Shown: piece after piece, positions 1 through 44,219 of the stretch | Layout of the letters: each line of letters begins with the position of its first letter | How positions within the stretch are numbered: the first letter of the stretch is position 1 | Sequence record: NC_049813.1 | Length of the DNA: 44,219 nt | Reading direction: 5' to 3' (one strand) | DNA from: Escherichia phage vB_EcoS-12210I | Program-made: the position numbers and the translations under genes | The notes under the pieces: generated by a model | The model's database searches: none | What the model saw: only the letters and a program-made list of their open reading frames with translations | Told to the model about the DNA's origin: nothing

Positions 1-127
1 TTTAATCTTTTCTTCAGGACTACTTTTTTCTGCAACTTTCTTTGGTGCTGCTGGGTTGAAGCCAGTTGCTGCATTTGCTTCAATCTCTGCCTTTCGCTCT
101 ATGATGTGGGGTTCGAAAACCTTCCAT
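1..127. repeat. Terminal overlap: bases 1-127 identical to 44093-44219 (circular closure or terminal redundancy)
   Basis: Direct comparison of the first and last 127 nt of the window. Confidence 0.9.
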
Positions 128-621
128 CCTGCCGCATCAAGTGACTGCTTAGCCTCCTTCCAGACATTGCGAAGCTCATCAAGAGTATTGCATTTCTCTA
201 GCTCTCGCTTAAAGTCCTTAACACCTTTCGCTGCGAGATTGCCATCATCATCTGCCTGACTAAGTCCTAATGCAGCTGTGATTCCGTAACGTCGAGCGTA
301 TGTTAATGCTGAGCCGTAGCCCTGTGCATCATTCTTACTGATTGGGACGATCATTAAGAAGCTAACCCACTCTCCAGATTCAGCATGAAACAGTTTTGTC
401 TCAACCTTCATGCGATTGGTTTGTTCATCATCAAGTACACTCTGGAACATAACAAGCCCACACTCATCTAAACCAGGCTCAACAGCCGCCAAAACGTCTT
501 CTAAGGTAGCGTACTTGTTCTTTAAGTGCGAGTTCTGCTTAGACTTTTCAGCCTTCGCAAATAGCGATTTGGCAGTGTGTAGCGCGTTTAAAATTGATTT
601 GCATGATTCTGAAATTTGCAT
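1..621 (-). CDS. ERF-like single-strand annealing protein, N-terminal 207 codons; ORF crosses the window junction and ends at 44063 (about 216 aa total)
   Basis: ATG at 621-619 with GAGG RBS; frame open to position 1 and continues 44092..44063 to TAA; sits between ssb and an exonuclease; family call from recollection only. Confidence 0.5.
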   Translation of the reverse strand, partial: MQISESCKSILNALHTAKSLFAKAEKSKQNSHLKNKYATLEDVLAAVEPGLDECGLVMFQSVLDDEQTNRMKVETKLFHAESGEWVSFLMIVPISKNDAQGYGSALTYARRYGITAALGLSQADDDGNLAAKGVKDFKRELEKCNTLDELRNVWKEAKQSLDAAGWKVFEPHIIERKAEIEANAATGFNPAAPKKVAEKSSPEEKIK

Positions 622-651
622 ATTTAACCTCGTTCGTAGTTGATGGGGGTA

Positions 652-697
652 ATCATACTCCACCTTTTAATTTTTTATTTAGCAATTCGTGCTATTT
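652..697 (-). promoter_or_regulatory. Promoter-like module copy a: 20-bp element 678-697, 20-bp spacer, TATGAT hexamer 652-657 (gene sense)
   Basis: Element AAATAGCACGAATTGCTAAA in gene sense; drives the ERF-like gene. Confidence 0.55.
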
Positions 698-1661
698 AAA
701 TTTCTTTATACTGCTTAATTGCCCAGTCAGGAATCATCAACTCTTGCTCTGTAATGCCATTAGAGTACCCAGGCCAGATATCCAGCTCCTTGCACTTCTT
801 GTAAGTGGCGAGCGCCTCAAGGTACTGAAGGCGACCAATTCGAAGTTGCTCGTCAGTTAGGGTGTACAGCATTGGTAAGTATGGCTCCACCTTCTCCTGA
901 GCCAACAACCCTACAACAACCTTTCGCTTCTCGTTAAATGCCTTCACAAACAGATCTCTCTGAAGCGCCATTTTTGCAAGGTAGCCGTGATTAAACGCCG
1001 ACTTACCAAATCCTTCCGGGCTTGCGTCTGCGGTAGTTTTATAATCTGTGATCCGAACTACACCATCAACAACATCAACGTGGTCTATTCGAATCTTAAC
1101 TCCGACACCGAGAATCTCACCAAAGATTGATAGCTCTTTCTGCGCCGTTTCGCTGTTCACGATTGCATTATATGCTGGAATATTGCAAAGAACCTCGCGC
1201 ATCGCTACCACTTTGTCGTAGTCTGCTGCGCTAACCAGCTCCTTACCCTCCACGAGCGCCTGAGCGCTTTCCAGCTGCTCAATTAGCCATTTAACGGGCC
1301 AGTCCTCACCAGATCGATACATCATCTCTACGAGCTCGCTATAACCCTTCCCGGAAGTGCCAGCCACGCCAACTTTTTTAAGTGCTGAAGCTAAACCTGC
1401 CTGGCTTGTAATTAAGCCTTCAATCGCGTCAAGGTCTGTAGCTCGAAGGTATTCTTTATCAAACATGTCACCTTCCAGGATGTACGTGTGACTAAGCGTT
1501 CCGAATTTAAGTGCCTTGCTATCGCTGTTACGCTGCTTGAATTTCCACTTTGCTGGTGATCCTTGGATAATCTCGACAAGTGAGCTACCGGAGATGTGTT
1601 CAGTCTCGGAGTGGTAAGACTCATTGCTTAGTTCCTCTCGTGTGTAAACTCTGAAAGTCAT
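696..1661 (-). CDS. Putative recombination exonuclease, PD-(D/E)xK family
   Basis: 321-aa ORF; motif VRITDYKTT (D-x-K) after acidic residues; AGAGG RBS; next to ERF-like and ssb genes. Confidence 0.5.
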   Translation of the reverse strand: MTFRVYTREELSNESYHSETEHISGSSLVEIIQGSPAKWKFKQRNSDSKALKFGTLSHTYILEGDMFDKEYLRATDLDAIEGLITSQAGLASALKKVGVAGTSGKGYSELVEMMYRSGEDWPVKWLIEQLESAQALVEGKELVSAADYDKVVAMREVLCNIPAYNAIVNSETAQKELSIFGEILGVGVKIRIDHVDVVDGVVRITDYKTTADASPEGFGKSAFNHGYLAKMALQRDLFVKAFNEKRKVVVGLLAQEKVEPYLPMLYTLTDEQLRIGRLQYLEALATYKKCKELDIWPGYSNGITEQELMIPDWAIKQYKEI

Positions 1662-1855
1662 TTTATCTTAACCTCTACGTTTCTAAGTGATACATCTACA
1701 GGGATTTCACTGCATCCCATAATAGCCTTTGATATACCAGAGCATGTTGTTGTTATGTTTATCTCTCTTCCAGTTTCAAATTTTATCCTTATTCTTACCT
1801 CTGGATCTGATTCGTCGTTGTATGGTGACTTATTTATGTCTATAAAAGCCTTCAT
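1658..1855 (-). CDS. Hypothetical protein, 65 aa
   Basis: ORF with 4-nt overlap to downstream gene. Confidence 0.4.
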   Translation of the reverse strand: MKAFIDINKSPYNDESDPEVRIRIKFETGREINITTTCSGISKAIMGCSEIPVDVSLRNVEVKIK

Positions 1856-1859
1856 ATTT

Positions 1860-2189
1860 TTACTCCTTAACCTTAACTACTTTAACAGACTTCAAATCTT
1901 CTTCAGTGAAGTATCCGTTCAGTACATCCCTAGCTTCCTCTTTAGTCTCGAATCTGTCAGCCTCGCTCTTATTCGTGGTGTATCCAGCTGGGCCACCAAA
2001 ATAGCAGTCGCCGAACAGTGCGTTGTTTTTCTCTTTGATAATGTAGTAGGTCATTTCTGCATCTCTCTGGTTGTTTGCTTTCGATGAGTTAACTATATAT
2101 TCGGCACTGTAGCCAGTCCAATTGGTTTCACCAATCGTTGATTTAAACTTACGCGTGAATCCTTTGTAATCCCGTGTAGGTATTACCAC
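1860..2189 (-). CDS. Hypothetical protein, 109 aa (possibly shorter, starting at internal MTYYIIKEK)
   Basis: ORF; internal promoter-leader-like sequence TATAGTTAACTCATCGAAAG at about 2078-2097 precedes an internal ATG. Confidence 0.4.
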   Translation of the reverse strand: MVIPTRDYKGFTRKFKSTIGETNWTGYSAEYIVNSSKANNQRDAEMTYYIIKEKNNALFGDCYFGGPAGYTTNKSEADRFETKEEARDVLNGYFTEEDLKSVKVVKVKE

Positions 2190-2360
2190 TAGTTACGTTT
2201 CTTGGCATCTCAGCCCAGCCATAGCTCAATGTAACCATCGTGTATATCGTGTATATCATTTATTGCTAATGGTGCATTGGTATAGCTGTCGCGCAATACT
2301 GTATAAATCCACATGATATTAAAATTATAACCGGAACACTCTATAGAAGTAGTTACATGA

Positions 2361-2427
2361 TATACACAGTAATATATATAATAATAATAATAAGAGTAAA
2401 AGGTTGATATATATAGATATTTTAATG
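2361..2427. repeat. AT-rich repeat copy A with (ATA)4 tract; about 90 percent identical to 29409-29483
   Basis: Shared TATACACAGTA..(ATA)n..GTAAAAGGTTGATATATATAGATATT. Confidence 0.8.
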
Positions 2428-2501
2428 TAACTAATGCGTAAATTGGCGTAACAGCGCGTATATCATTTTTCGCGGATGAGATTGCATACATCGAGTTACA
2501 T

Positions 2502-2517
2502 CGGTTACGTGTAACCG
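2502..2517. promoter_or_regulatory. Perfect inverted repeat CGGTTAC-GT-GTAACCG
   Basis: 7-bp arms, 2-bp spacer, in the control region upstream of the 2752 regulator gene. Confidence 0.4.
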
Positions 2518-2540
2518 TGATTTGTGGTGAAATTGGCGAT

Positions 2541-2560
2541 AAATAGCACTAATTGCTAAA
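2541..2560 (+). promoter_or_regulatory. Promoter-like element copy b
   Basis: AAATAGCACTAATTGCTAAA followed 20 bp later by TATTAA. Confidence 0.5.
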
Positions 2561-2637
2561 GACATTCTGATAATTTCATTTATTAACTCAGGGAGCGAGG
2601 TTTTTACTTTACTTTTTGGATGGCAATTTTGTTTAAG

Positions 2638-2703
2638 TGACTACAATTAAATGTAGTCATTTTAAGTGACTGCAATAAAATGTAGTCAGCAATATTGACT
2701 ACA
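2638..2703 (+). promoter_or_regulatory. Operator-like array: two 22-bp palindromes (TGACTACA-N6-TGTAGTCA at 2638-2659; TGACTGCA-N6-TGTAGTCA at 2667-2688) plus half-site 2696-2703
   Basis: Tandem 29-bp units each holding an inverted repeat, directly upstream of the RBS of the 2752 HTH gene. Confidence 0.6.
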
Positions 2704-2751
2704 TATGAGTTAACGAGTATATTCATCGCATACATAACGGGAGGATGAAAG

Positions 2752-3081
2752 ATGAGAATGACAAGCACAAGAAAAAAGGTAATTGATTGCATACTACACT
2801 GCACTGAAGGATGCGATAGGTACAGCCCTACCGCGGATGATGTATCTAGATTGACAGGAATCCAAAGGGCTAACGCAAGGAGGACCTTGCTTGAACTTGA
2901 ATCTTATGGGGTTGTTGAAAGGGTTGAAGTTGCCTCTTACTACTCAGTCTCAAGGCGTATTGACATAAAAAGAAAATGTACAGGATGGAATGTTACAGGC
3001 AAAAAACCAGAGCCAATAGAGAGATTGAAGCTGTCTCAGGATGATGCTGATAAATTGATTAATAAAATTTTTGGCGGTTAA
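2752..3081 (+). CDS. Putative winged-helix DNA-binding regulator, 109 aa
   Basis: GGAGGA RBS; HTH-like segment SPTADDVSRLTGIQRANARRTLLELESYGVV. Confidence 0.5.
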   Translation: MRMTSTRKKVIDCILHCTEGCDRYSPTADDVSRLTGIQRANARRTLLELESYGVVERVEVASYYSVSRRIDIKRKCTGWNVTGKKPEPIERLKLSQDDADKLINKIFGG

Positions 3082-3730
3082 AATGAATATCAAGCCATTT
3101 AAAGATACCAACGTTGCCATGATGAGCACCAAAGAGATCGCGGGGTTAACTGGTAAAGAACATAATAAGGTAATTCGTGATGCCAAGGAAATGATCAATG
3201 ATTTGATACATTATAACAACTCCTCATACTTAAGGAGTGAGGATTATCAAGTACTTACAGATAATTTAGGCTATACATCAGAGATTTTACTTAACAAGGA
3301 ACTTACAGAAACGCTAATAACTGGCTACAGCGTCATTCTTCGTCACAGAGTTATCCGTCGACTTCATGAGCTTGAGGCGTTAGTTAAAAAACAAGCAGAA
3401 GTAATCAGCCAGATGGTAAGCATTAATGAACTTAAAGAGGTTCGAATGATGCTTGGTGTGGCTAATGCGCAGAATGCACACCTGAGCCAGCGCATTGTTG
3501 CAGAGCAAAGAATAAATGAGATCTTACTCATGGATAAGAGTACCGATGAAAAACTAGACATGCTGGCTTGTGAGGCTCGCCAGTGTTGGGCTAGTCGTTC
3601 TGATGAGATGGAGGAAAGATTTAAGTATGAAGCCCAATGCTTCGCCCTTAAAGAAAAGAATGATGCGCTGACTGGATTGATTGAGAATAATCTCGGAATT
3701 GACATTAAGCTGCTGCTGGAAAAGAAATAG
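3071..3730 (+). CDS. Rha-family phage regulatory protein (putative)
   Basis: N-terminal MSTKEIAGLTGKEHNKVIRDAKEM resembles the Rha/pRha motif; coiled-coil-like C-terminus. Confidence 0.5.
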   Translation: MAVKMNIKPFKDTNVAMMSTKEIAGLTGKEHNKVIRDAKEMINDLIHYNNSSYLRSEDYQVLTDNLGYTSEILLNKELTETLITGYSVILRHRVIRRLHELEALVKKQAEVISQMVSINELKEVRMMLGVANAQNAHLSQRIVAEQRINEILLMDKSTDEKLDMLACEARQCWASRSDEMEERFKYEAQCFALKEKNDALTGLIENNLGIDIKLLLEKK

Positions 3731-3786
3731 CACTAATTGCTAAACACTGATCGCAAGGATGCGATACTATTACTCCATCGAAACGA
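3725..3786 (+). promoter_or_regulatory. Promoter-like module copy c: element 3725-3744, TACTAT 3765-3770, start region CATCGAAACGA 3776-3786
   Basis: Full module geometry; overlaps the stop of the Rha-like gene. Confidence 0.6.
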
Positions 3787-3805
3787 AATTACCAAGGAAT
3801 ACAAA

Positions 3806-4036
3806 ATGAATAACTTCATCAAATCAGCAATCATCGCAGCAGCAGTAATCATGGCAGTTGGTTGTTCTTCTGGTCCTCGTCCTGATGGTTGGTGTGCAAC
3901 GTCCTCAAACGGCGTGTGCGTAGCTAAATGGAAAGGTGGCGTAGTTGTTCCGGCTGGTGAAATTGACATTCGCTACGATGGAATTAAAGGCTCCAGTGGC
4001 TCCGTTCGTGATTATGGCTCTAAGGAGTGGAATTAA
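3806..4036 (+). CDS. cor: Cor-like lipoprotein (putative receptor-blocking superinfection exclusion), 76 aa
   Basis: Signal peptide with lipobox (IMAVGC); small size; near tail genes as in T1/phi80/N15; ATG at 3806. Confidence 0.55.
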
Positions 4037-4971
4037 TGACTCAAGGTATATACATAGATCTTAATGATGGAAGGAATCCAATGACAATTACCGCAGGCAT
4101 GCGAGCCTTGAACTTTGCTGGAAACTTCAACGTTTCTAGTGGTGGATTTAGTAAGACGTTCTCAATCCAGGGAAATGAAGGGGCATCAAGGTTCCTTATC
4201 CCTAACAATGGAGCTTACTCATTCGAACTTGATAGAGGTGTTGAGATTTACTACATAAATGGATTCTCATCAACTGCATCAAGAGGAACGATATCGATTG
4301 GCTATGAGAATGGATATTCCGACCGTATAACTCAATTTTCTGGTACTGTTGTTGAGGTACTAAGAGCATCTACAGGCCAGGGTATTTACGTTTCTGACAG
4401 TACTGACTTTACTTCTATAACCACCACTGACAGGCTATTAGTATGCAAGTTTGCTCAGAGAATATCTTTCACCAACACATACACACTGCCAATTTATGGT
4501 ATACCGTTTGGAAAGTGGAACAACTCCGGCGTATCAGTTGAATACAATGGTAGTAACCAGCTGGTATGCACAAACATAAATACGGAAGATACTGGTGACA
4601 CTCCAGGAAGTGTAACTATGGACCTTCTTATATTTCAGATGGTAGCACCAACGCCAGGTCCTGGATTAAACATATTTAATTCAAATGGTGTTTGTACGCT
4701 GTCGACCGTAACTAGGCCATTGGTTGTTTCTGGATTCATAAACCTATCAGGTAGCAATCAGTACATTGGCGAATCTTACTTCCCAATACTCAGATGTGGG
4801 TTTAACACAAGGGCAATACGAGCATATAAGGAGTTGAGAAACAAAGGAATCGTAATGAGCAATGGGTATGTTAGATCTGGCACCGGCTCAAGGATTGTCA
4901 GATACGAGATAGGAAATAGGCCTGACGTAACAATATCAATGCCACTTCCTTACCTTCCTGATATGTATTAA
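4036..4971 (+). CDS. Hypothetical G/S/T/N/Y-rich protein, 311 aa, coupled to the Cor-like gene
   Basis: ATG 4036 overlaps Cor stop (TAATG); AAGGAG RBS; no recognisable catalytic motif. Confidence 0.5.
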   Translation: MTQGIYIDLNDGRNPMTITAGMRALNFAGNFNVSSGGFSKTFSIQGNEGASRFLIPNNGAYSFELDRGVEIYYINGFSSTASRGTISIGYENGYSDRITQFSGTVVEVLRASTGQGIYVSDSTDFTSITTTDRLLVCKFAQRISFTNTYTLPIYGIPFGKWNNSGVSVEYNGSNQLVCTNINTEDTGDTPGSVTMDLLIFQMVAPTPGPGLNIFNSNGVCTLSTVTRPLVVSGFINLSGSNQYIGESYFPILRCGFNTRAIRAYKELRNKGIVMSNGYVRSGTGSRIVRYEIGNRPDVTISMPLPYLPDMY

Positions 4972-4975
4972 ATAT

Positions 4976-4999
4976 AAAGCCCCTTTCGGGGCTTTTGTT
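4976..4999. terminator. Bidirectional rho-independent terminator
   Basis: Hairpin AGCCCC-TTTC-GGGGCT with flanking T/A runs between convergent genes. Confidence 0.7.
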
Positions 5000-7900
5000 T
5001 TAGAACGTACCTACCACAACTCTTCCCCCTCCAGGTAAGTTAACCGTGATTCCGTTTCCGTTAATCTGTACCGTATTATTTATTCCGTTGAATGCGAACT
5101 CACCACTGTTGGCGTACAGTTTACCGCGAATCTCAGCGTTACCAGACTTATCAATCCTCCAGCCTGTGCTTCCTGCTACGTAGTTGCTGGACTGAATAAA
5201 GTCACCAATCTTCGCGTTAGTAATTGAGCCATCGCCAATTACCGCACTTTGGATGATTACGTTTCCGTTCTCTACAACGAAGGGGAGTTGCCACTGACCG
5301 GAACCAGAACCAATGCCGTTACTGATTGCGAATCTGTTTGCGTCAAAAATGAATTGACTACGAACATTACCACCAGTGCCAACAAGCTCCATACTCATGC
5401 CGGATGAATAAGTCTGCCCATTGTATTTCAGGCCAAGGCTAATTCCGTACTGCACTCCAGTTGATGTGGCATTAGAGAATGCGTCTAATTTCTGGTTTAG
5501 AGCCGCCTCGTTTTCACCGAGCCTTGCTGATAGAGCCGTGTCTGCTGTAGTCCTTGCTTCTGTCTCTGTGGCTAATGCAGTCTGAACTTCAGTAATCGAC
5601 GCTACAACTTCATCATCTATCTGCGCCTTAAGCTGTGTGAGAGCCTCTACGCGCGCCTGAGTTTCATCGGCTATGAGATTAACAGCCTGAACATATTCAG
5701 CCTTACGTTTGCCGTTCTCCTTAGTCATACGACGAACATCAGTGTCATTAGCCAATGCGTTCTGAAGGATTGATTCTGCCTGGTTCTGAATGTCCTGATT
5801 CTTTTGAATCGCATTCTGCTCGAGGTATTTGAATCCTTCCGAGCCCTCAATATCAACCTTGATGTAATCATTGATAATATTGGCGTCGTCAGTACTCATG
5901 CCTCTTGCGAAATTAGACCAATCAGATGTGTTACCGATTCTGTCAATCAATCTTGCGCGATACCAGATAACCTTTCCTGGCTGAATTGGTGTGTGCCAGT
6001 ATTCATAGGCTGGATAAGGCAGTAAAGTCAGCAAACTTGCGTTATCAGGATTATAAGTACCGTCACCATTATCAGGAACCTGCTGAAGTTCAGTGTAAGC
6101 AGTATCACCAGATCCTTCAGGAAATCCCCATTTAACACGGATGCCAAATACTTCATCAGTTGATGCAGTGATAACTGTAGGCGCAGACGGGCGGCCAATC
6201 TTACCAGTTAGCGATACAGTTACAATGTCAGACCAGGCAGACACGTTTTCAGTATCTGATACGCTGCGAACCCTAACGTCATAGATTCCTGCGTAAATAC
6301 CTTCGATATCAACCTCTGCGCTAGCTGTTCTGGGTACGTTAATCCAGTTGCCATTCTCTTTTCTCCACTGAACATTGTAGGTTTTAGCATATGGAGCCTT
6401 GTCCCAGCCAATTACCATCGTCTCGACTGACAAGCCCTGAACAACCTTACTGTAGCTTGACACTGTTAAATTCTCAGGCGGCGACAATCTGTCAGGCTCT
6501 ACGATTGAAGTCGGACGATCAACGATGTTAACGCCGTAGTCAATCTCGTCATACTTGTTCGGGTCATACTCTACTGCGGTAATCGTGTACTGGAATGAAT
6601 CCGAACCATCAGAATCCGCTTTTTGAATCCCGGTCACAACATACTGCTGAAGCGCCAGATTATCCTTATCGATTGCGAATACAGTGTCAGGCTGAGCTAC
6701 AAAGCTGAAAGCCGTGTTCAGGTTAATCGTCATACCATCCTCAGATACGCTTGCAATAGTTCTTGCCTCCGGGCTTCCGTCGGGTTTGTTCAGAAGAATT
6801 CTGTCACCTGGAGCTGCGTCAACTTTAAACGGGGTAAAAACCTGCAATCCCTGAACTGACTCAATGCGACCGGAAAGGTTTAACTGATAGTTGCTCGACC
6901 ATGCTGCGTCATTAACCGCAATAACCTCTCCAATCATCGGAATCATGCCTTCCAACCCGGTAGTGAAGCTAATAGTTTCGCTTCTCAGATTGGTTTTAAG
7001 GAGCCACCTACCACGTCTGTTTGCTTCACTTCTGCGAGTACAGCCAATCGCAGTTAAATCTACAGGGTTAAATCCAAAACGACGAGTTGCCTCTAATTCA
7101 AATACCGGCTCTACATCTTGTTGATAGTTGTTCTCTACATCATCAAACTGGACGTTAGCAGTAGTGTAAAGGCTCTTATCGCTGGCAAATGTGCGACTGA
7201 ACAATCCATTAACAACGTTATCATTCGTGAAGATGTAAGATGGATTACGAGGCTTATCAACCACGACGCCAATCTTTTCACCGTCATAGAAGGTTAGGCC
7301 ACGGAAGATTGAACAGATATCACGAATTAGCGTGTAAGCCTCAGCTTTATTCTGGACAACCATATCGCAAAGATAACGAGGCTCTAAACCACCCTTACCA
7401 TCAGGAACCATCTGGTCGCAGAATTGCGCGGCTTCGTACAGCCCCCATTTATCAATCTCTACACCTAGCTCTCGCTGGTCAAGACCATATCGGCGGTTTG
7501 TCACCAAGTCATAAAGAACCCACGCTGGGTTATTTGACCATGCCATCTTGAACAAACCGTTCCATGTCCCGCTGTAAGTTCTGGTTTCAGGGTCGTAGTT
7601 AGTTGGGACCTGAATCAGCTTCCACCTCTTCTTGATTGAGATTGTTGGAATCCCGTTAGGGAAAAGGTCAGAGCCGAACTCAACATAAACCAGGGCCGTA
7701 AGCGGATATCGGAATTTAGCGTCGATTACCTCCTGATAGGTTGTGATCTGCATTCCGTTAACCAGGGTGCTACTTGTTGAGTCTGGTGTGATCTTACGGA
7801 TGCGAACCAATGCGCTATCAAATTCAGCAGGAAGATTTACACGAATGCTGCGGTCGTAACCAGTTGTTGTCTTCCCGTTAGCAACTCCTCGAGTGTATTC

Positions 7901-8410
7901 CTGGTAAGCTCCACCATTAACAGAAAGGTCAATTGCATACTCGCAGGTTGTCCCGTTCAGGTCACCGTTACTCTCTTGCTTAACCAGTCTGGGCCAATAT
8001 AGCTTTACACGAATCGCTGATAGCTGATTATTGTTAACCGCAATGATGTGCGGGGTATCGTTTTTGATTTCCCTTGATACCTGAATTTCTGAGTTGGCAC
8101 CATCAAGGCCAGCGATATAGTCCTGATACTGCGTGCCAGCACGGAACTCAGCGCGAACACCTTCATAGTTGTAACTACCATCCTGATTTTGTACCGGAAC
8201 GTCAGCAAGGTATAAATCCTTCATTGAGAAGTTTGAATCCACCTCTCCGTCAGCAACCGCAAGCAACACCTTAACCTTGTTTAATGAAATAAGGTTGTCT
8301 TCCTGCTCAACTGGTTGATGCTGCTTCTGGCTACCACCTTTAGCACCATAAATCTTAATATCTTCAGCCATATCACAAAGCCTCATGTTTGTTTTGATCA
8401 TTTGTGCCAT
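5000..8410 (-). CDS. Central tail fibre / host specificity protein (lambda J-like), 1136 aa
   Basis: Size and position after I/K/L/M-like genes. Confidence 0.75.
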   Translation of the reverse strand: MAQMIKTNMRLCDMAEDIKIYGAKGGSQKQHQPVEQEDNLISLNKVKVLLAVADGEVDSNFSMKDLYLADVPVQNQDGSYNYEGVRAEFRAGTQYQDYIAGLDGANSEIQVSREIKNDTPHIIAVNNNQLSAIRVKLYWPRLVKQESNGDLNGTTCEYAIDLSVNGGAYQEYTRGVANGKTTTGYDRSIRVNLPAEFDSALVRIRKITPDSTSSTLVNGMQITTYQEVIDAKFRYPLTALVYVEFGSDLFPNGIPTISIKKRWKLIQVPTNYDPETRTYSGTWNGLFKMAWSNNPAWVLYDLVTNRRYGLDQRELGVEIDKWGLYEAAQFCDQMVPDGKGGLEPRYLCDMVVQNKAEAYTLIRDICSIFRGLTFYDGEKIGVVVDKPRNPSYIFTNDNVVNGLFSRTFASDKSLYTTANVQFDDVENNYQQDVEPVFELEATRRFGFNPVDLTAIGCTRRSEANRRGRWLLKTNLRSETISFTTGLEGMIPMIGEVIAVNDAAWSSNYQLNLSGRIESVQGLQVFTPFKVDAAPGDRILLNKPDGSPEARTIASVSEDGMTINLNTAFSFVAQPDTVFAIDKDNLALQQYVVTGIQKADSDGSDSFQYTITAVEYDPNKYDEIDYGVNIVDRPTSIVEPDRLSPPENLTVSSYSKVVQGLSVETMVIGWDKAPYAKTYNVQWRKENGNWINVPRTASAEVDIEGIYAGIYDVRVRSVSDTENVSAWSDIVTVSLTGKIGRPSAPTVITASTDEVFGIRVKWGFPEGSGDTAYTELQQVPDNGDGTYNPDNASLLTLLPYPAYEYWHTPIQPGKVIWYRARLIDRIGNTSDWSNFARGMSTDDANIINDYIKVDIEGSEGFKYLEQNAIQKNQDIQNQAESILQNALANDTDVRRMTKENGKRKAEYVQAVNLIADETQARVEALTQLKAQIDDEVVASITEVQTALATETEARTTADTALSARLGENEAALNQKLDAFSNATSTGVQYGISLGLKYNGQTYSSGMSMELVGTGGNVRSQFIFDANRFAISNGIGSGSGQWQLPFVVENGNVIIQSAVIGDGSITNAKIGDFIQSSNYVAGSTGWRIDKSGNAEIRGKLYANSGEFAFNGINNTVQINGNGITVNLPGGGRVVVGTF

Positions 8411-8422
8411 TCTACACTAAAT

Positions 8423-8443
8423 AAAAAACCCGCACTAGGCGGG
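8423..8443 (-). terminator. Intercistronic hairpin with U-run (I-J junction)
   Basis: CCCGC-ACTAG-GCGGG followed by T6 on the minus strand. Confidence 0.5.
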
Positions 8444-8451
8444 TATGATGT

Positions 8452-9024
8452 TTAAGCAATGTCTTCGGAATAACTGCCAGCACTAAATACCGAACCGCCA
8501 ACCGTTCGATAACCATAAGGTAGGCAAACAGGATAACCAGCGGCTACAGTGTTTACAGCTGAGCCAAATGCGTAAGAGGCGCGGTTGCTTGTTTGGTTGT
8601 CCTGCGTCTTTAATCCAGTTGCTTGAGGTGAAAGTAGCTGGGCAATACCGCCAGCAGCCAGAGAAACACCAGCGCCAACAAGATAAATCTGCCCGGTAAA
8701 GATGCCAACCGTGATAAGAGCGGCGCCTAAAATAGTCTGAAAAAGCCCGCCAGACTTACGGCCTTGAGGGATTGGTAAGATGCGTATCTCCTGAACGGCA
8801 CTAAAATCAGCTATTCGATGCTCGTTCACATTTTTACCATCCACAAAAATAGCATATCTGGTGTTTTGACCTACATGGCTATTCATGAACTCCTTGAACG
8901 CAGGGATCTGTGAGCAAAGTGCCCGCATAGCTTCAGGCACGCTACTCACCGCCATCTGGTGAATCTTTCCAAACCTGCGGCCTAGTGACAGGCCCAACTT
9001 AATGTCAATCAGCTTCTGAGTCAT
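8452..9024 (-). CDS. Tail assembly protein I-like
   Basis: 190 aa with hydrophobic Gly/Ala-rich C-half; synteny K-I-J. Confidence 0.65.
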   Translation of the reverse strand: MTQKLIDIKLGLSLGRRFGKIHQMAVSSVPEAMRALCSQIPAFKEFMNSHVGQNTRYAIFVDGKNVNEHRIADFSAVQEIRILPIPQGRKSGGLFQTILGAALITVGIFTGQIYLVGAGVSLAAGGIAQLLSPQATGLKTQDNQTSNRASYAFGSAVNTVAAGYPVCLPYGYRTVGGSVFSAGSYSEDIA

Positions 9025-9763
9025 AAATTACATCCTCTGGTAAATCCTTGTGGCGAACAATTCGCACAGTGCGCTCCCTCCAGTAATCGGAGTAGATATC
9101 AACGGAACTCATTTTACCATAAAGGTGATGAATGAATCTGTTATTGCCAATGTAGATTCCGGCGTGGTTTGTCACCTCACTTTGCACCTGCATCATAATC
9201 ATGGAACCAATCGGAATATCTGAAGTTTTTACCAGCTCAAATCCTTCCTTAATCCAGTTGTCATCATAGATATTTTCATTGTACCGCTTCTCCCACCACG
9301 GGTAATTAACGCGGTAGTCATTCAGTTTGACGCCGTATTTCTTATGGAATGCCATTACCAACTCCCAGCAATCAAAGCTACCAAGCCCCCACGGGCGACC
9401 AATCAGTGGCATCGTTGATGGCTCAAGAATACGCATATCTCCCTCCGGGATGCTTACAATAACATACGGAATCTCGCACTCATTGCAGCTACAGATATCC
9501 GCTGGGCTTGGTCTTGTTGTTGCTCCATCGCCCGTGTGGGAGTGAACTACGTAAACAATGGACTCATTATCCGCTAGGTTGAATGCGACACTAGCATACT
9601 CATTTGAATCAAGGAGGAATTCATTCTCTGGGTCTTTGCTGGCGTTGGTGATTCTGTGATACTTCTGAGCGCGACCCTTTTGTGTGACAACTCCGCAGCA
9701 TTCATGCGGGTAATCCTCTTTTGCGTGCTGAAAGATTTCAAGTTTAACTTTTGGTGTTAACAT
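9005..9763 (-). CDS. Tail assembly protein K-like (MPN/JAB plus NlpC/P60 domains)
   Basis: JAMM-like HSHTGDGATTRPSPAD and Cys/His peptidase residues (DCWELV...H). Confidence 0.75.
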   Translation of the reverse strand: MLTPKVKLEIFQHAKEDYPHECCGVVTQKGRAQKYHRITNASKDPENEFLLDSNEYASVAFNLADNESIVYVVHSHTGDGATTRPSPADICSCNECEIPYVIVSIPEGDMRILEPSTMPLIGRPWGLGSFDCWELVMAFHKKYGVKLNDYRVNYPWWEKRYNENIYDDNWIKEGFELVKTSDIPIGSMIMMQVQSEVTNHAGIYIGNNRFIHHLYGKMSSVDIYSDYWRERTVRIVRHKDLPEDVIYDSEAD

Positions 9764-9773
9764 TTATTTCTCC

Positions 9774-10529
9774 TTAACTCTGGTTGGCTTTAGCTTGAAG
9801 GCTTGCTGCAGCGCAGCCGCCGAAATCTAACTGATTATTCTCACCAAATCTAAGTTTGCAACTGTTAACAGTTCCTGCACAGAAGTCTAAAGACGGGTCA
9901 TCAACTGGCTTATCATCCTTATTAAAGTATCTATTTCCATCATAAGTACACCCATTACCGCTACGATACCAACCCCTAGAAGCCCAGTAGCAAACAGACT
10001 GAACAAGTCTTGCGGGGATATAAATACCATCCATATCCATCGGGCTACTTAGCTCAAATGATGCGGTTTTATAATCAACCTGCTTAGGTCGCTCAATGAA
10101 GTAAACGAATCTGCGATAGTCCCCATCAGCAATGCTTCCGTCTTCATTGATGTTGTCTCGCGTAGTAATCCAGATAGTAACCTTAGCCTTAACCAATCCG
10201 TTGTATGTGCGGATAAGTGCGCTAATGCGCTGGTCCACGTTTGATACCGTTAACGTAACCTTGTTAGCCTTGCCGTCAGAAGTCATATTGATACCCGAGA
10301 TACCGAAAGGTCTAGGTCCGTACTCTTCACCGCGGAAGGTGATGGTTTTCTCTGGTAGTGGCTCGCCATTCATCTGGGCCAGCATGATCTCTTCTGGCGT
10401 GTATGAAATATTCTCATTGTGGAAGTTGTAAACGAGACTTCCGAAGGAGGTTCCGTCAACCTGGATTAGTGTCACAATCTCGCCAGGGAAAAGGCTTTGC
10501 AACTGATTTTCAAACTTTGGACTTAGCAT
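9774..10529 (-). CDS. Minor tail protein L-like
   Basis: Synteny; ATG at 10529 with GGAG RBS (the track ORF begins at an upstream TTG). Confidence 0.65.
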   Translation of the reverse strand: MLSPKFENQLQSLFPGEIVTLIQVDGTSFGSLVYNFHNENISYTPEEIMLAQMNGEPLPEKTITFRGEEYGPRPFGISGINMTSDGKANKVTLTVSNVDQRISALIRTYNGLVKAKVTIWITTRDNINEDGSIADGDYRRFVYFIERPKQVDYKTASFELSSPMDMDGIYIPARLVQSVCYWASRGWYRSGNGCTYDGNRYFNKDDKPVDDPSLDFCAGTVNSCKLRFGENNQLDFGGCAAASLQAKANQS

Positions 10530-10542
10530 ATATTTCTCCAAT

Positions 10543-10565
10543 AAAAAAGCCCCGCATAGGGGCTT
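10543..10565 (-). terminator. Intercistronic hairpin with U-run (M-L junction)
   Basis: GCCCC-GCATA-GGGGC then T6, GGAG RBS, ATG; near-identical cassette at 22295-22318. Confidence 0.55.
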
Positions 10566-10568
10566 AGT

Positions 10569-10919
10569 TTAACGCATTGAACTAAATACTTCTACGAATT
10601 GCATGCTTACAGTCTGAACTTCCTTACTGACTGGTGTGACGCTAATACTATCCTGCTGAATAACAAACATGGATGTGTCGCCCTGCGGCGTAGTCCAGAA
10701 GAACGGGGTAATGATGTGGTTGAAGCAGAAATCCATGACATCTCGCCAGTCCTTGTTGGTATATGTCATCTGGTAGCTTCTGGTGTTGCTCCTGTATCCA
10801 CCAGTACCCCTTTGGGTGTAACCATTGCCGAAGCTAACTATTCGCACATTGTTCGTGTTAGAGAACGAGCCGCCTCCATTTTGGATTTGAGTGCACCAGG
10901 TAAATTTATCAATAGCCAT
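10569..10919 (-). CDS. Minor tail protein M-like
   Basis: 116 aa directly downstream of the tape measure gene. Confidence 0.6.
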   Translation of the reverse strand: MAIDKFTWCTQIQNGGGSFSNTNNVRIVSFGNGYTQRGTGGYRSNTRSYQMTYTNKDWRDVMDFCFNHIITPFFWTTPQGDTSMFVIQQDSISVTPVSKEVQTVSMQFVEVFSSMR

Positions 10920-10946
10920 AAAAATCCTTAGGGGCCGAAGCCCCGT
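10920..10946 (-). terminator. Intercistronic hairpin (tape measure-M junction)
   Basis: GGGGCCGAAGCCCC followed by T5. Confidence 0.5.
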
Positions 10947-10949
10947 TAA

Positions 10950-13925
10950 TTAGTTGAATCCACGAAGGTAGGCATACGCCCTACCACCCTGCTGGAAGGA
11001 CTGAGCAATCTCTTCGGCTACGATAGCCTTGACTCCGCTTTGCAGTGCCTTAGCTTGTTCTGGGTCGCTACCTACACCCGAGTTTACGTTAACAGTGATA
11101 CCACTAACATTAACATCTGCTCCACCAGAAACCAAACCACCATTTGCATAACCAGAAGGGCCACCAACAACACCGCCATTTGCGTAACCCTTCATTAGTG
11201 CGTAAAGGTTCTTAACACCAATTCTGCTAGTCGCTTCTTTTGTGAATACAAACTCACCGCGGTGCACCGTTCCTGCTGGCTGATACTTACCACCATTGCC
11301 AGTATAGCCGCCACCAGCAAAACCCAGGCCAGAAGCAATTGAACCAAAGGCGCCGCCAGTACCGCCGAAGCTACTTAAACTGGACTCAATAGCCTTGACA
11401 ATAAGAAGCTGAGTTGCAATCTTGGCAATCATTTTGAGGATGCTTGCTGTGAACTCCCTAAAATTGGTCTCACCAGTGGTTACAAGGTTTGTAATTTGCT
11501 CTGTTATCCCGTCAAATGCCGCAACGGTTAAGTCCTTAGCAATCTGGTTGTAGTCAGTGTACTTATCTGTCAAGTCAGCGAGAGTGGATATTACACCGGA
11601 TTGCCAGTCTGACCTAAGATTATCCTCTTGCTTGTAGTATTCCTTTCTTGCTTCCAGCAATTGCTGAAAATCAACATCATCAAGAGAGCCACCAGCATTG
11701 ACCTGATTGGACTGAAGAGCCTGAATCTCTTTGGCTCTTTGCAGTTCACGAGATGATAGTCCAGTACCCAAATTAATATTGCTTGCCTCATTGTTAATCT
11801 GAAGAATCTTCTTGCGGTTATCTTCAGCCAACTTATTAGCTCGCTCCTGCAAAGCAATCTGATCACCTAGCTCAGCCTTCTGTCTTGCCAGCTCAAGAAC
11901 TTTATCCTTTTCAATGAGAAGTCTTGCTTGCTCTTTGGTAATTGAGCCATCAAGTTGCCTCTGCTCAAGAATCTGGAATTTGGCAACCTCCTGAAGATAC
12001 TGCTTGCGCTCATTGCTTATTACCGCGCCGATATCCCTGTTTTCCTGAAGAACCTTGAGCTGAGCCTGGAGCGCCAACACGCCAGATTCGTAACCAATTG
12101 TAAGGTCTCTTTGCTCTTTAACCCTACCATTTTCTTCTTTCCTGCTCTTCTTGATCGCATCAAGTTCATCCTGAAGCGCCTTCTTCCTTTTTGCAAACTC
12201 CTCATCAGTACCTGATTGCTCATTGGAATTCTGATTTTCCCTGCGTGTAACGTAACCAAGTTCTCCCTCTCTGATTCTGGCATCTCTCTCCCTGATAGAC
12301 TTCTCTAGCTCAAGGTTTTGCTTCTTGGCGGCATCGATAATCTTCTGCTGACTCTTGATTACATCATCACCGACACCATCAAGGCCTGGGATATTCTGCA
12401 ATGCCTGAGTTGCACTAATTACAAACTCACCAATCAGCGCGTCACCTTGGTTAATGAAGACCTTAATCTGTTCAATTGTCCCGGCTATTACATCAACAAA
12501 CAGGTTTAGCGCCCCAACCGTTCTGCGACTAATCGCATCCCATACATCAGATATGTACTTCCTGAAGTCATTCCAGGCCAATTCAAGAGGAGTAAGCTGG
12601 GCTGCAATATCGTTAAGGTTTGCTTCCTGTGATTTGCTAAATATATCAATAGCAGCAGTTACGGCTTCAACCTCACCCCTAGTCTCTCTCAATCTTTCAA
12701 TTGTTGTTAACTGCCCCTGAGTAAGGAAGTTAAACCTCTTGTCTAAATCAGCAAGTCCTTGAATTGGGTCGCTCGCAATCTGGTTATAGTAACCAGTAAT
12801 TTCCTTTGCATCCTTACCTGTCAACTGCGCCCATCTGGCGGTAGATTTAGTAATCTTGTCAATCTGCGTCAGCGTAAGGTTCCCTTGCTCAATAAGGCTT
12901 GTTGCGATGCTAGTCACAAGTCCTCTGGTTGCACCAGTAGCATCAGAAACAGAGCTAACCAACTCTCTAACCTGCGAGATTGATGCGATTGTGGAGTTGT
13001 TTGAGAACGCAATGGCAGAATTTAATGCTCTGAATTCACTCTCTGCCTGGGCAGCACCGATACCTAGAGCAACAAGCGCGCCACCCAAAACCCCAACAGC
13101 AACATTGAATGGATTTAAGGCTGCAAGCGCGAATCTAAAGGTGTTACCAATACCTCCAAATGCATCCTTAATTTGTCCGCCTTGCTGAATTGCAATAAGC
13201 CAAATCGGAATGCCGCCAGCAAGTGATGTCCCAATATCTGTAATCTGCGCTGGCAATTGAGAGATTGCAGCCTTGTATTGGCCTGCGCTTAAGCCAGAGC
13301 GTTGAAAGGCCTTGCTCTGAGCAATTAGCTGGGTGTTTGCCTTCTGTGATGCATCGGCGATTCTGTCAATAATAGGCGCTGCCTGAGAACTTACGCCAAG
13401 CTGAGCAGCCTGTAATTTTAAGTACTCCTCACGCGTCAATGTTGCCGCTTGAGCCTGACGCTCAAGTGATGCAATGAATCTATCCGCTTCAGCCTTTGCC
13501 TTTGCCTTATCCTTTGCAGCTTGCGCTGCCGCTCTACCCTCTTCAGTTAGTGCCGCACGTGAACGAGCAAGTTTTGCGTTCTGCGTTTCAAGCGCCTCAC
13601 CTAAGCGGAAAAACTCCTCATCAGGAACTACGCCAGCCGCGAATGCCTTATCAAGACCTACCGCTGCCTCTTGCAGCTTACGGAACTTTGCCGCAGTTGG
13701 GTCAATAGCCGTTTGCAATTTAGCCAAAGATGCTTGCTGTTCAGCAAGTGCGCGAGCCGTGTCTCTAGCCTGGTTTTTAGCAACCTGCTCAGCGTTGACG
13801 AACTCACTAATACCGGAAGCAGCCTGCTGGTTTGCCTGCCTGAACTTTTGTAGGGACTGCGTACCCCTGTCTACTTGCGATACGTCTACGGCTAGTGTGA
13901 TTCCGGCTAATTCATTTGTTGCCAT
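10950..13925 (-). CDS. Tail tape measure protein, 991 aa
   Basis: Long Ala/Gln/Glu-rich helical protein with Gly-rich C-terminus, downstream of G/GT. Confidence 0.8.
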   Translation of the reverse strand: MATNELAGITLAVDVSQVDRGTQSLQKFRQANQQAASGISEFVNAEQVAKNQARDTARALAEQQASLAKLQTAIDPTAAKFRKLQEAAVGLDKAFAAGVVPDEEFFRLGEALETQNAKLARSRAALTEEGRAAAQAAKDKAKAKAEADRFIASLERQAQAATLTREEYLKLQAAQLGVSSQAAPIIDRIADASQKANTQLIAQSKAFQRSGLSAGQYKAAISQLPAQITDIGTSLAGGIPIWLIAIQQGGQIKDAFGGIGNTFRFALAALNPFNVAVGVLGGALVALGIGAAQAESEFRALNSAIAFSNNSTIASISQVRELVSSVSDATGATRGLVTSIATSLIEQGNLTLTQIDKITKSTARWAQLTGKDAKEITGYYNQIASDPIQGLADLDKRFNFLTQGQLTTIERLRETRGEVEAVTAAIDIFSKSQEANLNDIAAQLTPLELAWNDFRKYISDVWDAISRRTVGALNLFVDVIAGTIEQIKVFINQGDALIGEFVISATQALQNIPGLDGVGDDVIKSQQKIIDAAKKQNLELEKSIRERDARIREGELGYVTRRENQNSNEQSGTDEEFAKRKKALQDELDAIKKSRKEENGRVKEQRDLTIGYESGVLALQAQLKVLQENRDIGAVISNERKQYLQEVAKFQILEQRQLDGSITKEQARLLIEKDKVLELARQKAELGDQIALQERANKLAEDNRKKILQINNEASNINLGTGLSSRELQRAKEIQALQSNQVNAGGSLDDVDFQQLLEARKEYYKQEDNLRSDWQSGVISTLADLTDKYTDYNQIAKDLTVAAFDGITEQITNLVTTGETNFREFTASILKMIAKIATQLLIVKAIESSLSSFGGTGGAFGSIASGLGFAGGGYTGNGGKYQPAGTVHRGEFVFTKEATSRIGVKNLYALMKGYANGGVVGGPSGYANGGLVSGGADVNVSGITVNVNSGVGSDPEQAKALQSGVKAIVAEEIAQSFQQGGRAYAYLRGFN

Positions 13926-13940
13926 CTAAGCCTCCATAAT

Positions 13941-13970
13941 AGAAAACCCGCCGAAGCGGGTTATTTTTTT
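13941..13970. terminator. Hairpin with runs on both sides (GT-tape measure junction)
   Basis: ACCCGC-CGAA-GCGGGT; T7 on plus side. Confidence 0.5.
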
Positions 13971-14595
13971 CTCAGGTTGTCCATCATCTCAAGAGCTTTA
14001 GCTTCAAGGATGCGTAAATCACTGAGCACCAATTCTTCTTCAGAAACATTATACACTCTAAAGAGGAAATTTAGCACGTTGTAATCAAGACCTGTTACTC
14101 CATTAGCTCCGACTCGCCACTGTGTAGCCATTGAACAATAAATGTCCCACGCCTTCATCATGTTATCGTCGAAGTGCAAAACTTCAGGCTCTTCGTCTTC
14201 GTAATCAGAGCGGCGCATCCCAATAGCTTCCAGTTCGGCATCAGTTGGTTCTGACTGGTACTGTAGATACACCGCTCGTTTTAGTTTTTTACACGCTGAC
14301 CAGCCAGTGCTTGCATATAGGCGGTAGTTAGCGCAACGGTTGAAGCAGGGAATAGGTCACAGAACTCATTAACGTTATCCTCGTTGTATTCCTCTTCCAA
14401 GTCCCAGTCAGAGGCAATTGCCATAATAAGCTCTTTGGTGCTCAAGTCTTCCTTTCTAAGTAATTCCTGCAACTCAGATGTTTTCTTATGTTTGACTGTA
14501 AAGATAACCTCTACATCCTGGTCGTTAGCCAGCTTAAATTTTACAGGCAACTTAAAGTCAGGGAGTGCTGCCAGTGAAAGTTTGAACTTTGCCAT
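13961..14595 (-). CDS. Tail assembly chaperone GT fusion made by -1 programmed frameshift
   Basis: Slippery heptamer AAAAAAC at 14284-14290 abuts the G stop; the -1 frame is open into the downstream ORF. Confidence 0.65.
14281..14595 (-). CDS. Tail assembly chaperone G-like, 104 aa
   Basis: Acidic small protein between major tail protein and tape measure. Confidence 0.7.
   Translation of the reverse strand: MAKFKLSLAALPDFKLPVKFKLANDQDVEVIFTVKHKKTSELQELLRKEDLSTKELIMAIASDWDLEEEYNEDNVNEFCDLFPASTVALTTAYMQALAGQRVKN
14284..14290 (-). other. -1 frameshift slippery site A_AAA_AAC
   Basis: X_XXY_YYZ heptamer in the G frame, 0 nt before the TAA stop. Confidence 0.65.
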
Positions 14596-14633
14596 TTTGT
14601 TAATCCTCTTATTGTTTGTGAGTGTGTATTCTA

Positions 14634-14882
14634 TTACTTAGTGTTTTCTTTTGCAATCTTAGCAGCGGTATCCTTGCAAATCTCGCTACCATATTTCATG
14701 ATTTGGTCAACTTTACCACCTACCAAACCCTTGCAAACTCGCTCGGCCTTAGCAAACTCAAAGTTATATTCGCTTGCCTTTGCATTGGCATAAGTCTCGC
14801 CAGTTGGGTTAACAATCTTAACTACCGCATAAAAAGCAACCAGAACCGCAGTAAGTTTGATGATGTTTTTAACGTTATTCAT
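14634..14882 (-). CDS. Moron-like secreted or membrane-anchored small protein, 82 aa
   Basis: N-terminal hydrophobic signal/anchor; own promoter-like module upstream and terminator-flanked; lies inside the tail gene cluster. Confidence 0.5.
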   Translation of the reverse strand: MNNVKNIIKLTAVLVAFYAVVKIVNPTGETYANAKASEYNFEFAKAERVCKGLVGGKVDQIMKYGSEICKDTAAKIAKENTK

Positions 14883-14915
14883 TTAATTAATCTCTCATTT
14901 CGTTTCGATGAGTTA

Positions 14916-14961
14916 ACTATACAGGAAGATTGGATTAACTCTTTAGCAAAAAGTGCCATGC
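14916..14961 (-). promoter_or_regulatory. Promoter-like module copy d (variant element) with TATAGT hexamer
   Basis: Element 14942-14961, hexamer 14916-14921, start region CATCGAAACGA downstream. Confidence 0.5.
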
Positions 14962-14964
14962 AAT

Positions 14965-14986
14965 AAAAAACCCTCCGAAGAGGGTT
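14965..14986 (-). terminator. Rho-independent terminator after the major tail protein gene
   Basis: CCCTC-CGAAG-AGGG followed by T6. Confidence 0.65.
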
Positions 14987-14992
14987 TGTGTT

Positions 14993-15649
14993 TTAAACTT
15001 TAGCTGCCACGGAGGACAGTCGACCACGAATGGATACCGCCATGGATACCGTTTCGATTTCGTTGACACCAATGGCAGGGATGTCATTGAAAGAGATAGT
15101 GCCGGACTGCAAGCGCATTTCCTGAGCGCGAGGTACGAACAGACGAATCGCAACAACCTGGCCAGACTCATCGTATTTACGCAGAACCGGATAGACCGGG
15201 TTGGTGTACTCGTGAGCAAAGGTGAAGGTGTTTGTTACCGCAGATTTATAAGTCGGAATCTGCTGTTCGCGTTCGTCAGAAAGGCACTGGAAGTTAACAA
15301 ACTGCTGTTCGCCGCCGTCAGTAGATACGTCCTGAACACACGGGACTTCGATCCATGAATTAATCTTAACAACCTCACCAGTTAAGCCAGCAGGGAACTT
15401 AGTGGCGTCGGAGGTATCAATACCTTCAACTGTTACCGAAGTGCCAGAAACTTCAGTTACTCGCACCTGTTTGTCGCTAAGTAGGGTTGAGCTGGAGGCG
15501 GTAAACAGAAGGTAGTCACCCTTAGCCAGGCCAGATGCGCTAGATACGGTTAAAACTGGTTTAGTTGCGTTAGAGATTTTAGTTACGTTAATTGGAGTTC
15601 CGCGAGTTCCTTCTACGAAGACCTGCGTGCCATTTGATAAATGAGCCAT
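14993..15649 (-). CDS. Major tail protein
   Basis: 218 aa immediately upstream of G/GT. Confidence 0.7.
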   Translation of the reverse strand: MAHLSNGTQVFVEGTRGTPINVTKISNATKPVLTVSSASGLAKGDYLLFTASSSTLLSDKQVRVTEVSGTSVTVEGIDTSDATKFPAGLTGEVVKINSWIEVPCVQDVSTDGGEQQFVNFQCLSDEREQQIPTYKSAVTNTFTFAHEYTNPVYPVLRKYDESGQVVAIRLFVPRAQEMRLQSGTISFNDIPAIGVNEIETVSMAVSIRGRLSSVAAKV

Positions 15650-15664
15650 GTATTTTTCCTTTTG

Positions 15665-16066
15665 TTAGTCTAGACGAACATAAAAATGAACCGGGATAAA
15701 CCACCCAGACTTGGATTTGATAACCGGGTTAACAACTCCAGACTCGTAAATGGTCCCGGTGTCAAGCATTGTACCATCAACGATAGATTCTGCCAATTGA
15801 TTAGCGATTTGTCTAGGCTTATCAATGCCAGTACCTGGACTGAAGAAGACAGAAACCTGCACCATCCCTACATAGTATTTGCACTTCCTGCTCAGCCCGT
15901 ATGTTACGGTGTCAACCTCGATGTAGTCATACTTTAGCCAGATAGAACCATCTGCTGGAGGAGTGAAAGCAACGTTTTCCCAAGATACTGGATATCTGAC
16001 TGGGAAGTTTTTCACCAGCAAATCATTAACATATTTCCTGGCAGCTATAGACAATTCATAGTGCAC
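15665..16066 (-). CDS. Putative tail terminator protein
   Basis: Position upstream of major tail protein (lambda U-like slot). Confidence 0.4.
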   Translation of the reverse strand: MHYELSIAARKYVNDLLVKNFPVRYPVSWENVAFTPPADGSIWLKYDYIEVDTVTYGLSRKCKYYVGMVQVSVFFSPGTGIDKPRQIANQLAESIVDGTMLDTGTIYESGVVNPVIKSKSGWFIPVHFYVRLD

Positions 16067-16505
16067 GTTTAGCCTCCTCTACTGCTTCCTGGAAGTATCG
16101 ACCAAGCCGCATCTGAACAATCCTAATAATGCCGTTTGGCGCCTGACCCGAACCGCCATACTCAAGGTGAATTGAGTAATCAAGCCTGTTTGTTATGTAA
16201 ATGACCTTTGTTCCCTTTGCTCTGGCTACCGCCCTTGCTTGTCTTGCGAGTGCTCTTTTGGTCTCTGTTCCAAGTTTATCATAGTCAATTACTGACTGCT
16301 GAGCCGGGGAGTTTGCTGTTATTTGCCAGTTGGCTTTAAATCTACCGGTGTCAACTGGTGACTGATCTACCAGGCCATTAGCTGTCTTGATAATGGTTCC
16401 TGCAACAACCTCATCAACTCCAGATTCAACCTTATCTATCCATTCAGAAATGGAGCGGGTAAATTCAATAACCCCGCCATTGGCCTTCGGTATAAAACTA
16501 GCCAT
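16056..16505 (-). CDS. Putative tail completion / neck protein
   Basis: ATG at 16505 overlapping the upstream stop; the track's longer N-terminus overlaps the previous gene. Confidence 0.4.
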   Translation of the reverse strand: MASFIPKANGGVIEFTRSISEWIDKVESGVDEVVAGTIIKTANGLVDQSPVDTGRFKANWQITANSPAQQSVIDYDKLGTETKRALARQARAVARAKGTKVIYITNRLDYSIHLEYGGSGQAPNGIIRIVQMRLGRYFQEAVEEAKRAL

Positions 16506-16869
16506 AAGTAGCCACCCTACGAAGAATTGGCCTGTAGCCAACAACTGTACCAGTTGGTTTAACAGGTCTCGGGTCAACAACAACAAAAGTGTCGCCATTG
16601 ACTTTAATCTGATAACCCTGCTTAATTTCAACCTGCGCCGTGAATATTCCGCGCTTATCGCCAAACTGGATAAACTCACCATCTATATCGCGCGTCTTGA
16701 TTTCTCGCACCAAGCCTTTTAGCTGAAATGTTTGCGAAGGAACTTCAACTTCAACGCCGTTAGCAATTTCAACATATCCATCACCAGTACTCATTTCATA
16801 AACGCCATTGGCATCACTAAAGAAGTTAATGCCAGAGCGAGTGATTGATTCAATTTCACTGTAGTTCAT
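16498..16869 (-). CDS. Putative head-tail adaptor / head closure protein
   Basis: Synteny; ATGA overlap with upstream gene. Confidence 0.4.
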   Translation of the reverse strand: MNYSEIESITRSGINFFSDANGVYEMSTGDGYVEIANGVEVEVPSQTFQLKGLVREIKTRDIDGEFIQFGDKRGIFTAQVEIKQGYQIKVNGDTFVVVDPRPVKPTGTVVGYRPILRRVATYG

Positions 16870-17282
16870 CGGCAACCACACCCACCGCCACCAGCGGAAG
16901 TAATTAAACCGAAGCCGCCGCCTTTCTTGCGGAGCAGTGCTTTGTACATACGGCCGAATTGAGAAGATGATAAGTCGCCAGATGCTGCTGATTGGGTATC
17001 ATAAGTGATAGAGAATTCACCGCTCAGTGCATAACTTGCCATCCTACGGCTGTATGTTTCCAGCCCTTCATTCTCACCCTTAAACGCGCCATCAGCAATC
17101 ATCAGGTGTAGCGCGTAAAGTCCTACTGCCTTATCTTTGTCTGCTCCAAATTTACTTTCGCATACGTATAGGCGTGCCAAATCAATCCATACATTAATTG
17201 ATTCGTCATCCACCGCTTTGAGCGCCGGAACAAGCGAGCGCATAAACGCCAAAATTGCATCATTCATATTAGCTCCATACAA
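16866..17282 (-). CDS. Putative head-tail connector protein
   Basis: Synteny between capsid and tail genes. Confidence 0.4.
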   Translation of the reverse strand: MYGANMNDAILAFMRSLVPALKAVDDESINVWIDLARLYVCESKFGADKDKAVGLYALHLMIADGAFKGENEGLETYSRRMASYALSGEFSITYDTQSAASGDLSSSQFGRMYKALLRKKGGGFGLITSAGGGGCGCR

Positions 17283-17308
17283 TAAAGGACGCCGAAGCGC
17301 CCTGTTTG

Positions 17309-17554
17309 TTATTTGTACTCGTTGCCAGTCTCAGCTTCGGAGATAGTTTTCGGTTCTTTGCGCTTTTTCTTGCTAACAATTTCTTGCGCGATTTGCTTGG
17401 TTGCTTTAGCGTCACCTTCAATAGTGAGTTTACCCTCTGCGATTAAACGCTTGAGTCCGTCGCAAATTACATCAACCTCAAAAGTGTCACCAGGCAAATA
17501 TTTCTCACCCTTGTAAACGATAAGGCAAGCGCCAGTGTGTTCTAAACGAATCAT
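17309..17554 (-). CDS. Hypothetical protein, 81 aa
   Basis: ORF downstream of the major capsid gene. Confidence 0.4.
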   Translation of the reverse strand: MIRLEHTGACLIVYKGEKYLPGDTFEVDVICDGLKRLIAEGKLTIEGDAKATKQIAQEIVSKKKRKEPKTISEAETGNEYK

Positions 17555-17618
17555 TTTTGTCTCCTTTGTTTATCTGATTGAGTGATTATAACCCAACAAA
17601 TCCATTTGGTACAGACGT

Positions 17619-17641
17619 AAAAAAAGCCCTCCGAAGAGGGC
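17619..17641 (-). terminator. Rho-independent terminator after the major capsid gene
   Basis: GCCCTC-CGAAG-AGGGC followed by T7. Confidence 0.7.
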
Positions 17642-17647
17642 CATTTA

Positions 17648-18592
17648 TTAGATTAAGGTAATACCTTTGATTACGGCCATCGTCAGAGGGCGATAAACGA
17701 TCAAACCTGTAGCTTTTGATGTTACAGGGTACTTAAAGTGCAAGTCCTTAGGTTGTCCTGGAAGAACGTTGGTAGCTTCCGGAATCTCGATAGACATATT
17801 GAGTGGACTCTTCTCAAACGCCAGAGCAGCCTTACCATTCGCACCATCGTAGTTGTCCAGGAACTGCAAGAAACGAATGGTCAAACCTGGGTTGTTACGA
17901 GTGAACAGTTCACCGTAGCTCAAATTTGTCTGCGGAACCAGTTGCTGCATAATTCGACGAGCAGAGGCCGGAAGCAGAATGTCAGTCACATGATGGAGGC
18001 CCTGTGTTGAAGTCTCAACTGCGTCAATCATCTCGGTGATATCACCGATTGCGTTGTCCGGAATATTCCAACTTGGAGTTGCAACAACGTTGTTGATGTT
18101 CGGCTGGTCGAATACGCTCACGATGCCGTGCGGGGCGGAACCAGACCACACCAGTTTATCCAGCAGGTTGTCGTGCGCTTCGAAAGCCAGGGCTTGCTTG
18201 CGAGTTGACAGGGACTGACCAGTTGCGGCGCCAGCTTTAATTTCATCAATAGAAATCAGGAATGCGTTACCGAAACGGAACACTTTGCCTTGTTTCTCGT
18301 TCATAAACGCATCAACCAGCGGCAAGTCGTCAGAGTAATCAGCGATAATCTGAGCAATGCCAGCACCATCAAATTCTGGGTACTCGAAATACTTCGCGTG
18401 ACCAGGAATTTCATTTGTTACAGGGAAGATATTAACAACTGAGTTTTCTGCGTATTCTTTTTCGTAAGCACGGTTCAGAGCAGCGGTAAGCTGGCTAACA
18501 GTCCAGATACCAGCGGCATCAGCTTTTTCTACGCCCATTTGCTCGAGGTGAGCGGTGATTTTTGCTTGTTCTGCATCAAATTTAATGGCCAT
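17648..18592 (-). CDS. Major capsid protein
   Basis: 314 aa between scaffold and connector genes; terminator immediately downstream. Confidence 0.75.
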   Translation of the reverse strand: MAIKFDAEQAKITAHLEQMGVEKADAAGIWTVSQLTAALNRAYEKEYAENSVVNIFPVTNEIPGHAKYFEYPEFDGAGIAQIIADYSDDLPLVDAFMNEKQGKVFRFGNAFLISIDEIKAGAATGQSLSTRKQALAFEAHDNLLDKLVWSGSAPHGIVSVFDQPNINNVVATPSWNIPDNAIGDITEMIDAVETSTQGLHHVTDILLPASARRIMQQLVPQTNLSYGELFTRNNPGLTIRFLQFLDNYDGANGKAALAFEKSPLNMSIEIPEATNVLPGQPKDLHFKYPVTSKATGLIVYRPLTMAVIKGITLI

Positions 18593-18664
18593 TCTTTATT
18601 GTTCCTTTTCAGTTATGTGTTTACGGATTCATTATACACGAGTTTTTAGCCCACGCAATGACAT

Positions 18665-18688
18665 AAAAAAAACCTCCCGAAGGAGGCT
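18665..18688 (-). terminator. Hairpin with U-run
   Basis: CCTCC-CGAA-GGAGG followed by T8. Confidence 0.6.
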
Positions 18689-18704
18689 TTATATATCTTA
18701 ATTA

Positions 18705-19214
18705 TTAAGCTGCAACAGTTGAGTCTGCGGATTGAATAAGCTGAACTTCAACTAGTGCGCCATCAACGCTTAGGTCTTGCGGGTCTGTGCCCGTTTTTTT
18801 GATGTAACCACCAGCAAATGTAAAACCAGTCTCCCAAGTAGAACCTGCCGCTTCTGCAACAACAACGCCACTCGCGTTTACGAAAACCTTGCCACCAAAA
18901 GCTGGCGCAGCCGCTAGATTTGTACGAACCCAGATTCGACCATGAGTCATTACGTTAACCGCTTCATTTACGCGAGCTGTGCCATCTGGAGTCTCGTAAT
19001 GAGATTTAACAACAACACCATAAGGTTTAACTGGCGAGCCAGTTACAGCTGGGAGTCCAACAACCTTGTGACCATCTACAGGCTGAGCGGATGTAACGCC
19101 AACAAAAGTGCCAACCGGAATTGGTGCTGCACCGCCAACCACACAAGCACCGTCGATGTTATAGAGCGAAGTATCAGAAATCATACCAGCCAGTGCTACG
19201 GAACGAATTGCCAT
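18705..19214 (-). CDS. Putative head decoration / structural protein
   Basis: 169 aa Gly/Val/Ala-rich, between scaffold and capsid genes. Confidence 0.4.
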   Translation of the reverse strand: MAIRSVALAGMISDTSLYNIDGACVVGGAAPIPVGTFVGVTSAQPVDGHKVVGLPAVTGSPVKPYGVVVKSHYETPDGTARVNEAVNVMTHGRIWVRTNLAAAPAFGGKVFVNASGVVVAEAAGSTWETGFTFAGGYIKKTGTDPQDLSVDGALVEVQLIQSADSTVAA

Positions 19215-19226
19215 GTTTATAACTCC

Positions 19227-20315
19227 TTATTTCTTAATTTTAGCTAAACGAGCACGCGGGTCTAATTTCTTAGGCTCATCGGCGCTGTCATATTTGTCGG
19301 AAGCGGTAGTCGCTTTACGTATTTCAGCCATTTTATCAGATTCTTTGGCAATGTCGAACGCTGCGTCGATGTATGCGTCAGACTTCTCGGAAACATCAAG
19401 GCCGGAGACTTCTTTAACGTAAGCAACTTTAATGCCTTTAGCATCCATACCGTCAGCCTTAACACCAGCTTCAGCAGCAACAGCAACCAGGGCGGCAAGG
19501 GCATCAGCGTCAGCTTTCGCTTTAGCCACGGCAGCTTCGATTTCAGCAGGCATTGCATCTACCTTGGCTTTCAGTGCATCGCGCTCAGCGATTGCGGTGT
19601 CAGCCTTTGCGTTCAGTGCTTCGATGTGAGAGGCGATTTCCGGGGCGACCTCAAATTCCTGCGCGCCGTCGAGTTTAATTTTAACTGTCATTTCATGTTT
19701 ATCCTCTTTATTGATATCAACGTCAGTAGTATACGGGTTTTCCTGCTCACCGTCCATATTCAATTTGGCAATACCTGCGCGACCTCTATACACCATTGCG
19801 AGATGGTTCACTTTAATGTCACGCTGAATTGCGTCGAACTCCTGCCATCCTTCTGGCGCATCGAATTGATCACCATCAGATTTAAGGACGTACTCGCCAG
19901 TAATGGGGTCGCCCCAGCCAGGGGTTTCGTCAAGAATTGCATAGTAACCAACGGATAACTCCTTGGCGTTACCTGCCATAGCTTCCTGAATGGCTGTGTT
20001 ATCGTAAACAACAATCGGAGCAACCACTGAGCTACCCAATGGCTCAGCTTTGCCAGTAACGGAACCTACCACTACCTCTTTAGCGTTCTCTGAGTTAACG
20101 AAAACATGATCAAGAGTCATTGGCTTACCCTGGTAACTAGCGAGGGATTCATCCTTGAAGACTTCCTCGGCTGGGCGAAACTCTCGAACCGTTCGACCGT
20201 CTTCCATGTAGTAGACTTGCACGCCTAGGCGTGCGACTACTGGTGTGTCGACTAGAAATCCATTCTCGTCGATTGTCGCCTTGAACTTTGCGCTGTCATA
20301 GCGGATTTTGCTCAT
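19227..20315 (-). CDS. Putative prohead scaffold (possible protease-scaffold fusion)
   Basis: C-terminal Ala/Lys/Glu/Asp-rich helical region typical of scaffolds; position. Confidence 0.5.
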   Translation of the reverse strand: MSKIRYDSAKFKATIDENGFLVDTPVVARLGVQVYYMEDGRTVREFRPAEEVFKDESLASYQGKPMTLDHVFVNSENAKEVVVGSVTGKAEPLGSSVVAPIVVYDNTAIQEAMAGNAKELSVGYYAILDETPGWGDPITGEYVLKSDGDQFDAPEGWQEFDAIQRDIKVNHLAMVYRGRAGIAKLNMDGEQENPYTTDVDINKEDKHEMTVKIKLDGAQEFEVAPEIASHIEALNAKADTAIAERDALKAKVDAMPAEIEAAVAKAKADADALAALVAVAAEAGVKADGMDAKGIKVAYVKEVSGLDVSEKSDAYIDAAFDIAKESDKMAEIRKATTASDKYDSADEPKKLDPRARLAKIKK

Positions 20316-20327
20316 TTAATTCTCCTA

Positions 20328-21056
20328 TTATGATTCCCAATCTGGAACCGACCAGCAACGACAGCCGTATTCTTGACCTGGAAATATATCGTTACCACCA
20401 AGTTTAAAGCTAAGACCTTCTCTTGCTATGTGAGACTGACGCTCCCTATCATCTAACATGCCATGCCAGATGTAACGGCTAACACCAGCATCCTCAAGCC
20501 TACGCCTCATCAGTGTCGAGTTGAGACTAGAGACAATTCCAGATGCAATATTTGCCGTTCGCTTCCTGTATGTTTTGTACCTATCGGATAACTTAACGTA
20601 GTCACCATTCTGTATTGTTGCAGCCGCCTGTAAGAAATCATCCTTGATGTTATTTAGCAGCTTCCTGGCTGACTTATCCGTGGTGTAAATCCACTGATTA
20701 AGGTCATCATTATACCACGGCTCACCACCATTGATGCCGTTAACCTCAAGGTTCAGAACGCTAGGATTGGACCTTCCTCCGGTCTTTATTGCAAGCACAA
20801 GAAATTGCGAGCTATTGTATCTGTATATCGCCGCCCCTATAGCCGGGATGGTTGATATAAATGACGCCACCAATGCAGAAATTATCCCCTCAAGATATCC
20901 ATCCTCCTCCCCTAGCTCCTCTGCAGTATCAATTCTAAGCCTTGTTGCTGAATCCTTCATTGCTGAAATTAACTCAGTTACCGCAATGCTGAGATTGCGG
21001 TTAACCTTGCTCTCAATTATCTGCGGATACTTCCAGCGGGTCGTTACTGGTTTCAC
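20328..21056 (-). CDS. Head morphogenesis protein (SPP1 gp7 / Mu F-like)
   Basis: Downstream of portal; C-terminal GCRC motif. Confidence 0.55.
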   Translation of the reverse strand: MKPVTTRWKYPQIIESKVNRNLSIAVTELISAMKDSATRLRIDTAEELGEEDGYLEGIISALVASFISTIPAIGAAIYRYNSSQFLVLAIKTGGRSNPSVLNLEVNGINGGEPWYNDDLNQWIYTTDKSARKLLNNIKDDFLQAAATIQNGDYVKLSDRYKTYRKRTANIASGIVSSLNSTLMRRRLEDAGVSRYIWHGMLDDRERQSHIAREGLSFKLGGNDIFPGQEYGCRCWSVPDWES

Positions 21057-22281
21057 TAATCGTCACCTCTGTCTCTACTGAACCGTCACTAATCTTAACC
21101 TCTGGAGCGATTGCGCGCAATGTATCTCTCGCTTCGTCAATATCCATAGCGCCAGATGCAATTAGCGTCGCGATGCTGTTTACGTTCTTCTCAAGAATCT
21201 CGGCCTTATCCTTACTTGATTCCTGCGCTAGGGGATTAAACTCCACTGACCATTCTTGCTCGTCTGAAATGAACGGAATCAGGAACCCGAGAATCGGCAG
21301 TAGTTCAGCGTTACGCTTGCGATCGACTAGCTTATGGAATGTCTCCAATGCGGTGTTCTGACTTGATGATACGCCGCCAACGTTCTTGTTCTTCAGGATA
21401 ATCTCATGAATACCGCTCAGCGCAACGATTCTGTCGAACTTCTTATCCAGGAACGCATCAATCCCGCCAATATCAGAGTTCAGAACACTGTATTCTTCAG
21501 ACTCTGCGTCAATGCCAATTGCCTGACCAACGCCACTATTGTTATCAACCTGAGCTAGGCGCAATCTTGCAGCGCCAAATCCTTCGCTATCATCACACAA
21601 TTCAGCAAGACCCTTGGCTTTCCACACCGCCTGCTGCTTGCGCTTCAGTAACTGCGTAGCAAGTAGTTCGCAGTTGGTGTAATCCTTAATTGAGTCAAGA
21701 ATGTCACTGGAGAGAACGCTGCGGCCCCAGCCATCATTCTGCCGACGCATTACGTTAGGAATTCGCTCTCCGTCAATGATGTGAATGCGGCTGTAGTGCA
21801 CATCATAGAACATATCGCTCTCATTAGTTGTGATGCGATAGGTTAGTGGCTTACCAAAACGCGCGTTGCGTGGGTTCTCCTCGCGAGTCTGGACTTTTAC
21901 CTGCGTACGGTCGTAAACGCGAACAGTTTCAAGTTCAGCGCCTTCTCTGACCGGACTTGTTAGCGCCCTATTGTCCTTAACGATAGCGACAATGGCAGAA
22001 CCGCCGAACAATCTCGCCCATGACCAGGCTTCATTGATGTGCTTTGTTAGTTCTAGGTAGTCCCAGCGCGACCAGAATGCAGGCTCATCATCAATTCCAT
22101 CAATGTGGAATCCTGCCGCTAATGCTGTTTCCGGGATTGTGTCGATTATTCGACGCACCAGCGCATTATCCGCATAAAGCGAAGCTAGAATTGTAGGGGC
22201 TTGGCTCTGCAAGCTCCCGTAAATCTCACTACCATCACTGCCGCCTAGAAAGATATTGGCGTAGCTGTCTGTCTTGACCAT
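21013..22281 (-). CDS. Portal protein
   Basis: About 422 aa after terL; start reset to ATG 22281 with GGAG RBS because the track N-terminus runs through a hairpin. Confidence 0.7.
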   Translation of the reverse strand: MVKTDSYANIFLGGSDGSEIYGSLQSQAPTILASLYADNALVRRIIDTIPETALAAGFHIDGIDDEPAFWSRWDYLELTKHINEAWSWARLFGGSAIVAIVKDNRALTSPVREGAELETVRVYDRTQVKVQTREENPRNARFGKPLTYRITTNESDMFYDVHYSRIHIIDGERIPNVMRRQNDGWGRSVLSSDILDSIKDYTNCELLATQLLKRKQQAVWKAKGLAELCDDSEGFGAARLRLAQVDNNSGVGQAIGIDAESEEYSVLNSDIGGIDAFLDKKFDRIVALSGIHEIILKNKNVGGVSSSQNTALETFHKLVDRKRNAELLPILGFLIPFISDEQEWSVEFNPLAQESSKDKAEILEKNVNSIATLIASGAMDIDEARDTLRAIAPEVKISDGSVETEVTISETSNDPLEVSADN

Positions 22282-22294
22282 GTTTTTCTCCAAT

Positions 22295-22318
22295 AAAAAA
22301 GCCCCATACACGGGGCTA
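22295..22318 (-). terminator. Intercistronic hairpin with U-run (terL-portal junction)
   Basis: GCCCC-ATACAC-GGGGC then T6, GGAG, ATG; paralogous to 10543-10565. Confidence 0.55.
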
Positions 22319-22329
22319 GTTTATCACGC

Positions 22330-23904
22330 TTATTTAATTCCTGCGAGGCGTAACATCCGCGATTTAGGGTCATCTGCAAGGTTTAGCTCGCAGTTTATTG
22401 CCATTGTTGTTGTATCTACAATGTCATCATGGCGGTGGCTCATGTCTGCTGTAAATGCTGAAAACTCAGAGATGAATGCACTCATCCACGGCGCCGATTC
22501 TGGAATCATTACATTTCCAGCCTTAATCTGAGGCATTGCTGACAGCACTCTGGTAACTTTATCTGTATCTGGTATAAATGGCTCAATAGGTGTACGCATA
22601 ACCCTGCTTGCAGATTGAATCAGACCGATACCAGATGCTTTCTTCTCGATGATTACCTTCCGAAGAATACCCTCCTCCCGATTAGTCTTTCTCGCATTGG
22701 ATTCAAACTCTAGCAAGGTAGCCTCAAGCTCGGGCGCTTCATACTTACCCCTAACCATATCAAGAAGGTATAGCTTTCTGTCTTTTACTCCCCACAGCTG
22801 GAATACACTAAAGTCACTGTACGACTTCGTGGTAAGCGCGGTATCCGCAGTAATAAATCGGTAATCATACTTCAATGGCGCTCGCAAATCTCCACCGTAA
22901 CGTATAAACCAATCCGTATCCACCATGTTGCCACCTAGAGCTATGGGGCTTTGCATATATTGACTTGCGAACGTGTATGGGTCTGCGTCTTGCATAGCCA
23001 TTAAATCATGAATGGATTCCTTTTGTGGGTAGTAGCTGTAGTACTTAACACCATCTCGCTCGATGTACTCACTAGATAGAACGTCAGCCTCGAAGTGTGG
23101 TTTTAACCAGTCAGGAAGTGTGTCGATGTAATCCTCAGTAACTATCGCCGGAATCTTCACCACATCGAAGTCTATCCCCATACCTCCAGATTCAGCCATG
23201 AACCAACTTGAGTCGTTAACATGCAATCGCTGCTGTATGGAAATAATTGGTGTGGCCTTACCCTTGACCGAGCTAGCCCTACGAGAGCGAATGGTGTTCT
23301 TCAGGAGCATATGAACCGACTCTCGGCGAACCTTGCTAAACATGTCATCAACCTTATCTACATCATCCAGCATAAGGCAACCACTATAGGTGTCAGTAAT
23401 GTAGCCGCCACGTGAACCTGTAATCTGGCCTCCGATAGCTTTTGATATCGACTCAAAGCGAACCTTGCCTGACTCATCGAGAACCTGAATCTCATCATCC
23501 TTGCACGTGCCAAACTTGCTAGGGAATAGCTCCTGAAACTCCTTGCACTTAATTAGGTCGCGCACTCGCTTAGAGTTTCGCTTAACCAGGCTATCAGAGA
23601 ACGAAAGGCTAAGATTTCGCACTTTTGGTAGTTTTAGATAGCTATAAACTGGAAAGTGGATGGATGTGATCTCGGTTTTACCGGCGCCAGGCGATACGTT
23701 TATGATTGTATCCTTTCGATCTCCGCTAATAATCTCGTCAACTATCCTGCAAAGATACCTGTGATGCCAGTTCATGATGTACTTCTGGCCCTGTGTCAGG
23801 CTGAACCATACCCGAAGGAATGTCTCGAAGTTATGCGTGGAAAGAAGCCTGATGGCTTGCTTTTCTGATTGGGATAGCTCCTCCCAAACTAAAACATCAC
23901 TCAT
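22330..23904 (-). CDS. Terminase large subunit
   Basis: 524 aa with Walker A-like PGAGKT and acidic C-terminal nuclease region; position. Confidence 0.8.
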   Translation of the reverse strand: MSDVLVWEELSQSEKQAIRLLSTHNFETFLRVWFSLTQGQKYIMNWHHRYLCRIVDEIISGDRKDTIINVSPGAGKTEITSIHFPVYSYLKLPKVRNLSLSFSDSLVKRNSKRVRDLIKCKEFQELFPSKFGTCKDDEIQVLDESGKVRFESISKAIGGQITGSRGGYITDTYSGCLMLDDVDKVDDMFSKVRRESVHMLLKNTIRSRRASSVKGKATPIISIQQRLHVNDSSWFMAESGGMGIDFDVVKIPAIVTEDYIDTLPDWLKPHFEADVLSSEYIERDGVKYYSYYPQKESIHDLMAMQDADPYTFASQYMQSPIALGGNMVDTDWFIRYGGDLRAPLKYDYRFITADTALTTKSYSDFSVFQLWGVKDRKLYLLDMVRGKYEAPELEATLLEFESNARKTNREEGILRKVIIEKKASGIGLIQSASRVMRTPIEPFIPDTDKVTRVLSAMPQIKAGNVMIPESAPWMSAFISEFSAFTADMSHRHDDIVDTTTMAINCELNLADDPKSRMLRLAGIK

Positions 23905-23922
23905 TGTTATACCCTCTTATTG

Positions 23923-24429
23923 TTATAACTTGCTAATCACGGACTCCAGCGCCTCCTTCATACTATCAACGTCGTTAGCTGTGGAGTTGTTGCTAATCTT
24001 AATCTCCTGCGGCTTATCAATGCCAAGTTCTTTACCAACGATTGTGGAGTTGATGATACCCGCAACGCCAAGCTGATACTTCTGCTCGTAGATTACGTTA
24101 TCAATAAATTCCATCACATCAGAGTACCCAGCCTCAGTACGCCAGCGTGCGAATCTATTGATGTTGACACCCATGAAGAGCGCCAACCCGGTTAATGTGA
24201 ACACGCGCGGCTTGTGTACAAGGTTTTCACTAACAACGCCCTGGAAAGCTGCTGTCTCAATTGCCTTAATTGCCTCACTCTCTGCCCAGGAGAAGTATCG
24301 AACGGCGAAATTGAAGACCTCCTCTGGTGTGTACTTGCGGTTGATTGCCACCATGGCAATATCGCCATACTTCTTGTTGTATAGCGCCTTGAAATTTCCC
24401 TCACCCATCTTTAGTGCTGCTTTACTCAT
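23923..24429 (-). CDS. Terminase small subunit (putative)
   Basis: 168 aa directly upstream of terL; AAGGAGG RBS. Confidence 0.55.
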   Translation of the reverse strand: MSKAALKMGEGNFKALYNKKYGDIAMVAINRKYTPEEVFNFAVRYFSWAESEAIKAIETAAFQGVVSENLVHKPRVFTLTGLALFMGVNINRFARWRTEAGYSDVMEFIDNVIYEQKYQLGVAGIINSTIVGKELGIDKPQEIKISNNSTANDVDSMKEALESVISKL

Positions 24430-24452
24430 AAATCCTCCTTTGTTGAGGTCAG

Positions 24453-24461
24453 ATTATACCA
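24453..24461 (-). promoter_or_regulatory. Extended -10 element TGGTATAAT upstream of terS (candidate late promoter)
   Basis: Perfect TGnTATAAT about 24 nt upstream of the terS ATG. Confidence 0.4.
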
Positions 24462-24472
24462 TATTGGAGACG

Positions 24473-24495
24473 AAAAAAAGCCCTCAAGCGAGGGC
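24473..24495 (-). terminator. Rho-independent terminator separating the early block from terS
   Basis: GCCCTC-AAGC-GAGGGC followed by T7. Confidence 0.7.
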
Positions 24496-24540
24496 TAAAA
24501 ACAACGAGAGAAACGAAACTTTACAAGGGTATAACACTTT

Positions 24541-24723
24541 TTACTTTCGCTCACGAACGTAAGCTACAAGGAATTTGTGAGTGTCAGGGTCAGCACCTGA
24601 CATCTCTTTTACTTTCGCTACCGCATCCTCAGCGCTGATTGCGGCAACTGACGCGATGTAATCTTGAGAGCAATTCTTGCAACTGCGGCCCATTAAGCGA
24701 ATGGACAACTTCACATCCCACAT
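24541..24723 (-). CDS. Hypothetical protein, 60 aa
   Basis: AAAGGAG RBS; starts 15 nt downstream of the tRNA. Confidence 0.5.
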   Translation of the reverse strand: MWDVKLSIRLMGRSCKNCSQDYIASVAAISAEDAVAKVKEMSGADPDTHKFLVAYVRERK

Positions 24724-24738
24724 AATGAACTCCTTTAT

Positions 24739-24816
24739 TGGCGCTCCGCACTGGATTCGAACCAGTAACCTACGACTTAGAAGGTCGTTGCTACTATCCT
24801 ATTGAGCTAGCAGAGC
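24739..24816 (-). tRNA. tRNA-Arg (anticodon UCU), CCA encoded
   Basis: Manual cloverleaf: acceptor GCTCTGC/GCGGAGC (one G-U), T arm ACTGG-TTCGAAT-CCAGT, anticodon stem ACGAC/GTCGT with loop CUUCUAA, 5-nt variable loop; D stem weak. Confidence 0.8.
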
Positions 24817-25090
24817 CTTGAATGAGTCCCGGTTACGGCTCCGGGGCTGCCTGATACAGCCGGTTAATCTGCCTATTTGCGCTAGGTCTTAATGCCGTAT
24901 ACGCTACCTAATGAGCAACGGACTTATTAGCTGCGCTCCGTGCGCCGTTCCATCTTGGATGGCTCGATTGCCTACGTGGTTAATGTTAGATAATTCCGGT
25001 CAGTGATGCAAGCTCTTTTTTACAACCTCCATCTAAACGATTAAAAAGCAACCCCAAGCAATCAGTCCCGCGATAAACCAGATAGTAAAT

Positions 25091-25330
25091 TCACTCATAA
25101 AGACTATTCCCATTCTCGTCATGACCCACACGACCCTTAAGATATCCACTAGTCCAAACAAAGCGATCTCGACTAATGATTGTAAAAACTGGCTCCCACA
25201 TCTTAGAAATCAACGTCGCAACATGCTTATCGTCCTTACGCTGCTTTGGCGATAGCTTGCTGTACTCTTCGTTCAACTTTGCGGCCTGACGTTTAACTGC
25301 GTTGAAGTGTGCTTCTGATAATCCGAACAT
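25091..25330 (-). CDS. Hypothetical protein, 79 aa
   Basis: ORF in the early minus-strand block. Confidence 0.45.
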   Translation of the reverse strand: MFGLSEAHFNAVKRQAAKLNEEYSKLSPKQRKDDKHVATLISKMWEPVFTIISRDRFVWTSGYLKGRVGHDENGNSLYE

Positions 25331-25533
25331 TATAAGACTCCACCAACAAAGACGCAGCGAGACTCAAAACCAATAACTGGTTTAGCTATAACGCAGCGAG
25401 AATGAAAACCCGTGATTCCGTTAACAACTACTTTTCTTGAATTCAAACCTAAACCTAAACCCAAAGACTCATCATAATTATTTTCTGCGATATGTGATTT
25501 AACTTTGGTCACTTCATTTGATTTGTTGTTCAT
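25330..25533 (-). CDS. Hypothetical protein, about 67 aa (starts MNNKSNEV)
   Basis: Start moved to ATG 25533 after RBS AGAGAGATAGAG; the track's longer ORF runs over the promoter element. Confidence 0.45.
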   Translation of the reverse strand: MNNKSNEVTKVKSHIAENNYDESLGLGLGLNSRKVVVNGITGFHSRCVIAKPVIGFESRCVFVGGVL

Positions 25534-25566
25534 TTTCTCTATCTCTCTAGTTGTGTTGATATGGTG

Positions 25567-25612
25567 ATTATATGCCATCCATGGCGACTGCGTTGAGCAA
25601 TTCGTGCTATTT
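25567..25612 (-). promoter_or_regulatory. Promoter-like module copy e: element 25593-25612, TATAAT 25567-25572
   Basis: Element and hexamer with 20-bp spacer. Confidence 0.55.
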
Positions 25613-25750
25613 ATAGAATGACTTAACAAAAGCCTCTGGCGTCACACCTTGTTTGTAAGGCTTAATTAAATCCTTAATGATGAACCGGTTGAATGTTTTC
25701 ATATCAAAGACCAGTCTTTCACATGCGATTACGTATTCAGTGAAGCTCAT
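25607..25750 (-). CDS. Hypothetical small protein, 47 aa
   Basis: GGGAGGAG RBS; ATGA overlap with upstream ORF; below the track length cutoff. Confidence 0.4.
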   Translation of the reverse strand: MSFTEYVIACERLVFDMKTFNRFIIKDLIKPYKQGVTPEAFVKSFYK

Positions 25751-25872
25751 TGTTTCTCCTCCCGTTGCATCCAAATTTGCGCAAGCTCGTAGTAAGCCAT
25801 CACCTCTTCGCTAGTTTTAGCTTCGTCCTGCATTCGCTTGCACCACTCTGCTGGGCTTTCTTGTGCTTCCAT
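25747..25872 (-). CDS. Hypothetical small protein, 41 aa
   Basis: AAGGTGA RBS; ATGA coupling to the next ORF. Confidence 0.35.
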   Translation of the reverse strand: MEAQESPAEWCKRMQDEAKTSEEVMAYYELAQIWMQREEKQ

Positions 25873-25923
25873 GATGAATCACCTTGCTTAAATTATCGTT
25901 CGTTAGAATGCGTTTTAGGCGCG

Positions 25924-26367
25924 TTAAATCTTATTCAATTGCTCAAGAATTTCGTATGCTAGCTCTCTGGCCTGCTCTTCGGTTAAGTGAATGGTGTGAA
26001 CCTGTGGCTCTTCGCGCATCCCGCACGCCTGGGCAATGATGAATGTTGCGTAGCCGTCAAAGTGGTTGGCCTGGAGCTTTGGCTCTGATTGGGAGAATCG
26101 AAGTGACTCAGCTCTCGCCTTGCACTGACTCATCATCATGTCAAATGTTGGATCTTTATCCATCTCTTTAACCTCTTTCCATTGCCAAAGTATACCATTT
26201 AATGGAACTCGTTCTCCAACCTTAAACTTTGGCTCACCATCATTAGAAGGGCAATCGTTGGTGTCTTTGGTTATAATAAACTCCCCATCTTCAGAGGCGA
26301 GGCCATATACTACCTGACCAATAGAAACTGAATCAGTGTAACTTCCTGTGCAAATAAACTTAGTCAT
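25924..26367 (-). CDS. Hypothetical protein, 147 aa
   Basis: ORF with GAGATGAGG leader/RBS downstream of a promoter-like module. Confidence 0.5.
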   Translation of the reverse strand: MTKFICTGSYTDSVSIGQVVYGLASEDGEFIITKDTNDCPSNDGEPKFKVGERVPLNGILWQWKEVKEMDKDPTFDMMMSQCKARAESLRFSQSEPKLQANHFDGYATFIIAQACGMREEPQVHTIHLTEEQARELAYEILEQLNKI

Positions 26368-26398
26368 TATTGTAACCTCATCTCGTTTCGGTAGGGTA

Positions 26399-26444
26399 AC
26401 TATAATAAATTACCCCAATACTGTTTTAGGAATTCGTGCTATTT
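26399..26444 (-). promoter_or_regulatory. Promoter-like module copy f: element 26425-26444, TATAGT 26399-26404
   Basis: Element and hexamer with 20-bp spacer. Confidence 0.55.
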
Positions 26445-26586
26445 AGCATTCTTTGACAACTTCACACCACTTAATAGTTCCCCCAAGAACCCTCTGCTGA
26501 TCAAATGCTTTATGAAACCCCTCGCACACTCGAACATGCTTAACGCTATTAAACTTACCAGTGTAGTACGTATGGATGTAAATCAT
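26443..26586 (-). CDS. Hypothetical small protein, 47 aa
   Basis: ATGA overlap with upstream gene; 3-prime end overlaps promoter element f. Confidence 0.3.
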   Translation of the reverse strand: MIYIHTYYTGKFNSVKHVRVCEGFHKAFDQQRVLGGTIKWCEVVKEC

Positions 26587-26810
26587 TTCTTAGTCGCCTT
26601 ATCCAAGTTAGTGAGGTATGCGGCATTAACGATAAGCGCCTCGTACTGGCGTGATGATTCGAAGTCACTGACGTCGAATTGCTGATTATTAATCTGTGCG
26701 CGAATCTCATCTACCGCTTTGCGCTGGCTATCACTTCGTGTTGGCATGAATGAATTAATCATCGACTTCAGTTCTGCTGCTTGCTTGTCTGACAGGTTAA
26801 TAGTAATCAT
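26583..26810 (-). CDS. Hypothetical protein, 75 aa
   Basis: GAGAGGATAG RBS. Confidence 0.45.
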   Translation of the reverse strand: MITINLSDKQAAELKSMINSFMPTRSDSQRKAVDEIRAQINNQQFDVSDFESSRQYEALIVNAAYLTNLDKATKK

Positions 26811-26839
26811 TTTCTATCCTCTCGCTTTGTGTGAACCAA

Positions 26840-26885
26840 CTATAACAAAACCCGCCGTAGCTGGTTAGGCAAAAAGTGCTATTTA
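26840..26885 (-). promoter_or_regulatory. Promoter-like module copy g: element 26866-26885, TATAGT 26840-26845
   Basis: Element and hexamer with 20-bp spacer. Confidence 0.5.
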
Positions 26886-27139
26886 CCAACCTGAATTGAT
26901 TTAGACGATTCATGAATCATCTTCTGCCCGTAAAGCTCTTTAGCCCTCCGCAATGAATCAATCGAGTCATTAAGATCAGTAAGGTAATCTTTGTGACCAC
27001 GCAGACCAGTGCAAAGCATCTTCTTTATTGCATGCTGCGTTGCTGGGTCAGATACACCAAACGCATCAAGAACGCGATAAACATCCACTGTTGTTACCGT
27101 GCCATCAATGCCAATAATTTCACGATTGTACTTACTCAT
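26879..27139 (-). CDS. Hypothetical protein, 86 aa
   Basis: ORF in early block. Confidence 0.45.
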   Translation of the reverse strand: MSKYNREIIGIDGTVTTVDVYRVLDAFGVSDPATQHAIKKMLCTGLRGHKDYLTDLNDSIDSLRRAKELYGQKMIHESSKSIQVGK

Positions 27140-27289
27140 ATATCAATCCTCGTTATTGTGCCGCCATGCGTCTTAAGCATGAGCTTTGCGTACTTTTCGT
27201 CTACATAGTGCAGGAGCATATCAATACCCCTGCTGCTGAATTTATGTTCGTATATCGTCACTTAACTTACACTCGCGTGGTTGGTGTGG

Positions 27290-27337
27290 GGATTATACCA
27301 GTCAGGATGAATCCCATTTTAGCAAAAAGTGCTATCT
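27290..27337 (-). promoter_or_regulatory. Promoter-like module copy h: element 27318-27337, TATAAT 27290-27295
   Basis: Element and hexamer with 22-bp spacer. Confidence 0.5.
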
Positions 27338-27550
27338 GATAACCCCGTACTTAACCGCGTTGGCGAGGGTAACATACTGCTTAGCCGTCAGCGTTGAGTG
27401 AAAGGTGAAGATTCCGGCCTGGACACCCTTAACCAGCGATTCAGGCTTGATCCCTGAAATGTTGATGATCCCGAGACCGCCAACAGTGCGAAGAACCACT
27501 CCGGAAACCACACAAAACTCGACACCATTACTATTCGTATATACCTGCAT
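27332..27550 (-). CDS. Hypothetical protein, 72 aa
   Basis: ORF in early block. Confidence 0.45.
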   Translation of the reverse strand: MQVYTNSNGVEFCVVSGVVLRTVGGLGIINISGIKPESLVKGVQAGIFTFHSTLTAKQYVTLANAVKYGVIR

Positions 27551-27563
27551 TATAATTTCTCCT

Positions 27564-27773
27564 TCATTGCCTCTCCGCCTCGTCTGCTGCCAGGATTAAT
27601 GCCGCCGCCAGTTTGCGGGCTTGATCAGAGCTGTATCGCATAATCGCCTGGCTGTCTCCATTGTCGTCAGGATCGAAATCCAGATACACAAACGTTCCTT
27701 GAGCGCCGCTACCTATACTTACCTCGGCCTGATCAAAGCACTGATCTTCTACTCGAACAGCTTCCATATTCAT
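27564..27773 (-). CDS. Small strongly acidic protein, about 69 aa (starts MNMEAV)
   Basis: AGAGGAAA RBS; about 14 Asp/Glu versus 5 Lys/Arg. Confidence 0.5.
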   Translation of the reverse strand: MNMEAVRVEDQCFDQAEVSIGSGAQGTFVYLDFDPDDNGDSQAIMRYSSDQARKLAAALILAADEAERQ

Positions 27774-27797
27774 TTCCTCTTTGTTTTCGATGGGGTA

Positions 27798-27843
27798 ATC
27801 ATAGCTGACTACCCGATCCATTGTTTAGCAATTCGTGCTATTT
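27798..27843 (-). promoter_or_regulatory. Promoter-like module copy i: element 27824-27843, TATGAT 27798-27803
   Basis: Element and hexamer with 20-bp spacer; CATCGAAAACA start region. Confidence 0.55.
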
Positions 27844-28053
27844 GCGAACTATTTCGAACTTAGCCATTATGACGCCAAGGCTTTTTATCATAAGGGATTC
27901 ACCTATCGTCTTAACTATGTACCCATTACCATCAACCTTGATGTAGTATGAGCCATTAAAACAAGGTATCGGCTTAGCCACGTATATCCCGCCATTTACA
28001 ACTGAAAGGTTGTGGTGATTGGCTTGCCTTACATACACACATTTTATAAGCAT
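27838..28053 (-). CDS. Hypothetical protein, 71 aa
   Basis: ORF in early block. Confidence 0.4.
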   Translation of the reverse strand: MLIKCVYVRQANHHNLSVVNGGIYVAKPIPCFNGSYYIKVDGNGYIVKTIGESLMIKSLGVIMAKFEIVRK

Positions 28054-28160
28054 TAATATTCACCGTTCAGGAGAGCTTTCGCTTTCCAGTAGAACTCAAT
28101 CCCCGCCTTCACCTCCTCATCACTGTACCGGAAGTGGTATGGTAGTCTACTAGGATGCTC

Positions 28161-28583
28161 TCATTCGTATACTTTGAAGTTAGGCTCCCAGCTCTCCTCG
28201 AGGATTGCCGGATGAACATAAATCTTATCTCCAATGAGGCAAGCTAGATTCATACTCTCTAGGGCTGGGATAAACTCATCCTTAATGCGCGCCATTAGCC
28301 TGTCATTGCCACCCTTAATTCTTTTCGCCCTGCGAGCGCCTTCGTATAAAGACCTGATACCAAGCACGCCCTTGCCGTTCTTTGCCATTTTCCTAATAAT
28401 ATTAATCAGAACGCCAAGCGCTTCATCTTTGTATACTTCTGACGCATCGGGATGACCCCAGAAGCCTTGCGTTTGTCGATACCCGTTAGCATTGATTGCA
28501 ACCAGTAGCGGTGGCAGCCCATCTTGGATAGCAATATTCATAATCTGCTCGTCCGTCAGTTTCTCTTCATCGAAATTAAACAT
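28161..28583 (-). CDS. Truncated paralogue of the 31069-32652 NTPase (N-terminal and C-terminal segments only, no P-loop core)
   Basis: First about 45 aa and last about 85 aa align with the ends of the 527-aa protein. Confidence 0.55.
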   Translation of the reverse strand: MFNFDEEKLTDEQIMNIAIQDGLPPLLVAINANGYRQTQGFWGHPDASEVYKDEALGVLINIIRKMAKNGKGVLGIRSLYEGARRAKRIKGGNDRLMARIKDEFIPALESMNLACLIGDKIYVHPAILEESWEPNFKVYE

Positions 28584-29131
28584 CAGTTAGTCTCCTTAAT
28601 CATTTCATAGTAACGGGCCAGGGCAATGAGAGCGCCCTCTTTCTGCTCGCCTTGCAGGTCGATAACGTTAGGTGTGATCTTGAGTAACCGAGCCTTGAAC
28701 CTTTCAATGATGGCGACCTCTTTCTCTGCTTCCTGCTTCTTCTTCTCACGATTGCCAGTCCAGTGAGAGCCGTTCTCAATATAAATTACCAGGTATTTAT
28801 CAGCACCATCGCCGTCGAAATTACCCGGCCTGGTTTGCTCGCCTTCATCGTCAATCCAGATGAACTTGTAGCGCGCTCGCTTGTTGGCGTCTCGTAGTTC
28901 AGTCATTCGCGACACGGTATTGTAGATGTACGAGTTCTTGAGTTCAGGCATCGCCCTGTCTGCCAGGTTTAGGATCTCGTCAGTCTCTTCGTCATACTCC
29001 ATTTCTGGATATGGCTTGCCGCGAACAAGTTTGAATATCTGGCTTACCGGAACTTTGAACTCGCCGTTCTCAGACGCCATTGCGTTACGCACCATCTCAC
29101 GGATAACTTCGCCAAGTGTTACTTTCTGCAT
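28583..29131 (-). CDS. Hypothetical protein, 182 aa
   Basis: First gene of the minus-strand early block; leader contains AAACGAAACGAGG. Confidence 0.5.
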   Translation of the reverse strand: MQKVTLGEVIREMVRNAMASENGEFKVPVSQIFKLVRGKPYPEMEYDEETDEILNLADRAMPELKNSYIYNTVSRMTELRDANKRARYKFIWIDDEGEQTRPGNFDGDGADKYLVIYIENGSHWTGNREKKKQEAEKEVAIIERFKARLLKITPNVIDLQGEQKEGALIALARYYEMIKETN

Positions 29132-29408
29132 GTTGATACCTCGTTTCGTTTACTTCGTTTCAGTGATTGCCATCTTGCCACTTGTTTACGTGTCGGTCAA
29201 CGTATTTTTATGTCTATTCCATCGCGGATACGTTTTTTCGGCCTCCAAGGCAGCGTCAGCACTGGTTGTAAACGTGCCGTATCCCCTGTGTACCGTTTTT
29301 GGGAGTGCTTTCCTATATATGCGCCTTTTTATTCCTACAATGTCATCCCATTCTGACAAGTGTCAGAATATCTGCGCGGAACATATCAATTATCCAATCA
29401 ATTATCGG

Positions 29409-29483
29409 TATACACAGTATACATATATATAATAATAATAATAATAATAAAGTAAAAGGTTGATATATATAGATATTATATTG
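29409..29483. repeat. AT-rich repeat copy B with (ATA)6 tract; partner at 2361-2427
   Basis: Same flanks as copy A, longer trinucleotide run. Confidence 0.8.
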
Positions 29484-29679
29484 TATATCGTGCGTATATC
29501 TCGCGTAAAAAACGTAGGTTAGTGGTAACTAACTTTTGTGACGACACTTGGTATACGATGGTTACTCGTATATCTCAAGAATGGCTCACCAAGAATGAAA
29601 ATCAACTTGTATGGTAGTCAATCCATCTTTCATTCACTCACCCACCACTTCATTTCACTTTTCGCAACAATCAAAAACA

Positions 29680-29752
29680 TCATTGCATCAGAAGCAATAT
29701 TGCTGTATGTGCAATAATCATGTGAATCATTGCAATATCTGCAACAATGCAT
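29680..29752. promoter_or_regulatory. Cluster of TGCAA-containing palindromes (AGCAATATTGCT, ATTGCAAT and others)
   Basis: 6-7 TGCAA/TTGCA copies in about 70 bp upstream of the plus-strand early operon. Confidence 0.45.
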
Positions 29753-29761
29753 AAATCTGAC

Positions 29762-29809
29762 GAATAGCGCTTTTTGCTAAAGACATTATGAGTTAGCGAG
29801 GCTATAGTT
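29762..29809 (+). promoter_or_regulatory. Promoter-like module copy j: element 29762-29781, TATAGT 29804-29809
   Basis: Element and hexamer with 22-bp spacer; start region CATCAAAAACGAGG. Confidence 0.5.
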
Positions 29810-29835
29810 AGCTCATCAAAAACGAGGAGATAGAA

Positions 29836-30015
29836 ATGAAGATTGATAAAGATGAACTTCGTAACGAATGCGCACTGATTGGGCTTAACGAAGATTACAC
29901 AGACCTTGTGTTGCGCGGAAAGTTGGACATTAACTTGGCTAAGCAATTCCAGTCAGAGGATGAATTCCTGTGCTGTGATGGACTTGGATGCGTTGAATGT
30001 TTACCATTTATTTGA
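29836..30015 (+). CDS. Hypothetical Cys-rich small protein, 59 aa
   Basis: GAGGAG RBS; C-terminal CCDGLGCVEC; below track cutoff. Confidence 0.45.
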   Translation: MKIDKDELRNECALIGLNEDYTDLVLRGKLDINLAKQFQSEDEFLCCDGLGCVECLPFI

Positions 30016-30025
30016 AGATTGAGAT

Positions 30026-30265
30026 ATGAAAATTCGCTGCACTAACTGTATCACCAGCACGGACAAGAAGATTTTGACACCGTTCGTAAAGGGCTCTGTA
30101 TACAACGCTGAGCCACTAATCATTAACGGCAAGGCAATCCCGAACGAGTGGTTGATTAATGGCGCTGAGCGACCGCACAAGAACGATTCTGGCTGGATTG
30201 CCATTGCAGGCTGGAATGTTGTGATGTTTATCCCTGGAATTGCAACTTTTGACGAGGTGAAATGA
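30026..30265 (+). CDS. Hypothetical protein, 79 aa
   Basis: ORF with N-terminal CTNC motif. Confidence 0.45.
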   Translation: MKIRCTNCITSTDKKILTPFVKGSVYNAEPLIINGKAIPNEWLINGAERPHKNDSGWIAIAGWNVVMFIPGIATFDEVK

Positions 30266-30426
30266 TGCTATTACCATCTGAGATAAATTATTTCGATCTT
30301 GAGGTCATAAGTGCCTACAGCGGCAAGGGTTGGCCTTGCGGTGACTGGTTTAATGAGGACCTACTGGATTCTCACGAGATTATGCTCAAGGCGATAGAAA
30401 AAGCACGAAATAGCACGAATTGCTAA
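30262..30426 (+). CDS. Hypothetical small protein, 54 aa
   Basis: ATGA-type overlap with upstream gene; 3-prime end overlaps promoter element k. Confidence 0.3.
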   Translation: MMLLPSEINYFDLEVISAYSGKGWPCGDWFNEDLLDSHEIMLKAIEKARNSTNC

Positions 30427-30469
30427 AACGAAATCGCAAGGATGCGGTATTATCTTTACATCGAAACGG
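30408..30469 (+). promoter_or_regulatory. Promoter-like module copy k: element 30408-30427, TATTAT 30448-30453, start region CATCGAAACGG 30459-30469
   Basis: Full module geometry. Confidence 0.6.
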
Positions 30470-30479
30470 GAGATAAGAA

Positions 30480-30644
30480 ATGTTCGACAACTTTCATGAC
30501 GCGATAGAAGAGGCATTGTACCGCGCGTCACTTGATGGGAAGATTTACGGTTTAGTTCAGAAGGTTGACAAGATTGTTGTGCGAATCGTGCGCAAATCAG
30601 TACCTAACAAATTCATGTGGACAACTAAGAGAGTAACAAAATGA
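30480..30644 (+). CDS. Hypothetical small protein, 54 aa
   Basis: GGGAGATAAG RBS; ATGA overlap with next gene. Confidence 0.4.
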   Translation: MFDNFHDAIEEALYRASLDGKIYGLVQKVDKIVVRIVRKSVPNKFMWTTKRVTK

Positions 30645-30994
30645 CAACTACGATTACCAAAAACTGGATCAGTAACGAAAACGTATTATACAAAGCCAGA
30701 GTAAAAGATGGCGTAGAGCAAATCAAGAAAGATGGAAAATGGATTAACATTGAAGAGCGCGGCAAGTACATCAAGACAAAGACCATTTACTGCACAAATG
30801 TTAATCATCGATCATCCATTCGTAAATACTTCACTGAAGGGAAGAGATATCAAGTAGATCTCCATGCTGGACTTGGTCAGTTCGCTGGATACATTTACGA
30901 TAAAGAGGGCAGCGCATGGCAGCTATATCGTGACGAAGATGTTGGCTTTGTTACAGTTTGCGGCGACTACCGCTTTGAGGCTCAATACCGATAA
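30641..30994 (+). CDS. Hypothetical protein, 117 aa
   Basis: ORF coupled to upstream gene. Confidence 0.5.
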   Translation: MTTTITKNWISNENVLYKARVKDGVEQIKKDGKWINIEERGKYIKTKTIYCTNVNHRSSIRKYFTEGKRYQVDLHAGLGQFAGYIYDKEGSAWQLYRDEDVGFVTVCGDYRFEAQYR

Positions 30995-31068
30995 TAAGCA
31001 CAAATTGACAATGAATTATAAGCGGTCGTTGATATAATGGCCGCTCAGAAACAATACGGAGACAAGTA

Positions 31069-32652
31069 ATGTTCGATTTCAACGAAGATAAACTATCTGT
31101 TGAACAGGTTATGGCAATTGCTGCCGCAGAAAACCTCCCGCCCCTGCGCGTCGCCATTAATGCTAATGGCTATCGCCAGTCTCAATCATTCTGGAAAGCA
31201 CCAGTCGAGATTGATGCAGCTAATGACAAGTATCCAGTAATCTCACTAGGTAATGACATTGATGTTGTTGGTAAGCTGTCAGCTAATATTGCCCGTTCTG
31301 TTCAGTTCCCTGAGTCGTCAGCTTACATGCACTTCCTGGGGTGTATTTCCGCTGCAATGCTGGGTCGATTTACTGTTGAGTATCACGGAACGCAGCAACC
31401 GACTTCGCTGTACGTCGTAACGAGTCAGCCACCATCGACGGGTAAATCAGCAATCAACTCACTTTCAATTGCTCCAATGATTGCTGAGACTGAGCGACTA
31501 AATAAAGTGAGAAAGCGTGAGCGCAAGAAAATTATGGCAAAACTATCTGAATTATCCAAAGAGATGAAGCAGGAAAAATCTCCGTCAGAGATGGCTTCAC
31601 TTTTTGAGGAGAAAGAGGAACTAGAGGAAAAACTCGAGAAACTATGTGATATCGTTTTCCCTGTGTCAGATACCACACCGGAAGGACTTGCGCGAATAAA
31701 CAACCGCCAGGGCAGCTTTGCTGTAATATCAGATGAAGCAACCAGCGTCAACTCACTGCTTGGTATGACCTATGGTGATGGTTCGAAGAAAACGAACAGC
31801 GAGCTTGTGCTGAAGGCCTGGGATGCTGGTAACGTGTCAATTGCGCGTGCTAACGCAGAAAACAATATGAGCTTTGTTGCTATGGGTTGCATCTCTGTAA
31901 TTGCACAGGATGAAACAATCAATGCGATCATGAACGCTGGCGCGCGTGGTATCGGTGTATCTGAACGTTTCCTGCTTGTACGTGAAAAGTCATTCCTGGG
32001 CGAGCGTGTGTTTGTTGATGAAAATGGTGAGTCAACTTACGAACCGATAGATGGTGAGCTTAAGGCTAACTACTTCCGTCTGGTTCATGAAATCATGAAT
32101 GAACAAGAAGTTAAGTTGACAGTTAGTAATTCAGCAATGAAATATCTCAACCGCGCGCGTCAGGAGATGGAACCGCACCTTGCTGACGGCGGGAAGTATT
32201 CACACACAATGTTGCGAGGCGCGTTGGGTAAGTTCGATAAGCAGGCAATCAGGATTGCGGCGGTTCTTCACACTGTGCGTAACTGGTTCAACCCAAATGG
32301 CGGTAGCCCTCAGAAGTCGAGAGAAATTGAGCTTGATACAATGCAGGAAGCTGTAATTATGTTCCAGGAACTTAGCAAGACTTATTTGTCATCCGCTAAC
32401 GCCGCGGGTCACGCTGGCGACAATGCAGAGATGAATAAGCTGATTGATATCCTGATTAAGCAAGGCAAAAACGGGAAAGGAGTAGTAGGTATTCGTTCGC
32501 TATATGAAGCGGCTCGCAAGGTTAAGCCGTTCGAGGCTCAAGCGGGAGTAATGACGAAGATTAAAGACCACTTGCTGCCAATGCTTGATGAGAAAAACTA
32601 CACGTGCCTGATTGGTGATAAAGTTTACATTAATCCACGACTATTGGGGTGA
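31069..32652 (+). CDS. P-loop NTPase, putative replication-associated protein, 527 aa
   Basis: Walker A-like QPPSTGKS and Walker B-like AVISDEA; termini shared with the 140-aa paralogue. Confidence 0.55.
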   Translation: MFDFNEDKLSVEQVMAIAAAENLPPLRVAINANGYRQSQSFWKAPVEIDAANDKYPVISLGNDIDVVGKLSANIARSVQFPESSAYMHFLGCISAAMLGRFTVEYHGTQQPTSLYVVTSQPPSTGKSAINSLSIAPMIAETERLNKVRKRERKKIMAKLSELSKEMKQEKSPSEMASLFEEKEELEEKLEKLCDIVFPVSDTTPEGLARINNRQGSFAVISDEATSVNSLLGMTYGDGSKKTNSELVLKAWDAGNVSIARANAENNMSFVAMGCISVIAQDETINAIMNAGARGIGVSERFLLVREKSFLGERVFVDENGESTYEPIDGELKANYFRLVHEIMNEQEVKLTVSNSAMKYLNRARQEMEPHLADGGKYSHTMLRGALGKFDKQAIRIAAVLHTVRNWFNPNGGSPQKSREIELDTMQEAVIMFQELSKTYLSSANAAGHAGDNAEMNKLIDILIKQGKNGKGVVGIRSLYEAARKVKPFEAQAGVMTKIKDHLLPMLDEKNYTCLIGDKVYINPRLLG

Positions 32653-32655
32653 TGA

Positions 32656-32991
32656 GTGTTTATTTTGGATTTGTACCGCTTCTGCGAGTCGTATTCATAC
32701 TTCACGCGCCAGCATTTGGCGCGATTCATCTACCAACATAAGGACTCTCAGAGATTCAGCAAAGCAGCAGGTTTGTCGCATAGGGAATTTTGCAGCGCTG
32801 CTTCAAAGGAGTTTTGCGCAAAGATGTTAACTGCTGGATACATTGATGGTAAGTGTGGTGAGTTTGTTAGCAAGGGTAGCCTGAAGAGGCCGTTTGATTT
32901 CAATTTCGATGCGCTTAGCGGGTATGAGAGCAAGTACATAAAAGAGATGATGAACATAGGAACAATGACTGACGAGGAGTTATTTTCTTAA
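32656..32991 (+). CDS. Hypothetical protein, 111 aa (GTG start)
   Basis: ORF begins at GTG right after the upstream stop; could start at a later ATG. Confidence 0.35.
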   Translation: MFILDLYRFCESYSYFTRQHLARFIYQHKDSQRFSKAAGLSHREFCSAASKEFCAKMLTAGYIDGKCGEFVSKGSLKRPFDFNFDALSGYESKYIKEMMNIGTMTDEELFS

Positions 32992-33051
32992 ATAGCACTT
33001 TTTGTTAAAAGCCCCTTGTGGGCTTTTGTTATTATTAATTCATCGAAACGA
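32990..33051 (+). promoter_or_regulatory. Promoter-like module copy l: element 32990-33009, TATTAT 33030-33035, start region CATCGAAACGA 33041-33051
   Basis: Full module geometry; a hairpin (33009-33025) sits inside the spacer. Confidence 0.55.
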
Positions 33052-33072
33052 TAGACAGGAAAGGAAAACAAA

Positions 33073-33150
33073 ATGGTTAAGTTCTTCGCTGGTATGCTGA
33101 CTGCTGTTGCAATCATGGATAACGTAGCTATTTATCTTGGCGTGTACTGA
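33073..33150 (+). CDS. Small hydrophobic peptide, 25 aa
   Basis: AGGAAAGGAAAA RBS; MVKFFAGMLTAVAIMDNVAIYLGVY. Confidence 0.35.
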   Translation: MVKFFAGMLTAVAIMDNVAIYLGVY

Positions 33151-33209
33151 TAGCACAAATTGCTAAATAAAAGAAAAACAAAAAGAGCATAGTTACTTCA
33201 TAGAAAACA
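33150..33209 (+). promoter_or_regulatory. Promoter-like module copy m: element 33150-33167, CATAGT 33188-33193, start region CATAGAAAACA
   Basis: Module geometry with a variant start region. Confidence 0.5.
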
Positions 33210-33223
33210 AAGAGGATTTTAAA

Positions 33224-33316
33224 ATGGATAATATTATGAAGATGAGCCAAGTTAATGGAAAGGCCCATCCATTAGCTATGCGGTACGATATCGACGTTGA
33301 AGTTAGAATTAAGTAA
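33224..33316 (+). CDS. Hypothetical small protein, 30 aa
   Basis: AAGAGGA RBS; followed by a terminator. Confidence 0.3.
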   Translation: MDNIMKMSQVNGKAHPLAMRYDIDVEVRIK

Positions 33317-33324
33317 CAGAAATA

Positions 33325-33346
33325 GCCTCCACTATGAGGCTTTTTT
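33325..33346. terminator. Terminator at the convergence of the plus early operon and the lysis cassette
   Basis: GCCTC-CACTAT-GAGGC followed by T6. Confidence 0.65.
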
Positions 33347-33721
33347 GCGTCTTAAGATTAATGCCATGAGAATTAAAACCAGCAGACCCATCGCTCCCGT
33401 TCCAATCCACGGCAGTGCGGATGATTCGTTATTGGTGATCTCAATCTTTTCAGCAGTGATTGTTGAGGCCTTAATCGAATTGTCAGCAGTCTTTTTTCCG
33501 CTCGAGCTATCAAGTGACCCAACCTTAGAATCTTTAACTGTGGCTTCACTGGAGTTACTTGAGTCAACCTTGTTCGTTAACCCGACACCAACCTTATTGT
33601 TCTCTGTACCAGCTTGAGCGCTAATCTCTGGCTTACTGCCAATTAAACCAGTCAGCGCAGACGTTGCCGAACATCCAGATAAAGCTACGCACATTACTAA
33701 CGCTGCAATCCACTTAAGCAT
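33332..33721 (-). CDS. Unimolecular spanin (outer-membrane lipoprotein with C-terminal transmembrane segment)
   Basis: Lipobox LSGC near the N-terminus plus C-terminal hydrophobic helix and basic tail; position after endolysin as in T1 gp11. Confidence 0.65.
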   Translation of the reverse strand: MLKWIAALVMCVALSGCSATSALTGLIGSKPEISAQAGTENNKVGVGLTNKVDSSNSSEATVKDSKVGSLDSSSGKKTADNSIKASTITAEKIEITNNESSALPWIGTGAMGLLVLILMALILRRKKAS

Positions 33722-34182
33722 AGCTTAATCTCCTCATTTCTCCTGTTAACAAGGCCTTTAACTACCTTCAGTTTCCCGTTAACTCGAGCCTTGTTCCACA
33801 TCCCGAGAGCCTTGCAACCTTGCTCAATCTTACCCTGGTTAATTAGCCTTACAGCCGTGGACTTCCTCATCGCTGAGCCGCCAACATTATAGCTAAAGCT
33901 GATTAACGCCCCCCTTGTCTGCGGTGCGATTGGGTAGGTAACTGCATCCTGAACATACTTAGCATGAATCTGGATATGTTTCTCCAGCAGGTTCCGGCAC
34001 TCCCTATTGCTGTAAGTCTTACCCCAAACAACATCAGGACCAGTAATACCGGAACAAACTGTAGGGATTCCGGCAATGTCCATGTACGGCTTGTTCTCCA
34101 CACCTTCCACGAGCTCAATAAGCGGAGCTGCGATGTATATCGCCGCAGCCGTAGCCGCGGTAATTAGCAGCTTCTGCTTCAT
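33697..34182 (-). CDS. SAR endolysin (phage lysozyme, GH24-type)
   Basis: N-terminal weakly hydrophobic signal-anchor segment; lysozyme-like E-x8-D-x5-T motif region (ENKPYMDIAGIPTVCSGITG). Confidence 0.7.
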   Translation of the reverse strand: MKQKLLITAATAAAIYIAAPLIELVEGVENKPYMDIAGIPTVCSGITGPDVVWGKTYSNRECRNLLEKHIQIHAKYVQDAVTYPIAPQTRGALISFSYNVGGSAMRKSTAVRLINQGKIEQGCKALGMWNKARVNGKLKVVKGLVNRRNEEIKLCLSGLQR

Positions 34183-34398
34183 TTATTTGCTCCTTATATT
34201 GATTGCTGTTTTCAAGTCTCCAGATTCAAGCGCCCGCCTGATAGCTTGACTATCCTTATACTTCCAGTAAGCACCCCAGGCTCCGAAAATGATTAGAGCG
34301 ATAAGGCTGATTATTGCTATAGTCATTTGACCAGTTGCCGCACCAGTAAACGCAGCACCGCCAGTTGATGCTGTAGCGGCGTTAATTACTTCTCTCAT
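34183..34398 (-). CDS. Holin (putative pinholin), about 71 aa
   Basis: Hydrophobic transmembrane segments; AAAGGTGGA RBS before ATG 34398; immediately upstream of the endolysin. Confidence 0.6.
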   Translation of the reverse strand: MREVINAATASTGGAAFTGAATGQMTIAIISLIALIIFGAWGAYWKYKDSQAIRRALESGDLKTAINIRSK

Positions 34399-34476
34399 GT
34401 GATCCACCTTTATGTATTTGTCAATGCTTAAGTTAATAAAAGAATGATACATTAGCACCGCTCGGAAAAGAAGCAT

Positions 34477-34500
34477 AAAAAAAGGGAGCCAAAGGCCCCC
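34477..34500 (-). terminator. Hairpin with U-run upstream of holin
   Basis: GGGGGCC-TTT-GGCTCCC (one G-U) followed by T7 on the minus strand. Confidence 0.5.
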
Positions 34501-34527
34501 CGCTTGTAAAGCTATGTTTTTTCTGCG

Positions 34528-34704
34528 CTAGTCAGCGATAATAAATTCAACTAACGAACCATCAATCGGCGCTAAAATGTGAGTCATGTCATCGCCGTAA
34601 ATCTTGTAATATCCATCACCCTGGTACTCTGCATTGTACGGCTGGTTAACTGTAAATGGCAGTGTCTTTGAGTTGTTCTTGGTGCAATAAATCACTTTAG
34701 TCAT
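34528..34704 (-). CDS. Hypothetical small protein, 58 aa
   Basis: AAGGAAG RBS downstream of a promoter-like module; weak similarity to the 30026 product (K.L.PF...YNAE). Confidence 0.45.
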   Translation of the reverse strand: MTKVIYCTKNNSKTLPFTVNQPYNAEYQGDGYYKIYGDDMTHILAPIDGSLVEFIIAD

Positions 34705-34745
34705 TTTGTGCTTCCTTGTTTAGCTCATCTCGTTTCGATGTGGTG

Positions 34746-34790
34746 ATTATGCCGCATTTCTACGGCATTACTTAGGCAAAAAGTGCTATT
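34746..34790 (-). promoter_or_regulatory. Promoter-like module copy n: element 34772-34790, CATAAT 34746-34751
   Basis: Element and hexamer with 20-bp spacer; start region CATCGAAACGA. Confidence 0.55.
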
Positions 34791-35919
34791 AACTAAACAT
34801 TTCGGGACGGCAAGTGAATCGACCAATCTCTCCGAATTTAGGGCTGTAGATGATTACCGACGCCTGGCGATAAGAGCGATAACCACCGTTGGCACTGTAC
34901 GCATCCTTGCAACCAAGCTGACCATGAGACTCATCGATACCTAAGTTACCCTCTGTAATCGTTTGATGGTGGTAATGGCCACTATGAGTGTAAACATACT
35001 CAGACTCACCAAAAGCCTTACGATGGTCACGAGCCAGTGTTGATAGTCTGGTATCAGGCTTTTTGAGTTCATGTCCATGACAGTAACCAAGCAGCGTCTT
35101 TCCAAACTGCGTTACGTGAAGCGCTGCAGGAGATGCGTCAACATTAACTCGAGGCTCATCCATATAGAACGCCGCCATTGCAGCACGAAGCCAAATCATA
35201 CCTGAGAGGTCGTGGTTTCCAGGGATAATCTGAACCTCAATCTCAGCGTGCTTATCAAGCATCCGGCTAATTGCTCTGCGGGTTGCTCGTACTGCTACGT
35301 AAACCAATTTGTGATAACGGCTATCTTGGTCAAGAATATGACGACTCGTTGGAGTTACCGCTTCCATTCCGTCAGAGTGAAGGAAGTCACCACCAATCAG
35401 CAATACAGCCTTCTTTGAGTTAGGAGCCTTTGCAACCGCGTAATCAAAGTAGCTATTAAGAATGCGCTCTGCAATTTCAGTGCTGTAGTTCTCACCACAC
35501 TCGGCATGGTGAGCCATTGCGCCAATGTGTAAGTCGAATACGGGGTACAGGCTTAAGGTATCCTCAAATGATGACTTACTGAGCGGCTTTGGTTTCTCGC
35601 GTGGCAACTCATCAGTTAGGGCCTGAATTGCCTGAAGCATCATTTCTTCTTGCTTCTCTTTGTCGATGTCAGATTTAACCCACTGTTGCTTAATCTCACC
35701 GTCGGCACCAATTAAGCTAGACACACCTTTGACAGCGTAACCTTGAGGAATTAGGTTGCTAACATCACGGCCATGCCCCTCACCTTGCTTAGCTAATTTA
35801 CTACGACGCAATTCAACGTTGCGAATGTTCATTCCGTACTTCTCTGCGATTGCCTTGTTTGTCATGCCATTAGCCAGCTCTTCGCGCAGTTCTTCGTTGG
35901 TAATTTTTGCAGTTGCCAT
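34789..35919 (-). CDS. Calcineurin-like metallophosphoesterase with N-terminal HTH domain
   Basis: Motifs DLH, GDFLHSDG, GNHD, GHxH; N-terminal HTH-like MTNKAIAEKYGMNIRNV. Confidence 0.65.
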   Translation of the reverse strand: MATAKITNEELREELANGMTNKAIAEKYGMNIRNVELRRSKLAKQGEGHGRDVSNLIPQGYAVKGVSSLIGADGEIKQQWVKSDIDKEKQEEMMLQAIQALTDELPREKPKPLSKSSFEDTLSLYPVFDLHIGAMAHHAECGENYSTEIAERILNSYFDYAVAKAPNSKKAVLLIGGDFLHSDGMEAVTPTSRHILDQDSRYHKLVYVAVRATRRAISRMLDKHAEIEVQIIPGNHDLSGMIWLRAAMAAFYMDEPRVNVDASPAALHVTQFGKTLLGYCHGHELKKPDTRLSTLARDHRKAFGESEYVYTHSGHYHHQTITEGNLGIDESHGQLGCKDAYSANGGYRSYRQASVIIYSPKFGEIGRFTCRPEMFS

Positions 35920-35930
35920 TTATAAGTTCC

Positions 35931-36005
35931 TTAATTCATTACGATAAAGTATAAGATAGTAAAGCTAAATAGTGGGACTAATGCTACTAGTATTAGGATC
36001 TTCAT
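35931..36005 (-). CDS. Small hydrophobic peptide, 24 aa
   Basis: ATGA overlap with upstream stop; MKILILVALVPLFSFTILYFIVMN. Confidence 0.3.
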   Translation of the reverse strand: MKILILVALVPLFSFTILYFIVMN

Positions 36006-36253
36006 TCAACTTCTTTCAACCAGTAGTCAATCAAATCAGCACTAATTGTTAACTTATGACCAAGGTCAGTCATGCAAAGGTTTCCGCATGCCGGAGAGTA
36101 GTAAATCTGCACCCACTTTCCTTCTTTAGTTTTTGCGTTCACATCCACATAATCTGGAGGAAACCAGTCAGAAATAGGTATCGCTCTAAACTTTGCACCG
36201 CTTTGCCCATGCACTAAATCGTAATGCCCTGGCTGAAAATCTAAACCTAACAT
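36002..36253 (-). CDS. Hypothetical protein, 83 aa
   Basis: ORF. Confidence 0.45.
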   Translation of the reverse strand: MLGLDFQPGHYDLVHGQSGAKFRAIPISDWFPPDYVDVNAKTKEGKWVQIYYSPACGNLCMTDLGHKLTISADLIDYWLKEVE

Positions 36254-36255
36254 AC

Positions 36256-36504
36256 TTAATCCTTATGCTTCGTTATCTTAAACTTTAATCCCTCAGATTT
36301 AAGGAACTCGTTAACATCAATTCTAACACCTGGCTTAACTCTTGCGTATTTTCTTGGGCGTTCATCCATGTAAGAAAATTTACCATTAAAGACAACGCTA
36401 ATATCTTTTATGTCAAAGAAGCGGGATATCTGCTTAATGTCATCCTGCAACCCCGCCTCCCCACAATGCGCCCATACTGCGGCGCGTCCGGTTTCAACTA
36501 TCAC
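36256..36504 (-). CDS. Hypothetical protein, 82 aa (GTG start)
   Basis: ORF with GTGA coupling. Confidence 0.4.
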   Translation of the reverse strand: MIVETGRAAVWAHCGEAGLQDDIKQISRFFDIKDISVVFNGKFSYMDERPRKYARVKPGVRIDVNEFLKSEGLKFKITKHKD

Positions 36505-36626
36505 AAGCCGTATGCCATTTTTATGTACTCTTTAGCACACATCCAGCAATATTCTGAGCCGGTTTTAACTGCGTCTTTTGCATAAGTCTGTGAAATTTCG
36601 AACATCTCTTTGTCTACAATTTTCAT
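36501..36626 (-). CDS. Hypothetical small protein, 41 aa
   Basis: TAATG overlap with upstream gene. Confidence 0.3.
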   Translation of the reverse strand: MKIVDKEMFEISQTYAKDAVKTGSEYCWMCAKEYIKMAYGL

Positions 36627-36847
36627 TATTCAAAATCCTCCGGGCAATCTTTTTTCATTTCCGCAATGTCTGCAACAATACGGTCACGCCATGTTTCGAT
36701 ATCTGTGTTCAGGTAATCTTCTTCAAAACTCATGTCCAGGCAAAATGCTAAGCCCCAAGGGTTTTTGTTATATCCAGATTTATTTAGCTCCTGAACTGCC
36801 ATTAACTTAAATACTTCCCATTGGTGCTCAAATGTAAAAATTGCCAT
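36626..36847 (-). CDS. Small acidic protein, 73 aa
   Basis: About 16 Asp/Glu versus 7 Lys/Arg. Confidence 0.45.
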   Translation of the reverse strand: MAIFTFEHQWEVFKLMAVQELNKSGYNKNPWGLAFCLDMSFEEDYLNTDIETWRDRIVADIAEMKKDCPEDFE

Positions 36848-37041
36848 TATTCCGATACCTCATCAAATTTTTCGCCAAATGCGTTTTTAACAGTTTCTAA
36901 ATCATCTTTGTATGTCGGGCTAACTTCGAATGCGTAACCATCTCCATCATCAAGAACATAACCGTCAGCTGTAATTACTAATTCATATTCGTAACCAGTC
37001 TTGCGTGATTCGTACATTTTGCCAGTGTAGATAGTAGCCAT
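36847..37041 (-). CDS. Small acidic protein, about 64 aa (starts MATIYTG)
   Basis: Start placed after promoter module o and RBS AGAGAGAGAAA. Confidence 0.45.
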   Translation of the reverse strand: MATIYTGKMYESRKTGYEYELVITADGYVLDDGDGYAFEVSPTYKDDLETVKNAFGEKFDEVSE

Positions 37042-37077
37042 TTTGTTTCTCTCTCTTCGTTTCGTTTCGATGAGGTG

Positions 37078-37123
37078 ATAATACACCACCCCACCGATTC
37101 ATCTTTAGCAATTAGTGCTATTT
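37078..37123 (-). promoter_or_regulatory. Promoter-like module copy o: element 37104-37123, TATTAT 37078-37083
   Basis: Element and hexamer with 20-bp spacer; start region CATCGAAACGAAACGA. Confidence 0.6.
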
Positions 37124-37537
37124 TGAAATCATTTCTCTAAATGCAGCAAGAAAACCCTCGCGACCGTACGCCACGGCAGCGAAGCCGCCTGACTCTCTTA
37201 CGCTTTTAAGGAAGGACTTCTGCTCGTTACTGACTGGACTAGCCTGGGTTTTTCCTGCCCTCTTTAGCTCTATGGCTCCGAAAGGGTACTTTCCTCTGAT
37301 AGATTCGGGAATAAGAAACATACAGTCTGATACGCCTTTGAGAAGCCCTTTAGCCTGGTCCTTTCTTGCTTGACCAATGGTTTTTTTGCCCTCATTCACG
37401 CAGTGGAAAAATACCATCTCTGGATAGTTATACTTAACCCAATCAGAGCAAAAGATTTGTTCGTCATCCTCTTTCGGACACGACTTAACCGGTCCAGAGT
37501 AAAACTCAATGTAATCAAATTTGTCTGTAATGTTCAT
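37118..37537 (-). CDS. VRR-NUC family nuclease (putative)
   Basis: PD-(D/E)xK-like GVSDCMFLI...GAIELKRAG. Confidence 0.5.
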   Translation of the reverse strand: MNITDKFDYIEFYSGPVKSCPKEDDEQIFCSDWVKYNYPEMVFFHCVNEGKKTIGQARKDQAKGLLKGVSDCMFLIPESIRGKYPFGAIELKRAGKTQASPVSNEQKSFLKSVRESGGFAAVAYGREGFLAAFREMISK

Positions 37538-39528
37538 AACAATTCTCCAAAATTCTTAAAAGCTATTATATCCTTTCCTTTGCCATTCTTGCGGTGTGTC
37601 ACCTGGACTGGCGCACGAAACTTATCTGCGTTAGTCATAATCATTCTTGCATTCTTCAGTCTGCCAATTCGTGCTGCTTCAGCGCGATTTTCAATGTGAG
37701 CAAGGCAAAAGTTTTTCCAAAGCACACTACAAACCCTATGGTCAGATTCTGGATTGAAGAACTCCCAAGCGTTAAATCTTTCTCCGTTGTGGGCCATGAT
37801 ATTGTACTTAACTACAATGCCCGTTTGATTCTTGCTTAAACCAACTTGAAAATCATAAACCCGCAAATAGTCTCCGCGACGATACATCTTTCCAGTCAGG
37901 TTAGCGTTTGGGTCTTTAAGCATTTCTCCGCATTCACGACAAACTTTTGCTGCTATGTCATTTTTAGTTCCACAACCTTTCTTGATTACCGCCTTTGTTT
38001 GTTGGTCGGTAATATCATCACATGTTGTGAACTGGAAAAAGTGATCGCATCTAACGCCATTAATCTTATTGCTACAGCGTCTAGCAAATGGCGAGTTCTC
38101 ATATCCACATTGCGGACACTGGCGAACCTCATCACCACCTTTTCTTGAGGATTTAAACTTCTCAGCCTGAATCTCCTCAATTATTGGGTCAAAGTAAAGC
38201 TCTGCCATGTCATCAAGCGCTCCGGCAAAGTCTAATACCAAGTGGTCCTCCTTCTTGAACCCAGCATCTATGTGCGCCTTTTTTAGTTTTCGCATGCCAC
38301 GACCAAGAAGCTGAATCATTAAGGTTAGACTGCCAATCTTGCGTAGTATGACGCTAGTATCCCACAGCGGTTGGTTTACGCCCGTGGTTAGACATCCAAT
38401 CTGAAAGATAATCTTGTACTTTCCAGTCTGGCAATCTGCAAGAATCTCTCTGCGCCTCCTCTCTCCGGTAGAATCGGTGATAATGGCGTAAGGGTATCCA
38501 TCCGGCAATGCCGCAGCAGCCTCATCACAATGGAGTTTTCCAGCGCAGGTGACCAATGCGGCGTTGCGAGTCTCCAGTATTTTGACGACAAACTGCATTA
38601 TCTTTTGTGTCATGGTTTGGTTGTCGTGAATCTTTGCGGCCATTGCATCCATTTCTTTTCTGCTAAAGTCTTTCACGCCATCACTACCGTCTGGAACAAA
38701 CTCGCTAAGGTCATAACCCAAATCGCCAACCTCGCCATAAACAGTAGGAACCACGAATCCCAAATCAACAAGGTAATTTGTTGGAACCTGAATCACAGTT
38801 TTTCGCCAGAACCCACGGATATTTGGATTGCTAACGACGATATGATCATTGTTTCGATAAGGGCTACCAGTAAGGCCGAATATACGAAGCTCCCGCCCGT
38901 ATTTTTCACGGCAGCGACGCTTCATCTCAGTGATTATTAGCGTGTACTGCGCACGACCAGTACCAAGCAATCCAGTATTAACGCCATCCTTAAAAACCAT
39001 CTCGCCTTTCTTTGTGCTCATTTGCTCAAATGTTTCTTCATTCTCTTCGGCTTCCACGATATCCATGTGATCGACCATGTGACACTCATCGATTGCGATA
39101 ACAGCCGGAACATAGTCACCAAGCCCCTTAAATAAGCCGTTAGCTGCCGTGCCCTCACTGGCAACTATGGTTGGGTAATAAACTGATTTAACGTTAAGCC
39201 CGGCGCAATAGACGCTATTACGGATGCCAAGATTGCGAAGCTCTTCTGAGTTCTGGCTGATTATCTCTGACTGGCGAGAAAGCACCATATAAGGAAGACC
39301 AAGCTGCTCCATACGCTTACCAATCATAGCGAGAATGATTGTCTTACCAGCCGATACGGAAAGGTCTGCGATAAATGGCGCCTCATACTTGCCAATAGCC
39401 TTCCCAATTGCGTCAAATGTAACGCACTGGAATTCGTAAGGGGTTATCTCGCCAAACTGGTAATCTTTCTGAATCTGCTTGATTCTTTCTTTATCGAAGT
39501 TTGCAACCAGCTTCTCGATAGGCAACAT
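37534..39528 (-). CDS. DExH-box ATP-dependent helicase with C-terminal zinc-ribbon motifs
   Basis: Walker A SAGKT, DECH box, several CxxC pairs near the C-terminus. Confidence 0.7.
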   Translation of the reverse strand: MLPIEKLVANFDKERIKQIQKDYQFGEITPYEFQCVTFDAIGKAIGKYEAPFIADLSVSAGKTIILAMIGKRMEQLGLPYMVLSRQSEIISQNSEELRNLGIRNSVYCAGLNVKSVYYPTIVASEGTAANGLFKGLGDYVPAVIAIDECHMVDHMDIVEAEENEETFEQMSTKKGEMVFKDGVNTGLLGTGRAQYTLIITEMKRRCREKYGRELRIFGLTGSPYRNNDHIVVSNPNIRGFWRKTVIQVPTNYLVDLGFVVPTVYGEVGDLGYDLSEFVPDGSDGVKDFSRKEMDAMAAKIHDNQTMTQKIMQFVVKILETRNAALVTCAGKLHCDEAAAALPDGYPYAIITDSTGERRRREILADCQTGKYKIIFQIGCLTTGVNQPLWDTSVILRKIGSLTLMIQLLGRGMRKLKKAHIDAGFKKEDHLVLDFAGALDDMAELYFDPIIEEIQAEKFKSSRKGGDEVRQCPQCGYENSPFARRCSNKINGVRCDHFFQFTTCDDITDQQTKAVIKKGCGTKNDIAAKVCRECGEMLKDPNANLTGKMYRRGDYLRVYDFQVGLSKNQTGIVVKYNIMAHNGERFNAWEFFNPESDHRVCSVLWKNFCLAHIENRAEAARIGRLKNARMIMTNADKFRAPVQVTHRKNGKGKDIIAFKNFGELL

Positions 39529-39629
39529 ATCTAAATTCCTATAAAAATTGTCTTGTAGCGTTTAATTGAGTACAATAATACCATCAAATCAGTATGACTT
39601 TTAACAAAAAATGCTATTGAGGTAATGAA

Positions 39630-40103
39630 ATGAATGCAGTAGACAAGCGAACCATTAACGGCAATAACGGAACCATCCGCACTGAAGATAAAAAGCAGCG
39701 AAAACGACCTTCAGGTTACTACGTTTTAAAAGATGAAGTAAGAGCGGGTTTACGTGCGCGGCTGGAAATTGTTCTTGATTTCTTCGGCACAAAGGCAAAT
39801 ATGGCAAAGCAATTAAAGGTAACACCACAGGCTGTAGAAGAATGGTTTAAGCGCGGCATGATGTCGGCGCGTGGTGCTCAGCTTTCGCACAACTACTATA
39901 AGCGAAATGGAGAAGGTTTTCGCGCAACATTCTGCCGACCAGACTTGCAATTCGACGGCAACGGCAAGCCGCTGACACTTCGGTGCAAAAAACGCCACAT
40001 GCTTCGCGTGGTTACCGAGGCTGAATTAGCCACCAAGCCAGAGTGTCGGTCCTGGCGCAAAATTAAGGCCGCTAACGAAGCAGCACGGAAAGCTAAAGAG
40101 TAA
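39630..40103 (+). CDS. Putative HTH DNA-binding protein, 157 aa
   Basis: GAGG RBS; HTH-like KANMAKQLKVTPQAVEEWFKRG. Confidence 0.45.
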   Translation: MNAVDKRTINGNNGTIRTEDKKQRKRPSGYYVLKDEVRAGLRARLEIVLDFFGTKANMAKQLKVTPQAVEEWFKRGMMSARGAQLSHNYYKRNGEGFRATFCRPDLQFDGNGKPLTLRCKKRHMLRVVTEAELATKPECRSWRKIKAANEAARKAKE

Positions 40104-40106
40104 GGG

Positions 40107-40152
40107 AAATAGCACTAATTGATAAACAGTGGCGCTATGCATTGTGTATAGT
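40107..40152 (+). promoter_or_regulatory. Promoter-like module copy p: element 40107-40126, TATAGT 40147-40152
   Basis: Element and hexamer with 20-bp spacer. Confidence 0.55.
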
Positions 40153-40178
40153 GCCTTTATTGTTTATGGAGGGTGTAT

Positions 40179-41105
40179 ATGAATTATCATGACAAAAATG
40201 AAGTGATAGCTAAAATGAAAGGGATGTGGGGTGAGTTCTACTTGTCTCATTTGGGATGGACCAGAGAAAATCTTAGCAAGAAGCATGGGCCATGCCCGAA
40301 TTGTGGAGGTCGTGATAGGTTTAGATTCACTGATGAGTTAGGTCAAGAAAAGGGAAATGGAGCAGCAATATGCAACCAGTGCGGCAATGATTCTGGTGTT
40401 GGTTGGGTCATGAAGTGTTCCGGAATGAGTTATAGTGAAACAATAGATACGCTTGGTGATTGGCTAAATCTCGTTCCAGTAGAGGTTATATCAAAAGCAA
40501 ACAAAAGAGCATCTCGTACATCACCATACAAAATGGGCGCTCAGATTGACCATGAAAGATGCTTAGAGATAATGGAAAGGACGGAGAGGGTAGAATCAAC
40601 TCCACTCAGCATATATGAGGGTATCTATAGCGAGTTTGGCTTTGATGTTGGCAGAACAAAATCAGGCGAAATAATACACGCAATACCGTGTTTTATGGCT
40701 TATAGTGACGGCATATCGGAAGAAATGTGCAATGTAATGTTTATAAATGAAGATGGAGATGTTAGTTATGCTGCAAAAGATTACACTCGCCAATCTGTCG
40801 CTGTTATTGGTGCCTTTAAAAGTGATGAGTACGCTTATCTTGTGGATAATTGGATTGATGGTATTCGTGTTCATCTTGCTACTGGTAACCGCTGTGTACT
40901 TGTTTGCCACTCTAGCTACAATATGGAGATGGTTGCTTATGCGCTTAGGAACCACAAGCTGAGAGTGGCTTGTACTCGCCACGATTTTGATTTACTCGCC
41001 GTTGCTGATGATCGCAATCTTGATGTTGTAATGCCAAATGATGATAATTTTTTCAAGTCAGGAATAAGAAAGCGCATATACAAGGCAAGCGAATTACTAG
41101 ACTAA
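40179..41105 (+). CDS. DNA primase (zinc-ribbon type)
   Basis: GGAGGG RBS; CPNCGG...C..C zinc-binding motif near the N-terminus. Confidence 0.65.
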   Translation: MNYHDKNEVIAKMKGMWGEFYLSHLGWTRENLSKKHGPCPNCGGRDRFRFTDELGQEKGNGAAICNQCGNDSGVGWVMKCSGMSYSETIDTLGDWLNLVPVEVISKANKRASRTSPYKMGAQIDHERCLEIMERTERVESTPLSIYEGIYSEFGFDVGRTKSGEIIHAIPCFMAYSDGISEEMCNVMFINEDGDVSYAAKDYTRQSVAVIGAFKSDEYAYLVDNWIDGIRVHLATGNRCVLVCHSSYNMEMVAYALRNHKLRVACTRHDFDLLAVADDRNLDVVMPNDDNFFKSGIRKRIYKASELLD

Positions 41106-41127
41106 CCTCCTTCGGGAGGTTTTTTTA
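41105..41127 (+). terminator. Rho-independent terminator after primase
   Basis: ACCTCC-TTCG-GGAGGT followed by T7. Confidence 0.75.
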
Positions 41128-41138
41128 TGCCTGAAAGA

Positions 41139-41172
41139 TGATACAATCCAACTTATCAATTAGTGCTATTTT
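41139..41172 (+). promoter_or_regulatory. Candidate tail-fibre promoter (TGATACAAT extended -10 at 41139-41147) overlapped at +1 by an inverted copy of the 20-bp element (41153-41172)
   Basis: Element copy q is in the opposite orientation to all other plus-gene copies and lies downstream of the -10. Confidence 0.4.
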
Positions 41173-41192
41173 ACAAATGGAGACTTTACACA

Positions 41193-43562
41193 ATGGCAAT
41201 TTATGACTTAGGAACCGCCTCGCTGGCCGCAAATGGCAAGGTAACTGGCGCGGGGACAACATGGAAAGCACCTCTTACACTGATCAGGGTTGGTGCCACT
41301 ATCATTTTTAAAACTAACCCACTAAAAATTTACACCATCTCTGAAATCATCAGTGATACGCAGATTAATGTTTACAATCCTAATTCTGAAACAGTTCCGG
41401 CTGGTACGGGTTATGCGATTCTTGCGCACGATGGTATTACGGTTCAGGGTTTGGCTCAGGATGTTGCGGAGACTTTGCGATACTATCAGTCAAAGGAGAC
41501 TTCTATTGAAAGTTTACTGCAATTTATCGGGCAAGATACTTTCGATTGGCCTCGCTTCGAGCAATTAGCCAACCAGTCAGTAACAGGCGCCTCCGAGGCT
41601 TTAGCTAGCCAGATTGCCGCAGCAGAGAGCGCCGCCACTGCTGTTAGTGCAAGAGACATAACTACAGCCGCAAGAGATGCAACTATCGCAGCCATTGATA
41701 GCGCTGGAGACGCGGGGGCTATGGTTGCTCTCGCAGGAATGGGAATTAGCGGAACAACGCCACTTCTAACATCGCTTGACTGGGATACGTTTAATTTCAA
41801 TTCTGGCTCTCGTTACCTGTGCCGGGTATCATCGATGACCAACACCCCGGAGGTGATAACATCAACCTTCGCAGCTGCGACAGTCTGCATAATTGAAGTT
41901 AAATCAAACCGAGGGATCAATGGTCAGAAAAACTTCCAGATTTCAGCAAACACGTCATCTGATAACATATACAGAGTCATTGACCTAAACCAGACTGTAG
42001 CGGGCGGTGTGCGCTCCTATTCATCCAGAGAGGCTCTGTATGTTGCTTCTGGCTCTAATACTGGTGGCGCAAGTGCTAATAGAGTAAGGGGTTTGCTTGA
42101 TGTTTATTCAAAAAGTGAGACTTTTCAAAAATCATTAAACCTCTCTGACGTTTCAAATAAAGCTACAGCAAGAACCAATCTTGATGTTTACTCAAAGTCA
42201 GAAATTTACTCAAAGTCAGAAATTAACTCAAGAGAGGGTTATTCAACTAATCTTGCGGAAGTTATTTCAGGGCTATCAAGCGGTATGGCAACTATATCTA
42301 AGTCCTTGGTTATCTCCGATGGGCTTTCGGTGCCTTCATTTGCTGAAATATCAGGCGATAAAAACTTTAGGGCTGGTTTTATTGGAGTTGATTATAGAAA
42401 GAACAAGACGATAAGGAAAAGTTCAAACTCTACAGTTACATTATCAAATCAGGATTCCAACGCAGGCAGTCAGGTTGTTGACGCAGTTCTTTACCAGGAC
42501 CCAGCGTGGCCTTTTGCTTCTGTTTACCCGCAGAAGACAACAATAAAAAATCTAACAATTGAGGGTAACTCGGCTGCAAGCAAGAATCAGGCAGCGATTT
42601 ACATCCTACAAGCAGGCGTTGCTGAAATTGATGGCGTAGATACTATTAACTGTAAGTATTCAGTGTGGTCAAAGGATATTTTTCAGACGCGCATTAACCG
42701 CGTTTTCTCTAACGACGGAAAGATAAGGCTGGATAACGGAACATCGGTTGTTATTTCTAACTGCGGGCTTGCATCATCAGACACTGAGAGAACTGGAGCC
42801 TTTGACCTTACCGGAATGAAGTACTCAACAATGATTAGCTGCACTTCAGACCACACGACAAATACCGCTTATTCACTCAATGCGTGTGAGGGGTTGAGCA
42901 TGATTTCATGTGGGTGTGAAGCATCAGGAACAACTACAGCAAATTCAGGAACGGCGATTGCATTTAGGGATAACAACAAGAATATCTTTGTTAGTGGATT
43001 CTCATGCTTACCTGTACCAGATCAAGGGCCTGCATTGGTTAGCTTCGGATCTAACAATGATATCAACCTTACTAACTTTGAAGTCATACCAGGAATAAAC
43101 TACTCATCTGACTTCTATATTGCTGGTCCTGGAAACAACATCGTTATTAATGGCGGTCGTTTTGGGAGATCTGGCAGCTTAATGCCTGTTGTGACAGCTA
43201 GTGGAAGCGCAATTGGATCAAGGATTACATACAACGCATCAAACGGCGTAACGTATGATTACGTAGTTTCCGCGGCTGGAGTTGTAAATCCAGTACCAAG
43301 AAAAAGCGCAATAACTTCTATTCTCGTAAACGCTGAAGGTAATGTAATTAGAGGCTCGGGGGCTTCATGTGAGAGAGAGGCTGACGGAACGTACCTTGTA
43401 ACTCTTGATTATTCAAATGGAATTACGGGCGCATCAGTTGATTTGTATGGTTACATTGGTTTATCTTCATTTGTGTTTGTTGATAACAACAAGATTAGGG
43501 TTAGCGTAACAAATACAGGAGGAGTATCTGTAAACCAAGCATTTAGTGTTATAGTTTTCTAA
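41193..43562 (+). CDS. Tail fibre protein, about 789 aa
   Basis: ATG 41193 (MAIYDLGTA); internal tandem YSKSE repeats (fibre-repeat-like); terminator downstream. Confidence 0.7.
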   Translation: MAIYDLGTASLAANGKVTGAGTTWKAPLTLIRVGATIIFKTNPLKIYTISEIISDTQINVYNPNSETVPAGTGYAILAHDGITVQGLAQDVAETLRYYQSKETSIESLLQFIGQDTFDWPRFEQLANQSVTGASEALASQIAAAESAATAVSARDITTAARDATIAAIDSAGDAGAMVALAGMGISGTTPLLTSLDWDTFNFNSGSRYLCRVSSMTNTPEVITSTFAAATVCIIEVKSNRGINGQKNFQISANTSSDNIYRVIDLNQTVAGGVRSYSSREALYVASGSNTGGASANRVRGLLDVYSKSETFQKSLNLSDVSNKATARTNLDVYSKSEIYSKSEINSREGYSTNLAEVISGLSSGMATISKSLVISDGLSVPSFAEISGDKNFRAGFIGVDYRKNKTIRKSSNSTVTLSNQDSNAGSQVVDAVLYQDPAWPFASVYPQKTTIKNLTIEGNSAASKNQAAIYILQAGVAEIDGVDTINCKYSVWSKDIFQTRINRVFSNDGKIRLDNGTSVVISNCGLASSDTERTGAFDLTGMKYSTMISCTSDHTTNTAYSLNACEGLSMISCGCEASGTTTANSGTAIAFRDNNKNIFVSGFSCLPVPDQGPALVSFGSNNDINLTNFEVIPGINYSSDFYIAGPGNNIVINGGRFGRSGSLMPVVTASGSAIGSRITYNASNGVTYDYVVSAAGVVNPVPRKSAITSILVNAEGNVIRGSGASCEREADGTYLVTLDYSNGITGASVDLYGYIGLSSFVFVDNNKIRVSVTNTGGVSVNQAFSVIVF

Positions 43563-43569
43563 CAAGAAA

Positions 43570-43592
43570 AGCCCCGAAAGGGGCTTTATCTT
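43570..43592. terminator. Bidirectional terminator between tail fibre and ssb
   Basis: AGCCCC-GAAA-GGGGCT with T-rich flank. Confidence 0.7.
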
Positions 43593-43595
43593 TTA

Positions 43596-44021
43596 TCAGA
43601 ATGGGATGTCGTCCTCGAAGTTCTGTTGCTGCTGAGGTTGCTGTTGCCGCTGAGGTTGCTGTTGCCGCTGAGGTTGATGTTGCTGTTGCTGCGGTGCTGA
43701 ATCACCACGCTGACTAAACTCAAGTCGCGGATTGTTCATGTTAATGGTTACGTAAGTCTTACCATCTTTATCCCTAACATCTACAGCCAAACTTTCAGCG
43801 CTAACACTAACAACTTTACCTTCTTGAAATGCATCATTGTACCAATCTAACATAGATTCTTTAGCGAAGAAGACGGCGCGATAGTTACTATACTGATTCT
43901 GCCCATCTTTATCCTTATATCGCTCACTCAAATCAACTGCGAACATTTTCCAGCTACCATTAGCATTCTGACCTTCCTTAGTGAATGGGGCGCGTCGAAT
44001 CTGACCAGTAATTACGTGCAT
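43596..44021 (-). CDS. ssb: Single-stranded DNA-binding protein
   Basis: C-terminal acidic tail ending DDIPF preceded by a Gln/Pro-rich linker. Confidence 0.85.
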   Translation of the reverse strand: MHVITGQIRRAPFTKEGQNANGSWKMFAVDLSERYKDKDGQNQYSNYRAVFFAKESMLDWYNDAFQEGKVVSVSAESLAVDVRDKDGKTYVTINMNNPRLEFSQRGDSAPQQQQHQPQRQQQPQRQQQPQQQQNFEDDIPF

Positions 44022-44062
44022 GTTTTTATCTCTCTATTGTTGGGGCCGAAGCATCTCTTAAA

Positions 44063-44219
44063 TTAGAATGTGTCGATTTGTTTTGATTCTACTTTAATCT
44101 TTTCTTCAGGACTACTTTTTTCTGCAACTTTCTTTGGTGCTGCTGGGTTGAAGCCAGTTGCTGCATTTGCTTCAATCTCTGCCTTTCGCTCTATGATGTG
44201 GGGTTCGAAAACCTTCCAT
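44063..44219 (-). CDS. 3-prime part of the ERF-like gene (same gene as 1-621; 44093-44219 duplicates 1-127)
   Basis: Frame continuity across the junction; TAA at 44063-44065. Confidence 0.5.
   Translation of the reverse strand, partial: WKVFEPHIIERKAEIEANAATGFNPAAPKKVAEKSSPEEKIKVESKQIDTF
44093..44219. repeat. Terminal overlap copy (identical to 1-127)
   Basis: Direct comparison. Confidence 0.9.

Follow-up and report, generated by a model that had tools for sequence, protein, structure and literature searches.

In the immI arc-ant operon of phage P22, the first gene encodes a small repressor of the promoter from which the anti-repressor, too, is expressed. The repressor, Arc, is a ribbon-helix-helix protein that acts on one 21-bp operator at Pant as a tetramer. 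Repressors of the MarR, SlyA, MepR, Fur, and LexA types have the fold H1-H2-H3-wing and use palindromic operators of about 20-24 bp that lie over the -35 and -10 regions; autoregulation is common among them, and Fur-like proteins are able to fill arrays of adjacent sites. Palindromic sites are also found at the origin of phage lambda. That is, the lambda iterons are a tandem set in which each site is internally palindromic, and these sites lie inside the gene of the initiator O. To our knowledge, no phage-encoded transcription regulator has been described for the T1-like phages (Drexlerviridae), and the regulation literature that we searched on Drexlerviridae and Veterinaerplatzvirus contained nothing on the winged-helix gene or the array of sites analyzed here. 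The re-annotation of phage TLS gave just three sigma-70-like promoters and left regulatory repeats unexplained (PMC11447400).

The DNA analyzed in this study is the genome of Escherichia phage vB_EcoS-12210I (NC_049813.1), and this whole stretch of 44,219 nucleotides is called the window below. The phage is T1-like and belongs to Drexlerviridae, Braunvirinae, Veterinaerplatzvirus. The region of about 2 kb around the array is 100% identical to vB_EcoS-12469II and to the isolates that are its sisters; these make up 41 near-identical records, of which 40 are 44,219 bp and one is 44,091 bp long. In the annotation of vB_EcoS-12469II all relevant genes of the locus are given as "hypothetical protein". 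The array sits in a divergent intergenic region (2190-2751). On its left, two 64-aa genes and a DUF3799/PD-(D/E)XK exonuclease gene (696-1661) are directed leftward, and in relatives the Erf gene is also on this side. On its right, a gene for a 109-aa protein, a Rha/anti-repressor-like gene, a small lipoprotein gene, and a membrane-protein gene are directed rightward. According to BLAST, the intergenic stretch 2190-2513 or 2190-2564 is common to many T1-like phages, and the sequence from about 2565 through the end of the 109-aa gene is found in this phage species only. The features of this region, other than the array itself, are as follows.

2502..2517, no strand assigned: palindrome CGGTTAC-GT-GTAACCG, which closes a conserved Drexlerviridae non-coding block (about 2341-2515) on its 3' side
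2541..2561, + strand: element b, a copy of the T1-family 21-nt direct repeat aaATAGCACnnnTTGnTAAAA, with a weak -10-like TATTAA at 2581-2586
2695..2723, + strand: predicted sigma-70 promoter of the wHTH-rha operon, TTGACT(2695)-17-TATATT(2723), 10/12 matches, the best in 1800-3300
2740..2744, + strand: Shine-Dalgarno sequence GGAGG, 7 nt ahead of the ATG, recognized from the sequence
2752..3081, + strand: gene for the 109-aa winged-helix protein, the proposed repressor, assigned from sub-threshold Pfam matches, AlphaFold, and Foldseek
3083..3730, + strand: Rha/anti-repressor-like gene (Pfam Phage_pRha, phrog_8235), starting 1 nt past the stop codon of the winged-helix gene, proposed as the cargo regulated along with it

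We propose that the five alternating half-sites at 2638-2703 are probably the cognate operator of the 109-aa winged-helix (wHTH) protein, which would autorepress the wHTH-rha operon. The array consists of TGACTACA-type 8-bp half-sites that start at 2638, 2652, 2667, 2681, and 2696, change orientation at every step, and are separated by spacers of 6, 7, 6, and 7 bp.

2638..2645, + (forward): half-site 1, TGACTACA
2652..2659, - (reverse): half-site 2, TGTAGTCA, forming with half-site 1 a perfect 22-bp palindrome with a 6-bp spacer
2667..2674, + (forward): half-site 3, TGACTGCA, with one deviation, the G being kept in the 97%-identical relatives L004 and L005
2681..2688, - (reverse): half-site 4, TGTAGTCA, partner of half-site 3 over 6 bp and of half-site 5 over 7 bp
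2696..2703, + (forward): half-site 5, TGACTACA, overlapping the -35 hexamer, with 48 nt to the ATG at 2752

A preliminary description of this DNA had recorded two tandem 29-bp units, each carrying a 22-bp palindrome, and an extra half-site ending about 50 bp before the ATG. The coordinates of these elements were right. The 29-bp units (2632-2660 and 2661-2689) are 90% identical, and palindrome 1, TGACTACA-ATTAAA-TGTAGTCA (2638-2659), is perfect, but palindrome 2, TGACTGCA-ATAAAA-TGTAGTCA (2667-2688), has one mismatch. The extra half-site is TGACTACA at 2696-2703, and together with half-site 4 it forms a perfect inverted repeat over 7 bp. From center to center, consecutive half-sites are separated by 14-15 bp, a distance that does not equal one helical turn. 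Either a forward-reverse pair with N6 or a reverse-forward pair with N6/7 could be the binding unit.

The array is distinguished from the rest of the window by statistical analysis. When up to three mismatches were allowed, the 22-bp palindrome pattern was found at two places in 44,219 bp, both in the array; the mean of shuffled controls was 0.19, and none of 100 shuffles gave two. The 123 bp upstream of the ATG contain four in-phase inverted repeats with at most one mismatch each, a number that was reached by none of 2000 shuffles. Outside the phage, the palindrome was absent from Escherichia and other enterobacteria among 185,579 species-representative genomes, and the 43 matches obtained there were scattered over taxa and within chance. 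BLAST of 5,426 E. coli genomes gave no palindrome match, a method that would miss a lone degenerate 22-mer, so that weaker host sites are possible. Exact and degenerate palindrome searches of IMG/VR returned phage IME253 plus chance matches, none of the 36 other matches being palindromic.

The preliminary description had taken the 109-aa product for an HTH protein of the winged-helix kind, and the sub-threshold Pfam matches and the AlphaFold model agree in making it a winged helix. A model predicted from the single sequence was unusable (pLDDT 48.5), and an alignment of seven sequences was used instead, which gave a mean pLDDT of 81.6. In this model the elements follow in the order H1 (5-19), H2 (28-35), H3 (39-51), beta wing (55-81), and C-terminal helix (96-107). 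That is, a beta-hairpin wing comes after a three-helix bundle, in which H3 is the recognition helix. The predicted recognition helix, about residues 39-51, is RANARRTLLELES, and its R43 and R44 are invariant across the family. The top Foldseek matches in PDB and BFVD were winged-helix regulators with a probability of 0.97-1.00 (most of them 1.00), every PDB E-value being above 1e-3. The PDB matches were winged helices of the MarR, SlyA, MepR, Fur, PerR, LexA, and TFE types, the top ones bound to DNA, and in BFVD, phage HTH regulators were mixed with N-terminal domains of initiators. No gathering cut-off of the curated wHTH families in Pfam, NCBIfam, and PHROGs was passed: the Pfam scores were 21.3 bits against a cut-off of 25.6 for TrmB, 20.3 against 22 for HTH_IclR, and 14.5 against 22.9 for DprA_WH. 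The best PDB profile match was LexA (E = 3.6e-4), and all seven family members gave weak and generic profile matches to PHROGs, NCBIfam, and PDB. Because all of the family matches are weak, generic, or below threshold, the model is best described as a winged helix of no described family. Compared with the repressors mentioned above, the 109-aa protein shares the H1-H2-H3-wing fold, but it has a single C-terminal helix where MarR has dimerization helices and LexA and Fur have second domains, and a ligand or cleavage domain is absent.

In searches of 1.8 billion representatives and 5.8 billion clusters, relatives of this protein fell into five other protein clusters. When the single sequence was used in a word-indexed search, the result was one 97%-identical cluster only; an exhaustive HMMER scan of the 1.8 billion representatives found four more clusters with 34-40% identity, and a profile search added a sixth. 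Among 50,697 GenBank phage records, queries with three different members detected family members in 41 isolates only, and a related-locus search in viral contigs and species-representative genomes detected none. A metagenome search yielded four distant relatives in high-GC phages, which matched at the N-terminus only (residues 1-58 to 1-61). None of the four possesses an array. These relatives are uninformative on the operator, since they belong to high-GC phages without arrays.

We then compared the loci, using the contig on which each relative of the winged-helix gene is found. The loci represent six lineages, and in all six, four or five alternating 8-bp half-sites with spacers of 6-8 bp lie directly upstream of the gene, and 14-50 nt separate the end of the array from the start codon. 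The arrays are listed below from 5' to 3', each being followed by the ATG.

Window, L004, and L005 (P0001): TGACTACA-6-TGTAGTCA-7-TGACTGCA-6-TGTAGTCA-7-TGACTACA
L045 and L046 (P0002): TGACATCA-6-TGATGTCA-6-TGACATCA-6-TGGTGTCA-6-TGACATCA
L050 and L051 (P0006): TGATGTCA-6-TGACATCA-6-TGATGTAT-6-TGACATCA
L047 (P0003): TGACATCG-6-TGATGTCG-7-TGACACCA-6-GGATGTCA-8-AGACATCA
L048 (P0004): AATCATCA-6-TGATGATA-7-TGCCATCA-6-TGATGACC-8-AACCATCA
L049 (P0005): TGAGGTCA-6-TGACTTAA-6-TTAGGTCA-6-TGACCTCA

Every lineage keeps the alternating orientation, the period of 14-15 bp, and a final site in forward orientation facing the gene. The outer bases TGAC and CA of the half-site are invariant in most arrays. The central bases vary by lineage, and all sites of one array change together. 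Thus the half-site type is TGACTACA in the window, TGACATCA in L045, L050, and L047, nnnCATCA in L048, and TGACCTCA/TGACTTAA in L049. These types come with the following recognition helices.

RGNVRRTLY (P0002, P0003, P0006): half-site ACATCA
RGSVRRTLY (P0004): half-site nCATCA
RANARRTLL (window): half-site ACTACA
VSNARREIL (P0005): half-site AC(C/T)T(C/A)A

In the six lineages, therefore, the sites are linked to the regulator gene and co-vary with its recognition helix. The correspondence between helix and half-site is anecdotal, as it covers just six lineages, and it is the pattern that would be expected of a cognate protein-operator pair. The pair of winged-helix and Rha-like genes is also kept in L045, L047, L048, L049, and L050. 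The two genes overlap or are 1 nt apart in five of the six lineages (1 nt in the window, overlap in four others). The Rha-like gene of L050 and L051 has an interruption at codon 50, yet their winged-helix gene and array are intact. T1-like phages that have the Rha-like gene without the winged-helix gene, such as CEB_EC3a, have no array.

The position of the predicted promoter also connects the array with the gene. In the window, the -35 hexamer is made up of half-site 5 together with the T preceding it, and we infer a transcription start near 2730. In all seven loci examined, the best sigma-70-like promoter, which has a 17-bp spacer and 10-11 of 12 matches, draws its -35 hexamer from a forward half-site, and the predicted -10 ends 23-32 nt before the ATG. 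For L047 and L048, a promoter-scanning tool confirmed this result. The -35 hexamers are TTGACT, TTGACA, TTGCCA, and TTGACC, and the half-site core TGAC(A/T) is itself -35-like. In L045, L047, L048, and L050, the promoter spacer contains a reverse half-site, the -10 lies between sites, and the last forward half-site is at the predicted start. A displacement of the promoter by one unit is seen in the window and L049, which have TTGAC(C/T)-17-TATATTCATC in common; in these two the array lies upstream of the -10 and overlaps the -35 only. That is, the sites are predicted to lie on the core promoter of their own operon, at the -35 in seven loci and over the spacer and the start as well in four lineages. 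Because the predicted -35 is always within a forward half-site, a protein filling the array would compete with sigma region 4 in every lineage, and it would cover the core promoter in most. In L047 and L048, a strong intrinsic terminator (an 8-bp stem with six G-C pairs, followed by a T run) immediately precedes the array. The array therefore contains the promoter in these loci, and half-sites 1-3 are not in the mRNA.

From these results the following course of events can be proposed. Host RNA polymerase would start at the sigma-70 promoter TTGACT(2695)-17-TATATT(2723), and the winged-helix and Rha/anti-repressor-like genes would be transcribed as one operon. The winged-helix protein, presumably dimeric, would recognize TGACYRCA half-sites and occupy the TGACYRCA-N6-TGYRGTCA palindromes, in which the N6 spacing is invariant, together with the fifth half-site at the -35. 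The gap from one palindrome to the next ranges from 6 to 8 bp among the lineages. Cooperative filling would reach half-site 5 and occlude the -35, giving negative feedback on both genes. With the -35 occluded by the filled array, the operon would therefore be self-limiting: expression would come in an early burst and then be shut off. Read-through from the upstream element b promoter would likewise be stopped by the filled array. In this scheme the operon promoter and the recognition of the half-sites have sequence evidence behind them, and the binding, the stoichiometry of the dimer, the sign of regulation, and the timing are what we infer. The suggestion of the preliminary description that the sites are an autoregulated operator set is thus favored by the presence of an array upstream of the gene in all relatives, by the joint change of half-site and recognition helix, and by the use of a forward half-site as the -35.

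The proposed operon resembles arc-ant of P22 in that a small DNA-binding repressor comes first and an anti-repressor-type gene comes next, the operator lies over the operon's own promoter, and a self-limiting burst of expression is expected. The likeness is one of function and gene order only. The two systems have no sequence homology, and the model of the 109-aa protein is a winged helix, in contrast to the ribbon-helix-helix fold of Arc and Mnt. Instead of a single operator, there are four or five half-sites over about 66 bp. P22 is temperate and has Mnt as well, whereas the phage studied here is T1-like (virulent type) and a second repressor was not seen. Taken comprehensively, the sequence comparisons give good support to the proposal that T1-like phages have a new and very small family of winged-helix repressors whose operators co-vary with them.

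The preliminary description had also grouped the CGGTTAC palindrome and "promoter element b" with the array, and this grouping did not hold. The inverted repeat at 2502-2517 is present as described, with perfect 7-bp arms. It is, taken alone, not significant, the pattern with up to three mismatches giving two matches against 0.99 expected and 28 of 100 shuffles reaching two. In close relatives the outer C-G pair is lost and the sequence reads CGGTTACGTGTAACTG, and among T1-like phages the core GGTTACGYGTA is conserved, within which CATCGGTTACGYGTA is invariant. The non-coding block to which the palindrome belongs (about 2341-2515) is conserved in Braunvirinae and Rogunavirinae, including phages without the 109-aa gene (IME253, CEB_EC3a, AHP24). 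This block is AT-rich (21% GC) and lies about 120 bp from the array. The GC skew of the window follows gene orientation only and marks no origin.

Element b is unrelated in sequence to the TGACTACA array. It contains ATAGCACTAATTGCTAAA at 2543-2560 and is a copy of aaATAGCACnnnTTGnTAAAA, a 21-nt direct repeat that has been reported in TLS, T1, Rtp, and Rogue1 (PMC11447400), being intergenic, oriented along transcription, and present in many copies. In the window the repeat has 15 copies with up to three mismatches against 0.03 expected, all of them co-oriented with the downstream genes. It is genome-wide and occurs also in T1-like phages without the winged-helix gene. By sequence comparison, neither the CGGTTAC palindrome nor element b belongs to the putative operator or travels with the TGACTACA array. 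We also considered the winged-helix protein as the factor acting on element b and rejected it, since T1-like phages all carry element b but do not all carry the gene.

In CEB_EC3a and IME253, TATATT is located 22 nt after TTGCTA, ahead of the Rha-like gene, and an intact element b promoter presumably drives that gene directly. In the window, homology breaks just past element b, and the position of the -10 reads TATTAA. For these reasons, it appears that insertion of the module placed the Rha-like gene under the self-limited sigma-70 promoter instead of the family-wide promoter type.

A related array was found in five Rtp-like phages (IME253, ZL19, TR3, phiA2-1, and one more). It has two palindromes, TGACCACA-ATAAGA-TGTGGTCA and then TGACTGCA-ATAAAA-TGCAG(-)CA, and it lies directly past the stop codon of the Rha-like gene, joined to half an element b. 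The first palindrome stays perfect through a symmetric change of T to C and A to G, and the sites fit TGACYRCA. Homology to the array of the window stops inside half-site 4, and a different 89-aa gene comes next. None of the five genomes contains a member of the winged-helix family. An array without the winged-helix gene counts against the array being the operator of that protein. We read the IME253-type array as a probable operator remnant left after replacement of the regulator gene; an independent role is possible.

Several other explanations of the array were weighed against autorepression. The protein might bind the array as an activator or a two-way switch, or might mainly block read-through from upstream, all of which we regard as unlikely. 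In the activator version, dimers near -52 and -81 and the half-site at the -35 would recruit RNA polymerase, resulting in positive autoregulation. The geometry of the window and L049, where the array stops at the -35 and the -10 TATATT is outside it, would also suit an activator. However, the -35 hexamers are already near consensus with 17-bp spacers, and four of the six lineages have half-sites over the spacer and the predicted start, which is the layout of a repressor. For the blocking of read-through, it can be said that the element b promoter with its weak -10 TATTAA (2581-2586) could read into the array. The palindromes might alternatively act as nucleic-acid hairpins, that is, as a terminator, an attenuator, or an RNase III/processing site, independently of the winged-helix protein. 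On either strand, the predicted folding of 2600-2751 is better than that of shuffled sequences (z -3.4 and -3.9), but any palindrome array gives a high fold score automatically, and the good z-scores are explained by the palindromes themselves. Hairpin 1 is followed by TTTT, the mismatches in three arrays would be G-U pairs on the + strand, the related palindromes of IME253 come right past a stop codon, at a place where one would look for a terminator, and a terminator scan flagged 2704-2680 on the - strand. Against these points, the stems are 8 bp long with three G-C pairs among the eight and weak T runs, and palindromes 1 and 2 were not called as intrinsic terminators on the + strand. L047 and L048 already have a strong terminator ahead of the array and their sole good promoter within it, the array of L047 has a C-A mismatch, and there was no credible Rfam match. 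The odd fifth half-site and the reverse-first arrays of L049 and L050 would make no sense as hairpins, and we consider this explanation highly improbable. Binding of the array by another factor, either the N-terminal DNA-binding domain of the Rha-like protein or a host regulator, seems very unlikely as well. The Rha-like gene always adjoins the winged-helix gene, and therefore co-occurrence alone cannot separate the two proteins; in addition, the winged-helix gene is lacking in the IME253-type phages, where a Rha-like gene comes with a related array. On the other hand, most T1-like phages have the Rha-like gene without the array, L050 and L051 keep the array despite their interrupted Rha-like gene, and the Rha-like proteins of the window and L049 are 73% identical although their half-sites differ. 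A host factor would leave unexplained why the half-sites change from phage to phage, and the exact palindrome is absent from the enterobacterial representative genomes.

The preliminary description had offered as a further possibility that the array represents the iterons of an initiator, in which case the winged-helix protein would be an origin-binding protein like lambda O. The N-terminal winged helix is a point in common with lambda O and gave weak profile and fold matches: weak "replication initiation O-like" PHROG matches in four of seven members (phrog_678, E = 3e-4, spanning profile positions 76-147 of 346), weak matches to N-terminal models of phage replisome organizers, and BFVD fold matches including the GpO N-terminal domain and replicon-initiation proteins. 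These O-like matches are no stronger than those to MarR, TrmB, LexA, and GntR, and all of them are below the cut-offs. Unlike lambda O, the protein of 109 aa is a single domain without the C-terminal, helicase-recruiting domain, and its gene is not conserved in relatives; it was found in no phage of the 50,697 records other than the 41 isolates and is absent from almost all Drexlerviridae, and therefore it is not the initiator of the T1 family. The array lies about 120 bp from the conserved AT-rich non-coding block, and the T1-family origin has not been identified (PMC11447400). In L045 and L050, however, the array is across a gene from this block, on its other side. While the sites of ori-lambda lie inside the initiator gene, the present sites are upstream of the gene, and these inverted-repeat sites coincide with the promoter. 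The distant N-terminal relatives are placed in replication modules, but they have no arrays there. From these results, we consider the iteron explanation extremely unlikely. An extension of the operator proposal is that the array is more than an operator, with dimers at every 14-15-bp junction forming a continuous filament that insulates or organizes the AT-rich block as a candidate T1-family origin. This is speculative and we give it very little weight. If it were true, it would couple the shut-off of early transcription to replication initiation through an accessory O-like origin-binding module, and the IME253-type arrays would be targets of cross-regulation between co-infecting T1-like phages.

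If autorepression of the wHTH-rha operon is the correct reading, the kind of mechanism is a textbook one, and the protein family was undescribed before. The locus would provide a small and cleanly testable candidate repressor-operator pair in Drexlerviridae. The natural specificity variants TGACTACA, TGACATCA, and TGACCTCA come with variant recognition helices, and since such variants exist, the winged-helix/operator system is easy to test. Orthogonal regulatory parts could be made from the variants, which could also be a model for the co-evolution of protein-DNA specificity. For the biology of the family, the proposal would mean that in a few T1-like phages the widespread Rha-like gene was shifted from the element b promoter to a self-limiting promoter, and this shift hints that the dose of the Rha-like protein matters.

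The array of five alternating half-sites upstream of the winged-helix gene has a relative in IME253-type phages. In IME253 (L002), a related two-palindrome array was found at 2501-2560, directly 3' of the Rha-like gene; it reads TGACCACA-N6-TGTGGTCA, then TGACTGCA-N6-TGCAG-CA, and is joined to half an element b, the 21-nt direct repeat of the T1 family. ZL19, TR3 and phiA2-1 also possess this type of array. Compared with the window array, the change is symmetric and leaves a perfect palindrome. No winged-helix family member was found in IME253, ZL19, TR3 or phiA2-1.

Distant relatives of the winged-helix protein, with 38-48% identity across the N-terminal 58 aa, were found in high-GC phage contigs (L052, 773-1150; L054, 3001-3384). 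They begin with MRMTENKRRILEAL; one is located directly 3' of a DnaB-like helicase gene and one 3' of a lambda-P-like gene. Upstream of these genes there were no arrays, just single TGACCACA or TGACCACCGTCA motifs.

Element b (ATAGCAC-N5-TGCTAAA) occurs 15 times in the window, and every copy is oriented with the downstream genes. The repeat is already known in TLS, T1, Rtp and Rogue1 (PMC11447400).

Copies of element b in the window
678, 2543, 3727, 14942, 25593, 26425, 27318, 27824; strand of the downstream genes; copies 1-8
29764, 30410, 32992, 33150, 37104, 40109, 41152; strand of the downstream genes; copies 9-15

In most copies, a TATAAT-like hexamer lies about 22 nt 3' of TTGCTA, and a conserved CATCGAAACGA box lies between this hexamer and the Shine-Dalgarno sequence. 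This spacing would place the centre of the TAGCA-N5-TGCTA palindrome near -42, where class II activators bind.

The non-coding block at 2341-2515 is kept across Drexlerviridae subfamilies and is also present in loci L002, L006, L007, L049 and L050. It contains a run of 21-22% GC (ATATATATAATAATAATAATAA) and GCGTAA-type repeats spaced by about 10-11 bp (2436-2460), and it ends with the invariant CATCGGTTACGYGTA. GTTAC/GTAAC pentamers reach their window maximum here (8 per 350 bp). The block could act as an origin, or it could be a divergent early-promoter region. Two tandem copies of CGTGTATAT (2239-2256) and a 24-nt repeat, CG(T/C)GTATATCATTT, at 2248 and 2455, whose copies are 79% identical, flank the AT-rich core of this divergent region; the repeats lie at 2239-2271 and 2455-2478.

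In L050 (6336-6830) and L051, two independent assemblies, the Rha-like gene carries an in-frame stop at codon 50, and both the winged-helix gene 5' of it and the array are intact. In two metagenomic T1-like phages (L045 and L050), the wHTH-rha module stands at the head of the recombination operon, in which a 64-aa gene, wHTH, rha, a DUF3799 exonuclease gene and Erf follow on one strand. In contrast, the module in the window points away from the recombination operon. With the conserved non-coding block as reference, either the wHTH-rha module or the entire recombination block is therefore inverted between phages.

Follow-up and report, generated by a model that had tools for sequence, protein, structure and literature searches.

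The two genes that adjoin the tail-tip gene in the genome of Escherichia phage vB_EcoS-12210I very probably constitute an LptD-type host-recognition cassette of small siphoviruses, i.e., a receptor-binding protein (RBP) of 311 amino acids (aa) and a cognate exclusion lipoprotein of 76 aa. The analyzed window (NC_049813.1) is the complete phage genome of 44,219 bp, classified in its GenBank record under Drexlerviridae, Braunvirinae, Veterinaerplatzvirus. The queried 2-kb region is identical in 41 GenBank records (Escherichia phage vB_EcoS-12397V and its siblings), and the records of the Veterinaerplatzvirus phages label both cassette genes "hypothetical protein." The vB_EcoS-12397V group came from Austrian clinical samples, with E. 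coli DSM 12242 as the isolation host, and a receptor is nowhere mentioned in its source paper (PMC6834657). The features of the locus are as follows (coordinates are those of the window).

3727-3747, plus strand: candidate palindromic promoter/operator module (TAGCA-N5-TGCTA), a repeated motif; ATAGCACTAATTGCTAAACAC
3806-4036, plus strand: predicted Rtp45-type superinfection-exclusion lipoprotein, 76-aa precursor (PF24052; match to PDB 9rps_D)
4022-4038, plus strand: coupling junction (3' end of the lipoprotein gene with an internal AAGGAG ribosome-binding site, followed by the TAATG stop/start overlap)
4036-4971, plus strand: predicted LptD-type RBP, 311 aa, of the Rtp44/RBP-Oekolampad family, DUF6453 (PF20051; PDB 9rpt_C; AlphaFold2 fold)
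4976-4995, unstranded: bidirectional intrinsic terminator serving the RBP operon and the convergent J gene (hairpin and T-runs)
5000-8410, minus strand: J-like tail-tip gene, 1136 aa (NCBIfam lambda_TipJ, 1.7e-112)
5003-5182, minus strand: last ~60 residues of the J-like tail-tip protein, where the RBP likely docks (block-wise J identity)

Both cassette genes lie on the plus strand (lipoprotein gene, ATG at 3806 and TAA at 4034-4036; 311-aa gene, ATG at 4036 and TAA at 4969-4971) and converge on the J-like gene, with 28 nt between the stop of the J-like gene and that of the 311-aa gene. This agrees with the original prediction, which had placed the pair against the end of the J-like gene and in opposite orientation to the tail genes. 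The upstream neighbors in the window are an HTH gene and a Rha/anti-repressor-like gene. We regard both open reading frames as real genes, given their matches to curated Pfam families (121.6 and 395 bits) and the occurrence of homologs of the 311-aa protein in 333 phage records (tblastn). Further homologs were found in metagenomic sequences and bacterial chromosomes, all with PF20051. The locus was compared with those of five phages (i.e., JeanPiccard [Bas02], AugustePiccard [Bas01], RTP, TheodorHerzl [Bas14], and Oekolampad [Bas18]), and all five carry a small lipoprotein gene followed by a gene for ~311 to 321 aa, convergent to a J-like gene.

The lipoprotein gene is preceded by a ribosome-binding site (AAGGA at 3794-3798, 7 nt 5' of the ATG). 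Its product begins with a hydrophobic signal peptide (residues 1 to 19; maximum hydropathy of 2.36 in a 15-residue window, from residue 4) that ends in an A-V-G-C lipobox, so that the predicted 76-aa lipoprotein is borne out by the sequence. The lipobox Cys20 (3863-3865) is followed by Ser-Ser, and position +2 (i.e., Ser) holds no Lol-avoidance residue. Under the +2 rule, Ser at this position leads to outer-membrane sorting, and the lipoprotein is thus predicted to reside in the outer membrane. It matched the Pfam "Phage lipoprotein family" PF24052 (1.4e-35; 121.6 bits; cutoff, 27) and PHROG 4281, while no NCBIfam family was found for it or for the 311-aa protein. Among all PDB sequences, the sole informative chain was 9rps_D, i.e., Rtp45 of phage RTP (E, 1.1e-41; residues 1 to 76). 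Identities to the homologs were 92% (Bas02), 88% (Bas01), 84% (RTP Rtp45), 82% (Bas14), and 32% (Bas18), and residues C20, C30, and C38 were invariant in six homologs. Cys30 and Cys38 form a disulfide in the Rtp45-LptDE structure (PMC12685063). The 19-residue stretch that matches the Rtp45 beta-hairpin contains three differences (N/G, V/I, and V/I). The 84% identity to a protein seen on LptDE upholds the receptor-blocking role that had been proposed for the lipoprotein, which presumably exerts superinfection exclusion in vivo.

The lipoprotein had also been called Cor-like, and a small phage lipoprotein that adjoins tail genes could be a true Cor or Llp member that blocks FhuA and has no functional relationship to the downstream gene. 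T1 Cor does score on the PF24052 model, at 17.7 bits, under the cutoff of 27. The BLASTP alignment between the lipoprotein and T1 Cor (20 bits; 14/38 identities) spans residues 8 to 45, in essence the signal peptide and the lipobox. Pfam and PHROGs yielded no Cor or Llp family for the lipoprotein at E values of ≤1, and a phmmer search of all PDB chains (E, ≤10) returned no Llp, solely Rtp45 and an unrelated dehydratase. A FhuA-Llp structure has been published (PMC9586334). Together with the identity to an LptDE-bound protein, these results leave the FhuA-blocking explanation with next to no probability. Membership in the Cor family was ruled out on the basis of the confinement of the match to the signal peptide and lipobox, and the PDB search gave no sign of homology to Llp. 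"Cor-like" therefore stands as a functional analogy and not as a demonstrable homology; a very remote kinship between the lipoprotein and Cor is conceivable.

The 311-aa protein is rich in Gly (11%), Ser (10%), Thr (9%), Asn (8%), Ile (8%), and Tyr (5.5%). It had been described as having no recognizable motif, a statement that is overturned by an essentially full-length match to DUF6453 (PF20051; 2.6e-118; 395 bits; cutoff, 25), in which residues 4 to 291 align with positions 1 to 290 of the 291-position profile. On this profile, the Oekolampad RBP reaches 405 bits. Among all PDB sequences, one informative chain was found for the 311-aa protein, namely, 9rpt_C ("Tail fiber protein"; E, 9.7e-39; residues 2 to 311). 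Identities were 96% (Bas02), 86% (Bas14), 80% (Bas01), 79% (Rtp44), and, over the full length, 33% (Bas18). An AlphaFold2 model built from a 27-sequence alignment (pLDDT, 86.6; pTM, 0.87) was almost entirely beta, so that the Gly/Ser/Thr/Asn/Tyr-rich, beta-rich character noted earlier is supported by both composition and model. In a Foldseek search of the PDB, the model matched a single solved fold, i.e., 9rpt_C (E, 3.5e-17; probability, 1.00; target-normalized TM, 0.88), and the next match had an E value of 0.31. The structure prediction that had been proposed as a check thus led to an RBP bound to LptDE. It had been left open whether the protein is a receptor-binding or a receptor-modifying partner; the Bas02 identity and the homology to 9rpt_C speak for binding, and the modifying alternative falls away.

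PHROG 1265, to which the 311-aa protein belongs, is categorized as "moron... membrane protein," a label that also appears in several GenBank records, and the gene and the tail operon are transcribed in opposite directions. The protein might accordingly be a nonvirion membrane protein of the moron type that acts with the lipoprotein inside the infected cell. Neither a transmembrane segment (maximum KD19, 1.28) nor a signal peptide was detected in it, and the membrane protein label was ruled out on the basis of the lack of a transmembrane segment. The Oekolampad homolog is soluble and attaches to LptDE from the extracellular side (PMC12685063). Moreover, the C terminus of J co-varies with the type of the 311-aa protein, as described below. 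We therefore consider a role as a host-cell moron extremely unlikely and treat the 311-aa protein as an RBP, which is probably attached to J and present in virions.

The cassette is a close allele of a published and structurally characterized module and is thus already known. Maffei et al. (2021) described "bona fide RBP loci" directly 3' of gpJ homologs in Drexlerviridae, Dhillonvirus, Nonagvirus, and Seuratvirus, each with genes for a dedicated RBP and for the superinfection-exclusion protein that goes with it, and with allelic types that match one terminal receptor (PMC8594841). Spontaneous resistance to Bas01, Bas02, Bas14, and Bas18 was mapped to lptD, and LptD was predicted as the receptor of RTP from the ~93% nucleotide identity between rtp44/rtp45 and the Bas01 locus (PMC8594841). 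LptD dependence was later confirmed for another member, OzMSK, and the conserved residues of the RBP were found to cluster at its base, including the N terminus, and not at the LptD-binding tip (Black et al. 2025; PMC13035648).

Two cryo-EM structures define the module at the protein level, as described by Dunbar et al. (PNAS 2025; PMC12685063). The entry 9rpt contains Shigella flexneri LptDE with the RBP of Oekolampad (Bas18), which inserts deeply into open-state LptDE and contacts EL3-5 and EL11; both binding and infection are lost with the LptD point mutants D352Y and Y671N. The entry 9rps contains LptDE with the lipoprotein Rtp45 of phage RTP, which lies between LptE and LptM on the periplasmic side. 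Its hairpin reaches up through the lumen and moves EL4 by as much as 20 Å, an arrangement incompatible with RBP binding. In the accessible sections of the report, the exclusion role of Rtp45 was deduced from this structure. Gln299 of the Oekolampad RBP, a named LptD contact, aligns at an indel between that RBP and the 311-aa protein. Since the solved RBP is only 33% identical to the 311-aa protein and since Gln299 falls at this indel, the contact details need not transfer.

The 96% identity to the Bas02 protein suggests that the 311-aa allele binds LptD as its relatives do. Alternatively, the architecture of the cassette could have been kept while the RBP allele was retargeted to an outer-membrane protein other than LptD. 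The RBP loci of small siphoviruses are horizontally exchanged and diverge fast (PMC8594841), and in AKS96 the RBP has fallen to 40% identity beside a lipoprotein at 78%, a pattern in keeping with such a change. The allele in the window is, however, 96% identical to that of Bas02 and 80 to 86% identical to those of Bas01 and Bas14, all of which are experimentally LptD dependent; the accompanying lipoprotein shares 84% identity with Rtp45, which binds LptDE; and the proteins of the T1 locus, which is of the FhuA type, are not DUF6453 members. Retargeting is therefore very unlikely, and LptD is the likely terminal receptor of the Veterinaerplatzvirus phages from Austrian clinical samples.

The tail-tip protein bears on the attachment of the RBP. 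J proteins were compared block by block between the window and the Dhillonvirus phage Bas14 and between the window and T1, in which the locus downstream of J is the FhuA-type one. Identity to the Bas14 J protein was 28 to 51% over most of the length and 15 to 50% in the 200 residues before the tip, vs 65 to 90% in the last ~60 residues. Identity to the T1 J protein dropped from 40 to 80% to 10 to 45% over the C-terminal stretch. The rise toward Bas14 and the fall toward T1 suggest that the C-terminal tip of J travels with the RBP/lipoprotein cassette, and the J C terminus co-varies with the RBP type across phage families. On these alignments, the tip is likely the site at which the RBP docks. 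As a separate observation, the comparison maps a mosaic boundary inside J.

The two genes are arranged for coupled translation. An AAGGAG site (4022-4027) lies within the end of the lipoprotein gene, 8 nt 5' of the ATG of the 311-aa gene, and the TAATG stop/start overlap that had been proposed is present in the sequence, with base 4036 common to both genes. A 1-nt overlap of the lipoprotein and RBP genes is also annotated in Bas01, Bas02, RTP, Bas14, and AKS96. Downstream, the terminator hairpin has an 8-bp GC-rich stem (AAAGCCCC/GGGGCTTT), and T-runs are present on both strands. Bas01, Bas02, RTP, and Bas14 carry this stem unchanged; Bas14 differs at one base of the loop.

The palindrome at 3727-3747 is evidently the promoter element ("module c") from which the original prediction had the lipoprotein gene driven. 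It shares bases with the stop codon of the Rha-like gene on its 5' side and lies 59 nt before the lipoprotein ATG. The motif occurs in eight copies in the genome vs zero expected by chance, and each copy is followed, ~22 nt on, by a -10-like hexamer and then by the conserved leader CCATCGAAAC(G/A)AA, a ribosome-binding site, and an ATG. The module is conserved 5' of the rtp45 homologs in Bas01, Bas02, and RTP. A scan of 3731-3805 for consensus sigma-70 sites revealed no canonical promoter, and region-wide counts equaled the shuffled expectation. The element itself is real as a repeated module, and a canonical sigma-70 site is not part of it; the repeated palindromic module is the better promoter candidate. 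Its TTGCTA half-site lies ~5 nt too far upstream for a standard -35 element, which places the center of the palindrome near -42. A homolog of the RTP regulator Rtp52 (97% identical) is encoded in the window at 39630-40103. In the 2006 description of the RTP genome, Wietzorrek et al. reportedly proposed about ten conserved inverted repeats 5' of RTP genes as Rtp52 sites. If the palindromes are these proposed sites, the element has already been described.

We propose the following sequence of events for the cassette. The phage-specific promoter module would drive both genes on one transcript, and their translation would be coupled. The conserved N-terminal/base region of the 311-aa RBP would attach noncovalently to the C-terminal tip of the J-like protein, and the distal loops of the RBP would enter LptDE, the LPS translocon, at its extracellular mouth, a step that would commit the particle to DNA injection. 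After export and lipidation at Cys20, the 76-aa protein would reach the inner leaflet of the outer membrane, where it may bind the periplasmic side of LptDE, push its beta-hairpin up the LptD lumen, and displace extracellular loop 4. The RBPs of incoming or newly released phage could then no longer bind. Such a receptor block would result in superinfection exclusion and would protect the progeny from receptor in cell debris.

Nothing in this cassette is new in kind, given that the concept of the locus was published in 2021 and the structures followed in 2025. The small additions are the prediction of LptD as the receptor of this phage group, the mosaic boundary inside J, and the asymmetry of conservation between the lipoprotein and the RBP. 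The LptD assignment should be useful for host range prediction and for the construction of phage-resistant production strains (e.g., by deletion of LptD loop 11). Since the lipoprotein is more conserved than the RBP and since the Rtp45 hairpin threads the LptD lumen, it is conceivable that the lipoprotein broadly cross-excludes all LptD-targeting siphoviruses or throttles LPS export in the infected cell, a proposal that we consider unlikely. If LPS export were throttled, the lipoprotein would be a naturally occurring protein that inhibits an essential target of antibiotics.

Compared with known systems, the cassette most closely resembles those of Bas01, Bas02, RTP, and Bas14, which share with the window the gene lengths (231 and 936 nt), the 1-nt overlap, and the terminator. 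The Bas02 genes are bas02_0025 and bas02_0024, and their RTP counterparts are rtp45 and rtp44. The ~75 nt 5' of the lipoprotein gene are common to the window, Bas01, Bas02, and RTP and are not shared by Bas14. The gene directly upstream of the cassette differs, being that for a Dcm-like methyltransferase in Bas01 and Bas02 and a divergent lateral tail fiber gene in Dhillonvirus, whereas the window carries the HTH and Rha/anti-repressor-like genes. In the comparison with AKS96, the lipoprotein is far more conserved (78% identity) than the RBP (40%). The cassette of Oekolampad has in common with the window the Pfam families (DUF6453 and PF24052), the fold, and the position of the locus, but the identities are low (33% for the RBP and 32% for the lipoprotein), with indels in loops and near the C terminus, and its two genes are separated by a 2-nt gap instead of overlapping by 1 nt.

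The original prediction had likened the pair to the llp and receptor-binding gene neighborhood of T5, and this analogy holds, the closest characterized relatives being just such a pair acting on LptD. As in T5 (pb5 [oad]/Llp) and in T1, phi80, and N15 (Cor), an RBP on the tip of a J-like protein or central fiber is combined with a small outer-membrane lipoprotein that inactivates the phage's own receptor from the periplasm. The mature lipoproteins share no detectable homology with T5 Llp or T1 Cor, and the receptor is FhuA in the T5 Llp and the T1, phi80, and N15 Cor systems vs LptDE in the type found in the window. The mode of blocking also differs: proteins of the Rtp45 type displace a loop sterically through the barrel lumen, whereas Llp and Cor act by long-range allostery (PMC12685063).

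Sequence comparisons indicate that the tip of the J-like tail protein, the receptor-binding protein (RBP; 311 amino acids, DUF6453) and the exclusion lipoprotein constitute a horizontally exchanged host-range cassette. The tip is included because a mosaic boundary lies inside J:

5003-5182, - strand, C-terminal tip of J (last ~60 codons)

This segment shares 65 to 90% identity with the Dhillonvirus phage Bas14, while the preceding 200 residues share only 15 to 50%, and it diverges from the J protein of T1 (a phage with an FhuA-type locus downstream).

The other two members of the cassette differ in conservation. Between phage AKS96 (locus L009, 1256 to 2463) and the window (3806 to 4971), the lipoproteins are 78% identical and the RBPs only 40%; in many Rogunavirinae phages, the nucleotide match to the query is confined to the lipoprotein gene. 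This asymmetry suggests that the RBP diversifies fast against the surface loops of LptD and that the blocker, which faces the periplasm, is held constant. One RBP motif is invariant or almost so in an alignment of 27 homologues:

4399-4410, S-T-D-F motif (RBP residues 122 to 125)

It falls in the sole segment of the AlphaFold2 model with pLDDT below 50. In the cryo-EM map of the Bas18 RBP on LptDE (PMC12685063), the phage-proximal part of the RBP is disordered. The motif may sit in this part and could therefore be a J-docking element.

The slot directly 5' of the cassette (2752 to 3730, + strand) varies between phages. In the window it holds two genes:

within 2752-3730, + strand, winged-helix/HTH protein (109 amino acids)
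within 2752-3730, + strand, Rha/anti-repressor-like protein (PHROG 8235, 2.5e-78)

In phages Bas01 and Bas02, this slot is instead occupied by a Dcm-like methyltransferase; in AKS96, by a divergent anti-repressor. The anti-repressor-like gene is present although the phage is apparently virulent.

Eight copies of the palindrome ATAGCAC(N)AATTGCTAAA (core TAGCA-N5-TGCTA) occur in the window:

675-695, - strand, palindrome
2543-2563, + strand, palindrome
3727-3747, + strand, palindrome
25590-25610, - strand, palindrome
27821-27841, - strand, palindrome
33150-33170, + strand, palindrome
37101-37121, - strand, palindrome
40109-40129, + strand, palindrome

All eight are followed after ~22 nt by a -10-like hexamer, and downstream by a conserved leader, CCATCGAAAC(G/A)AA, then an RBS and ATG. 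The spacing places the palindrome center near -42, a position more like that of a class-II activator or operator site than a plain -35 element. The core is also present in T1, RTP, Bas01, and Bas02. The RTP genome paper reportedly attributed a set of inverted repeats to Rtp52, and the eight palindromes are probably these repeats. The candidate binder of the palindromes is encoded between the helicase and primase genes:

39630-40103, + strand, HTH protein (157 amino acids; 97% identity to RTP Rtp52, a putative transcriptional regulator)

This protein also weakly matches a P22_Cro-type HTH.

DUF6453 extends beyond these phages. Homologues P0040 to P0042, P0045, P0050, and P0052 lie on long contigs from bacteria (E. 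coli, Salmonella, Enterobacter, and Cronobacter), presumably in prophages, and the gene also occurs in several "Campylobacter phage" records, the hosts of which look misattributed. In Klebsiella Webervirus-like phages (hits H72 to H89 and H122 to H136), the Rtp45-like nucleotide match is located ~10 kb from the DUF6453 gene rather than adjacent to it.

What the first reader, a model, noticed from the sequence alone, without database searches (positions are those of the whole stretch)
10536..10570. Duplicated hairpin-RBS cassette at two late-operon junctions
Nearly identical sequences (TTTCTCCAATAAAAAAGCCCC-loop-GGGGCT-AGTTTA) occur at 10536-10570 (M/L junction) and 22285-22320 (terL/portal junction). 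Each gives, on the minus strand, a GC hairpin, a U-run, then GGAGAAA and the ATG. Similar hairpins separate many late genes. They may be partial terminators setting protein stoichiometry or RNA processing sites, apparently copied as a unit.
Basis: seen in the sequence. Interest (0 to 1): 0.35.

Follow-up and report, generated by a model that had tools for sequence, protein, structure and literature searches.

The report
Terminator hairpins fused to ribosome sites
Two near-identical 40-base junctions in this T1-like coliphage are ordinary terminator-type RNA hairpins whose U-run leads straight into the next gene's ribosome-binding site, a layout already annotated in phages T1 and TLS and common in unrelated phages.

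Summary
On the minus strand, 10533-10571 (between the lambda M-like and L-like tail genes, "M/L") and 22285-22323 (terL/portal) both read TAAACTA-(A)GCCCC-loop-GGGGC(U)-UUUUUUAUU-GGAGAAA-N3-AUG. They share an exact 21-mer found nowhere else in the window.

The window is Escherichia phage vB_EcoS (Veterinaerplatzvirus, Drexlerviridae). Both hairpins are ancient orthologous features:
- A hairpin plus U-run sits at the M/L junction in 79 of 80 related loci and at terL/portal in 52 of 55.
- The stems differ through compensatory changes, while the U-run stays constant.

GenBank T1 annotates the M/L hairpin as a rho-independent terminator. The TLS paper lists the terL/portal hairpin as terminator T30.

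The shared 3' half is a generic idiom. T1 has the same 16-mer at a non-homologous junction. More than 120 unrelated viral contigs carry the 17-mer, mostly behind a hairpin and before a start codon.

Best reading: these are leaky intrinsic terminators fused to Shine-Dalgarno (SD) sites, not a recently copied unit. A stoichiometry role at these two junctions is unsupported.

More interesting side findings:
- A -10-like element abuts the terL/portal hairpin in every relative examined.
- The family's 21-nt repeat promoters carry a hairpin around their -10 hexamer.

Nothing here is backed by transcript data.

The parts
10527..10571 (-). Cassette A, complete: stop codon of the M-like gene (10569-10571, the TAA of TAAACTA), hairpin, U-run, Shine-Dalgarno (SD) sequence, and start codon of the L-like gene (10527-10529).
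   Evidence: genes
10547..10565 (-). Hairpin A: stem AAGCCCC/GGGGCUU (7 bp, 5 G-C pairs), loop UAUGC, -12.0 kcal/mol.
   Evidence: orthologous hairpin in 79 of 80 related loci with 12 distinct arm pairs
10540..10548 (-). U-tract A: UUUUUUAUU. The first two U are paired in the stem. 3' ends are expected near 10541-10544.
   Evidence: U-run invariant in relatives
10533..10539 (-). SD plus spacer GGAGAAA of the L-like gene. Unpaired in the minimum-free-energy fold.
22279..22326 (-). Cassette B, complete: UGAUAAACU (a -10-like, TG-extended element; possible remnant of the 21-nt direct repeat, 'DR'), hairpin, U-run, SD, and portal start codon (22279-22281). The terL stop codon lies 12 nt upstream of the stem, at 22330-22332.
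   Evidence: genes
22300..22317 (-). Hairpin B: stem AGCCCC/GGGGCU (6 bp), loop GUGUAU, -11.5 kcal/mol.
   Evidence: orthologous hairpin in 52 of 55 related loci with 8 distinct arm pairs; equals TLS terminator T30
22292..22300 (-). U-tract B: UUUUUUAUU. 3' ends are expected near 22293-22296.
22285..22291 (-). SD plus spacer GGAGAAA of the portal gene.
13945..13962 (-). Third short-form junction (tape-measure chaperone to tape-measure protein): hairpin, then UUUUCUAUUAUGGAGG.
17286..17303 (-). Fourth short-form junction (orf81 to virion structural protein): hairpin, then UUUAUUGUAUGGAG.
24479..24496 (-). Long-form junction before terS: hairpin plus U7, followed by the extended -10 TGGTATAAT, a leader and the SD.
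18669..18690 (-). Long-form junction before the major capsid gene: hairpin plus U8, followed by TTGCGT-N16-TATAAT.
17625..17642 (-). Long-form junction after the major capsid gene: hairpin plus U7, then a TATAAT-containing leader.
14968..14987 (-). Long-form junction after the major tail gene: hairpin plus U-run, followed by a DR-type promoter (DR at 14959).
8428..8444 (-). Long-form junction between the I-like and J-like genes: hairpin plus U6, followed by TGTAGAAT.
4976..4995 (.). Bidirectional hairpin closing the late operon after the J-like gene.
10931..10944 (-). Hairpin GGGGC-UUCG-GCCCC between the tape-measure and M-like genes with no U-run. It is therefore not terminator-like.

Best explanation
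Sites A and B are two orthologously conserved intrinsic (Rho-independent) terminator signals of the T1-like late region, in its compact 'short form'.

Anatomy. An A-rich 5' flank precedes a 6-7 bp G+C-rich stem-loop. A U6-A-UU tract follows and runs directly into the GGAGAAA Shine-Dalgarno (SD) sequence of the next gene.

Proposed mechanism (inferred):
1. Host RNA polymerase reaching the U-tract pauses. Hairpin formation then releases a fraction of transcripts about 7-9 nt after the stem.
2. The remaining polymerases read through and supply the essential downstream genes.
3. The released RNA ends in a hairpin that protects it from 3' exonucleases.
4. In read-through RNA, the hairpin stays locally folded. 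The U/A-rich tract and the SD stay single-stranded for the ribosome.
5. Leakiness is expected to depend on translation. At site A the stop codon of the M-like gene lies only 3 nt before the stem; at site B the terL stop lies 12 nt before it. A terminating ribosome would therefore cover the 5' arm.

Why the two sites look alike. They obey the same constraints and probably share ancestry at the base of Braunvirinae. They are not a recent copy.
For: Shown here:
- Canonical terminator anatomy, on the transcribed strand only.
- In the 22 late junctions, U-runs occur only behind hairpins. Nine of ten hairpin junctions have one, and none of the 7 non-overlapping junctions without a hairpin do.
- A hairpin plus U-run is present at M/L in 79 of 80 and at terL/portal in 52 of 55 related loci across Drexlerviridae. 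There are 12 and 8 distinct arm pairs respectively. All inner 5 pairs are kept through CG<->GC and CG<->AU changes. Pairing falls to 68% and 55% when the 3' arms are permuted.
- The U-run columns are invariant.
- The SD is unpaired in the fold.

From records and papers:
- T1 GenBank annotates 'terminator, rho-independent' at M/L (22793..22816). It also annotates several terminators that abut an RBS.
- The TLS paper lists the terL/portal hairpin as T30, 21 terminators in all, and the T1 'transcripton' model (PMC11447400).
- 18-21 terminators are predicted in Rogue1-like phages (PMC4070988) and 8 in SU57, which is in the same genus as the window (PMC7718038).
- Lambda tR2 is almost fully repressed when placed a few bp after a stop codon, and reaches full efficiency only beyond about 30 bp (PMC4824070).
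Against: - No transcript 3'-end data exist for any T1-like phage that I could find. All terminator calls, including the published ones, are in silico.
- Neither site leaves room for a promoter between the U-run and the SD. Yet the abundant decoration protein lies downstream of B, and the essential L, K and I genes lie downstream of A. A strong terminator is therefore excluded.
- If read-through is near complete, 'terminator' describes the shape rather than the job.
- The specifically shared TAAACTA flank is kept even when a different ORF lies upstream. The generic terminator model explains it only as an A-tract.
Confidence: 0.6

Rival explanations
1. Overlapping promoter/terminator, mainly at site B. 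A -10 element (UGAUAAACU in the window; TATAAT, TACAAT or TAAAAT in relatives) sits 0-4 nt before the stem. Host polymerase would then start about 7 nt downstream, inside the 5' arm or loop (predicted start near G22311). Transcripts from upstream terminate at the hairpin. New transcripts lack the 5' arm, escape termination and feed the portal-to-decoration genes.
For: - Every distinct terL/portal junction has a TAnnnT hexamer directly before the hairpin: TAAACT, TACACT, TACAAT, TATAAT or TAAAAT. Variation is confined to the weakly constrained hexamer positions.
- In Braunvirinae the hexamer carries a TGn extension. In L020 the TG is lost while the hexamer improves to TACAAT.
- In most T1-like relatives the 21-nt direct repeat ('DR') that marks the family's promoter-like modules lies immediately upstream, at the canonical ~75 nt from the portal ATG.
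- The element is kept when an extra ORF is inserted upstream.
- Genes needed in quantity lie downstream of B with no other intergenic promoter.
Against: - There is no -35 match in the window, and the consensus scan did not call a promoter here.
- TAAACT matches the -10 consensus at only 4 of 6 positions.
- A-rich 5' flanks precede nearly all hairpins in this genome, so this may simply be the terminator A-tract.
- At site A the motif overlaps the stop codon, and other clades have no -10-like hexamer there.
- There are no 5'-end data.
Confidence: 0.2
2. RNA-stability or processing elements with negligible termination. The hairpins would act as 3' exonuclease blocks, and the U/A-rich tract as an RNase E entry site. 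The polycistronic late RNA would be cut into segments with different half-lives.
For: - The hairpins sit within 3-12 nt of stop codons, where ribosomes repress termination (PMC4824070).
- One late junction (10931-10944) has a similar hairpin with no U-run.
- Read-through must be high, given the essential genes downstream.
Against: A stabiliser hairpin does not need a U-tract. Yet the U-run is the most conserved part of both junctions across the family, and it occurs only behind hairpins. RNase III needs far longer duplexes than 6-7 bp (established knowledge).
Confidence: 0.12
3. A cassette copied as a unit, either by recent duplication or gene conversion, or as a mobile regulatory cassette comparable to the promoter/stem-loop cassettes (PeSLs) of T4-type phages.
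For: - The two sites share an exact 21-mer plus TAAACTA and the same GCCCC stem core.
- The 5' element travels with the hairpin when ORFs are inserted upstream.
Against: - There are only two copies, each in front of a conserved core gene.
- Each is more similar to its ortholog in other phages than to its partner.
- In Rogue1-like phages the stems differ between the two sites: GACCC or GGGCCC at A, GCCCC or GCCCCU at B. The flanks stay the same.
- The same 16-mer occurs at a different junction in T1.
- The 17-mer occurs in more than 120 unrelated viral contigs, 74% behind a hairpin and 86% before a start codon.
Confidence: 0.06

Closest known systems
Predicted rho-independent terminators and 'transcriptons' of the coliphage T1 late region (Roberts, Martin & Kropinski 2004, as cited in PMC11447400; features in GenBank AY216660)
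   Same: The hairpin sits at the same junction: T1 M/L terminator 22793..22816. The hairpin-plus-U-run anatomy is the same. T1 also has several terminators abutting an RBS, including the identical string TTTTTTATTGGAGAAA at 16129.
   Different: At M/L, T1 has the long form: the terminator is followed by TGTAGAAT, a leader and an SD. The window has the short form with no room for a promoter. The T1 record does not annotate the terL/portal hairpin, although it is present in the sequence.
TLS terminator T30 (ggctggaatattccggcctttttattat, 10914..10941; PMC11447400, Supplementary Table S1)
   Same: It is the ortholog of site B: terL/portal junction, hairpin plus U-run directly before the portal SD.
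   Different: The stem sequence differs (GGCUGGA/UCCGGCC) and the loop is A/U-rich. It is preceded by TAAAAT rather than TAAACT.
Internal, leaky intrinsic terminators in phage structural operons, such as T7 T-phi after the capsid gene (my own knowledge), and terminators mapped by ONT-cappable-seq in Pseudomonas phages (PMC10914365)
   Same: These are hairpin plus U-tract signals inside a co-directional gene block, with read-through. The Pseudomonas phage work also found terminators directly downstream of promoters, inside 5'UTRs.
   Different: Those were mapped experimentally and these were not. Here the U-tract is fused to the next SD, and two of the sites do not follow abundant-protein genes.
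PeSL promoter/stem-loop cassettes of T4-type phages (Arbiol et al. 2010; from memory, not checked here)
   Same: Short repeated regulatory cassettes containing a stem-loop, found at gene borders of a virulent phage.
   Different: PeSLs are many-copy and flank variable ORFs. Here there are two copies in front of conserved core genes. The mobile units seen in relatives carry their own DR promoter instead.

Membership tests
Intrinsic (Rho-independent) terminator | G+C-rich stem of about 5-14 bp with a 3-8 nt loop | tested here: met
   A: 7 bp with 5 G-C pairs, loop 5. B: 6 bp with 5 G-C pairs, loop 6. Energies -12.0 and -11.5 kcal/mol.
Intrinsic (Rho-independent) terminator | U-rich tract immediately 3' of the stem, on the transcribed strand | tested here: met
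   UUUUUUAUU at both sites, minus strand only. The tract is invariant in relatives.
Intrinsic (Rho-independent) terminator | Structure rather than sequence is conserved (compensatory changes) | tested here: met
   12 distinct arm pairs at A and 8 at B, all fully paired. Pairing is 68% and 55% after permuting the 3' arms. Caveat: the hairpins were located by a pairing-based finder.
Intrinsic (Rho-independent) terminator | RNA 3' ends or transcript release at the U-tract | not testable with these tools
   No T1-like transcriptome was found.
T1 'transcripton' boundary (terminator followed by an RpoD promoter) | Promoter between the terminator and the next gene | tested here: not met
   The U-run is contiguous with the SD at A and B. 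The feature is met at five other late junctions of the window and at the orthologous M/L junction of most Tunavirinae.
RNase III processing site (T7-type) | Extended duplex of about 20 bp or more | tested here: not met
   The stems are 6-7 bp. The extended A-tract:U-tract pairing adds only 4-6 weak pairs.
Mobile regulatory cassette (PeSL-like) | Many near-identical copies flanking variable ORFs | tested here: not met
   Two copies only, both before core genes.
Curated RNA families (Rfam 15) | Match at the gathering score | tested here: not met
   The only hit in the window is the tRNA at 24742-24816.

The most novel reading that the evidence does not exclude
In Drexlerviridae, hairpins at gene borders are built into promoters. 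The 21-nt repeat (DR) modules place a variable-sequence hairpin so that the -10 hexamer lies in its loop and the 3' arm ends at the predicted start site. At terL/portal this hairpin has also acquired a U-run. One 45-nt element would then stop incoming transcripts and start fresh ones that lack the 5' arm and cannot self-terminate. The window's site B, and perhaps site A with its DR-like GTTAAAC/TGATAAAC flank, would be degenerate descendants of such modules.
Probability: 0.2. Interest if true: 0.5.

Novelty: already known. Interest (0 to 1): 0.15.

Why it matters
As stated, the finding matters little. It re-identifies predicted intrinsic terminators that are already annotated at the same junctions in T1 and TLS.

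Its practical value is to give exact coordinates and testable predictions for a Veterinaerplatzvirus genome whose public records carry almost no functional annotation. The predictions cover:
- expected 3' ends;
- dependence of termination on stop-codon distance;
- a possible start site inside hairpin B.

The comparative data also show that T1-like junctions switch between a 'terminator + promoter' form and a 'terminator fused to SD' form. This is useful for anyone engineering these phages or mining compact terminator/RBS parts.

The open question worth real effort is a side observation: why do the family's repeat-marked promoters enclose their -10 element in a hairpin?

Tried and rejected
- RNAalifold on fixed-coordinate junction windows and MAFFT on hairpin-centred snippets put the variable-length stems out of register and gave almost no consensus pairs. 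I replaced them with loop-anchored pair counts in a script. The ascertainment caveat stands: the finder selects for pairing.
- Rfam found nothing at either site.
- The T1 genome paper (PMID 14972552) is not held. Its 'transcripton' model is cited second-hand from PMC11447400.
- I tried to collect orthologs of one DR promoter through its downstream protein. This returned only C-terminal partial matches and was dropped.
- A d'Aubenton-Carafa-type score, with the formula recalled from memory, gave d of about +10 for A and +20 for B, within the range of the other late hairpins. I treat it as indicative only.
- Ungapped flank comparison of all 55 hairpin pairs ranks A-B first: 16 of 24 positions, against a mean of 9.9 with sd 2.1. 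This understates the identity because of a 1-nt stem register shift.
- RNase III processing was rejected on stem length.
- The idea that TAAACTA is merely the stop codon of the upstream gene was rejected. At B the terL stop lies 12 nt upstream, and the motif persists behind different upstream ORFs.
- The idea that the U-run belongs to the RBS (a translational enhancer) rather than to the hairpin was rejected. No hairpin-less junction has a U-run.

Full report
**What the window is.** Megablast gives 100% identity over both test segments to a set of 44,219-bp records named Escherichia phage vB_EcoS-…. These are classified as Veterinaerplatzvirus vv12210I, in Drexlerviridae, subfamily Braunvirinae (T1-like, Rtp group). 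The structural genes run on the minus strand from about 24.7 kb down to 5.0 kb. PHROG searches identify terS, terL, portal, head morphogenesis, protease, major capsid, connector and tail proteins, tape measure, and lambda M-, L-, K-, I- and J-like tail-tip proteins.

**The observation.**
- Site A, read on the minus strand from 10571 to 10527: TAA ACT AAGCCCC UAUGC GGGGCUU UUUUAUU GGAGAAA UAU AUG.
- Site B, read from 22326 to 22279: UGAUAAACU AGCCCC GUGUAU GGGGCU UUUUUAUU GGAGAAA AAC AUG.
- Site A lies between the M-like gene (10569-10919) and the L-like gene (9774-10529). Site B lies between terL (22330-23904) and portal (21013-22281).
- The two share an exact 21-mer, GGGGCTTTTTTATTGGAGAAA. 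The 16-mer TTTTTTATTGGAGAAA has no third copy within three mismatches (family D15).
- The hairpin cores fold at -12.0 and -11.5 kcal/mol and leave the Shine-Dalgarno (SD) sequence unpaired.

**Census of the late operon.** The 22 junctions fall into the following groups.

| Junction type | Junctions |
|---|---|
| Short form: hairpin and U-run contiguous with the SD, spacer 35-48 nt | terL/portal, M/L, chaperone/tape measure, orf81/structural protein |
| Long form: hairpin and U-run, then a -10-like hexamer (often TG-extended), a leader and an SD, spacer 80-112 nt | before terS (TGGTATAAT), before the capsid gene (TTGCGT-N16-TATAAT), after the capsid gene, after the major tail gene, before J (TGTAGAAT) |
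| Hairpin without a U-run | tape measure/M |
| Non-overlapping, no hairpin and no U-run | seven junctions |
| Overlapping genes | the remaining five |

A bidirectional hairpin closes the operon after J. U-runs thus belong to hairpins, not to ribosome-binding sites. Terminator-like hits are about twice the shuffle expectation: 32 against 17.1 +/- 3.6 in 1-20000.

**Relatives.** I fetched the terL/portal junction from 55 viral contigs and the M/L junction from 80.
- A hairpin followed by at least five U is present at M/L in 79 of 80 loci and at terL/portal in 52 of 55 (the L075 hairpin was read by eye).
- The stems differ widely. M/L shows GCCCC, GACCC, GGGCCC, GCCCGC, GCCUCC, GCCGC, GGCCCGC, GCGCCC, GCCAGC and GGUCGCC. 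terL/portal shows AGCCCC, GCCCCU, GGCUGGA, GGGCUGGA, GGGCCA and GGGCUGA.
- Every inner pair is maintained through changes such as CG<->GC and CG<->AU. Permuting the 3' arms among sequences drops pairing from 100% to 68% at M/L and 55% at terL/portal.
- The U-run is the most conserved part of both junctions.

This is the signature of a selected RNA hairpin plus U-tract, that is, an intrinsic terminator shape. It is as old as the family.

**Short and long forms interchange.** At M/L, T1 and most Tunavirinae have the long form, with a U-run followed by TGTAGAAT, TGCTACAAT, TATGAT or similar. Braunvirinae and two other lineages (L093, L127) have the short form. Conversely, T1 has the short form after its capsid gene, where the window has the long form.

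**What is already on record.**
- The T1 GenBank entry annotates 'terminator, rho-independent' at M/L (22793..22816). It places several other terminators flush against an annotated RBS.
- The TLS re-annotation lists 21 predicted terminators, including T30, which is the terL/portal hairpin. [quoted passage not shown]
- 18-21 terminators were predicted in Rogue1-like phages (PMC4070988) and 8 in SU57, a member of the window's genus (PMC7718038).
- All of this is in silico. I found no transcript-end mapping for any T1-like phage.

**Was the cassette copied as a unit?**

Evidence against recent copying:
- The shared 3' half is not specific. T1 carries the identical 16-mer at the capsid/orf46 junction and near-copies at three others.
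In 89 of these a hairpin of at least 5 bp ends exactly at the C, and in 103 a start codon follows within 1-7 nt. 'Hairpin-U6-AUU-GGAGAAA-AUG' is therefore a common convergent solution.
- The GCCCC stem core is used by five hairpins in this genome.
- Each cassette is closer to its ortholog in other phages than to its partner. In Rogue1-like phages the two stems differ while the flanks stay the same.

Evidence for a specific link between the two sites:
- The 5' element (G/A)TAAACTA is shared by A and B throughout Braunvirinae.
- That element stays attached to the hairpin when an extra ORF is inserted upstream: a 118-aa ORF before B in L015 and similar contigs, and a 64-aa ORF before A in L008.

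Ancient common origin or a shared function of that element is therefore possible. Recent copying is not supported.

**How the sites probably work.** I favour leaky intrinsic termination (confidence 0.6).
- The sites must leak. Portal, head-morphogenesis protein, protease and the decoration protein follow B. L, K and I follow A. There is no intergenic room for a promoter after either site.
- Experimental work on lambda tR2 offers a plausible reason for the leak. That terminator is almost fully repressed when a translated gene stops a few bp upstream, and becomes fully active only beyond about 30 bp (PMC4824070). The M-like gene stops 3 nt before stem A and terL stops 12 nt before stem B.
- By inference, termination would mainly hit transcripts not followed closely by a ribosome. 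Terminated RNAs would gain a protective 3' hairpin.
- A stoichiometric role is plausible for the hairpins that follow the capsid and major tail genes. It is not plausible for M/L or terL/portal, where no step in copy number is expected (established virion biology; inference).

**The rival reading at site B.**
- Every terL/portal junction has a -10-like hexamer 0-4 nt before the stem. It is TAAACT, TACACT or TACAAT in Braunvirinae, usually with a TGn extension, and TATAAT, TACAAT or TAAAAT in T1-like phages.
- In most T1-like phages the family's 21-nt direct repeat (DR) lies just upstream.
- A start about 7 nt after that hexamer would fall inside the 5' arm or loop. Such transcripts could not form the terminator.
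- This would explain how head genes downstream of B are supplied.
- It rests only on sequence pattern, and A-rich flanks precede almost all hairpins here. I give it 0.2.

**Side observation: the DR modules.**
- The window has about 18 intergenic copies of ATAGCACnnnTTGnTAA, always co-directional with the next gene. This is the repeat published for TLS, where its function is described as unknown.
- Nearly every copy (16 of the 18) is followed at a fixed 20-21 nt by a TAnnnT-type hexamer, then 6-7 nt, then CATCGAAAC, then an SD.
- The 42 nt after the repeat fold far better than shuffles. In the window the mean z is -2.4 (Stouffer -10.4, n=18). In T1 the mean z is -3.2 (Stouffer -15.2, n=23).
- The stems differ in sequence from copy to copy, but they usually bracket the -10-like hexamer and end at the predicted start site.
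- The T1-like terL/portal hairpin fits this geometry exactly. In the window, the sequence before hairpin B (AAATAAGCGTGATAAAC; AAATAGCCGTGATAAAC in L017 and L021) looks like a decayed repeat.
- I did not find this hairpin feature mentioned in the papers I read. Its function is unexplained.

**Verdict.** The finding is a correct observation of an ordinary, already annotated kind of signal. Interest is low (0.15). The promoter-embedded hairpins are the lead worth following.

Noticed in passing
window minus strand at 695, 14959, 25610, 26442, 26882, 27335, 27841, 34789, 37121, 39617, 41169; plus strand at 2543, 3727, 29764, 30410, 32992, 33150, 40109: About 18 intergenic copies of the repeat ATAGCACnnnTTGnTAA (palindrome TAGCA-N5-TGCTA), here called DR. 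Nearly every copy (16 of 18) is followed at a fixed 20-21 nt by a -10-like hexamer, then 6-7 nt, then CATCGAAAC, then SD and ATG. The repeat is published for TLS with unknown function (PMC11447400). The fixed geometry puts the palindrome centre near -42, as for a class II activator site.
   Followed up: partly
same DR modules, the 42 nt after each repeat; also L070 (phage T1), 23 sites: A hairpin of variable sequence brackets or abuts the -10-like hexamer and ends at the predicted start site. Examples: GGGTAA-tttattatag-TTACCC at 26442, and GGGGTA-tcttgctatagt-TACCCC in T1 at 1450. Folding against shuffles gives mean z -2.4 (Stouffer -10.4) in the window and -3.2 (Stouffer -15.2) in T1. Function unknown. 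I did not see it described in the papers read.
   Followed up: partly
L028-L067 (terL/portal junction of T1-like contigs); window 22318-22340: In T1-like phages the terL/portal hairpin lies inside a DR module at the canonical distance. The DR overlaps the terL stop, and the hairpin loop falls where the -10 normally sits. In the window, the sequence before hairpin B (AAATAAGCGTGATAAAC) looks like a decayed DR.
   Followed up: partly
L015:700-1150 and L008:840-1140: Small extra ORFs (118 aa between terL and portal; 64 aa between M and L) are inserted just upstream of cassettes B and A in some relatives. Each brings its own DR promoter, which overlaps the stop codon of the upstream gene. The insert ends in ...GATAAAC next to the hairpin. 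This suggests recombination at DR-like ends.
   Followed up: partly
window 1-127 and 44093-44219: An exact 127-nt terminal direct repeat (family D2). The 41 identical-length public records are circular permutations of one another. It is most likely an assembler overlap (k=127), so the true genome would be 44,092 bp.
   Followed up: no
window 2354-2443 and 29402-29499: Two AT-rich stretches containing (TAA)n runs, followed by a 49-nt segment that is 86% identical between them (families D13 and D16). Both lie in divergent intergenic regions. They may be an origin or unwinding element, or a shared control region.
   Followed up: no
window 10931-10944 (minus strand): Hairpin GGGGC-UUCG-GCCCC between the tape-measure and M-like genes, with no U-run. 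It sits directly before the SD AAGGA, so it is not terminator-like.
   Followed up: no
window 24742-24816 (minus strand): The only Rfam hit in the window is a tRNA, annotated as tRNA-Arg(tct) in the public record. It lies just upstream of the packaging genes.
   Followed up: no
window 43623-43688: An 18-nt tandem repeat (CTGTTGCYGCTGAGGTTG, 3-4 copies) inside the minus-strand ORF 43596-44021 (family D10).
   Followed up: no

What the first reader, a model, noticed from the sequence alone, without database searches (positions are those of the whole stretch)
13961..14595. Programmed -1 frameshift in the tail assembly chaperone pair
The slippery heptamer AAAAAAC (14284-14290, minus strand) directly abuts the stop of the G-like ORF. 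The -1 frame is open from there into the 103-aa downstream ORF (joining sequence ...QRVKK-LKRAV-YLQYQ...), predicting a roughly 207-aa GT fusion as in lambda G/GT.
Basis: partly seen in the sequence, partly recalled or inferred. Interest (0 to 1): 0.4.

Follow-up and report, generated by a model that had tools for sequence, protein, structure and literature searches.

The report
Tail-chaperone −1 frameshift, T1-like phage
This is the usual ribosome-slipping signal by which a long-tailed phage (here a T1/Rtp-like E. coli phage) makes a little of a longer tail-assembly chaperone from two overlapping genes. It passes every sequence test I could run, but the same signal is already annotated in relatives such as phage TLS, so it is ordinary.

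Summary
On the minus strand the 104-aa ORF 14595..14281 ends GTA AAA AAC TAA. The heptamer A_AAA_AAC (14290..14284) is in the correct phase and directly abuts the stop. The −1 frame is open from 14356 to 13964, so a shift gives a 211-aa fusion, not about 207 aa. The ORFs lie between the major tail gene and the tape measure gene. They match Pfam Phage_TAC_4 (1e-33) and DUF1799 (2e-16), and the fusion matches phrog_17368 end to end (5e-82).

The heptamer alone is not above chance: 13 copies in the genome against 12.6 expected. Its position, phase and conservation are. Of 42 distinct relatives, 36 keep AAAAAAC-TAA while neighbouring synonymous sites vary freely. In a Dhillonvirus the −1 frame opens only 2 codons before the stop. 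The GTG "start" of the downstream ORF is not conserved and lacks a Shine-Dalgarno sequence.

A predicted 18-bp stem starts 6 nt after the heptamer (−31.7 kcal/mol, z −4.4), but it shows no covariation.

TLS, Stevie and Sparks already annotate the homologous pair as a joined CDS. This phage's own record, and five other Braunvirinae records, do not. Verdict: a real, already-known kind of signal and an annotation gap. Low interest.

The parts
14281..14595 (-). G-like tail assembly chaperone ORF, 104 aa, ATG at 14595 and TAA at 14283..14281. The Shine-Dalgarno sequence AGAGGA lies at 14609..14604, 8 nt before the ATG.
   Evidence: ORF list. Pfam Phage_TAC_4 E=1.2e-33 over the full length. phrog_569 E=2e-39. 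Sequence read.
14284..14290 (-). Slippery heptamer A_AAA_AAC in the X_XXY_YYZ phase; AAA and AAC are the last two sense codons of the chaperone ORF.
   Evidence: Invariant in 36 of 42 distinct relatives, while the next Lys codon is AAA in 23 and AAG in 12.
14281..14283 (-). Zero-frame UAA stop directly 3' of the heptamer. It is also the UA of the −1-frame Leu codon CUA plus the first A of the next Lys codon.
   Evidence: TAA is invariant in all 42 distinct relatives, and the −1-frame Leu is always CTA in the 36 A6C sequences.
13961..14284 (-). T-like −1-frame segment, 107 codons plus stop, beginning with CTA at 14284. The mechanical ORF call starts at GTG 14272. The predicted 211-aa fusion CDS is complement(join(13961..14287,14287..14595)).
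   Evidence: Pfam DUF1799 E=2.2e-16. The fusion matches phrog_17368 over 1-210 of 213 positions, E=5.5e-82. The −1 frame is open 24 codons upstream and 107 downstream of the stop.
14208..14277 (-). Predicted stimulatory stem-loop. The spacer UAAAAC is 6 nt. The outer 18-bp stem pairs 14277..14259 with 14225..14208, with one bulged A at 14264, and encloses two short inner helices. The GTG at 14272..14270 lies inside the 5' arm.
   Evidence: MFE −31.7 kcal/mol, z −4.37, 0 of 200 shuffles as stable. It also forms in Rtp (z −4.99) and ECH1 (z −2.63). 98% of cells are paired in 13 distinct clade members, but there are no compensatory changes. The role is inferred.
14993..15649 (-). Major tail (tube) protein gene, upstream context.
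   Evidence: Pfam Phage_tail_3 E=6.6e-67 and phrog_584 E=6e-88.
10950..13925 (-). Tape measure protein gene, downstream context. Strong GGAGG Shine-Dalgarno sequence before the ATG at 13925.
   Evidence: Pfam TMP_2 E=5e-49 and Tape_meas_lam_C E=2e-16; phrog_24 E=2e-230. Sequence read.

Best explanation
The window is the complete 44,219-bp genome of a T1/Rtp-like coliphage (Drexlerviridae, Braunvirinae, Veterinaerplatzvirus vv12210I).

Most ribosomes translating the chaperone gene 14595..14281 terminate at UAA and release a 104-aa chaperone. A small fraction slip one base backwards on A_AAA_AAC (14290..14284). They then read AAA AAA CUA AAA CGA... in the −1 frame down to 13964 and make a 211-aa fusion of the Phage_TAC_4 and DUF1799 domains.

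The slip relies on E. coli's single tRNA-Lys(UUU), which re-pairs perfectly from AAA to AAA. Two features probably help it: the pause at the abutting UAA stop, and an 18-bp interrupted stem that starts 6 nt downstream and would sit at the mRNA entrance when the heptamer is being decoded.

By analogy with lambda gpG and gpGT, both proteins would coat the tape measure protein through the shared N-terminal domain, and the rare C-terminal extension would recruit the major tail protein. Neither protein would end up in the virion.

What is shown here: the anatomy, the phase, the family membership of both domains, the conservation of the signal, and selection on the −1 frame upstream of any start codon. 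What is inferred: that the shift occurs, how efficient it is, the roles of the stop and the stem, and the assembly function.
For: 1. Anatomy and phase.
2. Gene order is tail tube, TAC, −1 ORF, tape measure, with strong Pfam and PHROG matches. The fusion covers phrog_17368 end to end at E=5.5e-82, so full-length fusions of this kind are already in phage databases.
3. Of 42 distinct homologous segments from 50 loci, 36 carry AAAAAAC-TAA. In those 36 both heptamer Lys codons are always AAA and Leu is always CTA. The next Lys is AAA 23 / AAG 12, Arg uses 6 codons, Val uses 4, and a later Leu is CTA 17 / CTG 17. The last 12 zero-frame codons before the heptamer nearly all vary within the Rtp-like clade.
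4. The lineages keeping the heptamer span 27-100% chaperone identity: Rtp-like, TLS-like, T1-like, Warwickvirus, Vilniusvirus, Sauletekiovirus, Christensenvirus and Dhillonvirus. In Dhillonvirus GeorgBuechner the −1 frame opens only 2 codons before the stop, which pins the shift to the heptamer.
5. Only 15 GTG and 1 ATG among the 36 could start the downstream ORF. The rest have GTT, GTC, GTA or GCG, yet LKRAV upstream of that codon is conserved by synonymous changes.
6. TLS tfmS, Stevie and Sparks ('frameshift product') are annotated as two-piece CDSs of 638, 632 and 641 nt. Each becomes divisible by 3 only when one base is added, which means a −1 join. The Stevie paper states 'conserved translational frameshift' (PMC4319613). 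Kropinski et al. proposed a G-T-type fusion for the Rogunavirus Rogue1 (PMC3496638).
7. A_AAA_AAC is a proven −1 site in E. coli, in IS1 (PMC4066793).
8. The downstream stem has z −4.4 with a 6-nt spacer. T1 and TLS have a different local hairpin, GGCGGUUU/AAACCGCC, 7 nt downstream (z −2.4 and −2.3).
Against: - No protein-level evidence was found for any T1-like phage.
- A_AAA_AAC is a weak shifter in E. coli reporters: 0.16% alone, 0.19% with the IS911 stimulators, and 0.74% with the IS3 pseudoknot (supplement of PMC4066793). The yield may therefore be below 1%.
- The stem shows no covariation; 15 of the 18 outer pairs never vary.
- Synonymous variation is lower in the stem arms (3 of 13 codons against 36 of 76 outside), but not significantly (Fisher p=0.135).
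- Both arms encode conserved peptides, so protein constraint could explain their invariance.
- Some relatives show no significant structure: phiJLA23 z +0.24, Sd1 0.00, AAS23 +0.24.
- The heptamer is not enriched in the genome overall.
Confidence: 0.87

Rival explanations
1. The shift happens one step later, as a 'shifty stop' event. AAC with tRNA-Asn is in the P site and UAA waits in the A site. The tRNA-Asn slips back onto AAA and CUA is read next. The product is again 211 aa, but the junction is ...VKN-LKR... instead of ...VKK-LKR....
For: UAA directly abuts the heptamer in all 36 A6C relatives. A stop lies at most one codon away in the 6 variant sequences, AAAGGTC-TAA and AAAAGTT-TAA. Stop codons 3' of slippery runs are an established stimulator (Weiss et al. 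1987, 'shifty stops', cited in PMC5009743). A-site re-pairing of tRNA-Asn from AAC to AAA is near-cognate and weak in E. coli, consistent with the 0.16-0.74% reporter values.
Against: tRNA-Asn re-pairs no better in the P site than in the A site. The conserved TAA may simply follow from the −1-frame codons CUA AAR, encoding the conserved Leu-Lys. The Rogunavirus and Webervirus variants (A_AAG, A_AAA) point to tRNA-Lys as the slipping tRNA.
Confidence: 0.2
2. The downstream 103-aa ORF is made on its own. It would start either by direct initiation at GTG 14272 or by termination-reinitiation after the UAA 9 nt upstream. The heptamer would then be incidental.
For: GTG (ATG in ECH1) is present at this position in all 13 distinct Rtp-like sequences. 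Annotation pipelines call it as a separate CDS in this phage and in relatives. The stop-to-GTG distance is short.
Against: - There is no Shine-Dalgarno sequence; only GAG lies 2 nt before the GTG.
- The GTG sits inside the 5' arm of the predicted stem.
- 20 of the 36 A6C relatives have a non-start codon there (GTT, GTC, GTA, GCG).
- The −1-frame codons between the stop and the GTG (L-K-R-A) evolve by synonymous change, so they are translated.
- Other annotators had to choose internal ATGs that cut the DUF1799 domain, for example TLS tfmB at 66 aa and phiJLA23 gp09 at 85 aa.
Confidence: 0.06
3. The frame change is made by RNA polymerase. Transcriptional slippage on the A6 run adds or drops an A, giving a subpopulation of mRNAs that encode the fusion directly.
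For: The site is a homopolymeric A run. Transcriptional slippage is used by some bacterial IS elements (Baranov et al. 2005, cited in PMC4066793).
Against: From established knowledge, productive slippage by E. coli RNA polymerase needs runs of about 8-9 or more A/T, and A6 is too short. The conserved element is the phased A6C heptamer, not run length. The variant lineages have only A3-A4 (GCAAAGG, GCAAAAG) at the same place, which fits tRNA-Lys slippage and not polymerase slippage.
Confidence: 0.03
4. It is a chance juxtaposition. Two independent small genes happen to overlap near a run of A's and no fusion is made.
For: AAAAAAC occurs 13 times in the genome, as expected by chance.
Against: - Phase, position and the decamer are conserved in 36 of 42 distinct relatives down to 27% protein identity.
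- This is the only genuine gene pair in the genome with an in-phase heptamer in a −1 overlap.
- The gene pair sits at the one locus where such a frameshift is the rule in long-tailed phages (PMC5009743).
Confidence: 0.02

Closest known systems
Phage TLS tfmA/tfmS, and the homologous 'tape measure chaperone' pairs of Citrobacter phage Stevie and Klebsiella phage Sparks (Drexlerviridae and relatives)
   Same: Orthologous genes, with 42-58% chaperone identity, in the same place between the tail tube and tape measure genes. TLS and Stevie carry the identical GTA AAA AAC TAA followed by the −1-frame L-K-R-A-V. All three are deposited as two-piece joined CDSs consistent with a −1 shift.
   Different: - TLS, T1 and Stevie have a local hairpin (GGCGGUUU ... 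AAACCGCC) 7 nt downstream. The window and its Braunvirinae relatives instead pair the same 5' region with a segment about 45 nt further on.
- Sparks has a different slip site, GCA AAA GTT TAA.
- This phage's own record annotates two separate hypothetical proteins.
Bacteriophage lambda gpG/gpGT (Levin, Hendrix and Casjens 1993; Xu, Hendrix and Duda 2004, 2013, 2014)
   Same: Same gene order (V-G-T-H against tube-TAC-T-TMP). [quoted passage not shown] A low ratio is expected; lambda's G:GT ratio is about 30:1 (PMC5009743).
   Different: - Lambda uses G_GGA_AAG six codons before the G stop, not A_AAA_AAC abutting the stop.
- Lambda G and T belong to Pfam Phage_TAC_2 and Phage_tail_T, whereas these ORFs belong to Phage_TAC_4 and DUF1799.
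- BLASTP finds no similarity, E=1.2.
- The lambda shift is experimentally proven; this one is not.
IS1 insA-insB' −1 frameshift
   Same: The same heptamer, A_AAA_AAC, decoded by E. coli ribosomes. It is a proven low-efficiency −1 shift that fuses two ORFs (PMC4066793).
   Different: It belongs to a transposable element, not a phage structural module. IS1 has no established stimulator, whereas here a stop abuts the site and a stable stem is predicted 6 nt downstream.
Rogunavirus Rogue1 gp30/gp31 (Kropinski et al. 2012)
   Same: Same family and homologous genes. A G-T-type fusion was proposed from synteny and a downstream structure (PMC3496638).
   Different: phiJLA23-type Rogunavirus relatives read GCA AAG GTC TAA, a tetramer A_AAG site one codon before the stop, rather than the heptamer. 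My fold of the phiJLA23 region showed no significant nested structure (z +0.24). Pseudoknots were not tested.

Membership tests
Conserved G/GT-type tail assembly chaperone frameshift of long-tailed phages (Xu, Hendrix and Duda 2004) | Two small ORFs lie between the major tail (tube) gene and the tape measure gene, on the same strand. | tested here: met
   Tube gene 15649..14993, chaperone 14595..14281, −1 ORF ..13961, tape measure gene 13925..10950, all on the minus strand. An extra 82-aa ORF (14882..14634) lies between the tube gene and the chaperone.
Conserved G/GT-type tail assembly chaperone frameshift of long-tailed phages (Xu, Hendrix and Duda 2004) | The second ORF overlaps the end of the first in another frame and lacks its own conserved start and ribosome-binding site. 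| tested here: met
   The −1 frame is open 24 codons upstream of the stop. There is no Shine-Dalgarno sequence before GTG 14272. A start codon is absent there in 20 of 36 relatives.
Conserved G/GT-type tail assembly chaperone frameshift of long-tailed phages (Xu, Hendrix and Duda 2004) | A slippery sequence lies in the correct phase inside the overlap and is conserved among relatives. | tested here: met
   A_AAA_AAC at 14290..14284. 36 of 42 distinct relatives keep it. The other 6 have A_AAG or A_AAA tetramers at the same spot.
Conserved G/GT-type tail assembly chaperone frameshift of long-tailed phages (Xu, Hendrix and Duda 2004) | The fusion protein is actually made, at a low fixed ratio, and is needed for tail assembly. 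| not testable with these tools
   No experimental report for T1-like phages was found in the searchable literature.
Pfam Phage_TAC_4 (PF08748) and DUF1799 (PF08809) chaperone pair of T1-like phages | Sequence match above the curated cut-off for both domains. | tested here: met
   116.4 bits against a cut-off of 21.1, and 60.3 bits against 26. The fusion matches phrog_17368 over its full length.
Lambda gpG / gpT protein families (Pfam Phage_TAC_2, Phage_tail_T) | Sequence membership in the same families as lambda G and T. | tested here: not met
   Lambda G and T hit PF06894 and PF06223. The window's ORFs hit neither. BLASTP gives E=1.2. The pair works like lambda G/GT but is not a sequence-level member. 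Fold-level relatedness was not tested.
Canonical −1 programmed ribosomal frameshift signal (heptamer, spacer, 3' structure) | X_XXY_YYZ heptamer in phase. | tested here: met
   The motif is experimentally shift-prone in E. coli, though weak at 0.16-0.74%.
Canonical −1 programmed ribosomal frameshift signal (heptamer, spacer, 3' structure) | A stable RNA structure lies 5-9 nt downstream and is supported by evolution. | tested here: inconclusive
   A stem starts 6 nt downstream, −31.7 kcal/mol, z −4.4, and is preserved in 13 clade members. There are 0 compensatory changes and synonymous suppression is not significant (p=0.135). Other clades have different hairpins or none. There is no Rfam match.

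The most novel reading that the evidence does not exclude
The conserved unit may be the decamer A_AAA_AAC_UAA rather than the heptamer: a weak heptamer combined with a 'shifty stop'. It is kept across Drexlerviridae and Dhillonvirus even though A_AAA_AAC shifts at under 1% in E. coli reporters. Its RNA stimulator would turn over between lineages: a local GGCGG/CCGCC hairpin in T1, TLS and Dhillonvirus, a long-range 18-bp stem in Braunvirinae, and no stem but a shiftier A_AAG tetramer in most Rogunaviruses. If so, T1-like phages either need far less fusion protein than lambda or reach a lambda-like ratio through the stop and the stem. The family would then be a natural series for studying how slip-site strength and stimulator strength compensate each other.
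Probability: 0.3. Interest if true: 0.3.

Novelty: already known. Interest (0 to 1): 0.1.

Why it matters
Mostly for annotation. The deposited record of this phage species and five other Braunvirinae records inspected (ECH1, BEK1-1, FP, SCS31, TR1) list two separate small proteins. These are labelled 'hypothetical', 'tail length tape measure protein' (a wrong name), or, in TR1, 'tail assembly chaperone' and 'TfmS'. A chaperone plus its frameshift-extended form would be the correct annotation. Correcting it gives a 211-aa product, complement(join(13961..14287,14287..14595)).

Biologically it adds one more instance of a rule that is already well established for long-tailed phages.

The only mildly new points are comparative. 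The weak A_AAA_AAC-UAA signal is almost universal in the T1 family. The predicted downstream stimulator also differs between subfamilies.

Tried and rejected
- Genome-wide count of AAAAAAC: not enriched, so the motif alone is no evidence.
- Rfam scan of 13900-14700: no frameshift element, only a sub-threshold rsmX chance hit.
- PDB sequence search with the fusion: nothing relevant, best E=0.11.
- Covariation test of the predicted stem on 13 distinct Braunvirinae sequences: no compensatory pairs. The test is uninformative because the arms are nearly invariant.
- Synonymous-site suppression in the stem arms: a trend only, p=0.135.
- An upstream Shine-Dalgarno-like stimulator as in dnaX: none in the 30 nt before the heptamer (read).
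- Other slip sites in the 24-codon overlap: C_CCT exists upstream. It was rejected because relatives close the −1 frame 2-13 codons before the stop.
- Second genomic candidate, CCCTTTA at 37346 (+): rejected as antisense to a real minus-strand gene.
- Literature searches for experimental evidence in T1, Rtp or TLS: only annotation-level statements were found.
- The metagenome scan added just 10 loci, all close to known clades.
- Not run: the large protein-database searches and structure prediction. The Pfam, PHROG and annotation evidence already settled family membership, so the cost was not justified.

Full report
**What the window is.** Megablast of the region finds 41 GenBank records of exactly 44,219 bp at 100% identity, with circularly permuted starts. 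They are the 'Escherichia phage vB_EcoS-...' series, MK9072xx. One of them is classified Drexlerviridae; Braunvirinae; Veterinaerplatzvirus vv12210I. The window is therefore a whole genome of a T1/Rtp-like siphophage of E. coli.

**The observation.** Reading the minus strand, the 104-aa ORF 14595..14281 ends ...CAG CGT GTA AAA AAC TAA.
- AAAAAAC is at 14290..14284, exactly as stated, and is phased A_AAA_AAC.
- TAA (14283..14281) follows immediately.
- The −1 frame is open from 14356 (24 codons before the stop) down to 13964, with its stop at 13963..13961.
- The fusion is 211 aa, not about 207, because four codons (LKRA) lie between the slip and the GTG that opens the mechanically called 103-aa ORF.

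**Is it more than chance?** The heptamer alone is not. There are 13 copies on both strands against 12.6 ± 3.4 in dinucleotide-preserving shuffles. The context is. I scanned the genome for ORFs of ≥80 codons followed by a −1 extension of ≥80 codons. There are 18 such places, and only two have an in-phase X_XXY_YYZ heptamer in the overlap. One is this pair. The other (CCCTTTA, 37346, + strand) is antisense to a 139-aa minus-strand gene and is spurious.

**What the genes are.**

| Gene (minus strand) | Pfam match | PHROG match |
|---|---|---|
| Upstream ORF 15649..14993 | Phage_tail_3, 7e-67 | phrog_584, major tail protein, 6e-88 |
| 104-aa ORF | Phage_TAC_4 over its whole length, 1.2e-33 | phrog_569, 2e-39 |
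| −1 ORF | DUF1799, 2.2e-16 | phrog_17368, 3e-39 |
| Downstream ORF 13925..10950 (tape measure) | TMP_2, 5e-49; Tape_meas_lam_C, 2e-16 | phrog_24, 2e-230 |

The conceptual 211-aa fusion matches phrog_17368 from position 1 to 210 of 213 at E=5.5e-82. That family therefore consists of full-length fusion products that others have already deposited.

**Annotation precedent.** Three relatives carry, besides the short chaperone CDS, a two-piece joined CDS that starts at the same ATG:
- TLS (NC_009540), gene tfmS;
- Citrobacter phage Stevie;

Their spans are 638, 632 and 641 nt. Each becomes a multiple of three only if one base is read twice, which means a −1 join. [quoted passage not shown] Kropinski et al. 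proposed a G-T-type fusion for the Rogunavirus Rogue1 (PMC3496638).

By contrast, six Braunvirinae records list two separate proteins with no join. They are this phage's own species, ECH1, BEK1-1, FP, SCS31 and TR1.

**Comparative test of the signal.** I collected 50 homologous loci from IMG/VR, metagenomes and GenBank. They give 42 distinct 130-nt junction segments.
- 36 read AAAAAAC-TAA, 5 read AAAGGTC-TAA (phiJLA23-type Rogunaviruses) and 1 reads AAAAGTT-TAA (Sparks).
- The 36 span Rtp-like, TLS-like and T1-like phages, Warwickvirus, Vilniusvirus, Sauletekiovirus, Christensenvirus and Dhillonvirus. Chaperone identity runs from 100% down to 27%.
- There is an internal control. In the 36 sequences both Lys codons inside the heptamer are always AAA and the Leu codon is always CTA. 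The very next Lys is AAA 23 / AAG 12, the next Arg uses six codons (CGA, CGG, CGC, AGA, AGG, plus AAG for Lys), Val uses four, and a later Leu is CTA 17 / CTG 17.
- Within the Rtp-like clade (16 distinct sequences, 89-93% identical to the window), 76% of degenerate chaperone codons vary. This includes almost every codon in the last twelve before the heptamer. AAA AAC TAA never varies.
- In Dhillonvirus GeorgBuechner the −1 frame is closed by TGA two codons before the stop (cgT GAA AAA AAC TAA). The shift there can occur nowhere but on the heptamer. Other relatives close the −1 frame 9-13 codons upstream. This rules out the other possible slip site in the window's overlap, C_CCT.

**The downstream ORF is not an independent gene.**
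- The GTG at 14272 has no Shine-Dalgarno sequence; only GAG lies 2 nt upstream.
- Only 15 GTG and 1 ATG occur at that codon among the 36 sequences. The rest are GTT, GTC, GTA or GCG.
- The four −1-frame codons between the zero-frame stop and that codon encode a conserved L-K-R-A through synonymous changes, including CGA to AGG. No zero-frame ORF exists there, so this segment is under selection as −1-frame coding sequence. It can be translated only by ribosomes arriving from the chaperone gene.

**Possible stimulators.**
- No Shine-Dalgarno-like sequence precedes the heptamer.
- The UAA abuts it.
- Six nucleotides downstream (spacer UAAAAC) begins a predicted 18-bp stem with one bulge. It pairs 14277..14259 with 14225..14208 and encloses two short helices: −31.7 kcal/mol, z −4.37, 0 of 200 shuffles as stable.
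- The stem also forms in Rtp (z −4.99) and ECH1 (z −2.63). It is 98% paired in 13 distinct clade members.
- There are no compensatory changes; 15 of the 18 pairs never vary. Reduced synonymous variation in the arms (3 of 13 against 36 of 76 codons) is not significant (p=0.135).
- T1, TLS and Warwickvirus instead have a local hairpin, GGCGGUUU...AAACCGCC, 7 nt downstream (z −2.4, −2.3, −0.8). Dhillonvirus has GGCGGCG...CGCCGCC.
- phiJLA23, Sd1 and AAS23 show nothing significant.
- No Rfam family matches.

The stem is therefore a reasonable but unproven stimulator, and its form differs between lineages.

**Expected efficiency.** In the systematic E. coli study of Sharma et al., AAAAAAC gave 0.16% without a stimulator, 0.19% with the IS911 stimulators and 0.74% with the IS3 pseudoknot. 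AAAAAAG gave 39% with that pseudoknot (supplement of PMC4066793). A_AAA_AAC is nevertheless a proven natural site in IS1. The tetramers A_AAG and A_AAA, seen in the Rogunavirus and Webervirus variants, are among the six tetramers that respond to a stimulator. Lambda's G:GT ratio is about 30:1 (PMC5009743). The T1-family signal may give less fusion than that unless the stop and the structure raise it.

**Comparison with lambda.** Lambda's site G_GGA_AAG lies six codons before the G stop. Lambda G and T belong to Pfam Phage_TAC_2 and Phage_tail_T. BLASTP between the two chaperones gives E=1.2. The present pair works like lambda G/GT and occupies the same position, but at sequence level it belongs to a different family, Phage_TAC_4 plus DUF1799.

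**Verdict.** The fusion protein, its abundance and the roles of the stop and the stem remain inferred. The same signal in orthologous genes has been annotated since the TLS genome, and the phenomenon is textbook for long-tailed phages. The finding is therefore already known in kind. Its practical value is correcting the annotation of this phage and its Braunvirinae relatives.

Noticed in passing
window 14968-14987 (-) and 13945-13962 (-): Two terminator-like hairpins with UUCG tetraloops and U-rich tails bracket the chaperone cassette. One lies just after the major tail gene. The other overlaps the −1-frame stop, just before the Shine-Dalgarno sequence of the tape measure gene. Stevie's record annotates terminators at the same two places. 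This suggests stepwise transcriptional attenuation from tube to chaperones to tape measure.
   Followed up: partly
window 14634-14882 (-): An 82-aa ORF with a hydrophobic N-terminal segment is inserted between the major tail gene and the chaperone gene. It matches phrog_22925, of unknown function, at E=1e-44. It is present in Braunvirinae relatives (ECH1_27, BEK1-1, FP) and absent from TLS, Stevie and phiJLA23. TR1 has a different 126-aa ORF at that spot.
   Followed up: partly
L002/L012/L014-L017 around 1805-1840; L032 1210-1230: phiJLA23-type Rogunaviruses read GCA AAG GTC TAA and Klebsiella phage Sparks reads GCA AAA GTT TAA at the homologous junction. These are tetramer A_AAG and A_AAA slip sites one codon before the stop, instead of the heptamer. 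Another Rogunavirus, Sd1 (L013), keeps AAAAAAC.
   Followed up: partly
L031 1440-2160: IMG/VR contig 2974611450 has several frame breaks inside its chaperone gene while keeping AAAAAACTAA. These are most likely sequencing or assembly errors rather than biology.
   Followed up: partly
L002, L003 (RefSeq NC_047740, NC_009540) and PHROG families 569, 680, 17368: Both chaperone ORFs and the fusion are labelled 'tail length tape measure protein' in RefSeq and PHROGs. This is a propagated misnomer for the tape measure chaperones.
   Followed up: no
whole window: 41 GenBank records (MK9072xx) have exactly this length and 100% identity over the tested 1.8 kb but start at different positions. The same genome was deposited many times with permuted ends. 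Some of the records carry no annotation.
   Followed up: no
window 37340-37346 (+): This is the only other in-phase X_XXY_YYZ heptamer (CCCTTTA) in a long −1 overlap in the genome. It lies on the strand antisense to a 139-aa minus-strand gene that is coupled to a 664-aa gene, so it is not a real candidate.
   Followed up: yes

Follow-up and report, generated by a model that had tools for sequence, protein, structure and literature searches.

A putative promoter-plus-gene cassette for a predicted envelope protein in the tail operon of T1-like Braunvirinae phages

In a T1-like coliphage, the genes for the major tail protein and the tail chaperones are separated by an 82-aa ORF with an ATG start (14634-14882, minus strand), which is a real gene under purifying selection. 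It stands directly behind a copy of a composite promoter-like module, and comparison with related phages suggests that module and gene together form a cassette that the Braunvirinae among the T1-like phages have acquired. The predicted product looks targeted to the envelope, either as an exported or as an anchored protein, and the gene belongs to a familiar class, that of small exported accessory proteins encoded on promoter-plus-gene cassettes in phage tail operons. A preliminary description of this DNA had drawn attention to an 82-aa protein with an N-terminal signal/anchor and two Cys residues between the major tail protein and chaperone genes, and such an ORF is indeed present on the minus strand.

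The gene and its insertion at the tail-tube/chaperone junction

The window, that is, the whole 44,219-bp stretch of DNA analysed, derives from a Braunvirinae (T1-like, Drexlerviridae) coliphage. The region shares 100% identity with a series of Escherichia phages vB_EcoS-… whose isolation host was E. coli DSM 12242; among annotated genomes, those nearest to it belong to the Drexlerviridae subfamily Braunvirinae (genera Guelphvirus, Veterinaerplatzvirus and Rtpvirus). The phage (Drexlerviridae) is virulent, and the complete genomes of JeanPiccard, ACG-M12 and TR3 carry no annotated integrase. When the JeanPiccard proteins are mapped onto the window, the structural genes form a block of 19.5 kb on the minus strand that runs from the small terminase (24429) as far as the J-like tip protein (5003). 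Within this block, the major tail (tube) protein gene (14993-15649; PF08813, 6.6e-67; phrog_584, 6.2e-88; 88% identity to the JeanPiccard major tail protein) is followed by an intrinsic terminator, the promoter module and the ORF, and then by the genes for tail assembly chaperone G (14281-14595; PF08748, 1.2e-33) and the tail chaperone T part (13961-14272; DUF1799). A further terminator (13962-13945, -12.5 kcal/mol) closes the chaperone genes and precedes the tape measure gene (13925-10950); all of these features are on the minus strand. Next to the tip protein gene, a gene for a 311-aa DUF6453 receptor-binding protein (4036-4971), 96% identical to that of JeanPiccard, adjoins a gene for a 76-aa PF24052 exclusion lipoprotein (3806-4036; profile match 1.4e-35), the product of which is 84% identical to Rtp45.

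The 82-aa protein matches phrog_22925, a family of unknown function, over its full length (E = 1.2e-44; residues 1-82 on profile positions 1-82). Its dN/dS values lie between 0.03 and 0.31 overall, at 0.14-0.31 against ten homologues and at 0.03-0.18 within allele groups, and purifying selection is seen on both the N-terminal third and the remainder of the ORF. The homologues form allele-like groups that are about 95%, 80% and 50% identical to the window copy, and 30 of the 82 alignment columns, including both Cys residues, are invariant. The ORF evolves faster than its neighbours, for which dN/dS is 0.02-0.12 (chaperone G) and 0.11-0.20 (tail-tube protein). Its GC content is only mildly low: 39.8%, where the genome averages 44.4% (sd 4.1%), which corresponds to the 12th percentile, and its two neighbours have 42.5% and 48.6%. 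A 114-aa ORF on the plus strand (14622-14966) was considered as the coding frame and rejected, since its translation is 75, 39 and 36% identical among relatives compared with 79, 52 and 51% in the 82-aa frame, and the purifying selection is seen on the competing 82-aa frame.

The family is narrowly distributed. The ORF has no match in Pfam (E up to 1), NCBIfam or the PADLOC models, and no sequence in the PDB matched. Only Braunvirinae-type homologues were recovered from 5.8 billion proteins by a word-indexed search, and an HMM profile search of 1.84 billion representative proteins recovered the protein's own cluster and one marginal match to an 869-aa protein; the searches made thus revealed no homology to any protein of known function. 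The ORF family occurs in about 80 phage records (Braunvirinae), compared with 1156 for the tail-tube protein family, and every checked contig with the ORF shows the same gene context. A scan of IMG/VR with the chaperone protein found 13 loci, at least five of which are GenBank genomes already compared.

In T1 (Tunavirinae), phiKP26 and Sd1 (Rogunavirinae), DanielBernoulli (Tempevirinae) and KPN N141 (Webervirus), the tail-tube gene is followed directly by the chaperone gene. The junction gap in those phages is only 42-113 bp long and holds an equivalent terminator, which closes the tail-tube gene; except in T1, a -10-like sequence stands immediately behind this terminator. Compared with this arrangement, the window carries an insert of about 330 bp between the T-run of the terminator and the ancestral -10 of the chaperone genes. 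The terminator is present in all subfamilies, including those without the ORF, and hence is ancestral and not a part of the insertion. Judged against phiKP26, the left edge of the insertion is the terminator T-run and the right edge the ORF stop codon. At the latter, the window sequence TAGAAT-4nt-ACTCA..AAACAA..GAGGATTA..ATG matches TGTTATAAT-4nt-ACTCA..ACAAAC..GAGGATTA..ATG of phiKP26, a match read by eye that the automatic alignment, which was ragged, did not recover. TAGAAT appears to have survived as the ancestral -10 of the chaperone genes and would mark the right insertion edge. Together with TTGCAA, which lies 17 nt upstream inside the last codons of the ORF, it forms a weak sigma-70-like promoter for the chaperone genes (14628-14656, minus strand) that spans the ORF stop codon and has 9/12 matches in the promoter scan, a score that is not significant alone. 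The preliminary description had treated the gene as an insert, and this reading stands: given its occurrence in about 80 versus 1156 records and its absence from the five phages named above, it is not a universal structural component.

The promoter module and the predicted transcript

The terminator behind the tail-tube gene (14962-14987, minus strand) consists of a stem-loop at 14987-14968 and a U-run. It has an 8-bp G+C-rich stem, a UUCG loop and U6, with a folding energy of -11.5 kcal/mol (z = -2.8), and an equally stable fold was obtained for 3 of 200 shuffles. The promoter module follows at 14958-14900. That a terminator and a variant copy of a promoter-like module lie ahead of the ORF had been noted before, and both are present, the module being one of a set of copies well beyond chance. 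CATCGAAACGA occurs seven times in the window with at most one mismatch, compared with 0.69 expected, and the palindromic core TAGCA-N5-TGCTA 20 times under the same threshold, compared with 1.9 expected; none of 100 shuffles reaches either count.

Alignment of all copies yields 18 modules in the window, with the repeat consensus aaaTAGCAC-N3-TTGCTAaa. The elements follow each other in a fixed order, namely the repeat, a 22-nt spacer, a -10 hexamer, 5 nt and a start region resembling CATCGAAACGA. In 15 of the 18 modules a -10-like hexamer (TATAGT, TATAAT, TATTAT or TATGAT) begins exactly 22 nt after the repeat, and all 15 of these copies are oriented toward the next gene. No -35 element is found in the modules at the normal 17-nt spacing. 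In the copy ahead of the ORF, which is oriented with the gene and has one mismatch, all parts are in register: the direct-repeat element TGGCACTTTTTGCTA (14944-14958) begins exactly 76 nt upstream of the ATG and is followed by the spacer (14943-14922) and the hexamer TATAGT (14921-14916), which together occupy 14916-14943, and by the putative initial transcribed sequence CATCGAAACGA (14910-14900), which opens a 5' leader with a GAGAG Shine-Dalgarno sequence (14883-14910). Transcription would accordingly begin near 14909. If the start is the A of CATCG, the repeat would have its centre near -42, where class II activators bind. The repeat at this locus carries an A>G change (TGGCAC) that is found only in the window among 12 homologous loci, the 11 relatives having TAGCAC. 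Among relatives the spacer is variable in sequence and fixed in length, as expected for two elements that are read together, and the leader is kept right up to the ATG, even in Rtp, where a different gene follows it.

The same type of repeat has been described before. For TLS, 21 copies of the repeat aaATAGCACnnnTTGnTAAAA were reported, located some 76 nt ahead of start codons and with no function given (PMC11447400). The 21-nt direct repeats aaATAGCACnnnTTGnTAAAA of TLS and T1 (PMC11447400) agree with those of the window in the repeat itself, in orientation and in the distance of 76 nt from the start codon; they differ in that the published description includes no fixed partner elements, whereas here the repeat is part of a fixed composite with CATCGAAACGA. 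We found no transcriptome or start-site data for Drexlerviridae in the literature, and promoter activity, its timing and the efficiency of the terminators are predictions from sequence.

With the threshold at one mismatch, the structural block of the window contains no copy besides that of the ORF; the further copies that relatives have within this block all precede facultative genes. For instance, an HNH endonuclease gene with a module is located after the small terminase gene in JeanPiccard and TR3 and after a minor tail gene in Rtp, and small extra proteins with a module are encoded in the structural block of ACG-M12 and Rtp. This suggests that 'module plus gene' is the usual way in which the family adds genes to the structural operon. 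The PF24052 lipoprotein gene of the window is likewise preceded by a copy of the module type. In the subfamilies without the ORF, the module is missing from the junction, except for a reversed copy in T1.

No terminator-like site was detected by the terminator scan between 14634 and 14281, i.e. from the end of the ORF through chaperone G, and folding of the 38-nt gap between the ORF and the chaperone gene revealed no hairpin (-1.0 kcal/mol, z = 0.15). As nothing terminates between them, the module promoter is predicted to feed the chaperone genes as well, and the ORF, chaperone G and the T part would be co-transcribed up to the terminator at 13962-13945. With its promoter shared in this manner, the ORF is not an autonomous unit. 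Two points of the preliminary description need to be revised in consequence. The terminator that it assigned to the gene does not exist as such, the only candidate being the ancestral one upstream. Independent expression agrees with the sequence insofar as the ORF appears to have a promoter module of its own, but the transcript is expected to run on into the chaperone genes.

The predicted protein and its exchangeable slot

Residues 1-32 of the protein form a predicted signal/anchor, behind which lies a putative two-helix domain of about 50 residues. The n-region contains K5 and K9 and is followed by a hydrophobic segment, L10-V24, with a best Kyte-Doolittle 19-mer of 1.95. N25-P26 and N33 are invariant and A32 is nearly so. 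A small-x-small motif is found as T-Y-A32|N33 in the window and as A-D-A or A-T-A in most homologues. The h-region and the c-region are both of considerable length, and in the window copy K22 falls within the hydrophobic stretch. Both Cys residues, C50 and C69, are conserved without exception in 23 homologues; no lipobox is present in the protein, the first Cys of which is residue 50.

Two signal-calling programs have been applied to a probable homologue. MSK_000011 was positive in both SignalP 4.1 and TMHMM, and SignalP called only one further protein of MSK (PMC8421802). We take it as the homologue of the ORF on the basis of gene order, MSK_000010 being the tail-tube protein and MSK_000014 the tape measure; the MSK homologue is 80.5% identical to the ORF. 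At 32 residues the region is long for a signal peptide, and a membrane helix is predicted by TMHMM in MSK_000011, yet T/A30-x-A32|N33 is conserved, so that both a cleaved and an anchored form fit. The proposed signal/anchor of the preliminary description thus withstands closer analysis, and the product would be directed to the envelope in either form.

AlphaFold2 predicts three helices, of which two make up the C-terminal 50 residues, with a pLDDT of 63, and a Foldseek search of BFVD with this low-confidence model gave no match below E = 0.6. By our estimate, C50 and C69 should be too far apart in the model for an intramolecular disulfide, and a disulfide with a partner or in a dimer is therefore possible.

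The junction was never empty among the Braunvirinae relatives found. In Guelphvirus and Veterinaerplatzvirus it is filled by the 82-aa protein, and in four phages (Rtp, RobRod40, MM01 and AugustePiccard; five records) by the 128-aa lipoprotein rtp34 (MKAIIAIMATLLLAGC…). Like the ORF, rtp34 of Rtp is found in this very slot, preceded by the same terminator, module and leader, which are retained right up to the ATG, and is also exported; it differs in being an unrelated lipoprotein with an LLAGC lipobox. In TR3, an extra 46-aa peptide with two hydrophobic stretches is encoded ahead of the ORF homologue. All three cargo types are, as far as their sequences indicate, envelope proteins. The ancestral -10 is gone in Rtp, and hence the module would have to drive the chaperone genes in this phage. 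The search for homologues in related genomes, which the preliminary description had proposed, accordingly revealed an orphan family restricted to Braunvirinae and a different exported protein in the Rtp-type slot.

It is possible that the cargo varies together with host recognition, and slot and receptor-binding locus were compared across five Braunvirinae genomes. In ACG-M12, the ORF is 52% identical and the flanking structural genes are 88-98% identical to those of the window, and strong divergence elsewhere in the structural block is confined to the genes for the receptor-binding protein (41%) and the accompanying lipoprotein (70%). A connection of the ORF with host recognition is hinted at by this pattern, although ACG-M12 is essentially the only independent mosaic that shows the co-variation. 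The case of Rtp contradicts it, with a receptor-binding protein that is 79% identical and a different cargo in the slot, and TR3 speaks against a strict link, as it combines a different receptor-binding locus with the same cargo family. That the alleles instead track the tape measure, as in the case of HK97 gp15, was considered and rejected, since the ACG-M12 tape measure is 96% and its ORF 52% identical.

Candidate functions and significance

The best overall explanation, which we hold tentatively and at a little less than an even chance, is an inserted cassette encoding an exported protein for envelope-level superinfection exclusion, which was also among the functions suggested in the preliminary description. 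In the proposed mechanism, the module would restart transcription after the strong tail-tube terminator, with the 82-aa protein as the first product, and the transcript would continue into the chaperone genes. The protein would be exported via Sec and either remain anchored in the inner membrane (N-in, C-out) or be cleaved after the conserved A/T-x-A32, in both cases placing the 50-residue helical domain with its two Cys residues in the periplasm. There it could act on the envelope of the infected cell and stop further phages either at the receptor step or after it, as a complement to the Rtp45-type lipoprotein encoded next to the receptor-binding protein. By analogy with known systems, such an envelope-level block on incoming phages is the most likely role of the 82-aa protein, even if a second exclusion factor is not required, because the phage already has the PF24052 lipoprotein beside the receptor-binding protein.

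The closest parallel in organization is gene 15 of HK97, a moron located between the tail chaperone and tape measure genes that encodes an inner-membrane exclusion protein (Juhala 2000 and Cumby 2012, in PMC3594210). Both are small, extra, promoter-bearing genes beside the chaperone genes of a siphovirus tail operon, with an envelope product, and both are missing from related phages at the respective position. In contrast to the ORF, which precedes the chaperone genes of a virulent phage and has no terminator, gene 15 follows them, has its own terminator and is expressed from the prophage. Searches of Pfam and NCBIfam and a profile search revealed no sequence similarity between the ORF and gp15/YebO, and an exclusion phenotype has been shown for gp15 only. 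Morons are defined as extra genes with their own promoter, their own terminator, a deviant base composition and prophage expression (Juhala et al. 2000; PMC3594210). The designation 'moron-like' used for the ORF in the preliminary description is apt as regards an extra gene between otherwise adjacent genes with a predicted promoter of its own; the base composition deviates only weakly, and the designation does not extend to a terminator or to prophage expression, the latter sense being inapplicable as the phage is virulent. Llp of T5, Cor of T1 and phi80, and Rtp45 (PF24052; PMC9586334, PMC12685063) are likewise small exported siphophage proteins of the periplasm, and Rtp45 binds LptDE from the periplasmic side and blocks attachment of the receptor-binding protein (PMC12685063). 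The 82-aa protein differs from them in that it has no lipobox and no PF24052 match and is not encoded beside the receptor-binding gene.

Several other readings have to be weighed against superinfection exclusion. The protein could modulate the host envelope or lysis for the benefit of the phage itself, for instance through antiholin-like timing, the Lpt/LPS machinery or periplasmic disulfide formation, which we consider unlikely, though a serious contender. In its predicted topology, with a single hydrophobic segment at the N-terminus and a small domain in the periplasm, the 82-aa protein resembles T4 RI-type antiholins. The invariance of both Cys residues would also fit, as would the fact that LptD is the target of JeanPiccard, with its nearly identical receptor-binding protein, and of AugustePiccard, which has an rtp34 homologue. 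On the other hand, a long distance separates the gene from the lysis cassette (holin at ~34186-34398, placed by mapping of the JeanPiccard protein), TR3 has a homologue despite a different type of receptor-binding locus, and no similarity to known lysis regulators was found in PHROGs, Pfam or the profile search. A related but more specific proposal, doubtful to much the same extent, is that the junction is a dedicated, always-occupied slot and the ORF a new family of periplasmic exclusion or receptor-pathway proteins, with alleles tracking the receptor-binding module and perhaps acting, via the two Cys residues, on the LptD/Lpt machinery used by these phages. It is distinctly improbable, in our view, that the protein is directed against a host defence or shields the progeny, be it by keeping new virions from adsorbing to debris or vesicles or by masking a trigger of abortive infection located in the envelope. 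Fast, allele-like evolution with purifying selection in each group is typical of conflict genes, and a slot that is always filled in the Braunvirinae relatives found, with exchangeable exported cargo, would agree with such a role; yet no PADLOC model matches, no partner was identified, and the role would overlap that of the Rtp45-type lipoprotein already present.

Two further explanations assign the cassette to the tail operon itself. The protein might hardly matter, the ORF being a passenger or leader and the cassette being kept for a promoter that restarts tail-gene transcription. The location of the only structural-block module just past a strong terminator, with none after the ORF, is compatible with this explanation, and so is Rtp, in which the lost ancestral -10 would leave the chaperone genes to the module. 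It is nevertheless highly improbable in the light of the selection on the amino acid sequence (dN/dS within allele groups and invariant columns, see above), and other subfamilies manage without the cassette. Least probable of all, with a very slight chance, is a role in tail assembly or in the virion that is peculiar to the Rtp-like 'rosette' tail lineage. The gene does lie inside the tail gene block, is predicted to be co-transcribed with the chaperone genes and is confined to Braunvirinae. A structural role is unlikely, however, because phages with tail-tube and chaperone proteins of about 60% identity lack the ORF, because Rtp, the archetype of the rosette tail, has the unrelated lipoprotein in its place despite tail-tube and chaperone proteins that are 87-94% identical, and because an export signal, like the conserved Cys residues, does not fit cytoplasmic assembly. 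Moreover, the virion proteins that were named as detected in MSK do not include it (PMC8421802).

In T4, the small exported or membrane proteins Spackle and Imm block genome entry of superinfecting phages, Spackle being a helical periplasmic protein. The 82-aa protein would resemble them as a small exported or membrane protein of a virulent phage; it differs in the lack of sequence or detectable fold similarity, and the target of the T4 type, a tail lysozyme, is not evident here.

T1-like phages are common laboratory contaminants, candidates for therapy and members of the BASEL collection, and most of their small genes are without known function. Should the 82-aa ORF confer no phenotype, it would be an ordinary orphan accessory gene. 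If it is an exclusion factor, it would provide a second, non-lipoprotein layer of exclusion in LptD-targeting phages, and carriers could exclude each other, which would bear on the design of phage cocktails. The gene also marks a recombination slot at which the lineage swaps small exported proteins, and is a clean example of accessory-gene insertion, in which each gene comes with a copy of the family's uncharacterised promoter module. The more general points are hence the exchangeable cargo slot and the fixed architecture of this module in the T1 family.

Promoter module across the genome

The promoter module is found genome-wide, with 18 sites in the window (694-, 2544+, 3728+, 14958-, 25609-, 26441-, 26881-, 27334-, 27840-, 29765+, 30411+, 32993+, 33151+, 34788-, 37120-, 39616-, 40110+ and 41168-). 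Its layout is fixed: the direct repeat TAGCAC-N3-TTGCTA is followed after exactly 22 nt by a -10 hexamer and, 5 nt further on, by a CATCGAAACGA-like start, and the spacer often contains a hairpin. No -35 element at normal spacing was found in the module at the 18 window sites. The repeat, centred near -42 relative to the predicted start, resembles a class II activator site in its position, and the product of a Cro/HTH-like regulator gene (39630-40103) is a candidate for the protein that binds it. For phage TLS, the repeat alone has been described, with its function given as unknown (PMC11447400).

In the copy at 41168-41100 (minus strand), which is flanked by the genes for the primase and the lateral tail fibre, the -10 at the usual distance is absent and a strong hairpin, GGCATAaaaaaACCTCCCGAAGGAGG, comes next instead. 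This copy, conserved in three relatives (at 28098 in locus L008, 32099 in ACG-M12 and 22273 in locus L027), is by its sequence a promoter-less repeat, which may serve as a regulatory or decoy site. In T1, one repeat copy, TAGCACTTTTTGTTA, is found between the tail-tube and chaperone genes (3249-3263 of the T1 locus, minus strand), and TAAGAT comes 22 nt after it. Its orientation is reversed, so that it is directed back toward the terminator and the tail-tube gene, and it may act as a start for antisense transcription or simply as a binding site.

Modules and facultative genes in relatives

In the structural block of the relatives, every repeat module apart from the one at the tail-tube/chaperone junction is located immediately 5' of a facultative gene (L008, 505; L027, 38899; Rtp, 427 and 13395; ACG-M12, 5967 and 18847). 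The genes behind these modules are of two kinds: those for HNH homing endonucleases lie 3' of the small terminase gene or of a minor tail gene, and those for small 'virion structural' proteins lie 3' of the large terminase gene or of a minor tail gene. Each inserted gene thus seems to be accompanied by its own module.

The tail-tube/chaperone junction also carries cargo other than the 82-aa protein, such as rtp34 in Rtp (8381-8767 of its locus); a 128-aa lipoprotein of unknown function occupies this slot in Rtp, RobRod40, MM01 and AugustePiccard. In TR3, the homologue of the 82-aa ORF is preceded by a 46-aa peptide (1342-1482 of the TR3 locus) in which two segments are hydrophobic. Homologues of about 80% identity are also found in records named Pseudomonas phage PsgS01F and Campylobacter phage A110b and in a protein attributed to Nitratidesulfovibrio liaohensis, which are probably T1-like coliphage contaminants or carry misattributed hosts.

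The 82-aa gene and the receptor-binding locus

A full promoter module at 3728 lies upstream of a PF24052 phage lipoprotein gene (3806-4036, plus strand), which is followed by a gene for a DUF6453 receptor-binding protein (4036-4971, plus strand). LptD is predicted to be the receptor of the phage, because the lipoprotein resembles Rtp45, an LptDE-binding exclusion protein (84% identity), and the receptor-binding protein resembles that of JeanPiccard (96% identity). In ACG-M12, strong divergence within the structural block is limited to the 82-aa gene (52% identity to 14634-14882, minus strand, of the window) and the two genes of the receptor-binding locus (41% and 70% identity); most of the remaining block is 88-98% identical. 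Judged from this one independent case, the 82-aa gene may co-vary with the receptor-binding locus.

Follow-up and report, generated by a model that had tools for sequence, protein, structure and literature searches.

Upstream of its only tRNA gene, Escherichia phage vB_EcoS-12210I (NC_049813.1) very probably encodes a functional, transcribed RNA, referred to here as the leader, which belongs to a family of structured RNAs found across the Drexlerviridae. The family is new with respect to Rfam 15, the GenBank records examined and the literature searched. All coordinates refer to the window, that is, the whole 44,219-nt stretch of DNA that was analyzed, unless another record is named (Table 1). 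Over the 1-kb stretch used for searching, the window matched Escherichia phage vB_EcoS-12397V and some 40 sibling records without a difference, and these are classified in the Drexlerviridae, Braunvirinae, genus Veterinaerplatzvirus. Since every gene hereabouts lies on the minus strand, the interval 24817..25090 is upstream of the tRNA, and upstream means towards higher coordinates. The T1-like Drexlerviridae comprise often-isolated coliphages and Klebsiella phages, with several hundred genomes and a transcription program that is almost unstudied. A conserved, covarying RNA ahead of the packaging and late genes, T1 included, would provide a handle on late-gene control. It also changes the interpretation of the lone phage tRNA, which appears as cargo behind a promoter and a structured leader, not as the reason for the intergenic region.

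Table 1. Features of the leader locus, listed from upstream to downstream on the minus strand, and the copy of the element in phage T1.
Feature	Position	Strand	Basis or remark
79-codon ORF, phrog_303	25330..25091	-	stop overlapped by the ATG of the 21-codon ORF
21-codon hydrophobic, membrane-type mini-ORF, peptide MSEFTIWFIAGLIAWGCFLIV	25098..25033	-	sequence and conservation
Predicted sigma-70-type promoter: -35 TTGCAT (25011..25006), 17-bp spacer, -10 TAACAT (24988..24983)	25011..24983	-	conservation
Structured leader RNA (very probable), 161 nt	24977..24817	-	covariation
5' single-stranded segment, CACGUAGGCAAUCGAG		-	starts the leader
H2	24962-24958 / 24954-24950	-	helix
Junction AACG	between H2 and H3	-	sequence
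H3, loop ACGGA	24945-24942 / 24936-24933	-	helix
H4, enclosing H5	24921-24918 / 24898-24895	-	helix
H5	24916-24914 / 24905-24903	-	helix
H6, loop GCGCAAA	24886-24883 / 24875-24872	-	helix
H7	24860-24856 / 24850-24846	-	helix
H8, loop AGCCGUAA	24845-24841 / 24832-24828	-	helix
Leader tail, ACUCAUUCAAG	24827..24817	-	sequence
tRNA-Arg, anticodon UCU (tct), encoded CCA (24741..24739)	24816..24739	-	ARAGORN and Rfam
15-nt spacer with Shine-Dalgarno AAAGGAG (24736..24730) of the next ORF	24738..24724	-	sequence
ORF60, 60 codons, phrog_2919, ATG at 24723	24723..24541	-	PHROGs, E = 1e-28
Intrinsic terminator AGCCCTCGCTTGAGGGCT, then T7	24496..24479	-	terminator scan; ends the leader-tRNA-ORF60 unit
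Extended -10 promoter-like element TGGTATAAT	24461..24453	-	directly past the terminator; 24 nt before the terS start (24429)
Copy of the element in phage T1	7622..7745 (T1)

Covariation and fold of the leader

The leader of the window was initially aligned with those of Rtp, BEK3, PCEc3, N35, JulesPiccard, TR3 and ACG-M12, and then across 18 Braunvirinae (alignment A2). Seven helices were first proposed by eye from compensatory changes and subsequently counted on this same alignment, in which their 30 pairs are formed in 97.6% of 532 cells, with double-sided changes at eight pairs (44 cells). When the 3' partners were slid by one to three columns as a control, 22-42% of the cells were paired, and double-sided changes were seen at zero to two pairs. 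RNAalifold, applied independently to the same alignment, returned the same helices with ten compensatory pairs and revealed an extra, fifth covarying pair in H8 (C-G to G-C). The GGCTG-N7-CAGCC hairpin singled out in the first-pass annotation is indeed present, at 24861..24845.

The folded strand can also be deduced from the alignment. G-U is the majority state at three helix positions, and because the complementary strand would have A-C mismatches in their place, the strand that folds is that of the tRNA. A majority of G-U at these positions thus points to a single-stranded RNA of defined polarity and argues against an element that acts as DNA (a pac site, an origin or an array of operators, for instance), even though the leader lies about 0.4-0.8 kb upstream of terS, where some pac phages have pac. 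In T1, the terminal repeat, and hence pac, is located at 1-2800, about 5 kb from the T1 element (7622-7745). A pac site is excluded by this placement of the terminal repeat, and we regard a DNA-level role in general as highly improbable.

Folding energy gives a different picture from covariation. The energy of the 162-nt stretch is not unusual relative to shuffled sequences (z = -0.53 for the sense and +0.10 for the antisense strand), as would be expected if a promoter were followed by a meaningless spacer with chance hairpins. Moreover, the long-range AGUCC/GGACU helix of the minimum-energy fold was rejected, since FP, Msk, TR3, ES and the ACG-M12 group break it without compensation. Support for the fold is therefore evolutionary, not thermodynamic. 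The covariation counts nevertheless exclude chance: compensatory pairs are numerous in the true register and nearly absent from the slid controls, at least eight genera form the same helices from different sequences, and the leader is conserved about as well as the neighboring protein genes. Indeed, identity to the leader core of the window amounts to 94% in Rtp, 86% in ACG-M12 and 75% in TR3, and the flanking ORFs range from 73 to 93%. A spacer with fortuitous hairpins is thus scarcely credible as an explanation.

Among the 18 Braunvirinae, lineage-specific hairpin insertions occur only at a few points. A CGYAA motif recurs in the loops, namely in GCGCAAA of H6, in ..CCGUAA of H8, and as GGCGUAAA in inserted modules.

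Several further pairings were considered and discarded. Pairing of ACGG (31-34) with CCGU (58-61) is contradicted by TR3 and ES, in which the latter has become CCAU and the compensating change falls at 81-84. For kissing between the loops of H3 and H8, there is just a constant 3-bp RCG/CGU complementarity with no covariation, and ACUCAU of the tail can pair with AUGAGU of terS over only 6 bp, a match that Rogue1 lacks. A search of the window for a second H8-type hairpin gave seven loose matches where 3.9 were expected, the other six being without supporting context.

No conserved reading frame that would indicate a protein-coding gene was found in the leader, where the sequences of relatives are offset by indels of 2-4 nt. 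A mini-ORF with its start codon in H2 was also dismissed, as the stem variants put it in different frames. In the first-pass annotation, the whole of 24817-25090 had been described as lacking a convincing ORF and as containing only a 21-codon hydrophobic one. The first part of this description stands for 24817..24977, where the minus strand has no ORF of at least 20 codons, but the 21-codon ORF farther upstream, present as described, proved to be conserved. Its peptide is retained with synonymous changes in Rtp, IME253, EC3a, UViG290 and N35 (MSE[FL]TIWFIAGLI..), and its counterpart in the Rogunavirinae is MTELSIWFLAGMLTWIYFVVMA. This ORF is without annotation in the GenBank relatives, and the annotation of the twin record, MK907228, is blank at this position.

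Distribution across the Drexlerviridae

The Braunvirinae-only model R1 detected the Rogunavirinae weakly (17.6 bits); thus, the wider family was traced by motif searches and synteny, with the conserved motif at the start, the final hairpin and the ORF downstream as guides. Members were found in the Rogunavirinae (Rogue1, e4/1c, Opt-79, Sd1, Sf12, phiEB49 and Phagiculus), Nouzillyvirus (ESCO41 and CJ19), Sauletekiovirus (AAS23), Tlsvirus (SP-126), Hanrivervirus (grams) and Webervirus (Sweeny), as well as in phage T1 and three uncultured viral contigs. Plesiomonas phage phiP4-7 also has an H8-type hairpin behind a promoter.

The family follows a common plan, in which a predicted strong promoter is succeeded by 5' CGUAGAC..AGAG at +1, H2, AACG, H3, a variable middle, H7, H8 and a short A/U-rich tail. 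The H3 loop reads RCGGA or RCGAUW, and the H8 loop ends in CCGUAA (GGUAA in Rogue1). Across 13 tabulated representatives, H2 occurs with 11 distinct stems and H3 with eight; across 16, seven distinct stems were counted for H7 and eight for H8. All of these stems are fully paired, and the H2 stem of L103 (GCG/CGC) is paired as well. The stems therefore diverge between genera while the loops and the AACG junction stay conserved. No module is universal, as Webervirus has the 5' half only and AAS23 has H7-H8 only. In position, however, the family is constant: the element is always found shortly before terS and the genes for packaging and late functions, although the first ORF past it varies by genus (phrog_6666 in T1, phrog_2919 in the window).

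Searches for the identity of the leader returned no known RNA. At the gathering threshold, the tRNA was the sole match of Rfam 15 (4227 models) in the window. The covariance-model search proposed in the first-pass annotation thus recovered the tRNA but left the leader (24817-24977) without any Rfam match, even at E <= 10. At eight homologous loci, only tRNAs were found, with no match to the leader at E <= 5. A blastn search of 5,426 E. coli genomes also gave no match to the leader, indicating that it was not copied from a host RNA. No leader feature is annotated in the GenBank records examined, and a search of the literature on sRNAs or antitermination in T1 or the Drexlerviridae found nothing relevant; in the MSK phage paper, cmsearch found no sRNA. 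Nor does the locus have the form of a terminator-ended (Hfq-type) sRNA gene, since in the window H8 is not followed by a U-tract and the tRNA comes directly after it. Only in Hanrivervirus grams does a U9 tract lie behind the H8-equivalent hairpin, where it abuts the next Shine-Dalgarno sequence.

The tRNA, its predicted promoter and the adjoining genes

The tRNA-Arg(UCU) is a genuine and ordinary gene that had been publicly annotated before. The call of the first-pass annotation is borne out by two predictors: ARAGORN reports tRNA-Arg(tct) as the only tRNA in the window, and Rfam model RF00005 scores 57.1 bits (gathering score, 29; E = 8e-10), the cloverleaf being full and model positions 1-71 all matched. 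The acceptor stem pairs, and the identical record MK907228 already annotates tRNA-Arg(tct).

AGA and AGG are the rarest Arg codons in E. coli. In the phage, as counted on a crude set of 53 non-overlapping ORFs, AGA occurs 11.6 and AGG 8.1 times per 1000 codons, and together they make up 39% of Arg codons. The comparison of AGA usage with the host suggested in the first-pass annotation thus comes out in favor of a decoding role. Both codons reach their highest frequencies in the large tail-region ORFs, with a peak of 36 of 52 Arg codons in ORF 10950..13925. Given their share of the Arg codons, codon supplementation suffices to explain the presence of the tRNA.

Comparison of relatives shows the tRNAs to be exchangeable cargo, placed downstream of the last hairpin (H8) and ahead of the ribosome-binding site that follows. 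The leaders of ESCO41 and CJ19 are nearly identical (one compensatory change from A-U to G-C in H7 distinguishes them), as are their downstream ORFs; in ESCO41 alone, however, an insert of about 190 nt, made up of a tRNA-Arg and an odd second tRNA, separates the H8 tail from the Shine-Dalgarno sequence. At the same insertion point, other genomes carry Arg(CCU), Trp and Arg, Arg and Val, or Ser, and T1, AAS23, L104 and SP-126 carry no tRNA. In ACG-M12, the tRNA is 75% identical to that of the window, compared with 86% for the leader. Because the leader is kept with no tRNA or with different ones, it is not a "tRNA leader" in origin and belongs instead to the promoter and to the position before the small ORFs and terS.

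The predicted promoter, which is preceded by an A-tract (25021..25016), has weak hexamers in the window (3/6 for the -35 and 4/6 for the -10 element) that fall under the threshold of a consensus scan and were left uncalled by it. In every genus examined, however, the relatives have a hexamer pair in the same place, with the same 17-bp spacing and at a fixed distance from the conserved CACGUAG, and in some the match to consensus is closer (TTGACA-17-TACATT in ES, TTGACG-17-TAGTAT in Rogue1 and TTGACC in T1). We infer promoter function, with transcription probably starting at about 24977. The earlier suggestion that the region may hold the tRNA promoter or an unannotated small RNA therefore finds comparative support on both counts, in a conserved -35/-10 pair followed by a covarying structured RNA.

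Downstream of the tRNA, a protein alignment of ORF60 homologues shows MGRxCxxCxQ and one His to be invariant. A tblastn search with ORF60 matched 784 phage records, and all those examined belong to the Drexlerviridae. Single-sequence AlphaFold prediction gave a pLDDT of 73 and five models in disagreement, and the prediction was thus judged unfit for a fold search. The terminator at 24496 is kept in Rtp, ACG-M12, TR3, Rogue1, Phagiculus, CJ19, ESCO41 and MM01, and an equivalent is annotated in T1. Ahead of terS, the TGGTAnAAT motif is conserved across genera, again including T1.

Possible roles of the leader

We lean towards an explanation in which promoter, leader, tRNA, ORF60 and terminator, in the order and at the positions of Table 1, would form one unit, with the tRNA as cargo and the leader released as an autonomous RNA. 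In this unit, the tRNA would help to decode AGA, which the phage uses commonly and the host rarely. A cut by RNase P at 24817/24816 would split the precursor and free a leader of about 160 nt, whose 3' end H8 may protect, and trimming of the tRNA 3' end would leave an ORF60 mRNA that begins a few bases before its Shine-Dalgarno sequence. As stated in the first-pass annotation, the tRNA lies 15 nt from the next gene, the spacer carrying AAAGGAG ahead of the ATG at 24723. Its further proposal, that the downstream mRNA acquires its 5' end through tRNA processing, is plausible in view of the encoded CCA, the 15 nt and then the ATG.

Once released, the leader would act autonomously through its invariant loops (ACGGA, GCGCAAA and ..CCGUAA), perhaps by binding a conserved protein or machine, and would not be an operator that controls ORF60 in cis. 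The helices go on acquiring compensatory changes in lineages whose tRNA processing would cut the leader away from the ORF mRNA, which makes a purely cis role on ORF60 unlikely. Action in trans, as a released RNA, is put forward tentatively, as one possibility for which the odds are somewhat less than even, and co-transcriptional action on RNA polymerase is considered rather unlikely; between the two, the released-RNA reading is slightly favored over a co-transcriptional one of the put type. As a counterpoint to a free RNA, relatives without a tRNA show no obvious 3'-end former, and the element there is a 5' UTR.

A rival explanation is a cis-acting element of the 5' UTR or precursor, which would not exist as a separate RNA. 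Its hairpins would protect the transcript from RNase E, keep Rho off about 240 nt of untranslated RNA, or steer the processing and translation of the tRNA or small ORFs behind it. In genomes without a tRNA, H8 stands 8-12 nt ahead of the Shine-Dalgarno sequence that serves the first ORF, and the tail after H8 contains an A/U-rich AUUC that reads as a candidate RNase E site. Furthermore, among the conserved RNA motifs of phages, structured 5' UTRs form the commonest class (PMC10690425). Invariant loops, an AACG junction and conservation of the 5' segment are, however, more than a stabilizer would need. The identity of the first downstream ORF changes with the genus, and compensatory changes persist in tRNA-bearing lineages despite the predicted detachment. 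A cis-acting role is therefore viewed as doubtful.

Processive antitermination, of the kind exerted by the put RNAs of phage HK022, is an alternative of another sort. Here, the nascent leader would modify RNA polymerase and so permit read-through of the terminator at 24496 and of about ten late terminators in a 20-kb operon. The put RNA is promoter-proximal, consists of two stem-loops, reaches over more than 10 kb and acts independently of a tether (PMC9378689). Because HK022 put needs no tether to the transcript, excision of the tRNA would not matter. The position of the element, at +1 of a conserved promoter and ahead of terS and the late genes, is in keeping with such a function, as is the distribution of terminators: about ten strong intrinsic terminators lie on the sense strand of the late operon, and the 10 kb upstream have essentially none. 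At four of them (22317, 17303, 13962 and 10565), the Shine-Dalgarno sequence and ATG of the next gene follow within about 10 nt, so that a promoter would not fit in between. The same terminator pattern is annotated for T1, and T1-like genomes have been credited with 18-21 terminators versus 5-10 promoters (PMC4070988), which likewise counts for antitermination. The arrangement in grams, where the H8-equivalent hairpin and its U9 tract abut the Shine-Dalgarno sequence, is compatible with it as well.

Other features tell against this mechanism. The conserved extended -10 element TGGTATAAT lies right past 24496, and -10-like elements follow several of the later terminators; late genes thus need not rely on the upstream promoter. 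The terminators themselves may be merely leaky attenuators. In architecture, the element has 5-8 hairpins in about 160 nt, compared with two stems in about 70 nt for put, and it lacks a module common to the whole family. A literature search for a link between T1 and antitermination found nothing. On balance, an antiterminator seems improbable; if true, it would represent a second known class of RNA-only antiterminators and would explain late-gene expression in T1.

The likeness to HK022 putL and putR lies in phage-encoded, promoter-proximal hairpins ahead of intrinsic terminators and in the possibility of tether-free action (PMC9378689). The put RNA itself, however, is about 70 nt long, has two long stems, a triplex and an A9-G35 platform, binds the beta' zinc-binding domain of RNA polymerase, and to date is known from HK022-like temperate phages alone, whereas the leader, of about 160 nt and with seven short hairpins, belongs to virulent T1-like phages. 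The two were compared by description only: Rfam found no match in the HK022 immunity region that was scanned, and an inverted-repeat search of the HK022 record did not locate put.

The leader also resembles lambda nut and the boxA-boxB elements of rrn operons in combining hairpins with short, single-stranded conserved motifs near the start of an operon. The H4 loop of the Braunvirinae, UGCUCAUUA, may be set beside rrn boxA, UGCUCUUUA; this boxA-like motif is restricted to the Braunvirinae, being absent in the other genera, and was rejected as a candidate for that reason. No N-like protein was identified.

Structured RNAs near tRNA genes occur in other systems. GOLLD and ROOL, two structured RNAs associated with phages, likewise have no known function and often adjoin tRNA genes. 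Both are three to five times larger than the leader and come from other hosts, and their Rfam models gave no match to the leader at E <= 10. In E. coli, tRNA-spacer RNAs such as 3'ETS-leuZ are by-products of tRNA precursors with a function of their own. RNAs of this type, however, are short base-pairing sponges derived from 3' or internal spacers of the host, whereas the leader is 5' to its tRNA and has conserved hairpin loops. Species 1 and 2 of phage T4 (rnaC/rnaD) are small, stable, structured RNAs of the tRNA cluster that have no known function, share a transcript with tRNAs and are freed by tRNA-processing enzymes. These RNAs travel within or after the tRNA array; the leader, in contrast, precedes the tRNA, would start at +1 and persists in genomes that have no tRNA.

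Terminators and a promoter-like element in the late region

About ten canonical terminators are scattered through the late operon on the minus strand of the window (4976..24496); the 10-kb stretch that precedes the leader contains almost none. After four of them (22317, 17303, 13962 and 10565), the Shine-Dalgarno sequence and ATG of the next gene lie within about 10 nt, and expression of these genes therefore requires read-through. The cassette ahead of terS, in which a strong intrinsic terminator is followed at once by an extended -10 element, is almost unchanged in sequence across Braunvirinae, Rogunavirinae, Nouzillyvirus and T1.

Coordinates of features in the window and in other loci (L-numbers)
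Feature	Position	Strand	Remark
boxA-like UGCUCAUUA	24909..24917	-	within the H4 loop of the leader
21-codon hydrophobic ORF	25033..25098	-	overlaps the preceding gene's stop codon
Strong intrinsic terminator, extended -10 element (TGGTATAAT), then terS	24453..24496	-	
Late-operon terminators	22317, 18690, 17642, 17303, 14987, 13962, 10565, 8444, 4995	-	
tRNA-like gene, about 100 nt	L002 2169..2270; L023 1303..1401; L074 about 1035..1140		
CCGG-A(N)UCCGUAA-CCGG-type hairpins	L076 about 900..925; L090; L079		

Motifs and modules of the leader

The boxA-like motif is identical to the Escherichia coli rrn boxA core, UGCUCUUUA, at eight of nine positions; it is near-invariant among Braunvirinae and is missing from other genera. 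The leader is enlarged in modular fashion by hairpin insertions and duplications, as seen in JulesPiccard (L005), AugustePiccard (L017), Rtp (L004) and FP (L015), reaching as much as 363 nt in JulesPiccard. Among the added modules are a second copy of the H7-H8 pair and an additional hairpin, GAGG-AUAAGGCGUAAA-CCUC. Insertions are confined to two or three fixed sites.

Hairpins of the CCGG-A(N)UCCGUAA-CCGG type were also observed in Plesiomonas phage phiP4-7, shortly 3' of a promoter, and in two unrelated viral contigs, where they precede Shine-Dalgarno sequences. Chance is expected to account for about half of the 17-mer matches to this hairpin type in the collection. The L090 locus additionally carries a CACUCAU tail.

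Small genes beside the leader and arginine codon usage

The peptide of the 21-codon ORF is retained in both Braunvirinae and Rogunavirinae, and the ORF is unannotated in all GenBank records examined. Some relatives (N35, EC3a, IME542 and FP) contain a second small hydrophobic ORF directly ahead of it.

Several relatives (PCEc3, EC3a, Opt-79 and ESCO41) carry, directly 3' of tRNA-Arg, a tRNA-like gene that is unusual in its long extra arm; it measures about 100 nt, and its anticodon loop is CUUAUAC (UAU). This gene scores as a tRNA at 42.7 bits with Rfam, is not called by ARAGORN, and is named tRNA-Ile in one record.

The two largest ORFs of the late region, both on the minus strand, show strong enrichment of AGA and AGG, which account for 36 of 52 (10950..13925) and 23 of 56 (5000..8410) Arg codons; several head-region ORFs, such as 17648..18592, are free of both.
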